From positions 1 to 49,362 of the forward strand of contig JBFELL010000001.1 of assembly GCA_041552135.1 (NCBI GenBank): 49,362 nt of DNA. The letters are read 5' to 3'. This document shows, in pieces, positions 1 to 49,362 of the stretch. Within the stretch, counting starts at the first letter, position 1, and each line of letters opens with the position of its first letter. The position numbers and the translations under genes are program-made. A model generated the notes under the pieces. That model made no database searches and was not told the DNA's origin. It was given only the letters and a program-made list of their open reading frames with translations. The DNA is from Gammaproteobacteria bacterium. GTDB lineage: Bacteria; Pseudomonadota; Gammaproteobacteria; UBA9214.

Positions 1-1
1 C

Positions 2-439
2 ATTCGCGAGCAGTTGGAAGATCTGGAACTGGACCAGGGTATTGTCATCGTACGGGACATGGACGGCAAGATCCGCCAGTTGACCGATTACCGCGGGCGC
101 ACGGTCATCATCAACTTCTGGGCGACCTGGTGTCCGCCCTGCAGGGAGGAGCTGCCCTCGATGAATCGCGCCTGGCAGAAGGTCAGGGGTGAGGGTATCG
201 ACATGATCGCGATTAATGTCGGAGAGGATGAAGACACCATATTCACCTTCACCGGCGACTATCCCATCGACTTTACGGTACTGCTTGACCTGAGCGGCAA
301 CATCATCAATGAATGGCCGGTCAGGGGTCTGCCAACCACCTTTGTCGTTGACCCCGACGGCCGGATCATCTACCGGGCCGTCGGCGGACGCGAGTGGGAT
401 GACGACAAACTCCTTGACATGATACGCGGCCAGGATTGA
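2..439 (+). CDS. Thioredoxin-fold thiol:disulfide oxidoreductase, TlpA/ResA-like (5' end cut by window edge)
   Basis: The reading frame is open back to base 2. It has the active-site WCPPC in INFWATWCPPCREELP and a cis-Pro region GLPTTFVVD. Size is redoxin-like. Confidence 0.8.
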   Translation: MREQLEDLELDQGIVIVRDMDGKIRQLTDYRGRTVIINFWATWCPPCREELPSMNRAWQKVRGEGIDMIAINVGEDEDTIFTFTGDYPIDFTVLLDLSGNIINEWPVRGLPTTFVVDPDGRIIYRAVGGREWDDDKLLDMIRGQD

Positions 440-626
440 CCGCCTCCGGCAGTGCCTTACCCGAACCTCGTACACGATGGTGCGGTTACTGCCTGTCGGG
501 TGATTGTTCCGGCAACCTGTTTACAACCCGGTCCTGTCGTTGCCTGCACCCGGTCGGTGGGACAGCCTTTTTCTCCTGCGTAGTTGACGGGAGAACATAC
601 CGGCCTGCGCCTGCGGCCTGGCGTCT

Positions 627-950
627 TTATTCGGCCAGTACCGCCTCAGCCGCCTGTTCCCGGGTGTAGAAACAGCCGTCACGAACAAAGCCGGCGACAA
701 TCGAGCACCTGGCCGCTATCGCATTGGCGGCCTTGTCCTGCGCCACGATCCAGCTTTCGGGAAGGCCACCGAGCACATGCACGGGGGCAGGAAGGCCGTT
801 CGGGAAACGCGATATTTCGATCCGGCCTGTATCGGTATCACAGAAGGCGGGCCTGAAGCCACTGCCACGGTTACCTTGACTGATGCCGGGTGTGCCCGAG
901 AAGGCCAGATTCTCTCGCCGGAGCGTTGCAGATGTGAACAATCGAGCCAT
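627..950 (-). CDS. Hypothetical protein (107 aa)
   Basis: Lies within ORF 627..992. An internal ATG at 950 has GGAGGA 7 nt upstream. I recognise no family. Confidence 0.45.
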   Translation of the reverse strand: MARLFTSATLRRENLAFSGTPGISQGNRGSGFRPAFCDTDTGRIEISRFPNGLPAPVHVLGGLPESWIVAQDKAANAIAARCSIVAGFVRDGCFYTREQAAEAVLAE

Positions 951-1157
951 CACTGAGTCCTCCGATATGCCATGAAGCCACTCTCTGACCATATCTATGC
1001 ATCAGCTGTGCCAGTTCCGACGCTCGAAGCATGGCCTGACCAAGACTATGAAAGTATTGTTATTGTCCTTTCTGCAGCCCAGGTTGACAGCGTGTCAGCA
1101 GCCCACTGAGACAGTTCTGTCCCGGAACTGGATAGATGCCAACCATCCCCGGCACAG

Positions 1158-1169
1158 GTACTATTACGT
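1158..1169. promoter_or_regulatory. Third copy of the same motif (GTACTATTACGT) upstream of the NorD-like gene (weak)
   Basis: Matches the copy at 9813-9830 at 15 of 18 positions when extended through the ATATA. Confidence 0.2.
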
Positions 1170-1187
1170 ATATATAAACGCCCTGCC

Positions 1188-3194
1188 GTGCGTTTAGTCT
1201 TGAACACTCAGCAGCCACCTGCCCATCCTGCAATGTTCCGATTCTGGCGGAAATCCCCTGCCCCTGCGGTACGCAAGCCCCCGCGGTCCGAGAATTACGG
1301 CGGTATGCGGCCCAGGGAGCTGCAGGCCAGGCTGGAACTGCTGATAGACCCGTCGCTGAAATACCATCGCGGCATCCATGACACGGCGCTTTTCCTCTCC
1401 AAGTACAACCTGGTCGAACAGAACCGGTTCCTCGCCGCCGTTGAACGTATCGCGCAGCACGACACCGAGCTTGCCTATCGCTTTTGCCGCAGTGCCGCAC
1501 CCGCCATCAGTGGTCTGCCCGATGACGCATGGCAGGCCTGGATTGCACACATCCTGCAGACGCATGCCGTCGAGGGCAGGCAGGCGGCCGTCGGTCTTGC
1601 CGGGGACTTCAGCACCTATCGCAGCCAGCTGACGGACAGTGCATCCGCCGTGTCGTATGCCGAGATTGCCGGCATCATGGAGTCATTTATCCAGGCGCTC
1701 AGTGGCCATCCGCTCAAGCTGGAGACGGGAGAGAGCCGGGCCACGGACATGCAGACACTGTATTTCCCGGAAAGCATCGACCGTTTTACGGACCGCGATG
1801 ATAATTTCAGGCTGTACAAGGCCTGTGCTGTCCACCAGTGGGCCCAGAGCCGGTTCGGAACCTGGGATATCGAGCCGGAACCGCTTGTGCGCAGCTACCC
1901 CGACAGGGAACGGGCACTGCGCCTGTTTCACCGGCTGGAGACCATCCGTCTGGATGCCTGTATCGCACGCGAACTGCCGGGCATGGCCCGCGACATGCGC
2001 CGGTTTCGCATGCCGGACAAGCAGTTGGCAGCCGACTGGCGGGCGGCCGCGCGAAGTCTCGCCGGGCCGCAGAGCGGTGCGGGAGACAGCATCGAGTGGC
2101 TGCAACGCCTGTACGAGCTGGACTATGAACCGCCCGCGCCGCTCTACCAGGCCGTGCTGCAGGCCGTCGCCGAACGGGAGGAAACACAGGACCCCGAGAA
2201 CAGCACACTGCAGCTACCTGCGGAAGAGGCCGCAACCGGTGAGGCGACCGCTGTTAATGACGCCGACACGATTGATGACGAGTCAGTGGAGGATGGAGCG
2301 GGCGCCGAACCCCCGCCGGCTGAAAGTGACTATACCTACGATGAATGGGACCAGTCCCGCCAGCGTTATCGCAAGCACTGGTGCCAGCTCAGGGAGGAGC
2401 CGGTAGCAACCGAACCGAACGCCTTCCGCAGGCTGACGCTGCAGAAATACCATGGACTGCACGTACGGTTGCGACGCAGTTTCGAGGCAATGAGAAAGGA
2501 GAACCGGCGAATTCACCGGGAACCCGACGGCGAGGATATCGATATAGACGCCGTTGTCGATGCCCTGTCGGACCTGCACAGCGGCCTGGACATGAGCGAC
2601 CGGCTGTTTGTTCGCACCAGCCGCGATGAGCGCAATGTTGCCACCCTGTTCCTGCTCGACATGAGCGCATCCACCAGTGGCTGGGTCAACGAGATCGAGC
2701 GCGAGGCCCTGGTATTGATGTGCGAGGCCCTTGAGCAGCTTGGTGATCGCTATGCCGTTTACGGCTTTTCCGGCCGCGGGCACGCCAACTGTATCTCCTA
2801 CCCGGTCAAGGCATTTGGCGAAACCTACAACGAGCCGGTCTGGGAGCGCATCGGTTCCATAAAGGCCCAGCAGTACACGCGCATGGGGGTGGCAATAAGG
2901 CACCACAGTGCCAAGCTGCTTGGTGTTGAGGCGCGTACCCGCCTGCTGGTGGTGCTATCCGATGGCCGACCTGACGACCAGGACGGTTACCGGGGATCCT
3001 ACGGTATTGAAGATACCCGCAAGTCGCTGCTGGAATGCCGGCTGGCCGGCATACACCCGTTTTGCATCACCATCGACAGCGACGCCCGGGACTACCTTCC
3101 CCACATGTTCGGCCGGGTCAATTTCACCGTCATCGACCATGTAGAGAAATTGCCGTACCGTATCGGCGACATCTACCGCAGACTGACCACGTAG
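1188..3194 (+). CDS. von Willebrand factor A domain protein, NorD/CbbO-like
   Basis: The C-terminal vWA domain has a MIDAS DxSxS motif (LLDMSASTSGW) and LLVVLSDGRPDD, preceded by an acidic linker. The start is uncertain: GTG 1188, ATG 1233 or ATG 1305. No MoxR/NorQ-type AAA+ partner is in the window. Confidence 0.8.
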   Translation: MRLVLNTQQPPAHPAMFRFWRKSPAPAVRKPPRSENYGGMRPRELQARLELLIDPSLKYHRGIHDTALFLSKYNLVEQNRFLAAVERIAQHDTELAYRFCRSAAPAISGLPDDAWQAWIAHILQTHAVEGRQAAVGLAGDFSTYRSQLTDSASAVSYAEIAGIMESFIQALSGHPLKLETGESRATDMQTLYFPESIDRFTDRDDNFRLYKACAVHQWAQSRFGTWDIEPEPLVRSYPDRERALRLFHRLETIRLDACIARELPGMARDMRRFRMPDKQLAADWRAAARSLAGPQSGAGDSIEWLQRLYELDYEPPAPLYQAVLQAVAEREETQDPENSTLQLPAEEAATGEATAVNDADTIDDESVEDGAGAEPPPAESDYTYDEWDQSRQRYRKHWCQLREEPVATEPNAFRRLTLQKYHGLHVRLRRSFEAMRKENRRIHREPDGEDIDIDAVVDALSDLHSGLDMSDRLFVRTSRDERNVATLFLLDMSASTSGWVNEIEREALVLMCEALEQLGDRYAVYGFSGRGHANCISYPVKAFGETYNEPVWERIGSIKAQQYTRMGVAIRHHSAKLLGVEARTRLLVVLSDGRPDDQDGYRGSYGIEDTRKSLLECRLAGIHPFCITIDSDARDYLPHMFGRVNFTVIDHVEKLPYRIGDIYRRLTT

Positions 3195-3219
3195 ATACCG
3201 CCGGATACGGCCCTCAACT

Positions 3220-3336
3220 CTAGAGGCCGAGCATACCTAGAACGCCCGAGAAATGCAGACTGACAGCGATAATTGCAAGGCCGATTGCCATGGCCGTCAG
3301 AAATACCATTACATTGTTTCCGCCACTCTGAGTCAT
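3220..3336 (-). CDS. Small single-TM membrane protein (38 aa), candidate
   Basis: ORF MTQSGGNNVMVFLTAMAIGLAIIAVSLHFSGVLGMLGL with GGAGAGGAG 8 nt upstream of its ATG. It is too short for the supplied ORF track and is the last ORF of the minus-strand block. Confidence 0.4.
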   Translation of the reverse strand: MTQSGGNNVMVFLTAMAIGLAIIAVSLHFSGVLGMLGL

Positions 3337-3453
3337 TATTTTGCTCCTCTCCCGTCCGGTTATAAGAAAGTAATAACCCTTTTTGAAACAGACCCGCGTC
3401 TACTGTATCTCGGTCTGACTCCCCAGGGTCCAGTTGTGTCGCACATACCGCCT

Positions 3454-3864
3454 TCAGTGCGACGTTTCCAGCAGTTCTCTGAGATTGCTGCCGACCGAGC
3501 GGTCGCCCTCAACCAGCCAGCGACGCAGCGCACTTGCACCCTCTATCATGAATAACTGTTCCTTATCACCTTCCGGTCGACTGGAAAAGTACAGCTGGCT
3601 GGTGGTTACCTCGTTACTGTCTGCGTCGAAGTGGCTGGCGAGAATCCGTTCCAGCAGGATACCGGCACTCGCAGGCCGCATATCATCGTAGGATGCCAGG
3701 TACCGCACGGCCCCGTATACGTAACACTCCACCAGCGTCCTGGTGCTCAACCGGTTGAACAGCTGCTCCTTCTCGACACCGGTGAGCGCCTCGGCAACAA
3801 ACGGGTCAAGCGTCAGTGATGCCTGGTCCAGATCCGTATCCGTTCTGTTAAATGGCCAAATCAT
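3454..3864 (-). CDS. Hypothetical protein (136 aa)
   Basis: Clean ORF with AGGA 9 nt upstream, starting 31 nt after the upstream GST-like gene stop. I recognise no family. Confidence 0.55.
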   Translation of the reverse strand: MIWPFNRTDTDLDQASLTLDPFVAEALTGVEKEQLFNRLSTRTLVECYVYGAVRYLASYDDMRPASAGILLERILASHFDADSNEVTTSQLYFSSRPEGDKEQLFMIEGASALRRWLVEGDRSVGSNLRELLETSH

Positions 3865-3895
3865 CGATCAGATCCTGTACGCGTGTCAGCTGCAA

Positions 3896-4687
3896 TCAAT
3901 AGTCGTCAATGGATATCGAATTCAGGCGTTTCTGCTTGATATCGGCGAGTTTCGGCAGCAGGTCGTAGGCGACGACATTCTGCCCGGAAAAACTCTTGTG
4001 GGTACGTATTCTGTCGAACCAGGCCTTGATATTCGGGCGCGCGTCGACTAGCTCGCCTTCACCGGCCTCGTACAGCAGGTGTATATAGGCGGTCCAGTGA
4101 ATATCCGCAAAGGAATAATTTCCGATGATGAAGGTGTTTTTGGCCAGCTGGCTGTCAAGCGCATCGAGCGGTGCTTCCAGCGCCTTTCTGGCCGCTTCGA
4201 CGCCGGACGTATTCACCATGTACACAGAATCGACCATCGGGCCGAGAATCTGCTCCTTCACCAGTGTATTGACGTGTGGCCCGACCTCTGTGCAGGCAAT
4301 GTCAGACCAGTAGTTCTGCTCGGCCAGCAGCGCGGCGTTTTTCGGCGGCAGCCGTTTACCCAGGCCGCGCGCCTCGATGTAACTCATGATGCCGGACTCA
4401 CCGGAGACATAGTAGTCCGCTTCCTTGAGTGCCGGCACGATCCCGAGCGGCGAGACCGCCAGGTAATCGCCGCTTTCATCCTCGCCCTCCAGAATATCCA
4501 GGACCGCGGAGTCGGTCTCCATGCCCATCTCTATCGCCGTAATCAGGCACTTGAGCGTGTCTGCATGCCCGGGGAATCCCAGCAGCTGCAGGACATACTG
4601 GGTCTTTTTCATGTCGCCTTCAGAGCCGTAACTGGCATCACTCGACTCAGTCCGGGCAGCCCTGCCAAATGCAAAGAGATCACTCAT
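3896..4687 (-). CDS. Glutathione S-transferase-like protein, paralogue C
   Basis: GST-fold motifs are present: SPLGIVPAL (cis-Pro G-site), GESGIMSYI and FSFADIHW. It is a paralogue of 4753..5466 and 6930..7610. An alternative start is ATG 4612 (MKKTQ). Confidence 0.8.
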   Translation of the reverse strand: MSDLFAFGRAARTESSDASYGSEGDMKKTQYVLQLLGFPGHADTLKCLITAIEMGMETDSAVLDILEGEDESGDYLAVSPLGIVPALKEADYYVSGESGIMSYIEARGLGKRLPPKNAALLAEQNYWSDIACTEVGPHVNTLVKEQILGPMVDSVYMVNTSGVEAARKALEAPLDALDSQLAKNTFIIGNYSFADIHWTAYIHLLYEAGEGELVDARPNIKAWFDRIRTHKSFSGQNVVAYDLLPKLADIKQKRLNSISIDDY

Positions 4688-4752
4688 TCCGGTTCACCAT
4701 TGTTTTTGACGCTGGATTTCAGCGTGATTCAGGTCAGGTACGCCAGCCATGC

Positions 4753-5466
4753 TCAGGCGACGTTTCTCAGTTCCTTGCCCTTGATCTGGTCGAGACTTGG
4801 CAAGGCATCGCAGGGACTTCGGGACCCGTTTTTCCTCGATTTGACCCTGTCAAACCACTGCTTCAGATTGGCATGTTTGCCGATCAGGTCACCATGGCCG
4901 GTGATTTCACAGAAATGCAGGTATGGCGCCCAGTGAATTTCCGCAAAGGAAAAGTCTTCGGCGAAATACTCCCGGCCATCCAGGAACCGGTCTGCAACAG
5001 TGAACACCTGTTCTATCGCCTCCAGTGCCGCATCGATTGCGGCCTGGTCCGGCGTGTAGTCCGGATCTCCCATGGTTTTCAACACCTGCTCGTCCAGCAG
5101 CGTGTTGACGTGGGGCAGCAGCCTGTACTGCCCGACCTCGATCCAGTAGTTTTGCTGACCCAGGCGCGCCGCCTTCCTTGGAGCCAGTGACTGCCCGCCA
5201 CCGCGGATGTCCAGGTAGGGAAGTATGGCTGCCGCACCCGAGGTCACCAGATCGCCTTCACCGAGGCACGGTATTTTCCCGAATGGCGACAGGGCGCGGA
5301 AAGCCGAGCCCTCATCCTCGTGGCCGGTAAGATCCAGCAGGTCCGGGTCGATCTTCACACCCTTCTCTGCTGCCATGTACAGGCATTTGCAGGTATCGAC
5401 ATGCCCGGGAAACCCGCGCATATGGATATTTCCCTGCGTTTTCTTTTTCCTTGAAAAGAGACCCAT
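4753..5466 (-). CDS. Glutathione S-transferase-like protein, paralogue B
   Basis: Contains SPFGKIPCL, SGAAAILPYL and FSFAEIHW. The start is set at ATG 5466 (MGLFSRKKK), which has AAGGA upstream. This is 16 nt after the stop of the small membrane ORF. Confidence 0.8.
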   Translation of the reverse strand: MGLFSRKKKTQGNIHMRGFPGHVDTCKCLYMAAEKGVKIDPDLLDLTGHEDEGSAFRALSPFGKIPCLGEGDLVTSGAAAILPYLDIRGGGQSLAPRKAARLGQQNYWIEVGQYRLLPHVNTLLDEQVLKTMGDPDYTPDQAAIDAALEAIEQVFTVADRFLDGREYFAEDFSFAEIHWAPYLHFCEITGHGDLIGKHANLKQWFDRVKSRKNGSRSPCDALPSLDQIKGKELRNVA

Positions 5467-5482
5467 TTCCTTGCCCCCGGCG

Positions 5483-5689
5483 TCAGTCCTTGAACCACTT
5501 GAATGGCGCTTCACCTGCGATCTTCAGATACAGCGTCACATTGATAATCAGCGCCACCAGCAACACAACACCGCCAAGCAGCCCCATGGCCGGATCCCTG
5601 AAATTCTGGTCAAGTCCGGTAATATTCATGCCGTACATCACCGCGGCTGAAAATATAAGCATTACAACAATTGCCTTGAACGAAGCCAT
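5483..5689 (-). CDS. Small membrane protein, two predicted TM helices (68 aa)
   Basis: Two hydrophobic stretches (AIVVMLIFSAAVMYG and LLGGVVLLVALIINVTLYL) and an AGAGGAG ribosome-binding site. It sits inside the operon. Confidence 0.6.
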   Translation of the reverse strand: MASFKAIVVMLIFSAAVMYGMNITGLDQNFRDPAMGLLGGVVLLVALIINVTLYLKIAGEAPFKWFKD

Positions 5690-5789
5690 TTTGGATCTCC
5701 TCTTTCGATAACCAATTAAGTGGATTTACGTCACCCCTGAAGCGAACCTGCCCGGCCTCGGCTGGCGCGCCCCATCGCCCCTGCGGATC

Positions 5790-6875
5790 CTACTTCCTGC
5801 CTCCCGGCATACTGCTCGCATCCAGGAACTTGTCGAAATGAATGTCTTCCCTTGCCATACCGGCCTTTACCATCACGTCAATCGCGGCATCAATCATTGG
5901 CGGCGGTCCGCAGAGATATCCCTGGCTTTCAGACATATCCACCAGACCCGTGTCGATGTATGCCTGCCGCAGGTAATCCGTGACGAACCCTCGCGCGCCC
6001 TCCCAGCCGGAGTCCTCCGCTTCCTCGGACAGAACCGGCACGAACTCGAACTTGCCTTTCCAGTCGCGCTGCATCTGTTCCATGATGTCCAGGCAGTACA
6101 GGTCCTTCTGTGTGCGGGCGCCGAAAAGGAACAGCACCTCCCGGCTGACACCTTCATTGATGGCACTCTCGAGCATGGCCTTGATAGGGGCCATGCCGCT
6201 GCCCCCTGCCACGCAGACGATTCTTGAATCACCGGGACGCAACCAGAAAGACCCGTAGGGCCCGGTCACTTCCACCGGCTCTCCCGAGCGGTCTTCGGCA
6301 AACAGCCACTCCGTGAACTCGCCGCCCGGAACCAGCCTCACGAAGAAGGTAACTTCCCGATCAGACTCGTTCTCAGGTGCCTTGGCGAAGGAATACGAGC
6401 GTGGCTTGTTGATACTGGCCGTAGCGACCTCTGCATACTGGCCGGCTACAGCGGAGCGCGGGAAATCTTCCTCCGCCTTGATAACCAGTTCGACGACATC
6501 GTGCGTTAGCGGGTTGACACGGGAAATGGTGCCATTGTGCGAGCTGACGCTGACGGTCTGTTCCGTATCTTCCAGCAGGTCCACCTCGATAACGACGTCG
6601 CTCTGGAGTTCTGCCTGACAGGCGAGAATCATCCCGGATTTCAGGTCCTCCTGTTCAAGGACATAAGCAAAATCAGAGAGTTCCTTGACCTTGCCCTCCT
6701 TCAGCTTGCATTTACAGGTACCGCAGCTACCCACCCTGCAGTCATGAGGCCAGTGCAAACCGGCCTCCAGTGCAGACTTCAGCAGGTTGTCTCCGGCCTT
6801 GACACTGACAAGTTGTCCGGATGGCTTGACTTCCGCGCTCCAGTCCTGCTTGCGTTTTTTCAAGAGTCCAAGCAT
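5790..6875 (-). CDS. 2Fe-2S ferredoxin / FAD / NAD(P)H oxidoreductase (XylA/MmoC/BenC-type reductase), copy 1
   Basis: N-terminal plant-type cluster motif CRVGSCGTCKC...ILACQA, flavin site PRSYSFA, and nucleotide site VAGGSGMAP. Confidence 0.9.
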   Translation of the reverse strand: MLGLLKKRKQDWSAEVKPSGQLVSVKAGDNLLKSALEAGLHWPHDCRVGSCGTCKCKLKEGKVKELSDFAYVLEQEDLKSGMILACQAELQSDVVIEVDLLEDTEQTVSVSSHNGTISRVNPLTHDVVELVIKAEEDFPRSAVAGQYAEVATASINKPRSYSFAKAPENESDREVTFFVRLVPGGEFTEWLFAEDRSGEPVEVTGPYGSFWLRPGDSRIVCVAGGSGMAPIKAMLESAINEGVSREVLFLFGARTQKDLYCLDIMEQMQRDWKGKFEFVPVLSEEAEDSGWEGARGFVTDYLRQAYIDTGLVDMSESQGYLCGPPPMIDAAIDVMVKAGMAREDIHFDKFLDASSMPGGRK

Positions 6876-6929
6876 GTTCTTTCCATGATTACTGTTACAC
6901 GTTGCGGGTAGACGGCCTGTATACCGGCA

Positions 6930-7610
6930 TCAGGCGTTGATCTGGATGTCTCGCAGACTGTTGCCCTGTATGTCCCCGGCCGTGGGAAGCACATCGTAGG
7001 CCTTGATTTTTTCCTTGCTGGTGCTCGGGTGCGACTTGATCAGACCCCACCATACTTTCACGGCCGGACGCGACTCGACGATGTCACCGGCCCCCGCCAG
7101 GAAACAGCCCTGTGCCAGCGCGGCCCAGTGAATGTCAGCCAGACTGAAGGCGCCGGCGATATAATCACCACGCATGGAGGCGGATTTCGACTGCAGCTGC
7201 GTGTCGAGCGCGTCAAACCAGCGGGAAACCTCGGCCGTATCTCCATCACCGCCCATCAGTGCAGCAACAGAGGGTTGTGCGAGGTCAGATGCAATGTGTA
7301 TCCACTGGTACATGGCAGTGCGCACCACGGCATTGCGAGGTACCAGCGAGGGTCCGAAACCCTTGTCATCCAGGTAGGACATGATCGCATTGGGGCCGTA
7401 GACAACGAAGTCCACATCCCGGATAACCGGCAGCGAACCGTACGGGGAAATCGATGCTGCCTCTGCGGCATCGCCGCCACCATCCAGACCCACATAGTGG
7501 GACTCAATATCCACGCCCTTCTCTGCAGCAGTAAACAGGCATTTGGCACTGTCCAGACATGCGGGGTTCCCGTAAAATTTCATCTTGTCCTGTAAATGAT
7601 CACCTAACAT
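6930..7610 (-). CDS. Glutathione S-transferase-like protein, paralogue A
   Basis: Contains SPYGSLPVI, GPNAIMSYL and FSLADIHW. ATG 7610 has GAGGAG 7 nt upstream; the longer ORF to 7625 begins at a TTG. Confidence 0.8.
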   Translation of the reverse strand: MLGDHLQDKMKFYGNPACLDSAKCLFTAAEKGVDIESHYVGLDGGGDAAEAASISPYGSLPVIRDVDFVVYGPNAIMSYLDDKGFGPSLVPRNAVVRTAMYQWIHIASDLAQPSVAALMGGDGDTAEVSRWFDALDTQLQSKSASMRGDYIAGAFSLADIHWAALAQGCFLAGAGDIVESRPAVKVWWGLIKSHPSTSKEKIKAYDVLPTAGDIQGNSLRDIQINA

Positions 7611-7705
7611 TTCTATGCTCCTCAATCAGTTCTATTGGTAACAGACTGTTTGGATCATCCCGTCGGATTGCCCTGCTCCGCCGGGATGCCCGAGACTACA
7701 TACGT

Positions 7706-7888
7706 TCAGTCTTCCTCGATCTGCAATGCACCGGACGGACATTGTGCTACGGTAGATCGAATCTGGCTTTCCTCGCCTGCATCGAGATCGATCTTGAATG
7801 CCCCGTCTTCAACCTTGAAAACTTCCGGGCTCCCCGCAACACACTTGCCCGCATGTATACAAACAGATTCATTCCAGGTTACTTTCAT
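7706..7888 (-). CDS. Small Fe-S protein, divergent 4Fe-4S mono-cluster (Fer4_19/DUF1271-like)
   Basis: 60 aa with GGAGG 9 nt upstream. The ligand pattern is C-x-H-x3-C ... C-P (SVCIHAGKC ... AQCPSGAL). Confidence 0.65.
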   Translation of the reverse strand: MKVTWNESVCIHAGKCVAGSPEVFKVEDGAFKIDLDAGEESQIRSTVAQCPSGALQIEED

Positions 7889-7933
7889 TTTTCCAACCTC
7901 CAGTGATGTAACATCAAGTTGACCTGCAGGTTT

Positions 7934-8296
7934 TCAGACGCCGACGACGTCGCCCTTCATCGACCACAGGATGGCAAGTACTTCGTCGTACTCTCTTTGT
8001 CCTATGTCGTTCGATTTCAGTGCTTTCAGCACGTCATCAATAACGGCATTGAATTCCTGGTCATTGATGTTCATTCCGGTGTGGGCACTCAGCATATCCT
8101 TGCCTGTGTACACTTCCGGACCGCCGGTGCCTGCACCGAAAAAGTCGCGGACCATTTTCTTGACATTTTCCGGATCGGAATTGATGTAGCGGTTCTTTAC
8201 CAGCGGATTGCTTGTATGATTCGCCCAGATGTCTTCGGTAATTGCTGCGATTCCGTCAGCACCACCCAGTCTTTCGTAAAGTGTCTTCTCGCCCAT
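7934..8296 (-). CDS. glbN: Group I truncated (2/2) haemoglobin
   Basis: 120 aa. Has an LYERLGG N-terminus and a proximal-His region GGPEVYTGKDMLSAHTGMNI. Confidence 0.85.
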   Translation of the reverse strand: MGEKTLYERLGGADGIAAITEDIWANHTSNPLVKNRYINSDPENVKKMVRDFFGAGTGGPEVYTGKDMLSAHTGMNINDQEFNAVIDDVLKALKSNDIGQREYDEVLAILWSMKGDVVGV

Positions 8297-8335
8297 TTGA
8301 CTGCCCCAGTTGAATGTTTTGTGTCTTTCCGGAAC

Positions 8336-8361
8336 CCCGCACCCGGCATTCCGGGTGCGGG
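8336..8361 (-). other. Perfect 11-bp stem / 4-nt loop between the hydroxylase and haemoglobin genes
   Basis: CCCGCACCCGG-catt-CCGGGTGCGGG. No U-tract follows on the coding (minus) strand, so it is not a canonical intrinsic terminator. Confidence 0.6.
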
Positions 8362-8393
8362 ATCTGCCGCTCGTTCAGCCTGCTTGCATTCTG

Positions 8394-9548
8394 CTATGCA
8401 TAACCAGCCTGACGGTTGATGCGATCGGCAATCTGGCGCTCACCTTCCGAGGCGAACTCCTCATCCCACTTCGCGAGTTCTTTCTTGTAGTACGCGTGGA
8501 ACAGAGGTGGCACCAGTGCCAGGGCAAACAGGGTGAAATAACCCCAGCCGACATCCGGCGCACCCACATCGTCCAGCTCCCAGAAGTGCGTTTCACCGCG
8601 GTCGTGGTGGTCAGCCTGACGGCCGATTTCAATGAAGAACCAGCTCGTGAACATCGTTGCGTTGTCCCATGAATGCCGGTAATCGATCGGCTGGCCTTTC
8701 TCCCGAATGAGACCGTAATGCTCGAGGTAGTTGAGCGTTTCCAGCTCGAAATTCGAGATGAACCAGACGATGGCGAGGCAGCCGATGCCGATCCAGCCAC
8801 CGGCAAACCAGAACAGCAGCAGGGTCGGCAGGCTCATGGCATAGCCACGCAACCAGCGGTTCTCCCAGGTCAGGAACGGCTTGCCAAGACGCTGCAGGCG
8901 CTGCTGCTCCATGCGGTAGAGAAAACGCGACTGCCCGATACCCGCCAGCGGGTAGTGGCGATAGAGGCTGCGACCACGCGGCGATGTCGCCGGATCGTCC
9001 TCATGTGCCAGCTCCAGGTGGTGGTTGTAGACGTGCGCGTAACTGAAATGGGCCTTGCCGCTCAGCGCCATCATCATGCGCGAGATAACGAAGGTAAAGC
9101 CCTTGGTATGGCTCAGCTCGTGACCGTAAATAATACCGATACCGGCAAAAATACCGCTCGAAATTGCTGCCCCCACCAGATTCAATCCGCTGATACCATT
9201 CTGGTATGGCAGGATACCGAACAGCATGTGATCGAAGCCGGCACTTATCGGCACACCATTGACATACTGGAAGATGCGCCAGGCCAGTGCCACCTGCAGC
9301 AGGACGAAAACGCCAAGCATGGTGTACATCACGGTATTCTGCAGCCATGGAATGCCGTTGGTTTCGCCATTTTCATCCACACCGGCACCGGTTGTATGGA
9401 AACGGAGCATGGTATCTATGACGATACCAACACCCAGCAACATCAGACCTACCCAGGAGAACATGCCGCCCGCCAACACACCGAGCATCGCAACGATGAT
9501 CAGGATTGGTGCGAACCAGTACCTGGCATTGATTAACAGTTTTTTCAT
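8394..9548 (-). CDS. Integral-membrane di-iron hydroxylase, AlkB/XylM family
   Basis: 384 aa with several TM helices. His boxes are HELSHTK, HVYNHH followed by DDPATS, NYLEHYGL and ADHH. GAGGTGA ribosome-binding site. Confidence 0.9.
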   Translation of the reverse strand: MKKLLINARYWFAPILIIVAMLGVLAGGMFSWVGLMLLGVGIVIDTMLRFHTTGAGVDENGETNGIPWLQNTVMYTMLGVFVLLQVALAWRIFQYVNGVPISAGFDHMLFGILPYQNGISGLNLVGAAISSGIFAGIGIIYGHELSHTKGFTFVISRMMMALSGKAHFSYAHVYNHHLELAHEDDPATSPRGRSLYRHYPLAGIGQSRFLYRMEQQRLQRLGKPFLTWENRWLRGYAMSLPTLLLFWFAGGWIGIGCLAIVWFISNFELETLNYLEHYGLIREKGQPIDYRHSWDNATMFTSWFFIEIGRQADHHDRGETHFWELDDVGAPDVGWGYFTLFALALVPPLFHAYYKKELAKWDEEFASEGERQIADRINRQAGYA

Positions 9549-9748
9549 CTAGATCACCTCGTTACAGATTGTATCTTGATGGCTTTTCCGCCGCCCAGGC
9601 CGGATCCCGATTGCGTGCCCACCTGCCGTTTGGAGTTTGTGTGCTGACCCGGACCAGATATTCGGTTGCCTGATCCCGGGGTCATCGCCTCCGGTCACGA
9701 CCTGCAAGCGACTACAAAGGTATACCCGGTCAGAGGGACGGTAAATCC

Positions 9749-9824
9749 GTATTACTACGTGATCTGGGGAAGGTGCGTGTTGCCGGATGCGGCAATGGCC
9801 GGGGGGGTACCGGTATTTCTACGT
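9749..9824. promoter_or_regulatory. Two direct copies of GTATT(A/T)CTACGT upstream of the hydroxylase gene (candidate operator, weak)
   Basis: Copies at 9749-9760 and 9813-9824, 64 bp apart. They are AT-rich islands in a GC-rich spacer. Confidence 0.2.
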
Positions 9825-9913
9825 ATATACAGCGGCCGGATTCGAGGATTGCTGCTTTAGTGCAGGCAGGGAGACGGGCCACACGATACATGGCCCCGGG
9901 ACGGCCGGCAACC

Positions 9914-10540
9914 TCAGTCGCTTTCGGCCAGCATAACGACACGTACGATATCGGACAAGGTGCTGGCTTTCAGCTTTTCCATAATACTTGCCCGGTGCCA
10001 CTCAACGGTACGGAAACTGATCGACAGGTCGTTGGCTATCTGCTTGTTGCGCTTGCCGGCGACAAGGCCTTCCATGACCTGGCGTTCTCTTGGCGTGAGA
10101 CGGGCCATGTTCTCCACGGCCTGCCTGCGCAGGTCTGTTTTCTGACGGACCCTTTTTTCGCTATTGAGGCACTCGTGGATGCGGGCCAGTAATTCTTCAC
10201 TGTCAAACGGTTTTTCCACGAAGTCACAGGCGCCGCCCTTCATGACACGCACAGCGGTAGGCACATCGGCGTGTCCGGTGATAACAATAATGGGAAGATC
10301 AACCTGCCTTTCGCGCAGCGCGTCCTGCAGCTCCGGGCCGCTCATGTCCGGCATGCAGACATCAAGCAACAGGCAGCCGGGGCCGAGCGTATCAACACTT
10401 TCCAGAAACGCCTGTGCCGTTTCGAAGCAGCAGGAATTCAGCCCTTCCGACTTGACAAGCATCCTCAGGCCTTTGCGTACAGGCTCCTCGTCATCCACGA
10501 TATAGACGGTCTGGTTCGTGTCAGGTGCATTATCACTCAC
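9914..10540 (-). CDS. Response regulator, FixJ/NarL (LuxR-type HTH) family
   Basis: Receiver motifs VYIVDDEEPVR, LLLDVCMPDMSG and FVEKP, plus the HTH LTPRERQVMEGLVAGKRNKQIANDLSISFRTVEWHR. GTG 10540 overlaps the kinase stop by 8 nt. The rest of ORF 9914..10690 lies inside the kinase gene. Confidence 0.9.
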   Translation of the reverse strand: MSDNAPDTNQTVYIVDDEEPVRKGLRMLVKSEGLNSCCFETAQAFLESVDTLGPGCLLLDVCMPDMSGPELQDALRERQVDLPIIVITGHADVPTAVRVMKGGACDFVEKPFDSEELLARIHECLNSEKRVRQKTDLRRQAVENMARLTPRERQVMEGLVAGKRNKQIANDLSISFRTVEWHRASIMEKLKASTLSDIVRVVMLAESD

Positions 10541-12575
10541 GGCCGGATACCGGTAGCGTAAAACCGAAGATCGCCCCGCCCTGGGCATTGTTATCGGCCT
10601 CGAGCTTGCCGCCGTGGGCATCGATAATGGAGCGCGTAATGGCCAGCCCCATGCCCATGCCATCGGGCTTGGTGGTGAAGAAGGGGTCAAATACCTTCGC
10701 TATCAGCTCCTTGCTGATACCCGGCCCCGAATCACTAACCGTCACCCTGATGAACTTCGGGTCCGCTATGGTCGTACGTATGGTCAGTCTGCGACGCTTT
10801 TGTTTGTTGGCCTGCATGGCCTCGATCGCGTTGTGGACCAGATTGAGGACAACCTGCTCCAGCAGGACCCTGTCCCCGGTTATGTCTGGCAGCGGTTCAG
10901 ACAAATCGAGCTTTATCGGCAGACTGAACCAGCGTGCCTCGATATCTATCAGCGGTATGACGGTACGGATTAGCTCATTCACAACGACACGCGAGTGCTG
11001 CACGTCTTCATTACGCACGAAGTTGCGCAGGCGAATCACAATTTCGCGTGCCCGGGACGCCTGCTGGGATATGTCTGCCAGCGACTCCTCTATGTCGTCA
11101 TGCCCCGCGGCCCCTGCCTTGAACAGTTTCAGGCAGCCGGTACTCAAACCGGCAATCGCCGCCAGCGGCTGTGCAAGCTCATGGGCGATCTGGCTGCTCA
11201 ACTCACCCATGGTGGTGACCCGCGACACATGCGCCAGCTCCAGCATGTGCTTTTTCTCTCTTTCCTCAATCTGCTTGCGTTCCGTAATGTCGGTAAATAT
11301 TCCAAGGCAGCCCAGATAGCCTTCATCCGGATCGTATATCCGCTTGGGCGAGGTGAGTGTGATTATCTTGCGACCATCCTTGGTGACCCACGCCGTTTCG
11401 TAGCGCTTGATCGGGTTGTCTGCCGGAGCGGACATTCTCTCGCCCATTTCAGTCTTGTCTTCCTGGTGCACGAATTCGAGCAAATGACGACCGACAACCT
11501 CCTCGCTTGAATAGCCGAAGATGCGGCTGAAGCTCTCGTTCACATAGGTGATGACGTGCTGCTCATCGGTCAGCGCAAGCGCCTCGCTCATGGTCTGGAC
11601 GAGTTCGCGGTAGCGCCGTTCACTCACCCTCAGGGCATCCTCCACCTCGAGGCGTTCCTTTTCTGCGGAAACGCGACCGGTGACGTCCTGCAGGATAAGG
11701 GTTGCCCCGAGCTGCCCTGTGCGATCGACCAGCGATGAAGCGACAACCTCCACATACCGATTCGATCCCACCGACTCGCTGACATCGACGACAGCCGGTG
11801 CCGGTCGTTTTGAAGGTGCGACGCAGCGGGCGACGAGCTCATGCAGCTTGCTCGATTCGGTACGGGAGAAGATGGAGCCGAGCGTGACCCCCAGCGCGTC
11901 GCGCTCGGTTATGTTCAGCATCTGCCCGGCATAGCGGTTCATACCGAGGATGACGCCCTGCACATCCACATTCAGAACACCGATCGGCGCATTGTCCAGC
12001 AGGCGGTCAAGGTAGCGTGAGACCGGGGGCTTTCCGGTATGGATATCCCTCATGCGACTCTGCGAGGCGGCGATAACACCGCTATAGCTGCGGCGTTTCT
12101 GTACGCGCAAAACAGCCTCGCCCAGCGCGTTCGCGAGTTCATCCATGTGATCGACCGGCCACGGCGTTACGTCGCTGCCGATAAACGGCGAGAACCTGAG
12201 CACCTGCCTGAGCCGCTCGTGGCGCTCCGGCTCGGTGAGTATCATCACCGGAAGGTCGTTTCCGGCAGATTTGATGCGCTGTGCCAGCCTGACCGGTTCC
12301 CTCACCCTGAGACCCAGCACCACGACATCCAGCTGCTCGAGTTCATCCAGCAACTGCTGTGTATCGGTCATGCGGTCGAAACTGATCCGGCCAGCGAGTT
12401 GCGCTGCAAGTTCCTCGCCTGTGTCGGCATCCACTTCCAAAAGTGCGACATGGCCCGAACGCTGATCCGGATCAGCGCTGCCTGCAGTCGGCGCAGCCGG
12501 TGTACTGGCGGGCTGTTCCCCTGTGTTGTGGCTGGAGACGACACTCAGCCGGGGGGTATGTTTTTCAGTGGCCAT
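10533..12575 (-). CDS. Soluble sensor histidine kinase with receiver-like N-terminus and two PAS segments
   Basis: H-box SQIAHELAQPLAAI and ATPase boxes LVHNAIEAM, DSGPGI and GMGMGLAI. Has PAS-like repeats and no TM segment. Confidence 0.9.
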   Translation of the reverse strand: MATEKHTPRLSVVSSHNTGEQPASTPAAPTAGSADPDQRSGHVALLEVDADTGEELAAQLAGRISFDRMTDTQQLLDELEQLDVVVLGLRVREPVRLAQRIKSAGNDLPVMILTEPERHERLRQVLRFSPFIGSDVTPWPVDHMDELANALGEAVLRVQKRRSYSGVIAASQSRMRDIHTGKPPVSRYLDRLLDNAPIGVLNVDVQGVILGMNRYAGQMLNITERDALGVTLGSIFSRTESSKLHELVARCVAPSKRPAPAVVDVSESVGSNRYVEVVASSLVDRTGQLGATLILQDVTGRVSAEKERLEVEDALRVSERRYRELVQTMSEALALTDEQHVITYVNESFSRIFGYSSEEVVGRHLLEFVHQEDKTEMGERMSAPADNPIKRYETAWVTKDGRKIITLTSPKRIYDPDEGYLGCLGIFTDITERKQIEEREKKHMLELAHVSRVTTMGELSSQIAHELAQPLAAIAGLSTGCLKLFKAGAAGHDDIEESLADISQQASRAREIVIRLRNFVRNEDVQHSRVVVNELIRTVIPLIDIEARWFSLPIKLDLSEPLPDITGDRVLLEQVVLNLVHNAIEAMQANKQKRRRLTIRTTIADPKFIRVTVSDSGPGISKELIAKVFDPFFTTKPDGMGMGLAITRSIIDAHGGKLEADNNAQGGAIFGFTLPVSGRE

Positions 12576-12580
12576 GTGCC

Positions 12581-13777
12581 CTAGCTCAGAATCGGTTGAC
12601 CCAGCAGCGCCCGCCCGGTCCAGATGCGCAATATATCAGTCGTCGGCGCCATGACGTGGGCAGCGCGGGCATCGCGTAACAGTTTATGCAACACGGATTC
12701 CTGCCGATAGCCGATGCCCCCGGTCAGCGTCATGACCTCGTTGACCATATTGACGGCACACTCGGCGACCTCGGCCTTGGTCGTGAACACCGCCGGCAAT
12801 GCGTCAGGATCACCGGCATCGAAGGATGCCGCCGCGTGGTACGTCAGGCGGCGCGTGCGCTCCAGCATCCCCCAGAGGCAGCCCATACGATGCTGGAGCA
12901 CGGGCAACTGCGCAAGGCCCGAGCCGGTTTCCGAGTACTGGCGATGGATCAGATGTTCGCGCGCCTCTTCCAGCGCGGCGCTGGCTATGCCAAGGTAGGT
13001 GCCGGACATGGCCATGAGAAAATATGGCGCTACGACCTGGAATACGTACCAGATATGGTCACCCTCTTCTCCCAGGAGGTTCTTGCTTGGCACCAGTACG
13101 CTGTCCAGCGCCAGGGCGCATGACGAGTTGCCTCGCATGCCGAGGCCCTTCCACGGATCGCCCCATTTGAGACCCTCGGCACCCTGCTCGACCACGATGC
13201 AGGAGAACTGTCCCAGCGGCGCCTCGGGATCGGCGGCGACGGTTGAAACCACATAGGAATCCGCATACCCGCCGTTGGTGACAAAAGTCTTTGTCCCGGT
13301 GAGCCGGTAGGACTCGGGCGACACCGCTTCCAGCCTGGTTTGCGGGATATAAAAGTGAGAGCCGGTACCGGCCTCACTGAGGGACAGCGTCGTCAGGTGC
13401 CGCCCCTCGACAATCGGTTCCAGGTAGCGGGTGCACTGGTCGGGCGTGGCCTTGGCGGCCAGTACCGCGGCACCCACGCAGTGCATGCCGAAGCACATGG
13501 CGGTAGAGGCACACTCCTGGCCGAGCGCTTCGCAAACCATGGTGAGGCCGAAGGATCCCTGGCCAAGCCCGCCGTATTCGGCCGGTATGGTGAGCCCGCC
13601 AAGACCGGCCTGCTGCAGGGCGCGCAGCCCCTGCTCCGGCCATTCGGCGTTGCTGTCAATCCGCTCCGCGTTCGGTGCCACGATATCGTTGGCGATATCG
13701 CGTACCCGCTCCAGAATGGTATCCAGATCCATGGGGTAGAAATGTGTATCCGGCACCCCCCGGTCTGTTGGCAGCAT
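12581..13777 (-). CDS. Acyl-CoA dehydrogenase-fold flavoprotein
   Basis: 398 aa with the ACAD layout and C-terminal GGIGY...LLRDARAAHVMAPTTD. Its stop is 5 nt before the kinase start. Confidence 0.85.
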   Translation of the reverse strand: MLPTDRGVPDTHFYPMDLDTILERVRDIANDIVAPNAERIDSNAEWPEQGLRALQQAGLGGLTIPAEYGGLGQGSFGLTMVCEALGQECASTAMCFGMHCVGAAVLAAKATPDQCTRYLEPIVEGRHLTTLSLSEAGTGSHFYIPQTRLEAVSPESYRLTGTKTFVTNGGYADSYVVSTVAADPEAPLGQFSCIVVEQGAEGLKWGDPWKGLGMRGNSSCALALDSVLVPSKNLLGEEGDHIWYVFQVVAPYFLMAMSGTYLGIASAALEEAREHLIHRQYSETGSGLAQLPVLQHRMGCLWGMLERTRRLTYHAAASFDAGDPDALPAVFTTKAEVAECAVNMVNEVMTLTGGIGYRQESVLHKLLRDARAAHVMAPTTDILRIWTGRALLGQPILS

Positions 13778-14789
13778 ATTGACCCCTCCAGGCTACAGTT
13801 GCCGTGTGTAATGGATTGTTTTTTTCAAGTCACTGGATTTCGCGAAACCGGCAACGCAGTGCCGTACCAGCCAGTGATGTTTACCATTTATTCTACGCCT
13901 GTCAGGGATGAATGGATTCACCCGCTGGCGCTTTCTGATCCCGGACCGACAGGCGCTGACTATGTGGCCAGTGTGCCTCACATAATACAATATTCGTACC
14001 AATGCAACAGGCAACGCGGATATTACGAAAGCCCCTGGAACTGCTAACCTGGAAAGGCATTGATATTCCGGATGCAAGGGGTAAAAGCCGGTCCCCGCTG
14101 AATGTCTCAATATTAGAGCATTGTGCCACAAAAACAGTACATCCGGTCTGGCGTCCCCGACAGGAGATCCCTGAATCCCCCGCCTTCGGGCCGTGGATCA
14201 GAAGACAGGGGAAGGCGCTTCTGTAACCTACCCGGGATGTGCAAAGGCGTATACCTTCTCCCTGCGGGACGACGCCATGGATGCAGGAGGCAGGGCACCG
14301 GAAGTCGGCGCTTCAGGCGATGCAGGGAGCCATTGCCGAGTGGGCCAGGATGAGGGGACAGGCATCAGCAAGCGCCGCTTTTTACGGGGTCCCCTCTCCC
14401 CGACCCGCCATACCCGGCCTTGATTGCGGTATCCTGGCGCGCCACCCGGCGTTGACAGCCCGGCCGCTTTGCTCTGCTCACCGGCATCCGGCAGCTGTCA
14501 TGAACCAGGGCGACTGCCCTCTACCCGCATTAACCGCCCCCCGTTCGATGGACCGCTGCGCAGGCCCGCTGTCCCGGGTTCCCGGGAATGCTGCCCGTAG
14601 CTCTCGCGACATGCCGGCATTCCCCAGCGGTATGAAGAATGCGGATTTCTGCAGGTAACTCCCGATATCCGGACCTCGCCGCGACGAGCCATTCTCACGG
14701 AACTGCTCAGCCTGCTTTGCCTGGCAAATACCCCGGGATGGTTGTGGCAGTGGCGGCATGGTCGGGGCAAGCGGGTGCAAGTCGTGACC

Positions 14790-15887
14790 TCATTTTCGTA
14801 TCCCGCCGACATGACTTGAATCCAGAAACCTGTCAGAAAATATCCTGTCATCCGCAAGGCCGCTGTGCGCGAGTTTTTCTACTGCTGCATCGACCATTTC
14901 AGGTGGTCCGGACAGGTATGCCTGGCACGACGAAAGGTCCAGGTGAAGGTCCTCGATGTGGTCGGTCACGAGCCCCCCGAGGCCATTCCAGTCGCCCGCC
15001 TCCGGTTCGTTTGCAAGCACAGGGATAAATTCAAACGAATGCTTTTTCGACCACTTGCCTTTCAGGCGCTGCAGCTTATCCAGGTAAAAAAGGTCTTCCC
15101 GGCTGCGTGCCCCGAACAGAAAAACAGCATCGCGCTCCACCCGGTTGTTACAGGCGTGTTCGAGCAGGGCATTGATCGAACTCATTCCGCTGCCACCCGC
15201 AATACACAGGATCGGACCCCTGCCCTCTCGCAGGTAAAACGACCCGTAAGGCCCGCTCAGCCTGATTTTCTCGCCGGTGCGGTCCTGCGAGTGAAACCAC
15301 CCGGACATTTCCCCGCCCGGGACATGTCGTATGAGAAAGGTGACTTCACCACGCCTTTCGTTTTCTCTGGCAGTTGCGAAAGAGTACGAGCGCGGTTGCG
15401 GGATCCCGGTGACGCCGATATCTGCAAACTGACCGGCGACATAGGGGGCGCATTTTTCACACGGATCCCCGGTCCGTGGCAGGGATTTATCCAGTCGTAC
15501 AGCGATTTCGAGTATGTCCGGCGTGAGCTTCGCGTAACGTATGACCGTACCTTCACAGGAAGTACAGCCGAGTGTCCTTTCATCGGATAGCAGATCAACC
15601 CGGATGAGCGCGGGAGTTCTGGGTAGCGCGGAACAGGCAAGTATTACACCCTCTCCCAGCTCGTCATCATTCAGTGTGTATGAGAAATCGGTTTGCTCCT
15701 TGATCTCCCCTGACACCAGCCGTGTCCTGCATTTCCCGCAGGTGCCCCGGCGACAGTCATGCGGATACTGCAGACCGGCTTCAAGTGCCGCTTGCAATAT
15801 TGTCTGACCGGGGTCGACCTGGATCACATAACCCGAGGGCAGGACCTTGACGGTATGGGCCTGCTTCTTTTTGCCAAAAAGGATCAT
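14790..15887 (-). CDS. 2Fe-2S ferredoxin / FAD / NAD(P)H oxidoreductase, copy 2
   Basis: Contains CRRGTCGKCRT...ILACSA, PRSYSFA and IAGGSGMSS. The start is set at ATG 15887 (MILFGKKKQ) by alignment with copy 1 (MLGLLKKRKQ). An upstream GTG at 15941 is also possible. Confidence 0.85.
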   Translation of the reverse strand: MILFGKKKQAHTVKVLPSGYVIQVDPGQTILQAALEAGLQYPHDCRRGTCGKCRTRLVSGEIKEQTDFSYTLNDDELGEGVILACSALPRTPALIRVDLLSDERTLGCTSCEGTVIRYAKLTPDILEIAVRLDKSLPRTGDPCEKCAPYVAGQFADIGVTGIPQPRSYSFATARENERRGEVTFLIRHVPGGEMSGWFHSQDRTGEKIRLSGPYGSFYLREGRGPILCIAGGSGMSSINALLEHACNNRVERDAVFLFGARSREDLFYLDKLQRLKGKWSKKHSFEFIPVLANEPEAGDWNGLGGLVTDHIEDLHLDLSSCQAYLSGPPEMVDAAVEKLAHSGLADDRIFSDRFLDSSHVGGIRK

Positions 15888-16046
15888 CCTGGAAGGATAT
15901 ACCAGTTTTGATGTGCGCCGGGGCGATGCCGGTCTTTTCACGCGTCGACGGGGCTTCCGCTACCGGCAACAAGCACGGTGCACGTCATTGCATGCCCGGA
16001 AAGCCCCGGTGAAAGCACATTTTGCCGCTGTGCCTGCACATCAGAT

Positions 16047-17105
16047 TCAGAAACCGTACTGCCAGCCAGCCGTCACATTCCACCGGGTCCTGAGCTGCGG
16101 CCCGTCCAGGTTCTGCCAGGCAGGGACACCGGCCTCGATGCCGAACGTGTGCCCCCGCAGAACACCGCTCTCGCCGGCATAGTTCACCCCCGCCAGCACA
16201 TCCAGGCGCTTGCCGCCGCGCAAATCCGGGTCCGCCGTCGGGACGACGTTCTTGTTGAGTTTCGGGTCCGCACCGTCAATGTCGCCCCACGCCTGCCCGT
16301 CGAGGCGTAGCGAGGCATTCCAGCCACGGGCGATGTCGCGCACCAGCCAGCCGGTGACATCCAGCCGGTTGCCGAGGCGATAGTCATTGTCATTCTCGTC
16401 CTGCAGGCGCACCGTACCCGTAGCCTGGCTGCCCCAGGCCCATTTCCCCGCCCGGCCCCCATAGGTCAGCCCGGCCACCAGGTCCCAGGTGCCGGAACCG
16501 AGTTGCATGGGATACGGCAGGCGCACCCTGCCCATCGGGGTGTTGTCCTTCTCATTGATACTGCCGGTGGGTGTGCTGATACCGAGATTCAGGTGAAGAT
16601 GCTGTGCATCCCATTGCCTCAAGCCGTACAGGGCCCCGAGGCGGACATCGCCGATCCCGCTCGAGCCGGTCGTAAAGGTCGTGCCCATGCGGGTGCGGTG
16701 GTCCATGGAGTTCTCGATATAGGGTGCCATGGCCATCAGGGTCAGGTTACCGGTCGGCGCGTACATCACCCCCAGCATGTGCATGTCCATGGTCATCTCG
16801 GTCGGTGTGACCATAAAGTTCTCCCCCGCGGGGGAAATGACCTGCTTGTTGCTGATGTGATTGCTGCCCTTGAGGCTGCCCTCCATGTCCATGTGCATGT
16901 AGCGGTAGGAAACCATCCAGTCACCTTGCGGATGGAGGTGGTCACCCATGACCCCGATCGGCGCGGCTGTGGCGTGACCGGCGTGACCGGCGTGACCGGC
17001 GTGACCGGCGTGACCGGCGTGACCGGCATGTGCATCATGCGTGTTCAGGGCGTGGGCGTTACCCGCAAGCGCGAACAACGCGACAAGTATGGCTGCTTGC
17101 TTCAT
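16047..17105 (-). CDS. Outer-membrane beta-barrel protein with N-terminal His-rich tract (resembles MetA-pathway/transporter-type barrels)
   Basis: Signal peptide MKQAAILVALFALAGNAHA followed by a (HAG)6 tract. Shows alternating beta-strand periodicity, ends in GWQYGF, and has GGAG upstream of ATG 17105. Confidence 0.75.
   Translation of the reverse strand: MKQAAILVALFALAGNAHALNTHDAHAGHAGHAGHAGHAGHAGHATAAPIGVMGDHLHPQGDWMVSYRYMHMDMEGSLKGSNHISNKQVISPAGENFMVTPTEMTMDMHMLGVMYAPTGNLTLMAMAPYIENSMDHRTRMGTTFTTGSSGIGDVRLGALYGLRQWDAQHLHLNLGISTPTGSINEKDNTPMGRVRLPYPMQLGSGTWDLVAGLTYGGRAGKWAWGSQATGTVRLQDENDNDYRLGNRLDVTGWLVRDIARGWNASLRLDGQAWGDIDGADPKLNKNVVPTADPDLRGGKRLDVLAGVNYAGESGVLRGHTFGIEAGVPAWQNLDGPQLRTRWNVTAGWQYGF
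16972..17025. repeat. Perfect 9-bp tandem repeat GCGTGACCG x6 inside the OMP gene
   Basis: Six identical units read directly from the sequence. They encode His-Ala-Gly x6 on the minus strand. Confidence 0.95.
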
Positions 17106-17496
17106 TCCGGAGAACTCCTGCGGGCGGTTTGTTTCTTGTGTCGATCCGGGAGAGCTTACACGGACAGGCAGGCGCTGGCACATGCGACAACTTGTCGTAC
17201 CCTGCGGAGCTTCCCGTAGCCGTGTCTCAGGCCATATCTCACTCCAGTAAACGACAATAGCTTACAGATCGCCGTTGCTGCCGATCTTCAGATCTGTATT
17301 TCTGCCGGCAGCCTTTCTCGCAAGCCCCTCGGGGGTCACCACCTCACCACCGCCATCCTGCTGCGGGTTCATGAAAGTGCGTTCAACCGCAGGTTATGCT
17401 TAACTTGACCCGATAGTTGCATAAATCTTGCCCTGAAAGCAGGTTTCGCCCCGCGATTTGCCGGGTAGTAATGAATATTTCATTATGCTTTCGGAG

Positions 17497-17573
17497 TTCA
17501 CCGTCAGCGAGGTCCTGGCACAGCACGGCAGGAGCGCCACCCCCGGCGCGAATCGCGGCGAGGCGCCGCTCCT
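17497..17573. repeat. 77-nt dispersed repeat, copy 1
   Basis: 68 of 77 positions are identical to 40373..40449, and the last 46 nt differ at one base. Contains an imperfect GGAGCGCC...GGCGCCGCTCC hairpin. Confidence 0.8.
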
Positions 17574-17742
17574 GGGGTAAGCTTTTTTTGCAATGATCGG
17601 GTTGACTGAAACGGTTGCGTCGTGGTGTTTCGCAGCAGGCGTACAGGGGCAAGGCAGGTACGGAGCGTGAATACCCGGATAGCGAGCGGCTACGGCCCGA
17701 CACGGGCGAATTCGACTGACAGGAAGAGCACCGGTTGTCACG

Positions 17743-19635
17743 ATGAACGATGAACCCGAAAAACCGGAAAAGTACCCGCCATGGGTAGCCTATGTACTGA
17801 TCGCCACCATACTGGCATTTGCCTATCTCGCATTTCAGCAAACGCCCCCCAGGGAACCGGGCTACGAGATTCCCTACAGCCGGTTCAAGGAACTTGCCCT
17901 GAAGGGGAACGTCGGTGAGATAGAGCTCAAGGGTGATATCGCCGAGGGAAGATTACGCTCGACCGAGGCGATTGGCCCGCAGGGTGAGACCGCACAACGA
18001 TTCAGCACGCGCATCCCGCCATTCGGGGATGAAACCCTGCTGCCATTACTCGAGGCGCAGGATGTCGAGGTCCGTGTCATTGGCGAGACCGGCAGAAAAG
18101 GCGCCATAGCCGTACTGCTGTCGTTACTCCCATGGTTATTTCTGATCCTGTTTTTCTACTGGGTATTCCAGCGGACGTCACGCGCCCTGGGTGGACGCGT
18201 GGGCGGTCCGGAGGAACTGAAGAGGTTTCTCGAGGCCCCGGCAAGGAAGGCGGAAGTCCCGCAGGTCACGTTCGCCGATGTGGCCGGCCAGGATAATGCC
18301 AAGCGGGAAGTCACCGAGGTGGTTGAATTCCTCAGGCATCCCGAAAGCTTCATCAAGCTGGGCGCGGAAATGCCGCGTGGCGTACTGCTGATGGGCGCAC
18401 CCGGCACCGGCAAGACCCTGCTGGCACGCGCGCTCGCCGGGGAAGCGGGGGTGCCGTTCTTCTCCATATCCGGATCCGAGTTCATTGAAGTCTTCGTCGG
18501 CGTCGGCGCCTCCCGGGTACGCCACCTGTTCGAGTCGGCGAAAAAGAATGCCCCCAGTATCGTGTTCGTCGACGAACTGGACAGCGTCGGGCGCACCCGT
18601 GGCACCGGACTGGGCGGCGGCCACGATGAACGCGAGCAGACCCTGAACCAGATCCTGGCGGAAATGGACGGTTTCAGCGGACACGAAGCCGTGATCGTGC
18701 TGGCGGCGACCAACCGGCCGGACGTCCTGGACCCCGCCCTGCTGAGACCGGGCCGCTTTGACCGCCATGTCGTGCTGGATCTGCCGGATCGCAAGGACCG
18801 GGGCGCAATCCTCAAGGTCCATACCCGCAAGGTACCGCTGGGCAGCGACGTCGACCTCGACGGGATAGCGGCCGGGACGCCGGGATTTTCCGGCGCCGAC
18901 ATCAAGAACCTGGTGAACGAGGCGGCAATGCTGGCCGCCAGGGAGAAACGCGCCGAGGTGATGATGCAGGACTTCGAGGAGGCGCGCGACAAGCTGCTGC
19001 TCGGCACGGTGCGCACCCTGGCAATCCAGCCGGAGGAGCAACATCGCCTGGCCGTGCATGAAGCGGGACATACGCTGGTGGCCTATTTCCTGCCCAACGC
19101 GGACTCGATCTACAAGGTGACCATCATTCCACGCGGCCATGCCCTCGGCGTCACCCAGCAGCTGCCGGAAGAGGAACGCCACACCCTGCCGGAAGAGTAT
19201 CTCCGCGACAGGCTGGCCGTGATCCTTGGCGGGCGCACCGCGGAGAAGGAACTCCTGGATACGGTCAGCAGCGGCGCCGATGATGATATCCAGCAGGCCA
19301 CGACACTGGCCCGTGCCATGGTGGCACGCTGGGGCATGTCCGAGGAGATCGGGCCGGTGGACTTGAGAGAAAGCGAGGAACACCCCTTTCTGGGACGCGA
19401 GATCGCGCAACCTCGCCGTTACAGCGAGCACTCCGCCGAGGCGGTGGATCATGCGGTACAGACCCTGTTGCGAGAGGCCGAACAGCGCGCCCGGACGGTG
19501 ATCCGGGAACATGGTGCTGAACTTGAGCGTCTGGTCGATGCCCTCAAGGAGGAAGAATCCCTGCATCGCGAACAGATCGAACACTGCCTCGGCCCGGTAG
19601 ACCGGCACAGGGGCCTGGTTGCCGGTTCAGACTGA
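17743..19635 (+). CDS. ftsH: ATP-dependent zinc metalloprotease FtsH
   Basis: N-terminal TM helices, Walker A GAPGTGKT, Walker B VFVDELD, and zinc site HEAGH. Confidence 0.95.
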
Positions 19636-19731
19636 CCACGGCGGCTGACAGGCCCGTCCCCGTTGCGCCCTGCCCGCGAGGCCGCATGCTGCAATCAACA
19701 ACCTTGCCATGGCCCAGGAGACAAGCCGCCC

Positions 19732-21075
19732 ATGTCGAACAGGAACAAAACCACACGCGTCCTTATCATGGGGGCTGCCGGTCGCGACTTTCACAATTTC
19801 AACATGGTGTATCGCGATGATCCGGCGAGCGAGGTCATTGCCTTTACCGCCGCCCAGATCCCTGAAATCGCCGCACGCCGCTATCCCGCATCACTTGCCG
19901 GCCCCCGCTACCCGGAAGGAATTCCGGTTATTGAAGAAAGGCAGCTGGAGGCCCTGTGCCGTGACCGGCATATCGATCAGGTTGTCTTTTCCTACAGCGA
20001 CGTAAGCCACGCCCTGGTCATGCACAAGGCCTCCATCACGCTGGCTACGGGCGCGGATTTCCTGTTACTGGGCCCGGAGCGAACCATGCTGCAGGCCAGT
20101 GTACCGGTGATCGCCGTCTCTGCCGTCAGGACCGGCTGCGGCAAATCGCAGACCACCCGCTGGCTGTCACGCCTGCTGAAGAAGCGTGGCCTGCGGGTCG
20201 CAGTCATCCGCCACCCGATGCCCTATGGCGAACTCGAACGCCAGGCCATTCAGCGCTTCTCCTCGCCGGATGATCTCGATGCGGCCGACTGCACCATCGA
20301 GGAACGGGAGGAGTACGAACCTCACCTGGCGCTTGGCAATGTGGTCTACGCCGGTGTCGATTACGCCGGAATCACACGGGATGCCGGAGCGGAAGCCGAT
20401 GTGATCCTCTGGGATGGCGGCAATAACGATTTCCCGTTCCTGCGCCCCGACCTGCACATCGTGCTGGTCGATCCGCTGCGACCGGGCAACGAGACGACCC
20501 ATCACCCGGGCGAGGCCGTGCTGCGCATGGCCGACATCGTCATCGTGGCCAAGGTGAACTCGGCCTCGGATGCGGACATTCAGCACGTCACGGACAACGC
20601 CCGCCGCATCAATCCCGGGGCGACCGTGGTGTGCGGCGCCTCACCGGTACAGCTGGAAGATCCCGCGGCGATACGCGGCAGGCGCGTCCTCGTCGTCGAG
20701 GACGGACCGAGCATCACGCACGGTGGCATGCCCTACGGGGCGGGTTATGTGGCAGCCACCGAGGCCGAGGCGGCCGAGATCGTCGATCCCCGCAGTACCG
20801 CGGTTGGAGAAATCTCCGCGCTCTACCGGCAGTACCCGCATATCGGCGCGGTGCTGCCGGCCGTTGGCTACCACCCGTCGCAACTGCGGGCCCTGGGCGA
20901 GACCATCAACGCAACGGCGGCGGATATCGTGGTCGCGGCCACCACCTGCAAGCTCGATACACTGATCGATATCAACAAACCCGTGGTGTGTGCCCGCTAT
21001 GAATTCGCCGAAGCCGGCGATCCCGGGCTCGGCAGCCTGGTCGAGGCCTTTCTCGGGGAACGGCACCTCGGCTAG
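19732..21075 (+). CDS. P-loop protein of the COG2403 / cyclic 2,3-diphosphoglycerate synthetase-like family
   Basis: N-terminus [16 protein letters not shown] and P-loop [11 protein letters not shown]. The start is set at ATG 19732, which has AGGAGA upstream. Confidence 0.7.
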
Positions 21076-22004
21076 TCCCACCAGGACGTATCGGCCGCCT
21101 CCCGGGTGACCAGCGTCCCGGCCTCACCGGTGAGGATGGCGCGGGCATCCGCCAGGCGCCCGATACCGGCCGTGCCACCGGTCTGCTCGACAAACTCGCA
21201 GGCCGCCGTGACCTTGGGTCCCATGGAACCGGGCGCGAAGGACATTTCACGCATGGCCCGTGGGCCGAGTCGCCGCAGGCGCCGTGCCGCCGGCTCCCCC
21301 CAGTGTGCATGCACGGCATCGACGTCGGTCAGCATCAGCAAGACATCCGCCCGCAGTTCACGCGCCAGCAGGCTACTGGCCAGATCCTTGTCGATCACCG
21401 CCTCGACACCGGCGAGGCTGCCATCCGTACGGCAGACAACGGGGATCCCGCCGCCGCCGGCACAGATCACGATCACACCCTGGTCGACCAGCATCCGGAT
21501 CACCTCCAGCTCGAGGATCCGCAGTGGCCGCGGCGACGGCACCAGGCGGCGGAAATACGCACCGTCATGGCCAATATGCCAGCCCCGCGCGGCCGCCAGG
21601 CGCCGCGCCTCGGCCTCCGCGTACACCGCGCCGATCGGCTTGCTCGGGCGGCGGAAGGCAGGGTCTGCGGGGTCCACCTCGATCTGGGTCAGCAGGGTCG
21701 CACAGCGGCGTCCGGCGGGCAGATGGTTGGCCAGTTCCTGCTCGATCAGGTAGCCGATCATGCCTTCGGTTTCCGCATCCAGGATATCCAGGGGATAGGC
21801 CGCATCCGGCTGGCCGGCGGCGCCCTGCTGCGCCAGCAGGCCGACCTGTGGCCCGTTGCCGTGAGAGATCACCAGTTCGTGCTCACCGGCAATCGGCGCC
21901 ATGGCCGCCGCGGCGATCTGCACGTTGCGGCGCTGGTTCTCCGCCGTCAGTGATTCGCCGCGATGCAGCAGGGCATTACCGCCGAGGGCGATGACAATAC
22001 GCAT
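21072..22004 (-). CDS. arcC: Carbamate kinase
   Basis: [14 protein letters not shown]-terminus and 310 aa, the typical carbamate kinase layout. Confidence 0.9.
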
Positions 22005-22131
22005 GGCCTAGCCCGGATTTCCCGCCGGGACAGGCATTGCCTGCTTACACGCCGTCAATTGATCATTCTCCACGCCTTCCTCTTCCTCAATAGCTTACAA
22101 TTACACACCGCCGACCGCTGAGAAAACCGGG

Positions 22132-23130
22132 CTAGCTGCCCAGGGTCGCCACCATCACGGCCTTGATGGTGTGCAGGCGATTCTCGGCCTGGTCGAAGAC
22201 GATCGCGGCCCCGGACTCGAATACCTCATCGGTGACCTCCATGGCCTCCAGGCCGTACTTGCGGAAGATCTCGGCACCGATCCGCGTCTCGCGGTTGTGA
22301 AACGCCGGCAGGCAGTGCATGAACTTCACGGCGGGGTTTCCGGTCATCTCCAGCACCCGGCTGTTAACCTGATAGGGCGTGAGCAGCCGGATGCGCTCCT
22401 CCCAGACCGAGTCGGGTTCGCCCATCGAGACCCAGACATCGGTGTAGAGAAAATCAGCACCCCGGACCGCGCCGGCGATATCCCCGGTCAATGTCAGACG
22501 GGCGCCGGTCTCGCGGGCGATCGCCTGACATGCGCTCACCAGCGCCGCCTCCGGCTGCAGTGCAAGGGGTGCGGCGATGCGGAAATCCATACCCGTCTTC
22601 GCCGCCCCGACCAGCAGCGAGTCACCCATATTGCCGCGCGCATCGCCCAGGTAGCACAGGGAAATCGCCTCGAGGGGCTTGCGCGAGTGCTCCGTCATGG
22701 TCAGCAGATCCGCCAGCACCTGCGTCGGGTGGTATTCCCCGGTCAGGCCATTCCAGACCGGCACCCCGCAGCGGCCCAGTTCCTCGACCGTCGCCTGGTC
22801 GAAACCGCGGTATTCGATCCCGTCGTACAGGCGCGCCAGTACGCGTGCCGTATCCTTCATTGTCTCCTTGGCGCCGATCTGGGTACCCGTGGGGCCGAGG
22901 TAGGTGACGTTCGCGCCCTGGTCATAGGCCGCCACCTCGAAGGCGCAGCGGGTGCGCGTGGAGGTCTTCTCGAAGATCAGCGCAATATTCCTGCCTTGCA
23001 GGCGCGGCTGCTCGGTACCGGCCTGTTTCGCCGCCTTCAGCTCCCGGGCAAGCTCCAGCAGAAAGCGGATCTCCCCGGGGGTGAAATCCAGCAGCTTGAG
23101 AAAGTTCCGGTTCCTGAGATTGAATGTCAT
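22132..23130 (-). CDS. argF: Ornithine carbamoyltransferase (context suggests catabolic, ArcB-like role)
   Basis: Carbamoyl-phosphate motif [13 protein letters not shown], plus HPTQ and FMHCLPAFH. Confidence 0.95.
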
Positions 23131-23230
23131 GATATAAATCCGTGCAGGTCGCTCAACCCGTGCTCCCGGACTTCGCCGGATGTGTCCTTTCGGGCACTAT
23201 CGAGGTTTGCATAATTGCTGAACGTCGCAG

Positions 23231-23260
23231 GTTGGGTTAGCCCGAAGGGCGTAACCCGAC
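23231..23260. repeat. REP-like GC-rich hairpin
   Basis: GTTGGGTTA-GCCC-gaa-GGGC-GTAACCCGAC, a nested stem. Confidence 0.6.
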
Positions 23261-23350
23261 ATGATGACATACCCCTCGGGTTACGGCGCTGACGTGCCTG
23301 ACCCGAATGGCACTTACTTACGTGATGTCGTCCCCATTGACCTCCAATTC

Positions 23351-23431
23351 GCCACGGAAGCACACGGAAAAACACGGAATATTCATTAACCATAGTGATT
23401 GCTTCCGTGTGATTCGGTGTGATTCCGTGGC
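23351..23431. repeat. 81-nt imperfect inverted repeat built from CACGGAA / TTCCGTG heptamers
   Basis: The left arm has 3 copies of CACGGAA. The right arm has 3 copies of TTCCGTG, one of them degenerate. The central loop is about 20 nt. Confidence 0.7.
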
Positions 23432-23433
23432 TA

Positions 23434-23447
23434 TTGATCAGGATCAG
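23434..23447. promoter_or_regulatory. FNR/ANR-type box TTGAT-CAGG-ATCAG
   Basis: Matches TTGAT-N4-ATCAA at 9 of 10 positions. It lies in the spacer upstream of argF-arcC, about 300 nt from the argF start. Confidence 0.35.
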
Positions 23448-23541
23448 GGCTCAAGTCAGTGCCATTGCGCCTGACCCGACCCACCTTCAGCATCTGTTCA
23501 GTATTTATGCAAAGCTCAATAATGCAAACACCACCGCGCTA

Positions 23542-24675
23542 TCAACCCGTTCCGGTCACTTCCCGCGGAACACGCTGTGCGATACGTGTAACGATCTCAT
23601 AGTTGATGGTACCCAGTCTCCCCGCCAGTTCATCCGCGCTCACCTCCTCATCACCCTGGCGACCGATGAGCACCACCTCGTCGCCGGATGCGACCCTGCC
23701 GCGCAGCGCGGTCACATCGACCAGACTCTGGTCCATGGTGATGCTGCCGACCTGTGGACAGCGCACCCCGTGCACCAGGACCTCGAGATTATTGGAGAGG
23801 CTGCGGCTGAGTCCGTCCCCGTAGCCAACCGGCAGCGTGGCGATGAGCGAGGCGCGCCGGGTGTGGAACCGGTGCCCGTAGCTCAGTCCCGTACCGGCAG
23901 GGACCTCCTTGAGAAAGGTGATGCGCGTCTTCCACTCGAGCACCGGCCTGAGTTCCGCCACCCGCGGATTGGCGATCTCCCGCGAGGGGCGCAGGCCATA
24001 GATCGCGATACCGGGGCGCACGGCATCAAGGCCTGCCTCCGGCAGGTCGAAGATCGCGGCACTGTTGGCCATGTGGCAGACCTCGACCCCGCAGGCCCGG
24101 CCGGCAGCCACCACCGCCCGGAACTGCGCCAAACCGGCACGGGACAGTGTCTTGTCCGCCTCGTCGGCACAGGGAAAATGGCTCATCAGGCCCCGCACCT
24201 GCACCGCGGGATATGCCCGGCAGCGCTCGAGAAAACCGCTCACCTCCTGCGGCCGGATACCGATGCGACCCATGCCGGTATCGACCTTGAGCTGGACTGC
24301 GACCGGTTTCCCGGCCCGCTGCGCGGCCCGCGCCAGCGCCGCCACCATCTCGAGGGTACACACGACCGGTTCGCAACCGCAGGCAACGATCGCCTCACTG
24401 TGCTCGGGCAGTGTCGCCGAGAGCAGCAGCAGGCGTGCCGCCACACCCGCCCCGGCCAGTTCCAGGGCCTCGCTCACATGGGCGACGCAAAGCGTATCGT
24501 AACCACGACTGACCAGGTGCCGGGCAATGATCTCCAGGCCGTGACCGTAGGCATTCGCCTTGATGGCCGGCCACATCGGTCGCGACCCGGCGAGTTCCTG
24601 CAACAACCCCAGGTTGTGGTCAAGCCGCTCGAGATGGATACAGGCCCGGGTCAGGTGACGTGCCTCTGGCAGCAT
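23542..24675 (-). CDS. alr: Alanine racemase
   Basis: PLP-lysine motif AIKANAYGHG, plus VDTGMGRIG and GLSYGH. 377 aa. Confidence 0.9.
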   Translation of the reverse strand: MLPEARHLTRACIHLERLDHNLGLLQELAGSRPMWPAIKANAYGHGLEIIARHLVSRGYDTLCVAHVSEALELAGAGVAARLLLLSATLPEHSEAIVACGCEPVVCTLEMVAALARAAQRAGKPVAVQLKVDTGMGRIGIRPQEVSGFLERCRAYPAVQVRGLMSHFPCADEADKTLSRAGLAQFRAVVAAGRACGVEVCHMANSAAIFDLPEAGLDAVRPGIAIYGLRPSREIANPRVAELRPVLEWKTRITFLKEVPAGTGLSYGHRFHTRRASLIATLPVGYGDGLSRSLSNNLEVLVHGVRCPQVGSITMDQSLVDVTALRGRVASGDEVVLIGRQGDEEVSADELAGRLGTINYEIVTRIAQRVPREVTGTG

Positions 24676-24678
24676 GTC

Positions 24679-25785
24679 TCAGCCCTCCCCCGCGTCAGGT
24701 GCGAAAGGTGCGGACTTTTCCAGCGCCTGCTTGCTGACATAGTCCGACGTCATGGCCGTGAGCAGGGCGCTGTAGTTCAGCGAGAAGGCCAGCGTGTCGC
24801 CGACCCGGATGCCGTCCCCGGCCGGGGTGGCGTCGACCACCAGATAGCCGCTGGAGGCACCGAGGACCGTCAGGCGCGAATCGAGCGGCGCTATCCCGCT
24901 GACATCCACATCCTCGCGTCCCACGTTCAGCAGTGCACGCAGCATCTCGCCCTGGTCCTCGAAGCGTGGCAGCCGGCCGAAGGCGTCCTCGCCCCGGGCG
25001 CCCTGCGGCAGCGACGGCTTGCGCTTCAGCTCCAGCACCTCGGCGTGCAGGATGAAGGCATCCTGCGCGGTCCCGGGCCATGGCCTGCGCCGCGTCGTCT
25101 CCCTTCCGAGCAGAATGGCCTCACCGATGCGCGCATGATTGACCTGCGCGGGCATGCGGCCGGCCCGGATGAGTTCGAGTCCGCTGGAATTGATCCCCGA
25201 AAGCCACTCCAGGCCCAGGCCGAAGCGGCGCTCGATTTCCCGGCCCAGCGCCACCAGCTGCTGCATGTTGTCCTCGTCGGGCACCACGCCGGCGAAGCAG
25301 GCGAGGTTGGCGCCCAGCCCGCGGATGCGAATGCCGGGCAGCTTCACTGCCTGCTCCGTCAGGGGAAGCAGGTCCTGCGGCAGGATGCCCTCTCGCAGGT
25401 CGCCGAGGTCCACCATCAGCATCACGTCGTGAACCCTGCCCCGGCGCCGGGCCGCCGCTGACAGGGCGGCCAGGACGGCGAGCTCCGAATTGAGGCTGAT
25501 GTCCACGGCCTCCACGACCTCCCCGACACGCGAGAGCGGCGGGATCCTCAGCAGCATCAGGGGGGTGCGAAGACCGTCGGCCCTGAGACGCTGTATGTTT
25601 TCCAGGCGCGAGTCGGCGATCGCACTCACACCGCCGCGCAACATGGCCCGGGCGACGCCGGGGTGACCACAGGTCACCTTGGTCACGCCCGCCACATCGA
25701 TGCCGCGCCCCTCGCACAGCCCGACGATACGGCGGGCATTGTGTTCGATCTTGTCGAGATCGATCGTCAGGCAGGGGGAATCCAT
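24679..25785 (-). CDS. orr: Ornithine racemase-like PLP enzyme (COG3457 type)
   Basis: The N-terminus DLDKIEHNARRIVGLCEGRGIDVAGVTKVTCGHPGVARAML...ADSRLENIQRL matches the Orr pattern as I remember it. The position next to oraE supports the call. Confidence 0.75.
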   Translation of the reverse strand: MDSPCLTIDLDKIEHNARRIVGLCEGRGIDVAGVTKVTCGHPGVARAMLRGGVSAIADSRLENIQRLRADGLRTPLMLLRIPPLSRVGEVVEAVDISLNSELAVLAALSAAARRRGRVHDVMLMVDLGDLREGILPQDLLPLTEQAVKLPGIRIRGLGANLACFAGVVPDEDNMQQLVALGREIERRFGLGLEWLSGINSSGLELIRAGRMPAQVNHARIGEAILLGRETTRRRPWPGTAQDAFILHAEVLELKRKPSLPQGARGEDAFGRLPRFEDQGEMLRALLNVGREDVDVSGIAPLDSRLTVLGASSGYLVVDATPAGDGIRVGDTLAFSLNYSALLTAMTSDYVSKQALEKSAPFAPDAGEG

Positions 25786-25788
25786 GTC

Positions 25789-27984
25789 TCAGTCCGCTTG
25801 CCTGGCGCGCAGGGTCCGCACCAGAAAACTCGCCACCTCCCGTCCGGTGGTCCCCCGCCCGAATCCCGCATCCATGCCGTGCGCGCGGGCCAGGGCATCC
25901 GTCACCTGGCTGCCGCCGGCAATCAGCACCAGGCGCGGCAGCAGGCCGCGCTGCTGTGCGGCATCATGCAGGTGCTGCATGTGCCGGTGGTGCATGTCCG
26001 CATGGGTGACGATGGTCGAGATCAGCACGGCCCGGGCCGCGGTCCGCTCTGCCACATCGAGGAGCCGCCCGATCGATACCGAGGTGCCGAGGGCATGGCA
26101 GTGGAAGCCGTACTTCTCGATGCCGCCATGCTTGATATCGAGGATTTCGTGCAGGCCGACCGAGTGCTCGTCCTCGCCGACGGTCGCGGCGACGATGTGG
26201 ATGTCGCGCGGCCGCACCCAGGCCTCGATGTCGGCCTCGGGCAGTGCCTCGACCCGCTCCGCCAGCTGCAGCGCGTCGACGCGGATCGCCACGTCGAGCG
26301 TACCCTTGATCTCGAAGACACAGCCCTCGGCCGGATGCATGACCCGCCGGCTGATGACCTCGGGATTGCCGAGCCCCATGTGTCTGGCCATCTCCAGCGC
26401 CGCCGCCTGGGCCACGCCCGGCTGCCCGGGCACAAACAGGGTGACACACACGATGTTGTCGCCATGTTTCTCGACTTCGGGTCTGAGCAGGCCGGCCGCG
26501 CGCTCTGCCAGTGGCTGCTGCAGGCGCCGCTCGACGCTATCGGCGGGATCCGGCTCATCGATGTAGCGGATCTTCGACGGGTCACACAGCGTGCAGCCGC
26601 CGTAGTCGTCGCAGGCCTTTGCATGCACCGTGTCATAGTGGTTGCGGCCGAAATGACTGCACACCGGAGCACCGTAGCCGGGTTCGCGCGGGATCACACT
26701 GCCCGCGCCATCGCCGCCCTGCGGATCGCGTGCAATGCCGTCGCCGTTGCGTTGCGGGTAATAGCCGGAATCGACAAACTGTCCCGCCTCCACCGCCGCG
26801 TAATAGCCACCGCTTGCCAGGATCTCCTCCAGAAACAGCACGGCGCGCTCCTTGAGTTCGCGAACCGCCTCCCGCAGCGGCCCGGCATCGCGCAACGCCA
26901 CCAGCTCCTCCAGCCCGTCGAGTCCCATCAGTGTCTGGCGCGCGGTGTTGACCCCCGCGATGTTGTTGTAGTGCCAGGGGATGTTGCGCCCTTCGTCCGG
27001 CGTGATCGTGCTCTGGATGTCCGCCGAGGTGAGCCGCGAAATCAGGGTGTCGAGCACATGGGTGACGCTGGTCTCCAGGGTGTCGGTCTGCATGTAACGT
27101 GTGTTCTGCTGGGCCCGGAACCGGTAGCCCCGGAACAGCTCGCGCAGCGCCACCGCATAGGGCAGATCGAGCCGCAGCTTCGGCGCCGGTGGTGCGGTCG
27201 GCGGCACGGTGGACAGGGCGACGAGTTCAGCCGGCATGCCCGCGGCGCGGGAATAGCCGGTGTTGACGGCATGCTGCACGAACAGCTCCGGTGTCACCTT
27301 CCACGCCTCCCGGGCCGTGGCATTGGCGTTGTGCGCGCCGTCCAGCTGCAGGATGCCGGCGTCCGCCAGGACCCGTTTCGACTCGGCCGCATCGACGAAG
27401 GAGCGGTGCATGTTGATGTCACGGTAAAGCACATTGTATTGCGGATCCTGGTGCGCCCCGTTGACACCCTCTTCGGCAAACAGCACCGCGATTTCCGGAC
27501 CGGCGACACCACTGACATAGGAATGCAGGTTGATCGGCCGGCCCACTTCCTCCTCGATGGCATCGAGCGCCTTGCGCGTGGCGCGGATCTGCTTGCGCGT
27601 GACCGGGATACCGCCGACGCCCTCCGGGGTGCCCTCGATGAGCCCGTCGATATGCGACTGGCCCGTGGTACGGATCACCATGATGTGATCGGCGCCGTGC
27701 CAGGCCGCCATGCGCATGCGGCGCAGGTCGTCTTCAAAACGTCCGGAGGCAATCTCCGTGGTGATCACCATGTCACACTGGGGATCGATGTCCCCGAAGT
27801 CGGCGGCCGCCGGCAACGGCACGGAATGCCCGAGACTCTCGGAGGTATCCCGGTAGACGAAGGGGCCAATACCCTGTTCCGTCACCTGCCGGCGCCAGGT
27901 CCAGCCACGGCGCCTTGGCCGGTAGTGCTCGAGGTCCCTCAGCACCTCCTCGATATCCAGCGGCCTGTCGGGGGAGAGCTTCAC
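25789..27984 (-). CDS. oraE: D-ornithine 4,5-aminomutase, large (beta/E) subunit
   Basis: 731 aa with a C-terminal cobalamin-binding DxHxxG (VGEDEHSVG). It is preceded by the small S subunit with a 4-nt overlap. Confidence 0.9.
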   Translation of the reverse strand: MKLSPDRPLDIEEVLRDLEHYRPRRRGWTWRRQVTEQGIGPFVYRDTSESLGHSVPLPAAADFGDIDPQCDMVITTEIASGRFEDDLRRMRMAAWHGADHIMVIRTTGQSHIDGLIEGTPEGVGGIPVTRKQIRATRKALDAIEEEVGRPINLHSYVSGVAGPEIAVLFAEEGVNGAHQDPQYNVLYRDINMHRSFVDAAESKRVLADAGILQLDGAHNANATAREAWKVTPELFVQHAVNTGYSRAAGMPAELVALSTVPPTAPPAPKLRLDLPYAVALRELFRGYRFRAQQNTRYMQTDTLETSVTHVLDTLISRLTSADIQSTITPDEGRNIPWHYNNIAGVNTARQTLMGLDGLEELVALRDAGPLREAVRELKERAVLFLEEILASGGYYAAVEAGQFVDSGYYPQRNGDGIARDPQGGDGAGSVIPREPGYGAPVCSHFGRNHYDTVHAKACDDYGGCTLCDPSKIRYIDEPDPADSVERRLQQPLAERAAGLLRPEVEKHGDNIVCVTLFVPGQPGVAQAAALEMARHMGLGNPEVISRRVMHPAEGCVFEIKGTLDVAIRVDALQLAERVEALPEADIEAWVRPRDIHIVAATVGEDEHSVGLHEILDIKHGGIEKYGFHCHALGTSVSIGRLLDVAERTAARAVLISTIVTHADMHHRHMQHLHDAAQQRGLLPRLVLIAGGSQVTDALARAHGMDAGFGRGTTGREVASFLVRTLRARQAD

Positions 27985-28334
27985 AGCGGCAGCGCCTCCC
28001 AGTGCTGCCCCGCCAGCAGAGCCGTGCCGGCCTCACGAACGGAGAGGCCTTTTGCCCTGGCCAGTTCCAGCACCAGGCGGCCCGCGCCGTGACCGAGCAG
28101 GCCGCGTTCCAGCATCTGCGCAACGAGTTCCCCGCTCTCGATGCTCGAGAAGCCCATGCGCAGCAGCACCGAGCGTTCGATGGAGGGTGTCGTGTGTGTG
28201 CGCGCCTCCTCGATCAGGGGGGCGACGATGCGCTCCAGCAGTTCCCAGAAGCGGGCCTGCAATGCCTCGTCTGACAGATCCCGCAGCCGGGTCCGGCCTT
28301 GCTCGAAATCATCCGGTCGTTCCGCGCAGCTCAT
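27981..28334 (-). CDS. oraS: D-ornithine 4,5-aminomutase, small (alpha/S) subunit
   Basis: 117 aa containing RPDDFEQGR...LSDEALQARFWEL...TTPSIERSVLLRMGFSS, the OraS core as I remember it. Confidence 0.9.
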   Translation of the reverse strand: MSCAERPDDFEQGRTRLRDLSDEALQARFWELLERIVAPLIEEARTHTTPSIERSVLLRMGFSSIESGELVAQMLERGLLGHGAGRLVLELARAKGLSVREAGTALLAGQHWEALPL

Positions 28335-29730
28335 CGATGCTCTCCTCTACATAGGTCCGGCTGGTCCGGGTTTCGGCGGCAAGGTAATCGAGGTCGACCT
28401 CACCGAGGGTCGCACCTTGCGGCAGGGACGCGAGGGCATTGCGCAGATAGGATCGCCGCACGTGGTCCAGCTCCACGTCCCGCACGGCCAGCTGCGCCGG
28501 ATGCTCCGGAATCACGATCCGCTCGCCGGGCCGGTTGTCCCGGGGATCGCCGCGGCGCACCTCGACCCCCATGCGCCTGGCCAGGTTGAGCTGGGCCAGC
28601 GGGTGCTTGCCCGCGCCGGTGTATTCGGTCTCCTGGACCACGATGATGCGGTCCTCGTCCAGTTCCTGTGCCATGGCGAAGGCGGCGGCCAGCGACGTGT
28701 TGCCCGCCGGCCCCCGCTCCATGCCTTCCAGTTCCGCCAGCAGCTGGGTGGCGTAGAACACCTCGCCCTGGGTCACGGTCACGAAGCGCTCCATGTAACG
28801 CAGGGCACGCGCGGCATTGCGGGGCACGTCGGCACGGTCCGGCCAGGTGCTGAAGGGCATCGAGAAGCCGGTATGGCCGGTGGTGAAGGACTTGCGGTTG
28901 AAATCGTGATCCGAGGCCATGTGCAGACCGGCAAGATCCACGCTGGCGGCGACCATGACGGTGTCCGTGGCACCGGCCTGCGCGAGTCCGCGCGCCGTGC
29001 CCGTGACGTTGCCGCCGCCGGCATGCGTGGCGATGACCACGTCGGGAAAACGCCCGGCCAGTTGCCGGACCTGGCCGGCCAGCTCGAAGCCCAGCGTCTC
29101 GATGCCCAGGATGGCGTACGGGCTGTAGAGCGAGGCATTGAAGTAGCCGGTATCCCGGAGGACCCTGAGGGCGACATAAAACAGTTCAGGCCCTACCGAC
29201 AGGCGGATCACCTCGGCGCCGCAGGCCTCGCAGGCGCGGGTCTTCTCGGCGATCTCCGGCTGGGCGATGCCCGCGCTGTCGAAGGCCTCCTGTACCACGA
29301 TGCAGCGCAGGCCCGCCCTGGCGGCCTGCGAGGCCACGGCCGCGCCATAGTTGCCGCTGGTGGCTGCAACGACCCCTGTGTAACCTTGCCGCCTCGCCTC
29401 GTGCACGGACAGCGAGGCACGCCGGTCCTTGAATGAACCCGAGGGATTCGCGGCCTCGTCCTTGAGCAGAATCCGCGCCCCCCTGCCGGGCGACGCCACG
29501 GTGCGGGCCAGTGCCGTGATGTTGTGCAGCTCGACCAGCGGGGTCTCACCCACGCCCGTGCGTCGCTGCACGCGGGCCGCCGATGCCACATCGTGGCCCG
29601 TGTCCGTGAACAGCCGCTCGTAATCAAACGCCAGTGCGCCCGTGGTGTACTGCGCGTAGTCGATACCGCTGGCGCCCTGCATGATGGCGGCCCGCTGCTG
29701 CATAACCGCGGCGTAGTCCCCGGCGCTCAC
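28309..29730 (-). CDS. ortB: 2-amino-4-ketopentanoate thiolase, beta subunit (PLP, fold type II)
   Basis: 473 aa with PLP-lysine motif SGSFKDRRAS. Sits between ortA and oraS. Confidence 0.85.
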   Translation of the reverse strand: MSAGDYAAVMQQRAAIMQGASGIDYAQYTTGALAFDYERLFTDTGHDVASAARVQRRTGVGETPLVELHNITALARTVASPGRGARILLKDEAANPSGSFKDRRASLSVHEARRQGYTGVVAATSGNYGAAVASQAARAGLRCIVVQEAFDSAGIAQPEIAEKTRACEACGAEVIRLSVGPELFYVALRVLRDTGYFNASLYSPYAILGIETLGFELAGQVRQLAGRFPDVVIATHAGGGNVTGTARGLAQAGATDTVMVAASVDLAGLHMASDHDFNRKSFTTGHTGFSMPFSTWPDRADVPRNAARALRYMERFVTVTQGEVFYATQLLAELEGMERGPAGNTSLAAAFAMAQELDEDRIIVVQETEYTGAGKHPLAQLNLARRMGVEVRRGDPRDNRPGERIVIPEHPAQLAVRDVELDHVRRSYLRNALASLPQGATLGEVDLDYLAAETRTSRTYVEESIDELRGTTG

Positions 29731-30041
29731 TTGATCAGTCCGCGCTCACGCAGCATGGCACGTACCTCGCCGCCGATCGCTGAGAGTTCGGGCAGCGGTT
29801 CACCGAAGCCGTGGGTATAGGCGGGATTGACTGCCGTCAGCGTACCGCGCAGGCGACGGCCGGCCGGCGTCAGGACCCCGGCCTCATCACCCGGGGCCGC
29901 GGGCGCAAGCAGCGTGCCTTTGACCCGCATCTCCAGCGGCACCTGCCGGGTATCCCCGGGAACCTGCGGGGCACGTTCCTCCGGTTGCAGCACGCAATGC
30001 TGGATCTCGACCAGGGTACCCGGTGCAATCCGCTCAGCCAT
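29727..30041 (-). CDS. ortA: 2-amino-4-ketopentanoate thiolase, alpha subunit
   Basis: 104 aa from ATG 30041, containing VLQPEERAPQVPGDTRQVPLEMRVKG. It overlaps the ord stop by 8 nt and the ortB start by 4 nt. Confidence 0.75.
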   Translation of the reverse strand: MAERIAPGTLVEIQHCVLQPEERAPQVPGDTRQVPLEMRVKGTLLAPAAPGDEAGVLTPAGRRLRGTLTAVNPAYTHGFGEPLPELSAIGGEVRAMLRERGLIK

Positions 30042-31101
30042 GCCGGGCTGCCTGTCCGGCGCCGTGCAGCCGCTGGCGCACATCACCCAGCAGCGCAGCG
30101 GGGACCGGCAGTTCCGCCATGGTGTGCAGACCCGGCGTTGCATCCAGTACCCGCGGAATCATGTTCACGGCAAGGGCCACGGTGCCCTGCCCGCCCGGGA
30201 TCTCCGGACTGCCGGCGAGGCGAATCCCCGGCGTGCCGGTAATCTCGATGGCGTCCTGCGTGGCCACTCCCTCGAGCTGGGGCTGCAGCTGCTGCGGATG
30301 CATGAGGGTGATGACCGGCTGCTCTTCGCGGTAGGCCACGGCCCGGTGGTTGCAGCCGGCCACCTGCCCGGGCTCGACGACCGCAAACGCGGTTTCGCGC
30401 CTGACCCGTGCAATAATCGGTTCGCGGGTCTCTTCGATACGCGTGATCTGCCAGCCAACTGCGTCGGCGATCAGGTGGATCGACTCGGCAAAGCCGTAGT
30501 GACCTGCCACCCTGCCCCCGGCAAGCCCCCGGTCGAATGCGGCAGGGCTCAGCCCCACCCCCTGGGCGTCAAGTACCGAAGGGCCGTAGGGCGAGAGGTC
30601 GTTGACACGTCTTGCCGTAATGGACTGCACGTCGGCACAGACACCGGTCAGGGTGATGATCAGCAGGTCCAGCACGAAGCCCGGGTTGATGCCGGTACCG
30701 AGCACCGCCACGCCCCGGGCCATGGCCAGGCGGTGCAGTTCCGCGGCAAATGCCGGCGAACTGCAGGCGGGGTAGACCAGCTGCTCGGCAATCGAGATCA
30801 CGTGGACGCCGTGGCGCACCAGGATCTCCAGCTCTTGCCTGGCATCGACAATTGTCGAACACGTTGCCTGAATCGCGATCTCGGGCCGTGTCTGTTCGAT
30901 CATGGCTGCAAGGTCATTGCCGAGCGGCAGGCCGAGGTCGCGTTCGAGCCCGATCGCCTGCCCCAGGTCCATGCCGGCACGCCCTCGCCTGCGGCCACAG
31001 GCGCCGACCAGTTCCAGGCCCGGCTTGTCGAGCACCAGGCGCGCAATGCCCGATCCCATCTGTCCGGTTCCGAGCACCAGCACCCTGATAAGGTCACGCA
31101 T
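30034..31101 (-). CDS. ord: 2,4-diaminopentanoate dehydrogenase
   Basis: Rossmann N-terminus RVLVLGTGQMGSG and a dihydrodipicolinate-reductase-like layout. It is the first gene of the operon. The start is set at ATG 31101. Confidence 0.8.
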   Translation of the reverse strand: MRDLIRVLVLGTGQMGSGIARLVLDKPGLELVGACGRRRGRAGMDLGQAIGLERDLGLPLGNDLAAMIEQTRPEIAIQATCSTIVDARQELEILVRHGVHVISIAEQLVYPACSSPAFAAELHRLAMARGVAVLGTGINPGFVLDLLIITLTGVCADVQSITARRVNDLSPYGPSVLDAQGVGLSPAAFDRGLAGGRVAGHYGFAESIHLIADAVGWQITRIEETREPIIARVRRETAFAVVEPGQVAGCNHRAVAYREEQPVITLMHPQQLQPQLEGVATQDAIEITGTPGIRLAGSPEIPGGQGTVALAVNMIPRVLDATPGLHTMAELPVPAALLGDVRQRLHGAGQAARHG

Positions 31102-31179
31102 GCCATAATACTGGCATATGTGAATTCGCTTTGCATTTTGGCAGCGACCGCATCCCACCAGAACCGGGAATCAGGCAAC

Positions 31180-32280
31180 ATGAAGATTGGCGTACCCCAG
31201 GAGATCAAGGCAAATGAACACCGTGTGGCGCTGACACCGGCGGGGGCGACGGCGCTGGTCGAGGCCGGTCACAGCGTCCTGCTGCAGGCGGGCGCCGGAG
31301 CCGGGTCCGGTTTTCCGGACACGGATTACGCCCGGGCCGGCGCCGGCATCGTCGATGCAGCCGCGGCCTGGGACACGGACCTGGTGCTGAAGATCAAGGA
31401 ACCGCTGGCAGAGGAATACCCTCATCTCGGTGGGCAGCTGGTGTTTGGCTATTTCCACCTGTCCGGTGTCACACCGGCGCTGACCGAGGCCCTGCTTGCG
31501 CACGGCACCACCGCCATCGCCTATGAAACGGTCGAGGACAAGCGCGGGAGACTGCCGCTGCTGGCACCCATGAGCGCCGTGGCGGGCAACATGGCCGCGA
31601 CCATGGGTAACTATCACCTCGCCTGTTTCAATCACGGCAAGGGCATGCTGTTGTCACGCATCTTCGACCAGCGCTTCGGCAAGGTCGTGATCATCGGCGA
31701 CGGCGTGGTCGGCCGGCACTGCGCCCGCGCGGCAGACAGCATGGGGGCCCGGGTCTACATCGCCGGCCGGCATGCCGACCGGGTGCCGCAGCTGCGGGAC
31801 GAGATCTCCGCGGACATCCACTTTCTGCTCTCCACGCCGGAGCATATCGCGGCGGAACTGGCCGATGCCGACCTCGTCGTCGGCGCCGTGCTGCGCCGGG
31901 GCGCGCGTGCCCCGCATGTCGTCACCGAGGCCATGGTGCGGGGCATGCAAGCCGGCTCCGTCATTGTCGATGTAAGCATCGACCAGGGCGGCTGCGTGGA
32001 GACCTCACGCCCGACGACGCACGGCAAGCCCGTCTTTGAAAAGCACGGTGTCATCCACTACTGCGTCGCCAATATGCCCGGCGCCTATCCGCGGCTCTCC
32101 ACCCTTGCCCTGACCAGCGCGACCCTGCCCTATGTCCTCAGGCTGGCCGACCGCGGCCTGGAGGCCGTGCGCACCGACCCGGGCCTCGCCCGGGGCGTGA
32201 ACACACACGACGGCCACATCACCTGCCGGGCCGTTGCCGAGGCCCTGGATCGCATGGGCCGTTTCCGGGACTTTCCCTGA
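31180..32280 (+). CDS. ald: Alanine dehydrogenase
   Basis: MKIGVPQEIKANEHRVALTPAG N-terminus and NAD site VVIIGDGVVG. The real start is ATG 31180 within the 817-aa track ORF. Confidence 0.95.
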   Translation: MKIGVPQEIKANEHRVALTPAGATALVEAGHSVLLQAGAGAGSGFPDTDYARAGAGIVDAAAAWDTDLVLKIKEPLAEEYPHLGGQLVFGYFHLSGVTPALTEALLAHGTTAIAYETVEDKRGRLPLLAPMSAVAGNMAATMGNYHLACFNHGKGMLLSRIFDQRFGKVVIIGDGVVGRHCARAADSMGARVYIAGRHADRVPQLRDEISADIHFLLSTPEHIAAELADADLVVGAVLRRGARAPHVVTEAMVRGMQAGSVIVDVSIDQGGCVETSRPTTHGKPVFEKHGVIHYCVANMPGAYPRLSTLALTSATLPYVLRLADRGLEAVRTDPGLARGVNTHDGHITCRAVAEALDRMGRFRDFP

Positions 32281-32392
32281 CGCAGCGCGGCCATGGACGA
32301 GCCCCGCCAGTGGCATCAAGCCGCGCCGCGATGCGCGCCGGGGGGCGGTGCTCCTGCAGGAAAACTTGCGGTAATGATCGGGTAGACACGTC

Positions 32393-33418
32393 ATGCGCAA
32401 ACCCCTGCACATCGACGGCTCCCTGGGTGAAGGTGGCGGCCAGATCCTGCGCTCGTCACTGGCCATGTCGCTGTGCCTGGGCAAGGCGTTCCACATCACC
32501 AAGGTACGGGCCAGCCGCAAAAGACCCGGCCTGCAGCCACAGCACCTTGCCGCCGTCAGGGCAGCCGCGCAGATCAGTGCGGCTGAACTGGCGGGCGCCA
32601 CACCCGGATCTGGCGAACTGGCGTTTGCACCGCAGGCGGTAACAGCGGGCGATTACCGCTTTGCGACCGGCACGGCGGGAAGTGTCACACTGGTGCTGCA
32701 AACGGTACTGCCCGCCCTGCTGAGCGCCGACGCCCCGTCACGCCTGGAACTCTCGGGTGGCACCCACAACCCGCTCGCACCCTCGTTCGATTTCATACGG
32801 CATGCCTTTCTGCCACTGATTAACCGCATGGGTCCCCGCGTGACGGCACGCCTGCTGCGGCCCGGCTTCTACCCCGCCGGTGGCGGCGTCATGCAGGTGG
32901 CAATCGAGCCGGCGCGGCAGCTGAAGCCGTTGCGGATACCGGTTCGCGGGCCGGTCATGGCGCAAACGGCAAGTGCCCTGGTATCGCACCTGCCATTGCA
33001 TATCGCGGACAGGGAACTGCAGGTCATCGGTTCGGAACTCGGCCTGCCCGCGCAACACATGCAGGCCCGCGAGGTCACCTCGGCATCGGGGCCGGGCAAC
33101 GTGGTGACCCTGATCATCAGGAGCCGGCACATCACGGAGGTGTTCACCGGTTTCGGCAGGCGTGGTGTCAGGGCAGAAACCGTGGCGTCACGGCTCGTGG
33201 AACGCGTGCGCCGCTACCTGGCCGCAGGGGTGCCGGTAGGTGAGTACCTGGCAGACCAGCTGCTGCTGCCGCTGGCACTGTCCGGCGGCGGCAGTTATGT
33301 GACGTTGCGGCCCAGCCGGCACACCACCACGAATATCGCCGTGCTGCAGCAGTTCATGGCGACGCGGATCGACTGCACGGAACTCGGCCCGGATCGATGG
33401 GCTATAGCGCTGCACTGA
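32393..33418 (+). CDS. rtcA: RNA 3'-terminal phosphate cyclase
   Basis: 341 aa with the N-terminal motif IDGSLGEGGGQILRSSLAMS. Confidence 0.9.
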   Translation: MRKPLHIDGSLGEGGGQILRSSLAMSLCLGKAFHITKVRASRKRPGLQPQHLAAVRAAAQISAAELAGATPGSGELAFAPQAVTAGDYRFATGTAGSVTLVLQTVLPALLSADAPSRLELSGGTHNPLAPSFDFIRHAFLPLINRMGPRVTARLLRPGFYPAGGGVMQVAIEPARQLKPLRIPVRGPVMAQTASALVSHLPLHIADRELQVIGSELGLPAQHMQAREVTSASGPGNVVTLIIRSRHITEVFTGFGRRGVRAETVASRLVERVRRYLAAGVPVGEYLADQLLLPLALSGGGSYVTLRPSRHTTTNIAVLQQFMATRIDCTELGPDRWAIALH

Positions 33419-33550
33419 ACCGGCAAAGGCGTGCCACCGGCCCTGAGGCGCACACCGCTGAGATGACGGCGCGGCAGGCAGTTGCCCGGGGGCAGGCTGT
33501 GTTACTGTCATCGTCTGCGTGTATCCGGGGCATTTCGCGAAGGAGGACAG

Positions 33551-34147
33551 ATGCGCTGCGAACTGATTTCATGGCCTGAGGTACACCGCCTGTGCCGGCG
33601 CCTGGCAAGCTTGTTGAAGGTCTCCGGTTACCGGCCTGACATCGTCATCGCAATTGGCCGCGGCGGTCTGGTGCCGGCGCGCCTGGTGTGCGATTGCCTG
33701 GATATCATGGCATTGACCAGCATCAGGATAGAACATTATCTGTCCGGCAGTTCCAGACAGGCGCAGGCCGTTATCCGCTATCCGCTGTGTACGGATATCC
33801 GGGACCAGCGGGTCTTGCTCATGGATGATGTCAACGACAGTGGCGATACCCTGCAGGTCGCCATGGCGCACTTGCAGGCCTCGCATCCCCGTGAAATTCG
33901 CAGCGCCGTCATGCACGACAAGACCACGACCCGCATCAGTGTGGATTATTACGCCCGCAAGATCATCCGCTGGCGCTGGCTGATCTATCCCTGGGCGATA
34001 CATGAGGACCTGTCCGCCTTTCTCGATCGCCTCTCGCCGCCACCGCCCTCGCTGGAGAAGGCGCAACAGCAACTGGCCGATCAGTTCGGTATCCGGGTTT
34101 CGCAACGGTGTCTGCGGGAGGTGTACGCATTCATGCAAGCGCCATGA
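33551..34147 (+). CDS. Phosphoribosyltransferase (purine PRT-like)
   Basis: PRPP loop VLLMDDVNDSGDT and AGGAGG upstream of ATG 33551. Confidence 0.8.
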   Translation: MRCELISWPEVHRLCRRLASLLKVSGYRPDIVIAIGRGGLVPARLVCDCLDIMALTSIRIEHYLSGSSRQAQAVIRYPLCTDIRDQRVLLMDDVNDSGDTLQVAMAHLQASHPREIRSAVMHDKTTTRISVDYYARKIIRWRWLIYPWAIHEDLSAFLDRLSPPPPSLEKAQQQLADQFGIRVSQRCLREVYAFMQAP

Positions 34148-34175
34148 GGGACGGCTGATTCGCCCCTCCCGAACG

Positions 34176-37070
34176 TCACAGGTACGGTGGCGCCTGGGCC
34201 AGATCCGGTTCACCCAGGTGCTGCAGGATGGCGGCATGGGCGGCATCGCGCAACTGCACCGCCGCGTCCCAGTCCGTGCCGGGCGGCATGATCGTCGCCG
34301 CGACGATAATGCGCGCCGCCCCCCGGCGCGGAAAGCGGGAATCGGCACGCAGCAGCGAGCGGGTCCCGCGGATCGTAACCGGCACCACCGGGACGCCGGC
34401 CTCGGCAGCGGCGACAAAGGCCCCCATATGAAACGGCAGCAGACCCGGCATGCGGGTAAAGGTGCCCTCGAGAAAAAATGCCAGCGGGCGGCCGCCCCGG
34501 ACGGTCTGCACGGTGCGCCGGGCATCGTCCACGCCACGCTGCTTGTCGAAGCGCTCCACGAACACGGCACCGATGCGCTGCAGGAAGCGGCGCGCAATAA
34601 ACTGGCCGGCAAGCTCCGCCTTGGCCACGAAAGAGAACTCCATCGGCAGGGCCGCCACCAGCATCACGCCGTCCAGATAGCTGGCATGATTGGCGACGAT
34701 CACACAGGCCTGCCCCCTGGGCAATTGTTCGAGCCCCTCTACCAACAACGGGGTGCGGACAAGCCGGAACAGCAGCCTTGCCCCCCGGCGCATCACCGAC
34801 CACCGCCAGGAGGCGCGGGGCAATAACGCAACCAGCAGCCATACGGGGGGAGCCAGCAGCCAGAAGACACCATGGGCATAAGCGGCATAGCCCGTGTCAG
34901 AGAGCTTGCGCCACACGCTGCGCAGGCGCGGCCGCAACGAGGCCAGGGTGAGGTGCACGATCTGCCGCCAGGCGGCGCGTGGCTGCCGGCCGATCTGCCC
35001 CGCCTCGAACAGCTCGCGCACGGCCGCACGGCGGATCTTGCCGCTGGAGGTTTTCAGCACCGTATGCGGCGGCGCCAGCACCACCTCGTCGGGCGGCATA
35101 GCCAGCAGATCCGCGGCGACCCCCTGGAGCCGGGCCTGCAAGGCGTCCAGTGCAGCGGCCTCCTCCTCACGGGTTTCGGCAACGACGATCAGCCGCTCGG
35201 TGCCGGAGGCGGGATCCGGGCTGCCGAATACCGCCACACAGCCCTTGCGGATACCTGGGATATCACCCACGGCCTCCTCCAGCTCGTAGGGGTAGACGTT
35301 GCGCCCGCCGCGGATGATGATGTCCTTGACCCGGCTGGTCAGGTAGACGTTGCCCTCGGCGACATAGGCCCGGTCGCCCGAGTCCAGCCACGCCCCGTCA
35401 AACAGGCGCCGGGTCGCCTCGGGGTTGCGCAAGTAACCGCTGCTCGCCGATGGCCCCTGGAATTCCAGCCGGCCTTCCTCCCGTTCCGGCAGCTCGCGTC
35501 CGGCCGCATCGACGATGCGGATCTGATAGCCAGGCAGCGGCTGGCCACAGGCGACGAACTCCAGCGCCCCCCGGGCCGTGTCCGGCACCGCGACGGCCTG
35601 ACCACGGGTGATGAAGGTTTCGCGCTCGATGCGATCGATGCAGGGGCCACGCCCCGGGGGCGGAAAAGCCAGACCCACCGCGGCCTCGGCCAGACCATAG
35701 ACCGGTGCCATGGCCTGAGCCCGGAAGCCGTAGGGGGCGAACCGCTCGACGAAGCGGCGTACCGTGTGGGGACTGACAGGCTCGGCGCCGTTGAAGGCCA
35801 GGCGCAGACTGCCCAGGTCCAGACCCTCGAGTTCGCGCCCGGTCACCTTGTTCAGGCACAGCTCAAAGGCGAAGTTGGGCGCCGCGGTCAGGGTGCCGCC
35901 ATGCCGGTGAATGGTCCACAGCCAGCGCGCCGGGCGCGCCAGAAAGGCCAGCGGCGACATCAGCACCAGCGGTATGCCGTAATACAGGCTGCCCAGCCAG
36001 GCGCCGATCAGCCCCATGTCGTGGTACAGGGGCAGCCAGCTGACAAAGACATCGGTGGAATCGGCCTGTATCACCTCGCCCATGGCTCGGATATTGGCCA
36101 GCAGGTTGGCATGAGTGAGAATGACGCCCTTGGGCTGGCCGGTGCTGCCCGAGGTGTATTGCAGAAAGGCGATGTCCTGTGCCCGGACCGGTCGGCTGGA
36201 GAAGGCCGTCGCCGTGGCCGCCAGTTGCTGCGGCGTGACCACCTCGCGCAGGCAGGAGACCTGCCCCTTGAGCAGACGCCCGACCCGTCGCGCCTCGCTG
36301 ACCGTGATCAGCAGGAGCGCCTGTGCGTTGGCAAGAATCCCGGCATGGCGGCGCATGTGATCCTCGAGCTGCGACGGACGCAGCGGGGGGTAGATGGGCA
36401 CGGGGATGCCGCCGGCCAGCAGGATGCCGAAAAAGCTGAACAGGTAGTCACGACCGGTGGGCAGCATGATGGCCACGCTCTGGCCGGGCAGCAGGCCTCG
36501 CACCTGCAGGCCGGCGGCCAGGGCCTGCGCGCCGGCGGCCAGCTGCGCGTAGGTGATCGTTTCGGGTTCCTCGCGCTCGCCGTACAGGTAGACGTGGGGG
36601 CGCTGCGGATGGCTGAGCACATGCCAGTCGAGCATCTCCGGCAACGTCCCGGCCGTGTAGGGCACCTCCACCGGTTCGTCCATCAATGGCGCCCGGGCCT
36701 GCGCCGCGGGTGCGGGATGCCCCGCGACCTTGCCGGCCTGTACCGCCCGCCACAGGTCGCGCGGCGTCTCGGCACCGACCAGCAACTGTTCCGGCAGGCT
36801 GACGCCGAAACTGCGCTCCAGGCGCAGCAGCAGCTCCACCCGCGACAGGCTGTCGAAGCCCAGCTCGCGATCCAGCGCACTGTCCAGCGTGACACGCAGG
36901 GACCGGCCGCGTCGCGGATGCAGCTCCAGCGCCAGCCCGCGCACCTGCTGCAGCAGGGCATCCGCACTGACCCGGGTCGCCTGATCCGCGCCTTGCTCGG
37001 TCTCTCCCGTCACGCTCTCCCCTTCACCCACTGCCCTGATCCCGCCAACAGCGCCCGCGACCGCAGGCAT
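34176..37070 (-). CDS. Tri-domain carrier protein / fatty acyl-AMP ligase / lysophospholipid acyltransferase fusion
   Basis: N-terminal phosphopantetheine site LGFDSLSRVEL, adenylation core LQYTSGSTGQPKGV, a hydrophobic segment, and a C-terminal PlsC domain (HX4D as NHASYLD, then FLEGT). The start is uncertain: ATG 37070 or GTG 37100. Confidence 0.85.
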   Translation of the reverse strand: MPAVAGAVGGIRAVGEGESVTGETEQGADQATRVSADALLQQVRGLALELHPRRGRSLRVTLDSALDRELGFDSLSRVELLLRLERSFGVSLPEQLLVGAETPRDLWRAVQAGKVAGHPAPAAQARAPLMDEPVEVPYTAGTLPEMLDWHVLSHPQRPHVYLYGEREEPETITYAQLAAGAQALAAGLQVRGLLPGQSVAIMLPTGRDYLFSFFGILLAGGIPVPIYPPLRPSQLEDHMRRHAGILANAQALLLITVSEARRVGRLLKGQVSCLREVVTPQQLAATATAFSSRPVRAQDIAFLQYTSGSTGQPKGVILTHANLLANIRAMGEVIQADSTDVFVSWLPLYHDMGLIGAWLGSLYYGIPLVLMSPLAFLARPARWLWTIHRHGGTLTAAPNFAFELCLNKVTGRELEGLDLGSLRLAFNGAEPVSPHTVRRFVERFAPYGFRAQAMAPVYGLAEAAVGLAFPPPGRGPCIDRIERETFITRGQAVAVPDTARGALEFVACGQPLPGYQIRIVDAAGRELPEREEGRLEFQGPSASSGYLRNPEATRRLFDGAWLDSGDRAYVAEGNVYLTSRVKDIIIRGGRNVYPYELEEAVGDIPGIRKGCVAVFGSPDPASGTERLIVVAETREEEAAALDALQARLQGVAADLLAMPPDEVVLAPPHTVLKTSSGKIRRAAVRELFEAGQIGRQPRAAWRQIVHLTLASLRPRLRSVWRKLSDTGYAAYAHGVFWLLAPPVWLLVALLPRASWRWSVMRRGARLLFRLVRTPLLVEGLEQLPRGQACVIVANHASYLDGVMLVAALPMEFSFVAKAELAGQFIARRFLQRIGAVFVERFDKQRGVDDARRTVQTVRGGRPLAFFLEGTFTRMPGLLPFHMGAFVAAAEAGVPVVPVTIRGTRSLLRADSRFPRRGAARIIVAATIMPPGTDWDAAVQLRDAAHAAILQHLGEPDLAQAPPYL

Positions 37071-37243
37071 ACACCCCGAGGTTAACCGCCGCCCGTCCAC
37101 CCCGGCACCTGAGTGTATCGGCGCACGCCGGGACGGCAGTGGATCGGTGCACGTGCGCCGGCCACACCTTCATAACACCTCAGGCAGCGCTCTGCTAGCC
37201 TTAGCACAGGGATGCCTGACCGATCGCCTCCCGGGTCATCGCC

Positions 37244-38191
37244 ATGCAAGCACGAAACGCTCAACCGCCATTCGCACCCGCCTACCTGGCGCTGCTCGAG
37301 CGCGGCACGCTGGCAGGGCGTGCATCGGCCGCCTGGCGCCACCTGCAAGACTGCGATCTGTGCGCCCGCTATTGCCATATCAACCGCCTGAAAACCCGCA
37401 AGGGCGCGGTCTGCCGCACCGGCGAGCATGCCGTGGTCTACAGTTTCGGCCCGCACCACGGCGAAGAGGACCCGCTGCGTGGCTCACGCGGTTCGGGCAC
37501 CATTTTCTTCAGCTGGTGCAATCTGCGCTGCGTCTTTTGCCAGAACTGGGACATCAGCCACAAGGGCACGGGGCATGAGGTCGAGCCGGATGAACTGGCC
37601 GGGATGATGCTCGCCCTGCAGCGGCAGGGCTGCCACAACATCAACCTGGTCTCGCCGAGTCACGTGGTCGCACAGATCATCCGTGCCGTCGAGATCGCCG
37701 CCCGCAGCGGTTTGCGCCTGCCACTGGTCTACAACACCGGCGGCTACGACAGTCCCGAGGCGCTGGCCCTGCTGGATGGCATCGTCGATATCTACATGCC
37801 GGACATGAAATACGGGGACTCGAGTGTCGCCCGGCGCTATTCCAGGGTGCGCAACTACGTCGAGTCCAATCGCACGGCCGTAAGGGAAATGCACCGCCAG
37901 GTCGGCGACCTGGTGCTGGACGGGCACGGTATCGCGCAACGCGGCCTGCTGGTCCGCCACCTGGTGCTGCCCGGAAATCTCGCCGGCACCGAACAGGTGC
38001 TGGCCTTTATCGCCGGGGAGATCTCGCTGTCGACCTATCTCAACCTGATGGACCAGTACCACCCCTGCTACAGGGCCGGGGAGTACCCGCCCCTGGACAG
38101 GCCGCTGCGCCCGGGAGAGTTCGAGTCAGCCCTGGCACTGGCCGCAAGGTACGGTCTGCATAACCTGGACCGGCGCCGGAGCCGCTGGTGA
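37244..38191 (+). CDS. Radical SAM protein, PflX-like (COG1313)
   Basis: CX3CX2C as CNLRCVFCQNW, preceded by GSGTIFFS. There is an extra N-terminal Cys cluster, CDLCARYCHINR...VC. Confidence 0.85.
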   Translation: MQARNAQPPFAPAYLALLERGTLAGRASAAWRHLQDCDLCARYCHINRLKTRKGAVCRTGEHAVVYSFGPHHGEEDPLRGSRGSGTIFFSWCNLRCVFCQNWDISHKGTGHEVEPDELAGMMLALQRQGCHNINLVSPSHVVAQIIRAVEIAARSGLRLPLVYNTGGYDSPEALALLDGIVDIYMPDMKYGDSSVARRYSRVRNYVESNRTAVREMHRQVGDLVLDGHGIAQRGLLVRHLVLPGNLAGTEQVLAFIAGEISLSTYLNLMDQYHPCYRAGEYPPLDRPLRPGEFESALALAARYGLHNLDRRRSRW

Positions 38192-38225
38192 CGCACCTGC
38201 TGCGTGCAGCGCCTGAGGGGGAGCG

Positions 38226-38504
38226 ATGTTCAGAAAAGACCTTATCGGGCTGTTGCAGGACCGGCCGGCTTCACTCAATCAACTGGCCCTGCTGCTGGGG
38301 GTCCGCCCCAGGGCGCTGGAAGATGACCTGCACCACCTGATCAGGTCACTGAAGCATATGCCATACCATGCCATAATCACACCTGCCACTTGCAGGAAAT
38401 GCGGTTTCGTTTTCCACAAGGACAAACTGCACAAGCCCGGCAAGTGCCCCAGGTGCAATGGCACGTGGATCAGCGACCCCCTGATCAGCATCGAGGAAAA
38501 GTGA
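38226..38504 (+). CDS. Small HTH protein fused to a zinc ribbon (COG3357-like)
   Basis: 92 aa with an N-terminal wHTH-like segment and C-terminal CxxC...CxxC (CRKCG...CPRCNG). Confidence 0.6.
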   Translation: MFRKDLIGLLQDRPASLNQLALLLGVRPRALEDDLHHLIRSLKHMPYHAIITPATCRKCGFVFHKDKLHKPGKCPRCNGTWISDPLISIEEK

Positions 38505-38809
38505 TGAGCAACAGCGAGGAACAGGCCGCCGGAGCCGTCCGTCATGCAGGAGAAACGGCTGCCGTCAGGGTCGAATGCTACGCCGGTTACCGCGCAGAGG
38601 AATCACCACGCCGCTTTTTCATCGGCAAGCGCGAGATCAGGGTGACCGAGATCATCGATCGCTGGCTGGACCCGGCCCATAGCCACTTCAAGGTGCGCGG
38701 CGACGATGACGGTATCTACATTCTGCGTTATGGCCGCGACACCGATGCCTGGGAGATGATCCTGTTCGACAGTGGCACGCGGGAGGAAACGCGCCTGTCC
38801 TCGACCTGA
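38504..38809 (+). CDS. Hypothetical protein (101 aa)
   Basis: Its ATG shares one base with the upstream TGA (sequence ATGA), which suggests translational coupling. I recognise no family. Confidence 0.5.
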   Translation: MSNSEEQAAGAVRHAGETAAVRVECYAGYRAEESPRRFFIGKREIRVTEIIDRWLDPAHSHFKVRGDDDGIYILRYGRDTDAWEMILFDSGTREETRLSST

Positions 38810-38897
38810 TATACAACCAGGGCAATCGGCGCAAAGGGGAGAGGTCTCAGTGTGACGGTTAACCAGGGGACCTTGCCACCAGCCGGAGATACAGCTC

Positions 38898-40085
38898 TCA
38901 GCACGGCGCCACGACAAGCGGCACATACAGTTCCTCATCGCTCAGACCACCGTGAACGCCAACTTGCGAATAGCGATGCTCTGCGAACAACCAGTCCTTG
39001 ATGACAAAGTTGTCCTTCATGATCAGGGTGTAGTCGCCAACCCGCTCGTGCAGCCGCGGGTGCGAAATACCCGGACCGAAGTAGTTTCGTGCGACAAGCT
39101 CATGGCTCGGCCACAGCGTGGCGTACGGCGCCAGCTCGTGGCGGACATAGTGCTCGAAGTCCCGGCGACGATCGGGCCGCACATAACAGTAGGCCACACG
39201 CGGCTCGCCGCACAGGGGTAGCACGAGGGTCTCGGCCAGTTGCGGATGGTCCTCAAGGTCAATGACGCGTTCCCTGGCCGTATCGATGATGCCGTGGTCC
39301 GCGGTCACGATCACCAGGGTATCGCTGCCGGCGATGTCGCCCAGCAAGCGCCCGAACCCGGCATCGAGTTCGGCAAGGTGGTGCTGTGCCGCGTCACTGG
39401 CACTGCCGTGCTCATGGGCGATGCGGTCCAGCCCCGGCCAGTAGGCGTAGACGTAACTGCGCCCCCTGGCAGTGCGCACAAGCCGGGTGACCCGGTCAAA
39501 CAGCTGCTCCAGCGTGTGGTAATCGTGCACCTCGGCCCGGCCCCGATGGGCAAGATTGAAGTCGCTGTGTGCAATGTATTGCGGCGCAATCACATGGCTG
39601 CGCACCCCCAGGCGGTCGAACACCGGCACATGGTCGAAAAGGCGTGTGGCGTCGATGTCCGCCTCGCCCAGCGAGACACCGCCATAACGGGGGCGTGTCT
39701 GCAATACCTTCAGTACGCAGCCAAGTTCCCTGAACCAGGTATGCCAGCCGGTCAGACCGTGCTGGCGTGGCGCCAGCCCGGTGTAGAAGGTGGTAATTGC
39801 CGTGGCAGTGGTGGCCGGGAACACCGAGGTAATACGGCCCCGCAAATGGGCACGCAACAGGCCGCCTGCCCCGGCCCGGGCGAGAAACTGATGGCCGAGG
39901 CCATCAACCACCAGCAGCACGATAGTGCGATAGCCCTGCAAGCGCCCGGGTTCGAGCGCACGCAGCGGCCCGTAAACCTGCGGCGTGCCGCCGAGACCGG
40001 GGACCAGCGACGCCATCAGGTTGACGATGCTGCCGCCCTTGTAATCGGGTTGGGACATGGCACCAGGCTGGTTGACAACGCGCAT
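38898..40085 (-). CDS. Alkaline phosphatase superfamily protein (type I phosphodiesterase/nucleotide pyrophosphatase-like)
   Basis: Metal and nucleophile motifs VVDGLGHQF, FPATTATAITT, TADHG and GVHGG. Confidence 0.8.
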   Translation of the reverse strand: MRVVNQPGAMSQPDYKGGSIVNLMASLVPGLGGTPQVYGPLRALEPGRLQGYRTIVLLVVDGLGHQFLARAGAGGLLRAHLRGRITSVFPATTATAITTFYTGLAPRQHGLTGWHTWFRELGCVLKVLQTRPRYGGVSLGEADIDATRLFDHVPVFDRLGVRSHVIAPQYIAHSDFNLAHRGRAEVHDYHTLEQLFDRVTRLVRTARGRSYVYAYWPGLDRIAHEHGSASDAAQHHLAELDAGFGRLLGDIAGSDTLVIVTADHGIIDTARERVIDLEDHPQLAETLVLPLCGEPRVAYCYVRPDRRRDFEHYVRHELAPYATLWPSHELVARNYFGPGISHPRLHERVGDYTLIMKDNFVIKDWLFAEHRYSQVGVHGGLSDEELYVPLVVAPC

Positions 40086-40372
40086 AAAGCTCGCACCATG
40101 CTAGTACAATAGCGTTCATGAAACCACTGCAGCGAAATCGTCGACGCCAGGCGTGCCGTCACGGCGGATACCGCACTCCGGCTCGGCCGTGCCCCGGGGA
40201 CTGCAGACCGGTTCTGGCTGGGGCTGCAGGCCGGGCATGACCGGGAGAAGACGAGAAAATCTTCAGGCAACGAGCTGGAGAAAACCCGATCCTCGCATAA
40301 ATCCCGGCCGCTGGTCCGGTTTCGAGCGCTGATTCAACGGATGAAATGCCTCCCGGTGTAGGGATTGCGCAA

Positions 40373-40449
40373 TTCACCGAGCGTGCGGTCCCGGCGCAGC
40401 ACTGCAGGAGCGCCGCCCCCGGCGCGAATCGCGGCGAGGCGCCGCTCCT
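40373..40449. repeat. 77-nt dispersed repeat, copy 2
   Basis: 68 of 77 positions are identical to 17497..17573. Confidence 0.8.
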
Positions 40450-40494
40450 ACGGGTGGGTGAAGGAGCGCCGCTGGCAGCAACCCTGCCTGCAGA

Positions 40495-40510
40495 CGCGAA
40501 TGCATTCGCG
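40495..40510. repeat. Perfect 16-nt palindrome CGCGAATGCATTCGCG
   Basis: Read directly from the sequence. Confidence 0.8.
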
Positions 40511-40531
40511 ATGGCTGAATTCGGCTCTTGC

Positions 40532-40561
40532 AGGTTGGGCCAAGCGCAGCGTGCCCAACCT
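40532..40561. repeat. REP-like hairpin AGGTTGGGC-N12-GCCCAACCT
   Basis: Perfect 9-bp stem of the same GGTTGGG type as the hairpin at 23231..23260. Confidence 0.7.
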
Positions 40562-40595
40562 GCCCGCTTGAGTGATAAGAAGCAGAAAGTGACAT

Positions 40596-40780
40596 CCATC
40601 AATACCATTATGCGGAAACTGGCCCGCGATGACCTGCGTGAGTGGACCGGGGACACGATGCTCAAGCGGGGCAAGGGGTATGTGAAACGGATCGACCGGC
40701 TTTCCCGCACAATTGATTCGGTACAGGATTTAACCAGGACCCTGATCACCGGCTATCCCGGGGGGTTCACCGATAGCTGA
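40596..40780 (+). pseudogene. Possible N-terminal fragment of a SWIM-zinc-finger-type protein
   Basis: The short ORF MRKLARDDLREWTGDTMLKRGKGYVKRIDRL resembles the N-terminus of SWIM-domain proteins but stops after about 60 codons. The call rests on weak, memory-based similarity. Confidence 0.2.
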
Positions 40781-40860
40781 TCCGTGCAGTGATATCCAAC
40801 GCAAAACCGTGAACAGATAACCCAAATCCACCGCAACAGGAACAACACAGGCCACCATCG

Positions 40861-43800
40861 ATGGACAAATTGTTCAAACTAACGGGGTTCCTCCCGTTTA
40901 TCCTGATTATCTTTCTGAACGCCTTTGTCGATCTGGGACACAAGATTCTGATCCAGAATACGGTCTTCAAGATCTATGATGGCCAGACCCAGATCATCCT
41001 GACAGCCATCGTGAACGGCCTGATACTGCTGCCGTTCGTACTGCTCTTTTCACCTGCCGGCTATCTCTCCGACAAACACCAGAAACCCCTGATCATGAAA
41101 GTCAGTGCGGCCGTTGCCGTCGGTCTGACCCTGCTGATCACCCTCTCCTACTACCGCGGGTGGTTCCAGCTTTCCTTTGCCTTGACCTTTCTGCTGGCGG
41201 TACAAAGCGCCTTCTATTCGCCGTCAAAGTACGGCTACATCAAGGAACTGACAGGCAAGGAGCCGCTGGCCATTGCCAATGCCGTCGTGCAGGCAATCAC
41301 CATTGTGGCCATCCTCGTTGGCATCTTCTCCTTCTCGGTGTTTTTTGAGCGGAGTCTGGACGGGATGAGCTATGAAAATGAATCACAAATATTGCAGGCG
41401 ATTGCACCGCTCGGCTGGATTCTGGTGATGTGCTCATCGCTTGAATTGATGTTTGCCATGCGACTGCCACCCCGTGAGGCCGCAGCGGCCGGGCAGCACT
41501 TTGACGTAATACAGTACAGCACGGGGCACTACCTGCGGGACAATCTGAACAAGATCCTGGCAAACAGAACCATCTGGCTTTCGATTGTGGGCTTGTCCGC
41601 GTTCTGGGGAATCTCGCAGGTCGTATTGGCCACCTTCCCGGCCTTCGCCAAGGAGACGCTGGGTGAGAGCAACACCGTTGTCATTCAGGGAATACTGGCC
41701 TGTTCCGGTTTCGGCATCATCATCGGCTCCCTGCTGGCCGGTCAATCCTCGAGGCATCACATCGAAACGGGCCTCGTACCGCTGGGTGCGCTGGGCATCG
41801 TTGGTGCACTCTTTTTCCTGCCACAACTGAACTCGAATACCCTGCTGGTCATCGACTTTCTGTTGCTGGGCATCTGTGGCGGCATGTTCATCGTACCACT
41901 CAATGCATTGATTCAGTTCCATGCCCGGGATGACCAGCTGGGCACCGTGCTGGCAGGCAACAACTGGGTGCAAAACGTGGTCATGCTGGCATTCCTGTGC
42001 CTGACTGTCTTCTTTGCCATCTACGGCATCAGCAGTATCGGCCTGTTTCACATACTGACCATCACGGCCCTGGCGGGCGCCCTCTATACCGTCTATCAAC
42101 TGCCACAATCGCTGGTGCGTTATGTCATTGCGCGAGTGTTCTCCAGCACCTACCGTATCAAGGTCCTGGGATTTGAAAACCTGCCTGGTACCGGCGGCGT
42201 GCTGATGCTGGGCAATCACATCAGCTGGCTCGACTGGGCGATGATCCAGATCGCCTGCCCGCGGCCGGTGCGCTTTGTAATGCATCAGCTAATCTATCAG
42301 CGCTGGTATCTGAAATGGTTCCTTGATTTCTTCGGCGTCATTCCGATCGCCGCGGGCCAGAGCAAGGATGCGCTGCAACAGATCAACGAACTGTTGCGCG
42401 CAGGCGAAGTCGTTTGCCTGTTTCCGGAAGGGGCAATCAGCCGCAGCGGGCAGCTGGGTGAATTCAAGCATGGTTATGAGCGCACCATCGAAGGCGTGGA
42501 TGGCATTATTCTGCCGTTCTACTTACGCGGCCTCTGGGGCAGCCGCTTCTCGCGCTCGAGCGGAAAACTCCGGGAGATCCGTAACACGCGCCTGCGCGGG
42601 GACGTCATCGTCGCCTTCGGCAAGCCCCTGCCCATGGACACGCCGGCGCACGAACTGAAAAGGCAGGTACTCGAACTCTCGATCGATACCTGGGAGCACC
42701 ATACACAAACCCTCGACCCCGTTCCCCTGGCGTGGTTGCGCAGTGCAAAACGACGCGGCAATGAACCCTGCCTGGCAGATGCCAGCGCAGCGACCACACT
42801 CTCCGGTTACAAATCCATGACCGCCGTCATCGCATTCTCCCGTCTCATTCGCAGGCGTAGTCCGGAGCACAATATCGGCCTGCTCTTGCCAACCAGCAGT
42901 CCAGGCATCATCACCAACATGGCGGCCTTGTTGCTGGGCAGGACCGTGGTCAACCTGAACTACACGGCCAGCATGCAGTCACTGCTTGTCGCGGCAGGAA
43001 AAGCAGAGATTGGCAGCCTTTACACCTCCAGACGCTTTATCAGGAAACTGGAGCAACGTGGCATCGACCTGAACGAACTCCTGACCCGGGTTCAGGTACA
43101 CTTCCTCGAAGACCTGAAAGACGAGATTGGCACGTTTACCAGGCTTTCTCTGCTGCTCTCTGCGGCCGTGTTGCCGGCAAGGGTACTCTATGCACTGTTC
43201 GGCCGGCGTGCCGGCATTGATCAACCCGCCGCCATCCTTTTCTCTAGCGGCAGCGAGGGAGAACCCAAGGGCGTTGTCCTCAGTCACCGCAATATCATGG
43301 CCAATATCCGCCAGGTATCGGATGTACTCGACGTGCGCGATGATGACACCATCATGGCAAGCCTGCCCCTGTTTCATGCCTTCGGACTCACCGTCACAGG
43401 ACTCATGCCCCTGGTTGAGGGCATCCCGGTCATCTTTCATCCGGACCCTACGGATGTCCTGACAATTGCGAAGGCCATCGCAAGGCATCAGGCCACCGTA
43501 TTTTGCGGCACCTCCACCTTCCTGCGATTGTTTAGCAGAAACCGGCATATCCACCCGCTGATGCTTGACTCATTGCGGGTGGTGGTGGCCGGTGCCGAAA
43601 GGCTGAACCCGGAGGTACGGGATGCCTTCAAGCTCCGGTTCAACAAGGAGATCTACGAAGGCTACGGCAGCACGGAAACCACACCGGTCGCCAGCGTCAA
43701 CATCCCGGACCGCATCGACCTGCGGGACTGGAAGGTCCAGCAAGGGAACAAGCCCGGTACCGTCGGCATGCCCCTGCCTGGTGGCAGTTTCCGTATTGTT

Positions 43801-44313
43801 GATCCGAACACGCTCGAGTCGCTGCCTGTCGGTGAAGACGGCCTGATCCTGTTCGGTGGCTCACAGGTTATGCTGGGCTACCTCAATGATCCCGGGAAGA
43901 CCGCCGATGTCATCGTGGAGTTGGACGGCAAACGCTGGTACAAGACCGGTGACAAGGGCCATCTCGACCGGGACGGTTTCCTCACCATTGTCGATCGCTA
44001 CTCACGTTTTGCGAAAATCGGTGGCGAGATGATCAGCCTCGGTGCCATCGAAGACGCCATTGGAAAATTGCTGCCGGAAGATGTTGAGGTACTCACCACA
44101 GCACTCCCCGACGGCAAGAAGGGAGAAAAAGTCATTCTCCTGATAGCCGGTGACATCGACAAAGACAGGATGAAGGAGCTGATAGGGCAATCGGGGCTCA
44201 ACCCGTTGATGAGGCCCGAAGTATTTGTCAATGTAGAGGCGATTCCGAAACTCGGCAGTGGCAAGAGTGATTTCAGCCGGGCCAAGCATCTGGCAATGGA
44301 AGCGTGCGCCTGA
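40861..44313 (+). CDS. MFS lysophospholipid transporter / acyltransferase / acyl-ACP synthetase fusion (LplT-Aas type)
   Basis: 1150 aa. About 400 aa of multi-TM MFS region, then a PlsC HX4D motif (GNHISWLD, FPEGA), then an adenylation core (LFSSGSEGEPKGV, YGSTE, GDKG). Confidence 0.9.
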   Translation: MDKLFKLTGFLPFILIIFLNAFVDLGHKILIQNTVFKIYDGQTQIILTAIVNGLILLPFVLLFSPAGYLSDKHQKPLIMKVSAAVAVGLTLLITLSYYRGWFQLSFALTFLLAVQSAFYSPSKYGYIKELTGKEPLAIANAVVQAITIVAILVGIFSFSVFFERSLDGMSYENESQILQAIAPLGWILVMCSSLELMFAMRLPPREAAAAGQHFDVIQYSTGHYLRDNLNKILANRTIWLSIVGLSAFWGISQVVLATFPAFAKETLGESNTVVIQGILACSGFGIIIGSLLAGQSSRHHIETGLVPLGALGIVGALFFLPQLNSNTLLVIDFLLLGICGGMFIVPLNALIQFHARDDQLGTVLAGNNWVQNVVMLAFLCLTVFFAIYGISSIGLFHILTITALAGALYTVYQLPQSLVRYVIARVFSSTYRIKVLGFENLPGTGGVLMLGNHISWLDWAMIQIACPRPVRFVMHQLIYQRWYLKWFLDFFGVIPIAAGQSKDALQQINELLRAGEVVCLFPEGAISRSGQLGEFKHGYERTIEGVDGIILPFYLRGLWGSRFSRSSGKLREIRNTRLRGDVIVAFGKPLPMDTPAHELKRQVLELSIDTWEHHTQTLDPVPLAWLRSAKRRGNEPCLADASAATTLSGYKSMTAVIAFSRLIRRRSPEHNIGLLLPTSSPGIITNMAALLLGRTVVNLNYTASMQSLLVAAGKAEIGSLYTSRRFIRKLEQRGIDLNELLTRVQVHFLEDLKDEIGTFTRLSLLLSAAVLPARVLYALFGRRAGIDQPAAILFSSGSEGEPKGVVLSHRNIMANIRQVSDVLDVRDDDTIMASLPLFHAFGLTVTGLMPLVEGIPVIFHPDPTDVLTIAKAIARHQATVFCGTSTFLRLFSRNRHIHPLMLDSLRVVVAGAERLNPEVRDAFKLRFNKEIYEGYGSTETTPVASVNIPDRIDLRDWKVQQGNKPGTVGMPLPGGSFRIVDPNTLESLPVGEDGLILFGGSQVMLGYLNDPGKTADVIVELDGKRWYKTGDKGHLDRDGFLTIVDRYSRFAKIGGEMISLGAIEDAIGKLLPEDVEVLTTALPDGKKGEKVILLIAGDIDKDRMKELIGQSGLNPLMRPEVFVNVEAIPKLGSGKSDFSRAKHLAMEACA

Positions 44314-44412
44314 TCGAGGCGCTGACGAGGTTCTGACACAGGCCTGCAGAAGCCCCTGCCCCTGCCTGAATCGCGGCTGAAAGCTGTTCCTGCAACGGGG
44401 TTTTACCCCTGA

Positions 44413-44563
44413 CCAGGATCAGTTGTCGGTGATCCCGGACTCACTGGCGCATGCTGGATCGGCTCACACACCCTTGCTACATCATCGAAACGGCAATGAC
44501 AGGTATCGGTTCAGGAACTCGGCCGGCAACGCAAAGAAGGCGGGCAAAACTCGTACCGGATAA
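44413..44563 (+). pseudogene. 3' fragment of an IS21-family istB helper gene, with frameshifts
   Basis: Read across two single-base frameshifts it gives GSVVGDPGLTGA/MLDRLTHPCYIIET/GNDRYRFRNSAGNAKKAGKTRTG-stop. This is the conserved IstB C-terminus (FGDP...LDRL.HH..I.E..G.SYRF). No upstream part of the gene is present. Confidence 0.65.
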
Positions 44564-44594
44564 AACGCCGGGCCATAATCCGTCTCAGAAAGGC

Positions 44595-44700
44595 GGGTCA
44601 AGATTCAATGCAAAACCCGGGTCAATATTCGTTGCAAATCAACAAACAGGGGAATACCCGGAGCGAACCGGGCAAATCGGCGTTTGAGACAAATCGGGAT
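44595..44700 (+). mobile_element. Probable right-end region of the decayed IS21-family element (subterminal direct repeats)
   Basis: GGGTCAAGATTCAATGCAAA at 44595 and GGGTCAATATTCGTTGCAAA at 44619 match at 17 of 20 positions. A third related unit lies near 44670. IS21 ends are known to carry multiple subterminal transposase-binding repeats. The exact terminus was not determined. Confidence 0.45.
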
Positions 44701-45142
44701 CCTGGGCGTATAACCTCGATCATCAGTTCGGCACAGGGGGGTATACCGGTTTTCAGCCAGAATCAGGCTGTATCCTGCTGTAAAAACTTGCGTTATTTCA
44801 TATTTGGCAATGGGTCAGGAATTCATCACAGGCAATTATCAGGGAACTCATCAATACAGTCGAACCCGCTGTTGCAGTCCGGGACCGGGGATGCACAGGT
44901 CGTGCCCGGATCAAGCCGTTTAACCTGCGCCAGGGGCAGGCACACCACGCCTGGATACCCGATCACCTGTGAGCTGTAATGGAATGACTTCGATATCGTT
45001 TCTGCTGGACACAGGGTCAATCGTAAAATCCGCACAGACAGCGGAACAAGGCGGATATCCCTCAGGGAAAACATGGCAGTAATCCAATGGCCGGATTTGC
45101 GTGTATAACCAGCGATAACGCAGCCGCACTAGCGCAGATAAC

Positions 45143-47221
45143 ATGAAAAAACGGCACCTCCTCAAGGCAGCACTGCTACTGGCGTTTATCCTTGCCCCAC
45201 CAGCCCTGTTTGCCCTCGACCCGGCAACAGTCTCTACCGAACATGTGACGGTTACGCTGGTAAGCGAGCGGTCAGGCATCCAGCCAGGCCAGACACTGTG
45301 GATCGGGCTGCATTTCGAGCTGATCCCTCACTGGCACATCTACTGGCGAAATCCGGGAGCATCCGGCAGTGCACCGGTCATCCGCTGGACGCTGCCAGAG
45401 GGGTGGGAGGCCGGCGAGGTCCACTGGCCGGTGCCGAAGCGCATACGGGTCGGGCCGCTCTCCAATTATGGCTATGAGGACAGTGTCGCCTTACTCGTGC
45501 CTGTTCAGGTGCCGCCGTCTCCCCTGCCGGCGGACCCGCAGACCATCACAGCCAATGCCGAATGGCTGGTATGTCGTGTCGATTGCATCCCTGAATCGGG
45601 TCGCCTCACCCTTGAACTCGGTAATGCCGGCAGCGATTCCGGCACGGCGACCGGGACACGTGAACTGTTCAGGGCAACCCGGGCACAGTGGCCCGGGGCG
45701 ATGAGACCGGCGGGCACTTACCGCCTGGATGACGACACGCTGGCAATCTCGGTTGCGATGACCGACGCGATGCCACGCAACCCGGCCGATGTCTGGTTCG
45801 CAGCCACGCAATGGGGACCGGTAGATGCCAGCGGCGCGCAACGCTGGGCACAGGGTACGACAGGTTTTACGCTCACCGTGCCGACCGGTGATTTGCCTCC
45901 CGACGGGAATCGCCCGCTGGAAGGCTTGCTGGTGATGGAATCGGTGCGCGATGCTACGGCGGTGCGAAGCGGCCATTACGTGCGGCTTGCGGCACAGCCG
46001 CCGGCATTATCGAAAAACCGGGATCTGACCCCAATGACAGCCCTGGTTTTTGCCTTCCTCGGTGGACTGATACTGAACATCATGCCCTGCGTTCTGCCGG
46101 TGCTGAGCATCAAGATACTGGGCTTCGTCAGGGAAGCCGGCGCCAGTCGGCAGCGCCTTGCATACCACGGTCTCAGCTACTCTGCCGGTGTGTTGTCCTG
46201 TTTTACCGTGCTTGCTGCCGTGCTGCTGGCGCTGCGCGCGAGCGGTGAATCGCTGGGCTGGGGATTCCAGCTCCAGTCGCCGGTACTGGTTACCCTGCTG
46301 GCCTACCTCATGCTGCTGGTGGGACTGAATCTGGCCGGCGTCTTCTCTGTCGGCGGCACACTCATGAACGCCGGTCAGTCCCTGAGCAGGGTCGGTGGAC
46401 TCCGGGGTACCTTCACTACCGGTGTTCTCGCCACGGTTGTCGCGAGCCCGTGCACTGCGCCCTTCATGGGTGCGGCACTGGGTTACGCCATCACGCGCCC
46501 GGCCCTGGAATCGCTGGCGGTATTTCTCAGCCTCGGCGCCGGCTTTGCCCTGCCCGTTTTTCTGCTGGGCCTGTTCCCGGCCTGGCTTCGGTTCATCCCC
46601 GCGCCGGGAAACTGGATGAAACGCTTTCAGCAGGCACTGGCTTTCCCCATGTTCGCCACGGCAGCATGGTTACTGTGGGTACTCAGTCAGCAGACCGGTA
46701 GCTGGGTCTATGGTGGCGCACTGGCGGGACTGGTGGCGGTTGCCTTCGTTGCATGGCTTTTTGGCCAGTGGCGTCCGGGGGGCTGGCGACTCTGGCTGCT
46801 GGGCGGCTGCACAGCCGCCGCCCTGGTGCTGGTCATCGGCCCGATGCTGGCAGCTGACCCGGCTGCGCAGCCCCACTACGGCAATGACAGGCCCTGGTCC
46901 GAGCAACAGGTACAGGAGCTCACCGCTGCAGGGCGGCCGGTATTCGTCAATTTCACCGCAGCATGGTGCATCACCTGCAAGGTCAATGAGCAGCTGGCCC
47001 TGTCAACGGACAACACGCGTCAGCTGTTCGAAGCCCGATCCATCGCCTACCTGGTTGCCGACTGGACCCGCCGGGATCCTGCGATAACGCGCCAGCTGGA
47101 ACGCTATGGACGCAGTGGTGTACCCCTTTACCTGCTGTATCCACCGGCAGACGGGCAGCCGCTGGTGCTGCCCCAGCTGCTGACCGAAGGCATCGTTGCC
47201 GAAGCCATCGGCAAACTCTAG
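45143..47221 (+). CDS. Protein-disulfide reductase, DsbD/ScsB family
   Basis: Signal peptide, an N-terminal DsbD-N/ScsB-type domain (HWHIYWRNPG), a TM core with MPCVLP and SPCTAPF, and a C-terminal thioredoxin domain with WCITC. Confidence 0.9.
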   Translation: MKKRHLLKAALLLAFILAPPALFALDPATVSTEHVTVTLVSERSGIQPGQTLWIGLHFELIPHWHIYWRNPGASGSAPVIRWTLPEGWEAGEVHWPVPKRIRVGPLSNYGYEDSVALLVPVQVPPSPLPADPQTITANAEWLVCRVDCIPESGRLTLELGNAGSDSGTATGTRELFRATRAQWPGAMRPAGTYRLDDDTLAISVAMTDAMPRNPADVWFAATQWGPVDASGAQRWAQGTTGFTLTVPTGDLPPDGNRPLEGLLVMESVRDATAVRSGHYVRLAAQPPALSKNRDLTPMTALVFAFLGGLILNIMPCVLPVLSIKILGFVREAGASRQRLAYHGLSYSAGVLSCFTVLAAVLLALRASGESLGWGFQLQSPVLVTLLAYLMLLVGLNLAGVFSVGGTLMNAGQSLSRVGGLRGTFTTGVLATVVASPCTAPFMGAALGYAITRPALESLAVFLSLGAGFALPVFLLGLFPAWLRFIPAPGNWMKRFQQALAFPMFATAAWLLWVLSQQTGSWVYGGALAGLVAVAFVAWLFGQWRPGGWRLWLLGGCTAAALVLVIGPMLAADPAAQPHYGNDRPWSEQQVQELTAAGRPVFVNFTAAWCITCKVNEQLALSTDNTRQLFEARSIAYLVADWTRRDPAITRQLERYGRSGVPLYLLYPPADGQPLVLPQLLTEGIVAEAIGKL

Positions 47222-47237
47222 AAACAGGAGAAATGTC

Positions 47238-47846
47238 ATGTTGAAACGTTTTTTTCAGATACCGCTGATCATCACCGTCCTGTATGCCTGTGGTTCGGGC
47301 GCCGCCTTGCGGGTAGGTGAACCCGCCCCCGGGTTCGAGGGCGTGGACACCGGGGGAAATGTCCATCGCCTGGCCGACTACCGCGGCAAAACCGTTGTCC
47401 TGGAATGGACCAATCACGATTGTCCCTACGTCCGCAAGCATTATGGCGCCGGCAATATGCAGGCGCAGCAGCGTGAGGCCGCCGCGCAGGGGGTGGTCTG
47501 GCTATCGATCATTTCCTCGGCCCCGGGCAAGCAGGGCCATGTGAGTCCGGAGGCGGCTGAGGAACTGACCCGAAAACGCAAGGCAGCACCGCTTGCCGTC
47601 ATCCTCGACAGCGAGGGCAGGATCGGCCGGGCCTACCATGCCAGGACGACACCCCATATGTTCATCATCGACGCAACCGGCGTGCTGGTTTACATGGGCG
47701 GCATGGACAGCATCAGCACGGCCAGTCCGGATGACATCCCGCAGGCCACGCAATATGTACGCGCTGCCTTGCAGGAACTGGCTGCGGGCAAGCCCGTCAG
47801 CACCCCGGTTACCAGGCCCGATGGCTGTTCGGTGAAGTACCGGTGA
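47238..47846 (+). CDS. Thioredoxin-fold (peroxiredoxin-like) lipoprotein
   Basis: AGGAG 8 nt upstream of ATG 47238, a lipobox-like LYAC, and redox motif WTNHDCPYV. Confidence 0.75.
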   Translation: MLKRFFQIPLIITVLYACGSGAALRVGEPAPGFEGVDTGGNVHRLADYRGKTVVLEWTNHDCPYVRKHYGAGNMQAQQREAAAQGVVWLSIISSAPGKQGHVSPEAAEELTRKRKAAPLAVILDSEGRIGRAYHARTTPHMFIIDATGVLVYMGGMDSISTASPDDIPQATQYVRAALQELAAGKPVSTPVTRPDGCSVKYR

Positions 47847-47897
47847 ACCCGTGACAGATTCACAGGTCTTAAAATTAACGTTTACCGGAGTCAGACA

Positions 47898-48536
47898 ATG
47901 AACAAAATGACGCGCAGGCGATTTCTGCAGGGCACCACCGCTTTACTGGCCATGCATGCCGTGCCAGTGGCAGCCACCTTGCAAAGCCCTACCCCACGCC
48001 AGTCGGCCGGCCCCTTCTACCCTCGGGATCTGCCACTGGATGATGACAACGATCTGACACAGGTTGCAGGACAGGAACAGACGGCATCGGGCCAGATTGC
48101 AGATCTGGGTGGCCGCATCCTCGATCAGAACGGGCGGCCACTGGACGGGTTGCGCATCGAAATCTGGCAGTGCGACATCAACGGCCGCTACCGGCATCCA
48201 CATGATACGGGCGACCGTCCCATCGACCCGGCTTTCCAGGGCATCGGGCATACCATCAGCGACAGGCAGGGTCGCTACCGGTTCCGGACCATCCGCCCGG
48301 TGCCGTATCCCGGACGAACACCCCACATCCACGTGGCGGTCTTCCCCGCAGGTGAAAAGCCCTTTACCACGCAGCTCTATGCCGCAGGCGATCCCCGTAA
48401 CGCGAGTGACTTTCTCTACCAGCGTGTACCTGAAGCCTGGCGTCACCTGGTGATAACAGAATTCAAACCCTCTGGCGCAGCTGATATCGATTTCACCGCC
48501 ACATGGGATATCGTGATGGCTGCCAGACCGGGCTGA
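47898..48536 (+). CDS. Tat-exported intradiol ring-cleavage dioxygenase-like protein
   Basis: Twin-arginine leader TRRRFLQG, plus GPFYP, IEIWQCDINGRYRH and PYPGRTPHIH. Confidence 0.8.
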   Translation: MNKMTRRRFLQGTTALLAMHAVPVAATLQSPTPRQSAGPFYPRDLPLDDDNDLTQVAGQEQTASGQIADLGGRILDQNGRPLDGLRIEIWQCDINGRYRHPHDTGDRPIDPAFQGIGHTISDRQGRYRFRTIRPVPYPGRTPHIHVAVFPAGEKPFTTQLYAAGDPRNASDFLYQRVPEAWRHLVITEFKPSGAADIDFTATWDIVMAARPG

Positions 48537-48616
48537 GTCCAGGGATCATCAGCAGGGCATTCACCGTGCATCCGGCCTTGCAGTTTTGTTGGTGCCGATC
48601 TGGCATCCGTGGCACG

Positions 48617-49362
48617 TCACCGATACAACATCACCGCTTCCCGCCCGGCGATCCATGCCGCCTCGTCTGCCCCGGCAAGGACTTCCAGGTCAGCCGGCGT
48701 GGCCTGCGGGTCGTCCACCCACTGGCGAAGGAGTTCACTGCCATTGATCAGATCGATGGCAAGGCGGTCGACCTCGTACTCGTAGGGGAAGTCTCGCCAA
48801 AGCGGGTAATCCGGCTGCTGCCGACGCAGGGCCTTGAAGGCCAGGGCCATCAGCCGCCAGGGACGGAAGGCGCCATGATCATAGGCCCCGTCCTCCACAT
48901 GGATCTGCACCCCGGCGCACAGCTTTCCCGCGTGCTTGTGGAAGGTGGGTTCGAACCAGCACTCGCGCAGCCGGCATCCCTGCAGCCACTGGGGAGCCAG
49001 TTGCTGCATCTCCGCCAGGAGCTTCCGGGGTTCCAGGTCCGGTGCCCCGAACAGTTCCAGGGGCCGGGTGGTGCCACGCCCCTCCGACAGGGTTGTGCCC
49101 TCCAGCATGACCGTGCCGGCATAGCAACGAGCCATCCAGAGATTGGGCGCGTTGGGACTGGGGTTGATCCAGCTGCGCTCGCCCAGGGGCCAGCCATAGC
49201 CCGGCCCGTTCCCCGGCGCCCAACCCTCCATGGTCACCACCTCGCATTCCACGTCCAGGTCCAGGGTACGCACAAACCACAGGGCCAGTTCGCCCATGGT
49301 GAGGCCGTGGCGCATGGGCAGGGGACCCGCGCCCACGAAACTCTCCCAGCCTGGACGCAGGA
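48617..49362 (-). CDS. DUF1343 / NamZ-like exo-muramidase family protein (N-terminus beyond window end)
   Basis: The frame is open to the window end. The motif SFVGAGPLPMRHGLTMGELA is typical of DUF1343. Confidence 0.75.
   Translation of the reverse strand, partial: LRPGWESFVGAGPLPMRHGLTMGELALWFVRTLDLDVECEVVTMEGWAPGNGPGYGWPLGERSWINPSPNAPNLWMARCYAGTVMLEGTTLSEGRGTTRPLELFGAPDLEPRKLLAEMQQLAPQWLQGCRLRECWFEPTFHKHAGKLCAGVQIHVEDGAYDHGAFRPWRLMALAFKALRRQQPDYPLWRDFPYEYEVDRLAIDLINGSELLRQWVDDPQATPADLEVLAGADEAAWIAGREAVMLYR

What the first reader, a model, noticed from the sequence alone, without database searches (positions are those of the whole stretch)
3220..9548. AlkB/XylM-family membrane hydroxylase operon with a non-canonical partner set
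Ten co-directional ORFs are separated by gaps of 97, 45, 95, 54, 100, 16, 65, 31 and 117 nt. In order they are: an AlkB-family di-iron hydroxylase, a group I truncated haemoglobin and a 60-aa mono-cluster Fe-S protein. Then come GST-like A, a ferredoxin-FNR (XylA-type) reductase, a 2-TM miniprotein, GST-like B, GST-like C, a 136-aa unknown and a 38-aa TM peptide. There is no rubredoxin or rubredoxin reductase, the classical AlkB partners. Characterised GST-dependent epoxide routes (isoprene, styrene) use soluble di-iron or flavin monooxygenases, not an AlkB-type enzyme. AlkB and XylM are known to epoxidise alkenes. So one hypothesis is membrane epoxidation or hydroxylation of a hydrophobic substrate coupled to thiol conjugation. 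I know of no characterised system with this composition.
Basis: partly seen in the sequence, partly recalled or inferred. Interest (0 to 1): 0.75.

Follow-up and report, generated by a model that had tools for sequence, protein, structure and literature searches.

The report
Candidate membrane dimethylsulfide monooxygenase operon
A conserved ten-gene operon is built around a distant AlkB/XylM-type membrane iron enzyme; its counterpart in the marine bacterium Methylophaga thiooxydans lies next to the methanethiol oxidase genes and is induced about 100-fold by dimethylsulfide, so it may be the unidentified enzyme that starts bacterial breakdown of this climate-active gas.

Summary
All ten co-directional ORFs, their domains and the nine gaps are as described, and no rubredoxin is present. 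The cluster extends upstream to about 17.2 kb and downstream to a convergent VWA gene.

The hydroxylase belongs to a tight clade far from AlkB and XylM (26-33% identity). It was found at 373 places in species-representative genomes. One of the nine AlkB iron-ligand histidines is replaced by an invariant glutamine.

The full ten-gene order recurs in five other genomes. The core (hydroxylase, GST-A, 2-TM peptide, usually with ferredoxin, reductase and globin) recurs in about 40 loci.

The three GST-like proteins lack the canonical Glu-Ser glutathione-binding pair. GST-A has an invariant Cys at the catalytic position; GST-B and GST-C have His. Epoxide conjugation is therefore not supported.

In Methylophaga thiooxydans DMS010 the orthologous cluster (hydroxylase 71% identical) lies 7.7 kb from methanethiol oxidase. 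In a related genome it is interleaved with the whole methanethiol oxidase cluster. Published RNA-seq shows 30-136-fold induction on dimethylsulfide. No known DMS-cleaving gene exists in those genomes.

Best reading (about 0.5): a membrane di-iron DMS monooxygenase. This is inferred by orthology. No methanethiol oxidase gene is seen in the window.

The parts
8394..9548 (-). Hydroxylase (384 aa), an AlkB/XylM-superfamily membrane di-iron enzyme of a distinct clade
   Evidence: PF00487, E=3.6e-25. No NCBIfam model matches. FtAlkB 8sbb matches at E=7.9e-27 by sequence. AF2 model pLDDT 72.5; Foldseek TM 0.70 to FtAlkB, with no other significant match. His boxes HELSH, HVYNHH and NYLEHYG are present; box 3 reads GRQADHH, with Gln311 in place of FtAlkB His311, an Fe2 ligand. 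71% identical to the M. thiooxydans 'fatty acid desaturase domain protein'.
7934..8296 (-). Group 1 truncated haemoglobin (120 aa)
   Evidence: Bac_globin. PDB group 1 trHb matches at E=8.8e-36. Follows the hydroxylase in 20 of 84 loci.
7706..7888 (-). Small ferredoxin (60 aa), Fer4_19 type, with conserved CxHxGxC...CPSGA (3 Cys + His)
   Evidence: PF06902, E=1.3e-16. Alignment of 21 orthologues. Present in 29 of 84 loci.
6930..7610 (-). GST-like A (226 aa from the ATG); invariant Cys at the catalytic position and a non-canonical G-site
   Evidence: GST_N hits. Profile against PDB: Phi-class GST 1.5e-22, SspA 5e-15. Cys18 aligns with the Phi catalytic Ser, and 'ES' is replaced by 'G-x'. It is among the most constant partners of the hydroxylase, found in 40 of 84 loci.
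5790..6875 (-). NADH:ferredoxin-type reductase (361 aa), N-terminal [2Fe-2S] plus FAD/NAD domains, XylA type
   Evidence: Fer2+FAD_binding_6+NAD_binding_1. BenC/MmoC-like, below the curated cut-offs. 44% identical to XylA of pWW0 and to the reductase-ferredoxin part of the Polaromonas AlkB fusion.
5483..5689 (-). 68-aa peptide with two hydrophobic segments (read as 2 TM), conserved (MASFKA...FKxAGExPFxWF)
   Evidence: No Pfam hit. Orthologues in 34 of 84 loci, always after the reductase or GST-A.
4753..5466 (-). GST-like B (237 aa from the ATG); His at the catalytic position
   Evidence: GST_C/GST_N hits. Paralogue of GST-A and GST-C. The orthologue in Methylophagaceae lies between the response regulator and GST-C.
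3896..4687 (-). GST-like C (263 aa) with a conserved N-terminal extension; His at the catalytic position
   Evidence: GST_C, E=1.6e-9. Profile against Phi-class GST, E=1.7e-32. The 46-51% orthologues in M. thiooxydans and GCA_034110895.1 lie directly upstream of persulfide dioxygenase, SqrB and SulP.
3454..3864 (-). 136-aa soluble protein of unknown fold (motifs YvYGAvrYLAsYD and FMiEGAsALRrW)
   Evidence: No Pfam or NCBIfam hit. Conserved in 15 loci. The single-sequence AF2 model is unusable, pLDDT 46.8.
3220..3336 (-). 38-aa hydrophobic peptide
   Evidence: tblastn orthologues at 43-67% identity, in the same position, in 14 loci. Called as a gene on the Logan contig L097.
9741..9826 (-). Conserved operator-like motifs upstream of the hydroxylase: TCACGT-N7-CGNATTTAC at 9741-9762 and ATACGTAGAAATACC at 9812-9826
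   Evidence: Conserved in the upstream regions of 7 loci. Unique in the window apart from a related site at 1157-1171, in front of the VWA gene.
9914..10546 (-). FixJ/StyR-family response regulator
   Evidence: PDB FixJ 4.4e-48, StyR (1yio) 1.1e-41. Linked to the operon in 11 loci.
10533..12575 (-). PAS sensor histidine kinase (680 aa) with a FixL-type kinase core
   Evidence: PDB chimeras carrying the FixL kinase match at 3.8e-57. Orthologues carry PAS/HisKA/HATPase_c domains.
12581..13777 (-). Acyl-CoA-dehydrogenase-fold flavoprotein (398 aa), Rv1679/FadE16-like
   Evidence: Four ACAD Pfam domains. NCBIfam best hit Rv1679 family, 254 bits, below the cut-off of 600. Linked to the kinase and regulator in 13 loci, Methylophaga included.
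14790..15941 (-). Second XylA-type reductase (383 aa)
   Evidence: Fer2+FAD+NAD domains. 45% identical to the operon reductase.
16047..17183 (-). Outer-membrane beta-barrel of the Phenol_MetA_deg family; a possible entry channel for a hydrophobic or volatile substrate
   Evidence: PF13557, E=7e-7. Relatives carry a FadL/Toluene_X channel instead.
1188..3194 (+). VWA protein (653-668 aa), NorD/CbbO-like, convergent with the operon
   Evidence: VWA domain at residues 488-635. Adjacent to the operon in 11 loci, and paired with a CbbQ/NorQ-type AAA+ ATPase in the Methylophagaceae-type loci. No CbbQ homologue in the window.

Best explanation
The locus encodes a multi-component, membrane-bound di-iron monooxygenase of a new clade of the AlkB/XylM superfamily. 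Its most likely physiological substrate is dimethylsulfide (DMS) or a very similar small methylated sulfur volatile.

Proposed mechanism:
1. The substrate enters through an outer-membrane channel: the MetA-type barrel here, FadL/Toluene_X in relatives.
2. NADH electrons pass through the XylA-type reductase (FAD, [2Fe-2S]) and probably the 60-aa Fer4_19 ferredoxin to the di-iron centre of the hydroxylase.
3. The hydroxylase activates O2 and hydroxylates a methyl C-H of DMS. The resulting hemithioacetal falls apart into methanethiol and formaldehyde.
4. The truncated haemoglobin supplies or buffers O2, or protects against sulfide or NO.
5. GST-A and the 68-aa 2-TM peptide behave like obligate accessory subunits. 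GST-A, with its catalytic-position Cys, and GST-B/C probably handle thiol products or mixed disulfides rather than conjugate glutathione.
6. The VWA protein (with a NorQ-like ATPase in relatives) may mature the metal site.
7. The adjacent FixL/FixJ-StyR-type two-component system switches the operon on through the conserved upstream motifs.

What is shown: family membership, partner set, conservation, orthology to the Methylophaga cluster, that cluster's linkage to methanethiol oxidase, and its induction on DMS.

What is inferred: the substrate, the C-hydroxylation chemistry and every accessory role.
For: 1. Enzyme class. Pfam, PDB and fold matches to AlkB, with 8 of 9 His ligands plus Glu-His kept. 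The reductase is 44% identical to XylA.

2. Orthology. The window hydroxylase is 71% identical over its full length to EEF81234.1, 'Fatty acid desaturase domain protein' of M. thiooxydans. Both loci share hydroxylase, trHb, Fer4_19, GST-A, reductase, 2-TM peptide, the ACAD-kinase-regulator module, GST-B, GST-C and VWA.

3. Genomic linkage to methanethiol oxidation.
- In M. thiooxydans DMS010 (L094), mtoX and SCO1/MauG lie 7.7 kb upstream of the hydroxylase.
- In GCA_034110895.1 (L092 + L088) the order is mtoX, SCO1/MauG, TlpA, hydrolase, ACAD, kinase, regulator, GST-B, GST-C, persulfide dioxygenase, SqrB, SulP, two small ORFs, (CbbQ, VWA), then hydroxylase, trHb, Fd, GST-A and reductase. The modules of this system are thus interleaved with the published 'mto cluster'.

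4. Expression (PMC6548844, Table S6), DMS versus methanol:
- FA desaturase domain protein, 1359 vs 10
- NAD-binding oxidoreductase, 618 vs 12
- glbN, 601 vs 21
- hydrocarbon-type porin, 1469 vs 18
- mtoX, 17350 vs 37
The SCO4226-like protein of the same cluster (MDMS009_82) is 9.3-fold up in the DMS proteome and 100% identical to L094:15857-16129.

5. A missing enzyme. dmoA and ddhA are absent from all six Methylophaga genomes examined. mto is present only in M. thiooxydans and M. sulfidovorans, the two named species in which I found the operon. The primary DMS enzyme was unidentified in 2019 and was still drawn as '?' in December 2025.

6. Chemistry. AlkB is known to carry out heteroatom demethylation and sulfoxidation (my own knowledge, not tested here).

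7. Host range. M. thiooxydans is reported to grow only on C1 compounds and fructose, which argues against an alkane-catabolic role there.
Against: - No methanethiol oxidase gene is seen in the window, nor within 10 kb of the operon in the window's closest relatives (L005-L008, L019). The thioredoxin-like gene at the window edge resembles the mto-cluster TlpA only weakly, and its closest relatives are not next to mtoX.
- Assigning locus tags MDMS009_226, _61, _199 and _906 to the L094 genes rests on matching product names. Only MDMS009_82 was verified by sequence.
- Induction on DMS could be secondary, for example to sulfide, peroxide or membrane stress, as the authors of the RNA-seq study themselves proposed.
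- An earlier study, as cited there, found no DMS monooxygenase activity in DMS-grown M. thiooxydans extracts. A membrane multi-component enzyme could easily be lost in such assays.
- Many carriers hold a second, identical hydroxylase copy next to a light-sensor-type regulator and fabA. DMS catabolism does not predict this.
- No biochemical datum exists for any member of the clade.
Confidence: 0.5

Rival explanations
1. It is a hydrocarbon (alkane, alkene or methyl-aromatic) hydroxylase or epoxidase, like AlkB or XylM but with unusual electron-transfer partners. The GST-like proteins would detoxify or conjugate reactive products.
For: Superfamily membership and fold. The best E-value among plasmid genes goes to the active ferredoxin-reductase-AlkB fusion class and to an AlkB paired with a 2Fe-2S reductase. 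Hydrophobic-compound outer-membrane channels lie in the cluster. Databases name many members 'alkane 1-monooxygenase'. The regulator resembles StyR, the styrene-responsive regulator.
Against: Identity to AlkB and XylM is only 26-33%, and no NCBIfam model matches. The conserved neighbourhood holds no alcohol dehydrogenase, aldehyde dehydrogenase or acyl-CoA ligase, unlike the Polaromonas alkane operon. The GST-like proteins lack the canonical glutathione-binding Glu-Ser. The orthologous operon occurs in a restricted C1 user, is induced by DMS and is interleaved with methanethiol oxidase genes.
Confidence: 0.15
2. It modifies an endogenous membrane lipid or quinone (desaturation or hydroxylation) as a response to oxidative, sulfide or light stress. 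Its DMS induction in Methylophaga would be a side effect of peroxide and sulfide made by methanethiol oxidase. This is the interpretation offered by the authors of the RNA-seq study.
For: FA_desaturase superfamily. The authors' own reading. In 26 loci a copy lies divergently next to a MerR/B12-binding (LitR/CarH-like) regulator and fabA. That copy is identical to the operon copy in the same genome.
Against: The motifs and fold are those of the AlkB/XylM hydroxylases (NYxEHYG; TM 0.70 to FtAlkB), not of acyl-lipid desaturases. An outer-membrane uptake channel, a dedicated sensor kinase and physical interleaving with mtoX, PDO, Sqr and SulP suggest catabolism of an external substrate. The 26 MerR/fabA loci come from related small-genome lineages, so they may represent few independent events.
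Confidence: 0.12
3. It acts on organosulfur volatiles but with a different reaction or substrate. Examples: S-oxygenation of DMS to DMSO, or oxidation of dimethyl disulfide, methanethiol or another thioether, as detoxification rather than the carbon-yielding C-S cleavage step.
For: The same genomic and expression links to methanethiol metabolism. GST-B and GST-C lie next to persulfide dioxygenase and Sqr. The altered Fe2 ligand, Gln311, may tune reactivity. AlkB is known to sulfoxidise thioethers (my own knowledge).
Against: The host still needs a DMS-to-methanethiol step. It lacks dmoA, and no DMS-induced methyltransferase was found. Hydroxylation of the methyl carbon is the simplest way to fill that gap.
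Confidence: 0.12

Closest known systems
Xylene monooxygenase XylM/XylA (TOL plasmid pWW0)
   Same: A membrane di-iron hydroxylase of about 370-385 aa that aligns over its full length (98% of the query). It is partnered with a single [2Fe-2S]-FAD-NAD reductase, without rubredoxin.
   Different: The hydroxylases are only 26% identical. XylMA needs no small ferredoxin, globin, GST-like protein or 2-TM peptide. XylM keeps the first His of box 3, where this clade has Gln. The xyl operon carries benzyl alcohol and benzaldehyde dehydrogenases.
AlkB alkane 1-monooxygenase (FtAlkB structures 8sbb/8f6t; ferredoxin-reductase-AlkB fusions such as Polaromonas pPNAP01)
   Same: Fold (TM 0.70), His boxes 1 and 2, NYxEHYG, and the Glu-His pair at Fe2. 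The fusion class shows that AlkB-type enzymes can be driven by a ferredoxin-reductase module 44% identical to this reductase.
   Different: Identity is 30-33%, and only over the catalytic core. There is no rubredoxin or rubredoxin reductase. The Fe2 ligand His311 is replaced by Gln. Alkane-catabolic neighbours are absent.
DMS monooxygenase DmoAB (Hyphomicrobium); multicomponent DsoABCDEF (Acinetobacter)
   Same: The proposed overall reaction, DMS + O2 + NADH to methanethiol + formaldehyde, is that of DmoA. The reductase type resembles that described for Dso.
   Different: They are unrelated proteins. As I recall, DmoA is a soluble FMNH2-dependent luciferase-type enzyme. Dso is a soluble phenol-hydroxylase-type di-iron enzyme that makes DMSO and DMSO2. 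dmoA is absent from Methylophaga.
Glutathione-dependent epoxide routes (isoprene iso cluster; styrene-oxide GST)
   Same: A monooxygenase encoded together with more than one GST-fold protein.
   Different: From my own knowledge, those routes use soluble di-iron or flavin monooxygenases, conjugating GSTs with a normal glutathione site, and dedicated dehydrogenase and CoA-transferase genes. Here the G-site Glu-Ser is missing and none of those genes is present.
Particulate methane monooxygenase with bacteriohemerythrin; NorQ/NorD maturation of nitric oxide reductase
   Same: Functional analogies only, both from my own knowledge. A soluble O2-binding protein is proposed to feed a membrane monooxygenase. 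A MoxR-type ATPase/VWA pair is needed to insert a non-haem iron into a membrane enzyme. Here the counterparts are a truncated haemoglobin in the operon and a VWA protein (plus a CbbQ/NorQ-like ATPase in relatives) beside it.
   Different: There is no homology between the oxygenases. Neither analogy has been tested for this system.

Membership tests
AlkB/XylM membrane di-iron hydroxylases (class III di-iron, FA_desaturase superfamily) | PF00487 domain and a six-helix membrane fold like FtAlkB | tested here: met
   PF00487, E=3.6e-25. Foldseek 8f6t/8sbb TM 0.69-0.70, E<=1.9e-7, the only significant matches.
AlkB/XylM membrane di-iron hydroxylases (class III di-iron, FA_desaturase superfamily) | Nine conserved histidine ligands (HxxxH, HxxxHH, NYxEH, HxxHH) plus the Glu next to the fourth-box His | tested here: not met
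   Eight His and the Glu-His pair are present. The first His of the last box (FtAlkB His311, an Fe2 ligand) is Gln311. The motif GRQ[AG]DHHD is conserved in at least 98% of 83 family members, whereas XylM and AlkB keep His.
AlkB sensu stricto (alkane 1-monooxygenase) | Rubredoxin and rubredoxin reductase as electron donors | tested here: not met
   No rubredoxin motif in any frame of the window. The operon encodes a XylA-type reductase and a Fer4_19 ferredoxin.
AlkB sensu stricto (alkane 1-monooxygenase) | Match to a curated protein-family model, and alkane-catabolic neighbours (alcohol and aldehyde dehydrogenase, acyl-CoA ligase) | tested here: not met
   No NCBIfam model matched the hydroxylase at E<=0.01. 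No such neighbours in the window, unlike Polaromonas.
XylM-type (xylene/alkyl-aromatic monooxygenase) | Single [2Fe-2S]-FAD-NAD reductase partner; close sequence relationship to XylM | tested here: inconclusive
   The reductase criterion is met (44% to XylA). The hydroxylase is only 26% identical to XylM and branches far from it.
Canonical glutathione S-transferases | Thioredoxin-like N domain plus helical C domain | tested here: met
   GST_N/GST_C Pfam hits for all three. Profiles match Phi-class GST structures at 1.5e-22 (GST-A) and 1.7e-32 (GST-C).
Canonical glutathione S-transferases | G-site Glu-Ser pair binding the gamma-glutamyl group, and a catalytic Ser or Tyr | tested here: not met
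   'ES' is replaced by G-P/T in GST-A, G-A in GST-B and G-E in GST-C. The catalytic position is an invariant Cys in GST-A and His in GST-B/C.
Group 1 truncated haemoglobins | Sequence match to solved group 1 trHb structures over the full length | tested here: met
   8uzu/8ugz/7tt9, E about 1e-35, residues 6-119.
DMS monooxygenase DmoA family | Luciferase-like FMNH2-dependent monooxygenase | tested here: not met
   No luciferase-like domain among the operon proteins. The proposal is 'works like', not 'is a member'.
Glutathione-dependent epoxide catabolism (isoprene/styrene type) | Soluble di-iron or flavin epoxidase, conjugating GST, dehydrogenase and CoA-transferase genes | tested here: not met
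   None of these domains occurs in the window cluster.
MoxR-VWA (NorQ/NorD, CbbQ/CbbO) maturation pairs | AAA+ CbbQ/NorQ ATPase adjacent to a C-terminal-VWA protein | tested here: inconclusive
   A VWA protein is present at 1188-3194. The CbbQ partner is adjacent in Methylophagaceae-type loci, but no homologue is found in the window.

The most novel reading that the evidence does not exclude
This clade is the unidentified primary DMS-degrading enzyme of marine methylotrophs and sulfur oxidisers. It would be a membrane di-iron DMS monooxygenase with a modified (Gln-containing) iron site. It would work as a complex with a Cys-type GST-fold subunit, a 2-TM peptide, a dedicated ferredoxin and a truncated haemoglobin, and would feed methanethiol to MtoX. 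Many of the marine metagenome genes now labelled 'alkane 1-monooxygenase' would then be DMS-cycle genes.
Probability: 0.45. Interest if true: 0.9.

Novelty: new variant of a known kind. Interest (0 to 1): 0.8.

Why it matters
Dimethylsulfide is the main biogenic sulfur gas leaving the ocean, and bacterial consumption controls how much escapes. The enzyme that converts DMS to methanethiol in Methylophaga-type bacteria has remained unidentified; a cobalamin methyltransferase was postulated but never found. A 2019 omics paper and a December 2025 preprint both say so.

If this operon encodes that step, four things follow:
- It gives a testable gene for a long-standing gap.
- It supplies a new marker for DMS consumption. 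The family was found at 373 places in species-representative genomes and is abundant in marine metagenomes.
- Genes now annotated as alkane hydroxylases, and counted as such in ocean hydrocarbon-cycle surveys, would need re-reading.
- The known chemistry and architecture of AlkB-type enzymes would widen: a Gln iron ligand, and GST-fold, globin and micro-peptide partners.

Even if the substrate proves different, the conserved partner set has no characterised counterpart for this enzyme class that I could find.

Tried and rejected
1. The thioredoxin-like gene cut by the window's left edge (2-439) as a sign of an adjacent methanethiol oxidase cluster. It is 36% identical to the mto-cluster TlpA. 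However, a metagenome scan showed that its closest relatives (58-68%) have no mtoX or hydroxylase within 10 kb. Only one distant relative, L140, does. Not used as evidence.

2. Extending the window leftwards through exact protein look-up. The only contig found (L097, Logan SRR26459374) is identical to window 62-9549 and ends in the same gene.

3. A nitroalkane or NO reading (ACAD-like = nitroalkane oxidase, NMO = nitronate monooxygenase, trHbN = NO dioxygenase). NMO is absent from the window. The ACAD best matches the Rv1679 family, and only below the cut-off. This reading also explains neither the DMS induction nor the mtoX linkage.

4. Homology between the 136-aa protein and the 134/135-aa ORFs of the Methylophaga loci. 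hhalign probability was 0.1%.

5. Structure of the 136-aa protein. The single-sequence AF2 model had pLDDT 46.8, so no fold search was made.

6. Terminator, promoter and Rfam scans. No intergenic terminators beyond chance, no sigma-70 consensus upstream of the hydroxylase, and no Rfam family in 1-18000. Co-transcription therefore remains inferred from spacing and conserved order.

7. Literature searches for a characterised system of this composition, or for a DMS/AlkB connection, found nothing. The library lacks most subscription journals, so prior description cannot be excluded.

Full report
**1. The observation**

With the ATG starts of GST-A (7610) and GST-B (5466), the nine gaps are exactly 97, 45, 95, 54, 100, 16, 65, 31 and 117 nt.

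Pfam gives:
- FA_desaturase for the 384-aa protein
- Bac_globin for the 120-aa protein
- Fer4_19 for the 60-aa protein
- GST_N/GST_C for three paralogous proteins
- Fer2+FAD_binding_6+NAD_binding_1 for the 361-aa reductase
- nothing for the 68-, 136- and 38-aa products

NCBIfam has no model for the hydroxylase and only sub-threshold hits for the others. The globin matches solved group 1 truncated haemoglobins at E about 1e-35. The reductase is 44% identical to XylA of pWW0. No rubredoxin motif exists in any frame of the window.

The cluster is larger than reported. Upstream on the same strand lie a FixJ/StyR-type response regulator, a PAS histidine kinase with a FixL-type core, an acyl-CoA-dehydrogenase-fold protein, a second XylA-type reductase and a Phenol_MetA_deg outer-membrane barrel, reaching 17183. 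Downstream, convergent, lies a 668-aa VWA protein.

**2. The hydroxylase**

By sequence it matches only the two FtAlkB entries in the PDB (E=8e-27). An alignment-based AF2 model (pLDDT 72.5) superposes on FtAlkB with TM 0.70 and on nothing else.

Against all PLSDB plasmids, it aligns end to end with XylM-type proteins at 26-29% identity and over the catalytic core with AlkBs at 30-33%. The best E-value goes to the ferredoxin-reductase-AlkB fusion of Polaromonas. That class is known to be active (PMC8918992).

In a neighbour-joining tree the family is a tight clade on a long branch, away from both XylM and AlkB.

His boxes 1 and 2, NYLEHYG and the Glu-His pair are kept. The first His of the last box, however, is an invariant Gln in this family (GRQ[AG]DHHD). 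In FtAlkB that residue is His311, one of the four His ligands of Fe2 (PMC10113152).

So the protein belongs to the superfamily but not to a characterised clade. One defining feature, the nine-His site, is not met.

**3. Recurrence**

The protein database returned 1245 relatives. The best is 93% identical, and a large group lies at 69-77%.

A scan of one genome per GTDB species found 373 encoding places. Almost all of the 80 best loci, the only ones listed by name, are marine or sulfur-oxidising Gammaproteobacteria: Methylophaga, Cocleimonas, Thiogranum, sponge-associated 'Porisulfidus' and many unnamed MAGs.

tblastn of the window's proteins against 84 loci shows the following:
- The full ten-gene order recurs in L005-L008 and L019.
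- A reduced form occurs in L009-L017: hydroxylase, GST-A, 2-TM peptide, GST-B, GST-C, 136-aa protein, 38-aa peptide. It has no globin, ferredoxin or reductase.
- The core occurs in about 40 loci: hydroxylase, (globin), ferredoxin, GST-A, reductase, 2-TM peptide.

GST-A and the 2-TM peptide stay beside the hydroxylase even where the reductase is elsewhere, as in L009-L017, L039 and L062.

**4. The GST-like proteins**

Profiles of GST-A and GST-C hit Phi-class plant GSTs best (1.5e-22 and 1.7e-32), then SspA. In the alignments, the invariant Cys18 of GST-A sits on the Phi catalytic Ser. GST-B and GST-C have His there.

In all three, the Glu-Ser pair that binds the gamma-glutamyl group of glutathione is replaced by Gly-x. 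This fits thiol-transferase-type or non-catalytic GST-fold proteins. It argues against conjugation of an epoxide.

**5. The link to dimethylsulfide**

*Published expression.* M. sulfidovorans, which grows on DMS, carries the core operon. A full-text search led to Kröber and Schäfer 2019 (PMC6548844). Among the transcripts most induced in M. thiooxydans on DMS versus methanol, they list:
- an NAD-binding oxidoreductase, 618 vs 12
- glbN, 601 vs 21
- a hydrocarbon-type porin, 1469 vs 18
- methanethiol oxidase mtoX, 17350 vs 37

They read the desaturase as membrane repair. They also state that the primary DMS enzyme is still missing.

*Orthology.* The M. thiooxydans protein of that name (EEF81234.1) belongs to this family and is 71% identical to the window's hydroxylase.

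*Gene order in DMS010.* Its locus on scaffold GG657883.1 (L094) reads:
- (SCO1/MauG, mtoX), 6PGD, (LysR), two small ORFs, (CbbQ, VWA)
- hydroxylase, trHb, Fer4_19, GST-A, reductase, 2-TM peptide
- FadL, second globin, SCO4226-like, NMO, 398-aa protein, hydrolase, ACAD

In another strain the cluster continues with kinase, regulator, GST-B and GST-C (L089).

*Proteome check.* The SCO4226-like ORF is 100% identical to MDMS009_82, which is 9.3-fold up in the DMS proteome. This is the one locus-tag assignment I verified by sequence.

*Interleaving in a related genome.* In GCA_034110895.1 the modules are interleaved with the published 'mto cluster':
- mtoX, SCO1/MauG, TlpA
- hydrolase, ACAD, kinase, regulator, GST-B, GST-C
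- PDO, SqrB, SulP
- (CbbQ, VWA), then hydroxylase and the rest of the operon

*The missing enzyme.* dmoA and ddhA are absent from all six Methylophaga genomes compared. mto occurs only in the two species where I found the operon. A December 2025 preprint still shows the DMS-to-methanethiol step as dmoA or an unidentified methyltransferase. No paper in the library connects DMS with AlkB/XylM-type enzymes.

**6. Mechanism proposed**

Hydroxylating a methyl group of DMS gives a hemithioacetal, which decomposes to methanethiol and formaldehyde. This is the reaction needed upstream of MtoX, and it lies within the known range of AlkB-type chemistry (demethylation of methyl ethers, sulfoxidation; my own knowledge).

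Electrons would flow from NADH through the reductase and the Fer4_19 ferredoxin to the di-iron site. In that ferredoxin, three Cys and a His are conserved.

Inferred roles:
- The globin is read as an O2 supplier or protector.
- The VWA protein, with CbbQ in relatives, is read as a maturation factor by analogy with NorQD.
- GST-A and the 2-TM peptide are read as accessory subunits.
- GST-B and GST-C, which sit next to PDO and Sqr in Methylophagaceae, are read as thiol or persulfide handlers.

Conserved motifs upstream of the hydroxylase (9741-9762 and 9812-9826) have one related copy in front of the VWA gene (1157-1171). They are candidate sites for the adjacent response regulator.

All of these roles are inferences.

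**7. Limits**

- The window has no mtoX, and neither do the 10-kb flanks of its closest relatives.
- The thioredoxin-like gene at the left edge is not reliable evidence for an adjacent mto cluster.
- DMS induction could be indirect.
- Extracts of DMS-grown cells reportedly lacked DMS monooxygenase activity.
- In many small genomes a second hydroxylase copy lies next to a MerR/B12-binding regulator and fabA. That copy is identical to the operon copy, down to the coding-sequence borders. This fits a lipid- or light-related role at least as well as DMS catabolism.

I therefore put the DMS monooxygenase reading at about 0.5, hydrocarbon oxidation at 0.15, lipid or stress modification at 0.12, and other organosulfur chemistry at 0.12.

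**8. Verdict**

The finding is real and conserved, and I found no description of it in the literature searched. It is a new variant of the AlkB/XylM kind. It has an altered iron site and a partner set without a characterised counterpart. Independent genomic and expression evidence ties it to an open question in the marine sulfur cycle. Interest: 0.8.

Noticed in passing
L020/L021, L023/L030, L025/L027, L029/L045, L031/L032, L036/L038, L040/L041, L047/L048 (hydroxylase at about 10001-11140 in each): Genomes with two hydroxylase genes hold 100% identical proteins. DNA identity of 99.6-100% starts about 10 nt before the start codon and ends 1-90 nt after the stop. One copy heads the globin-ferredoxin-GST-reductase operon. 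The other lies divergently next to a MerR/B12-binding (LitR/CarH-like) regulator and fabA. This looks like gene conversion keeping one enzyme under two regulatory regimes.
   Followed up: partly
window 13778-14789: About 1 kb without a credible ORF on either strand, between the ACAD-like gene and the second reductase. It has no Rfam match. It could be a decayed gene or a regulatory region.
   Followed up: partly
window 14790-17183 (minus strand): A second XylA-type reductase (45% identical to the operon's) and a Phenol_MetA_deg outer-membrane barrel lie upstream of the ACAD-kinase-regulator module. Neither is present at this place in the closest relative, L019.
   Followed up: partly
window 1-17000 versus 20000-38000: G+C is 0.55-0.63 across the operon region but 0.63-0.70 in the housekeeping stretch 20-38 kb (a carbamate-kinase-family gene, OTCase, transhydrogenase and others). 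This is compatible with horizontal acquisition of the cluster.
   Followed up: no
window 2-439 (+) and 627-950 (-): A TlpA/AhpC-type thioredoxin-like gene is cut by the window start. A 107-aa ORF without family matches lies between it and the VWA gene. The closest metagenomic relatives of the TlpA-like gene are not linked to mtoX or to the hydroxylase.
   Followed up: yes
L008 16550-19288 (Cocleimonas): A 912-aa NAD-type formate-dehydrogenase-alpha-like protein (Fer2_4 + 4Fe-4S + molybdopterin domains) lies directly downstream of the ten-gene operon, on the opposite strand. This would fit a pathway that releases a C1 unit.
   Followed up: no
L094 5909-6760; L001 1168-2043; L088 5772-6453: Two tandem paralogous ORFs of about 134 aa, with no family match, sit between the regulator or SulP genes and the CbbQ-VWA pair in Methylophagaceae-type loci. 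They are not related to the window's 136-aa protein.
   Followed up: partly
window 40861-44313 (+): A 1150-aa fusion of an MFS transporter, an acyltransferase and an AMP-binding enzyme (a lysophospholipid transporter/acyl-ACP synthetase-type arrangement) in a lower-G+C patch. It is unrelated to the finding.
   Followed up: no
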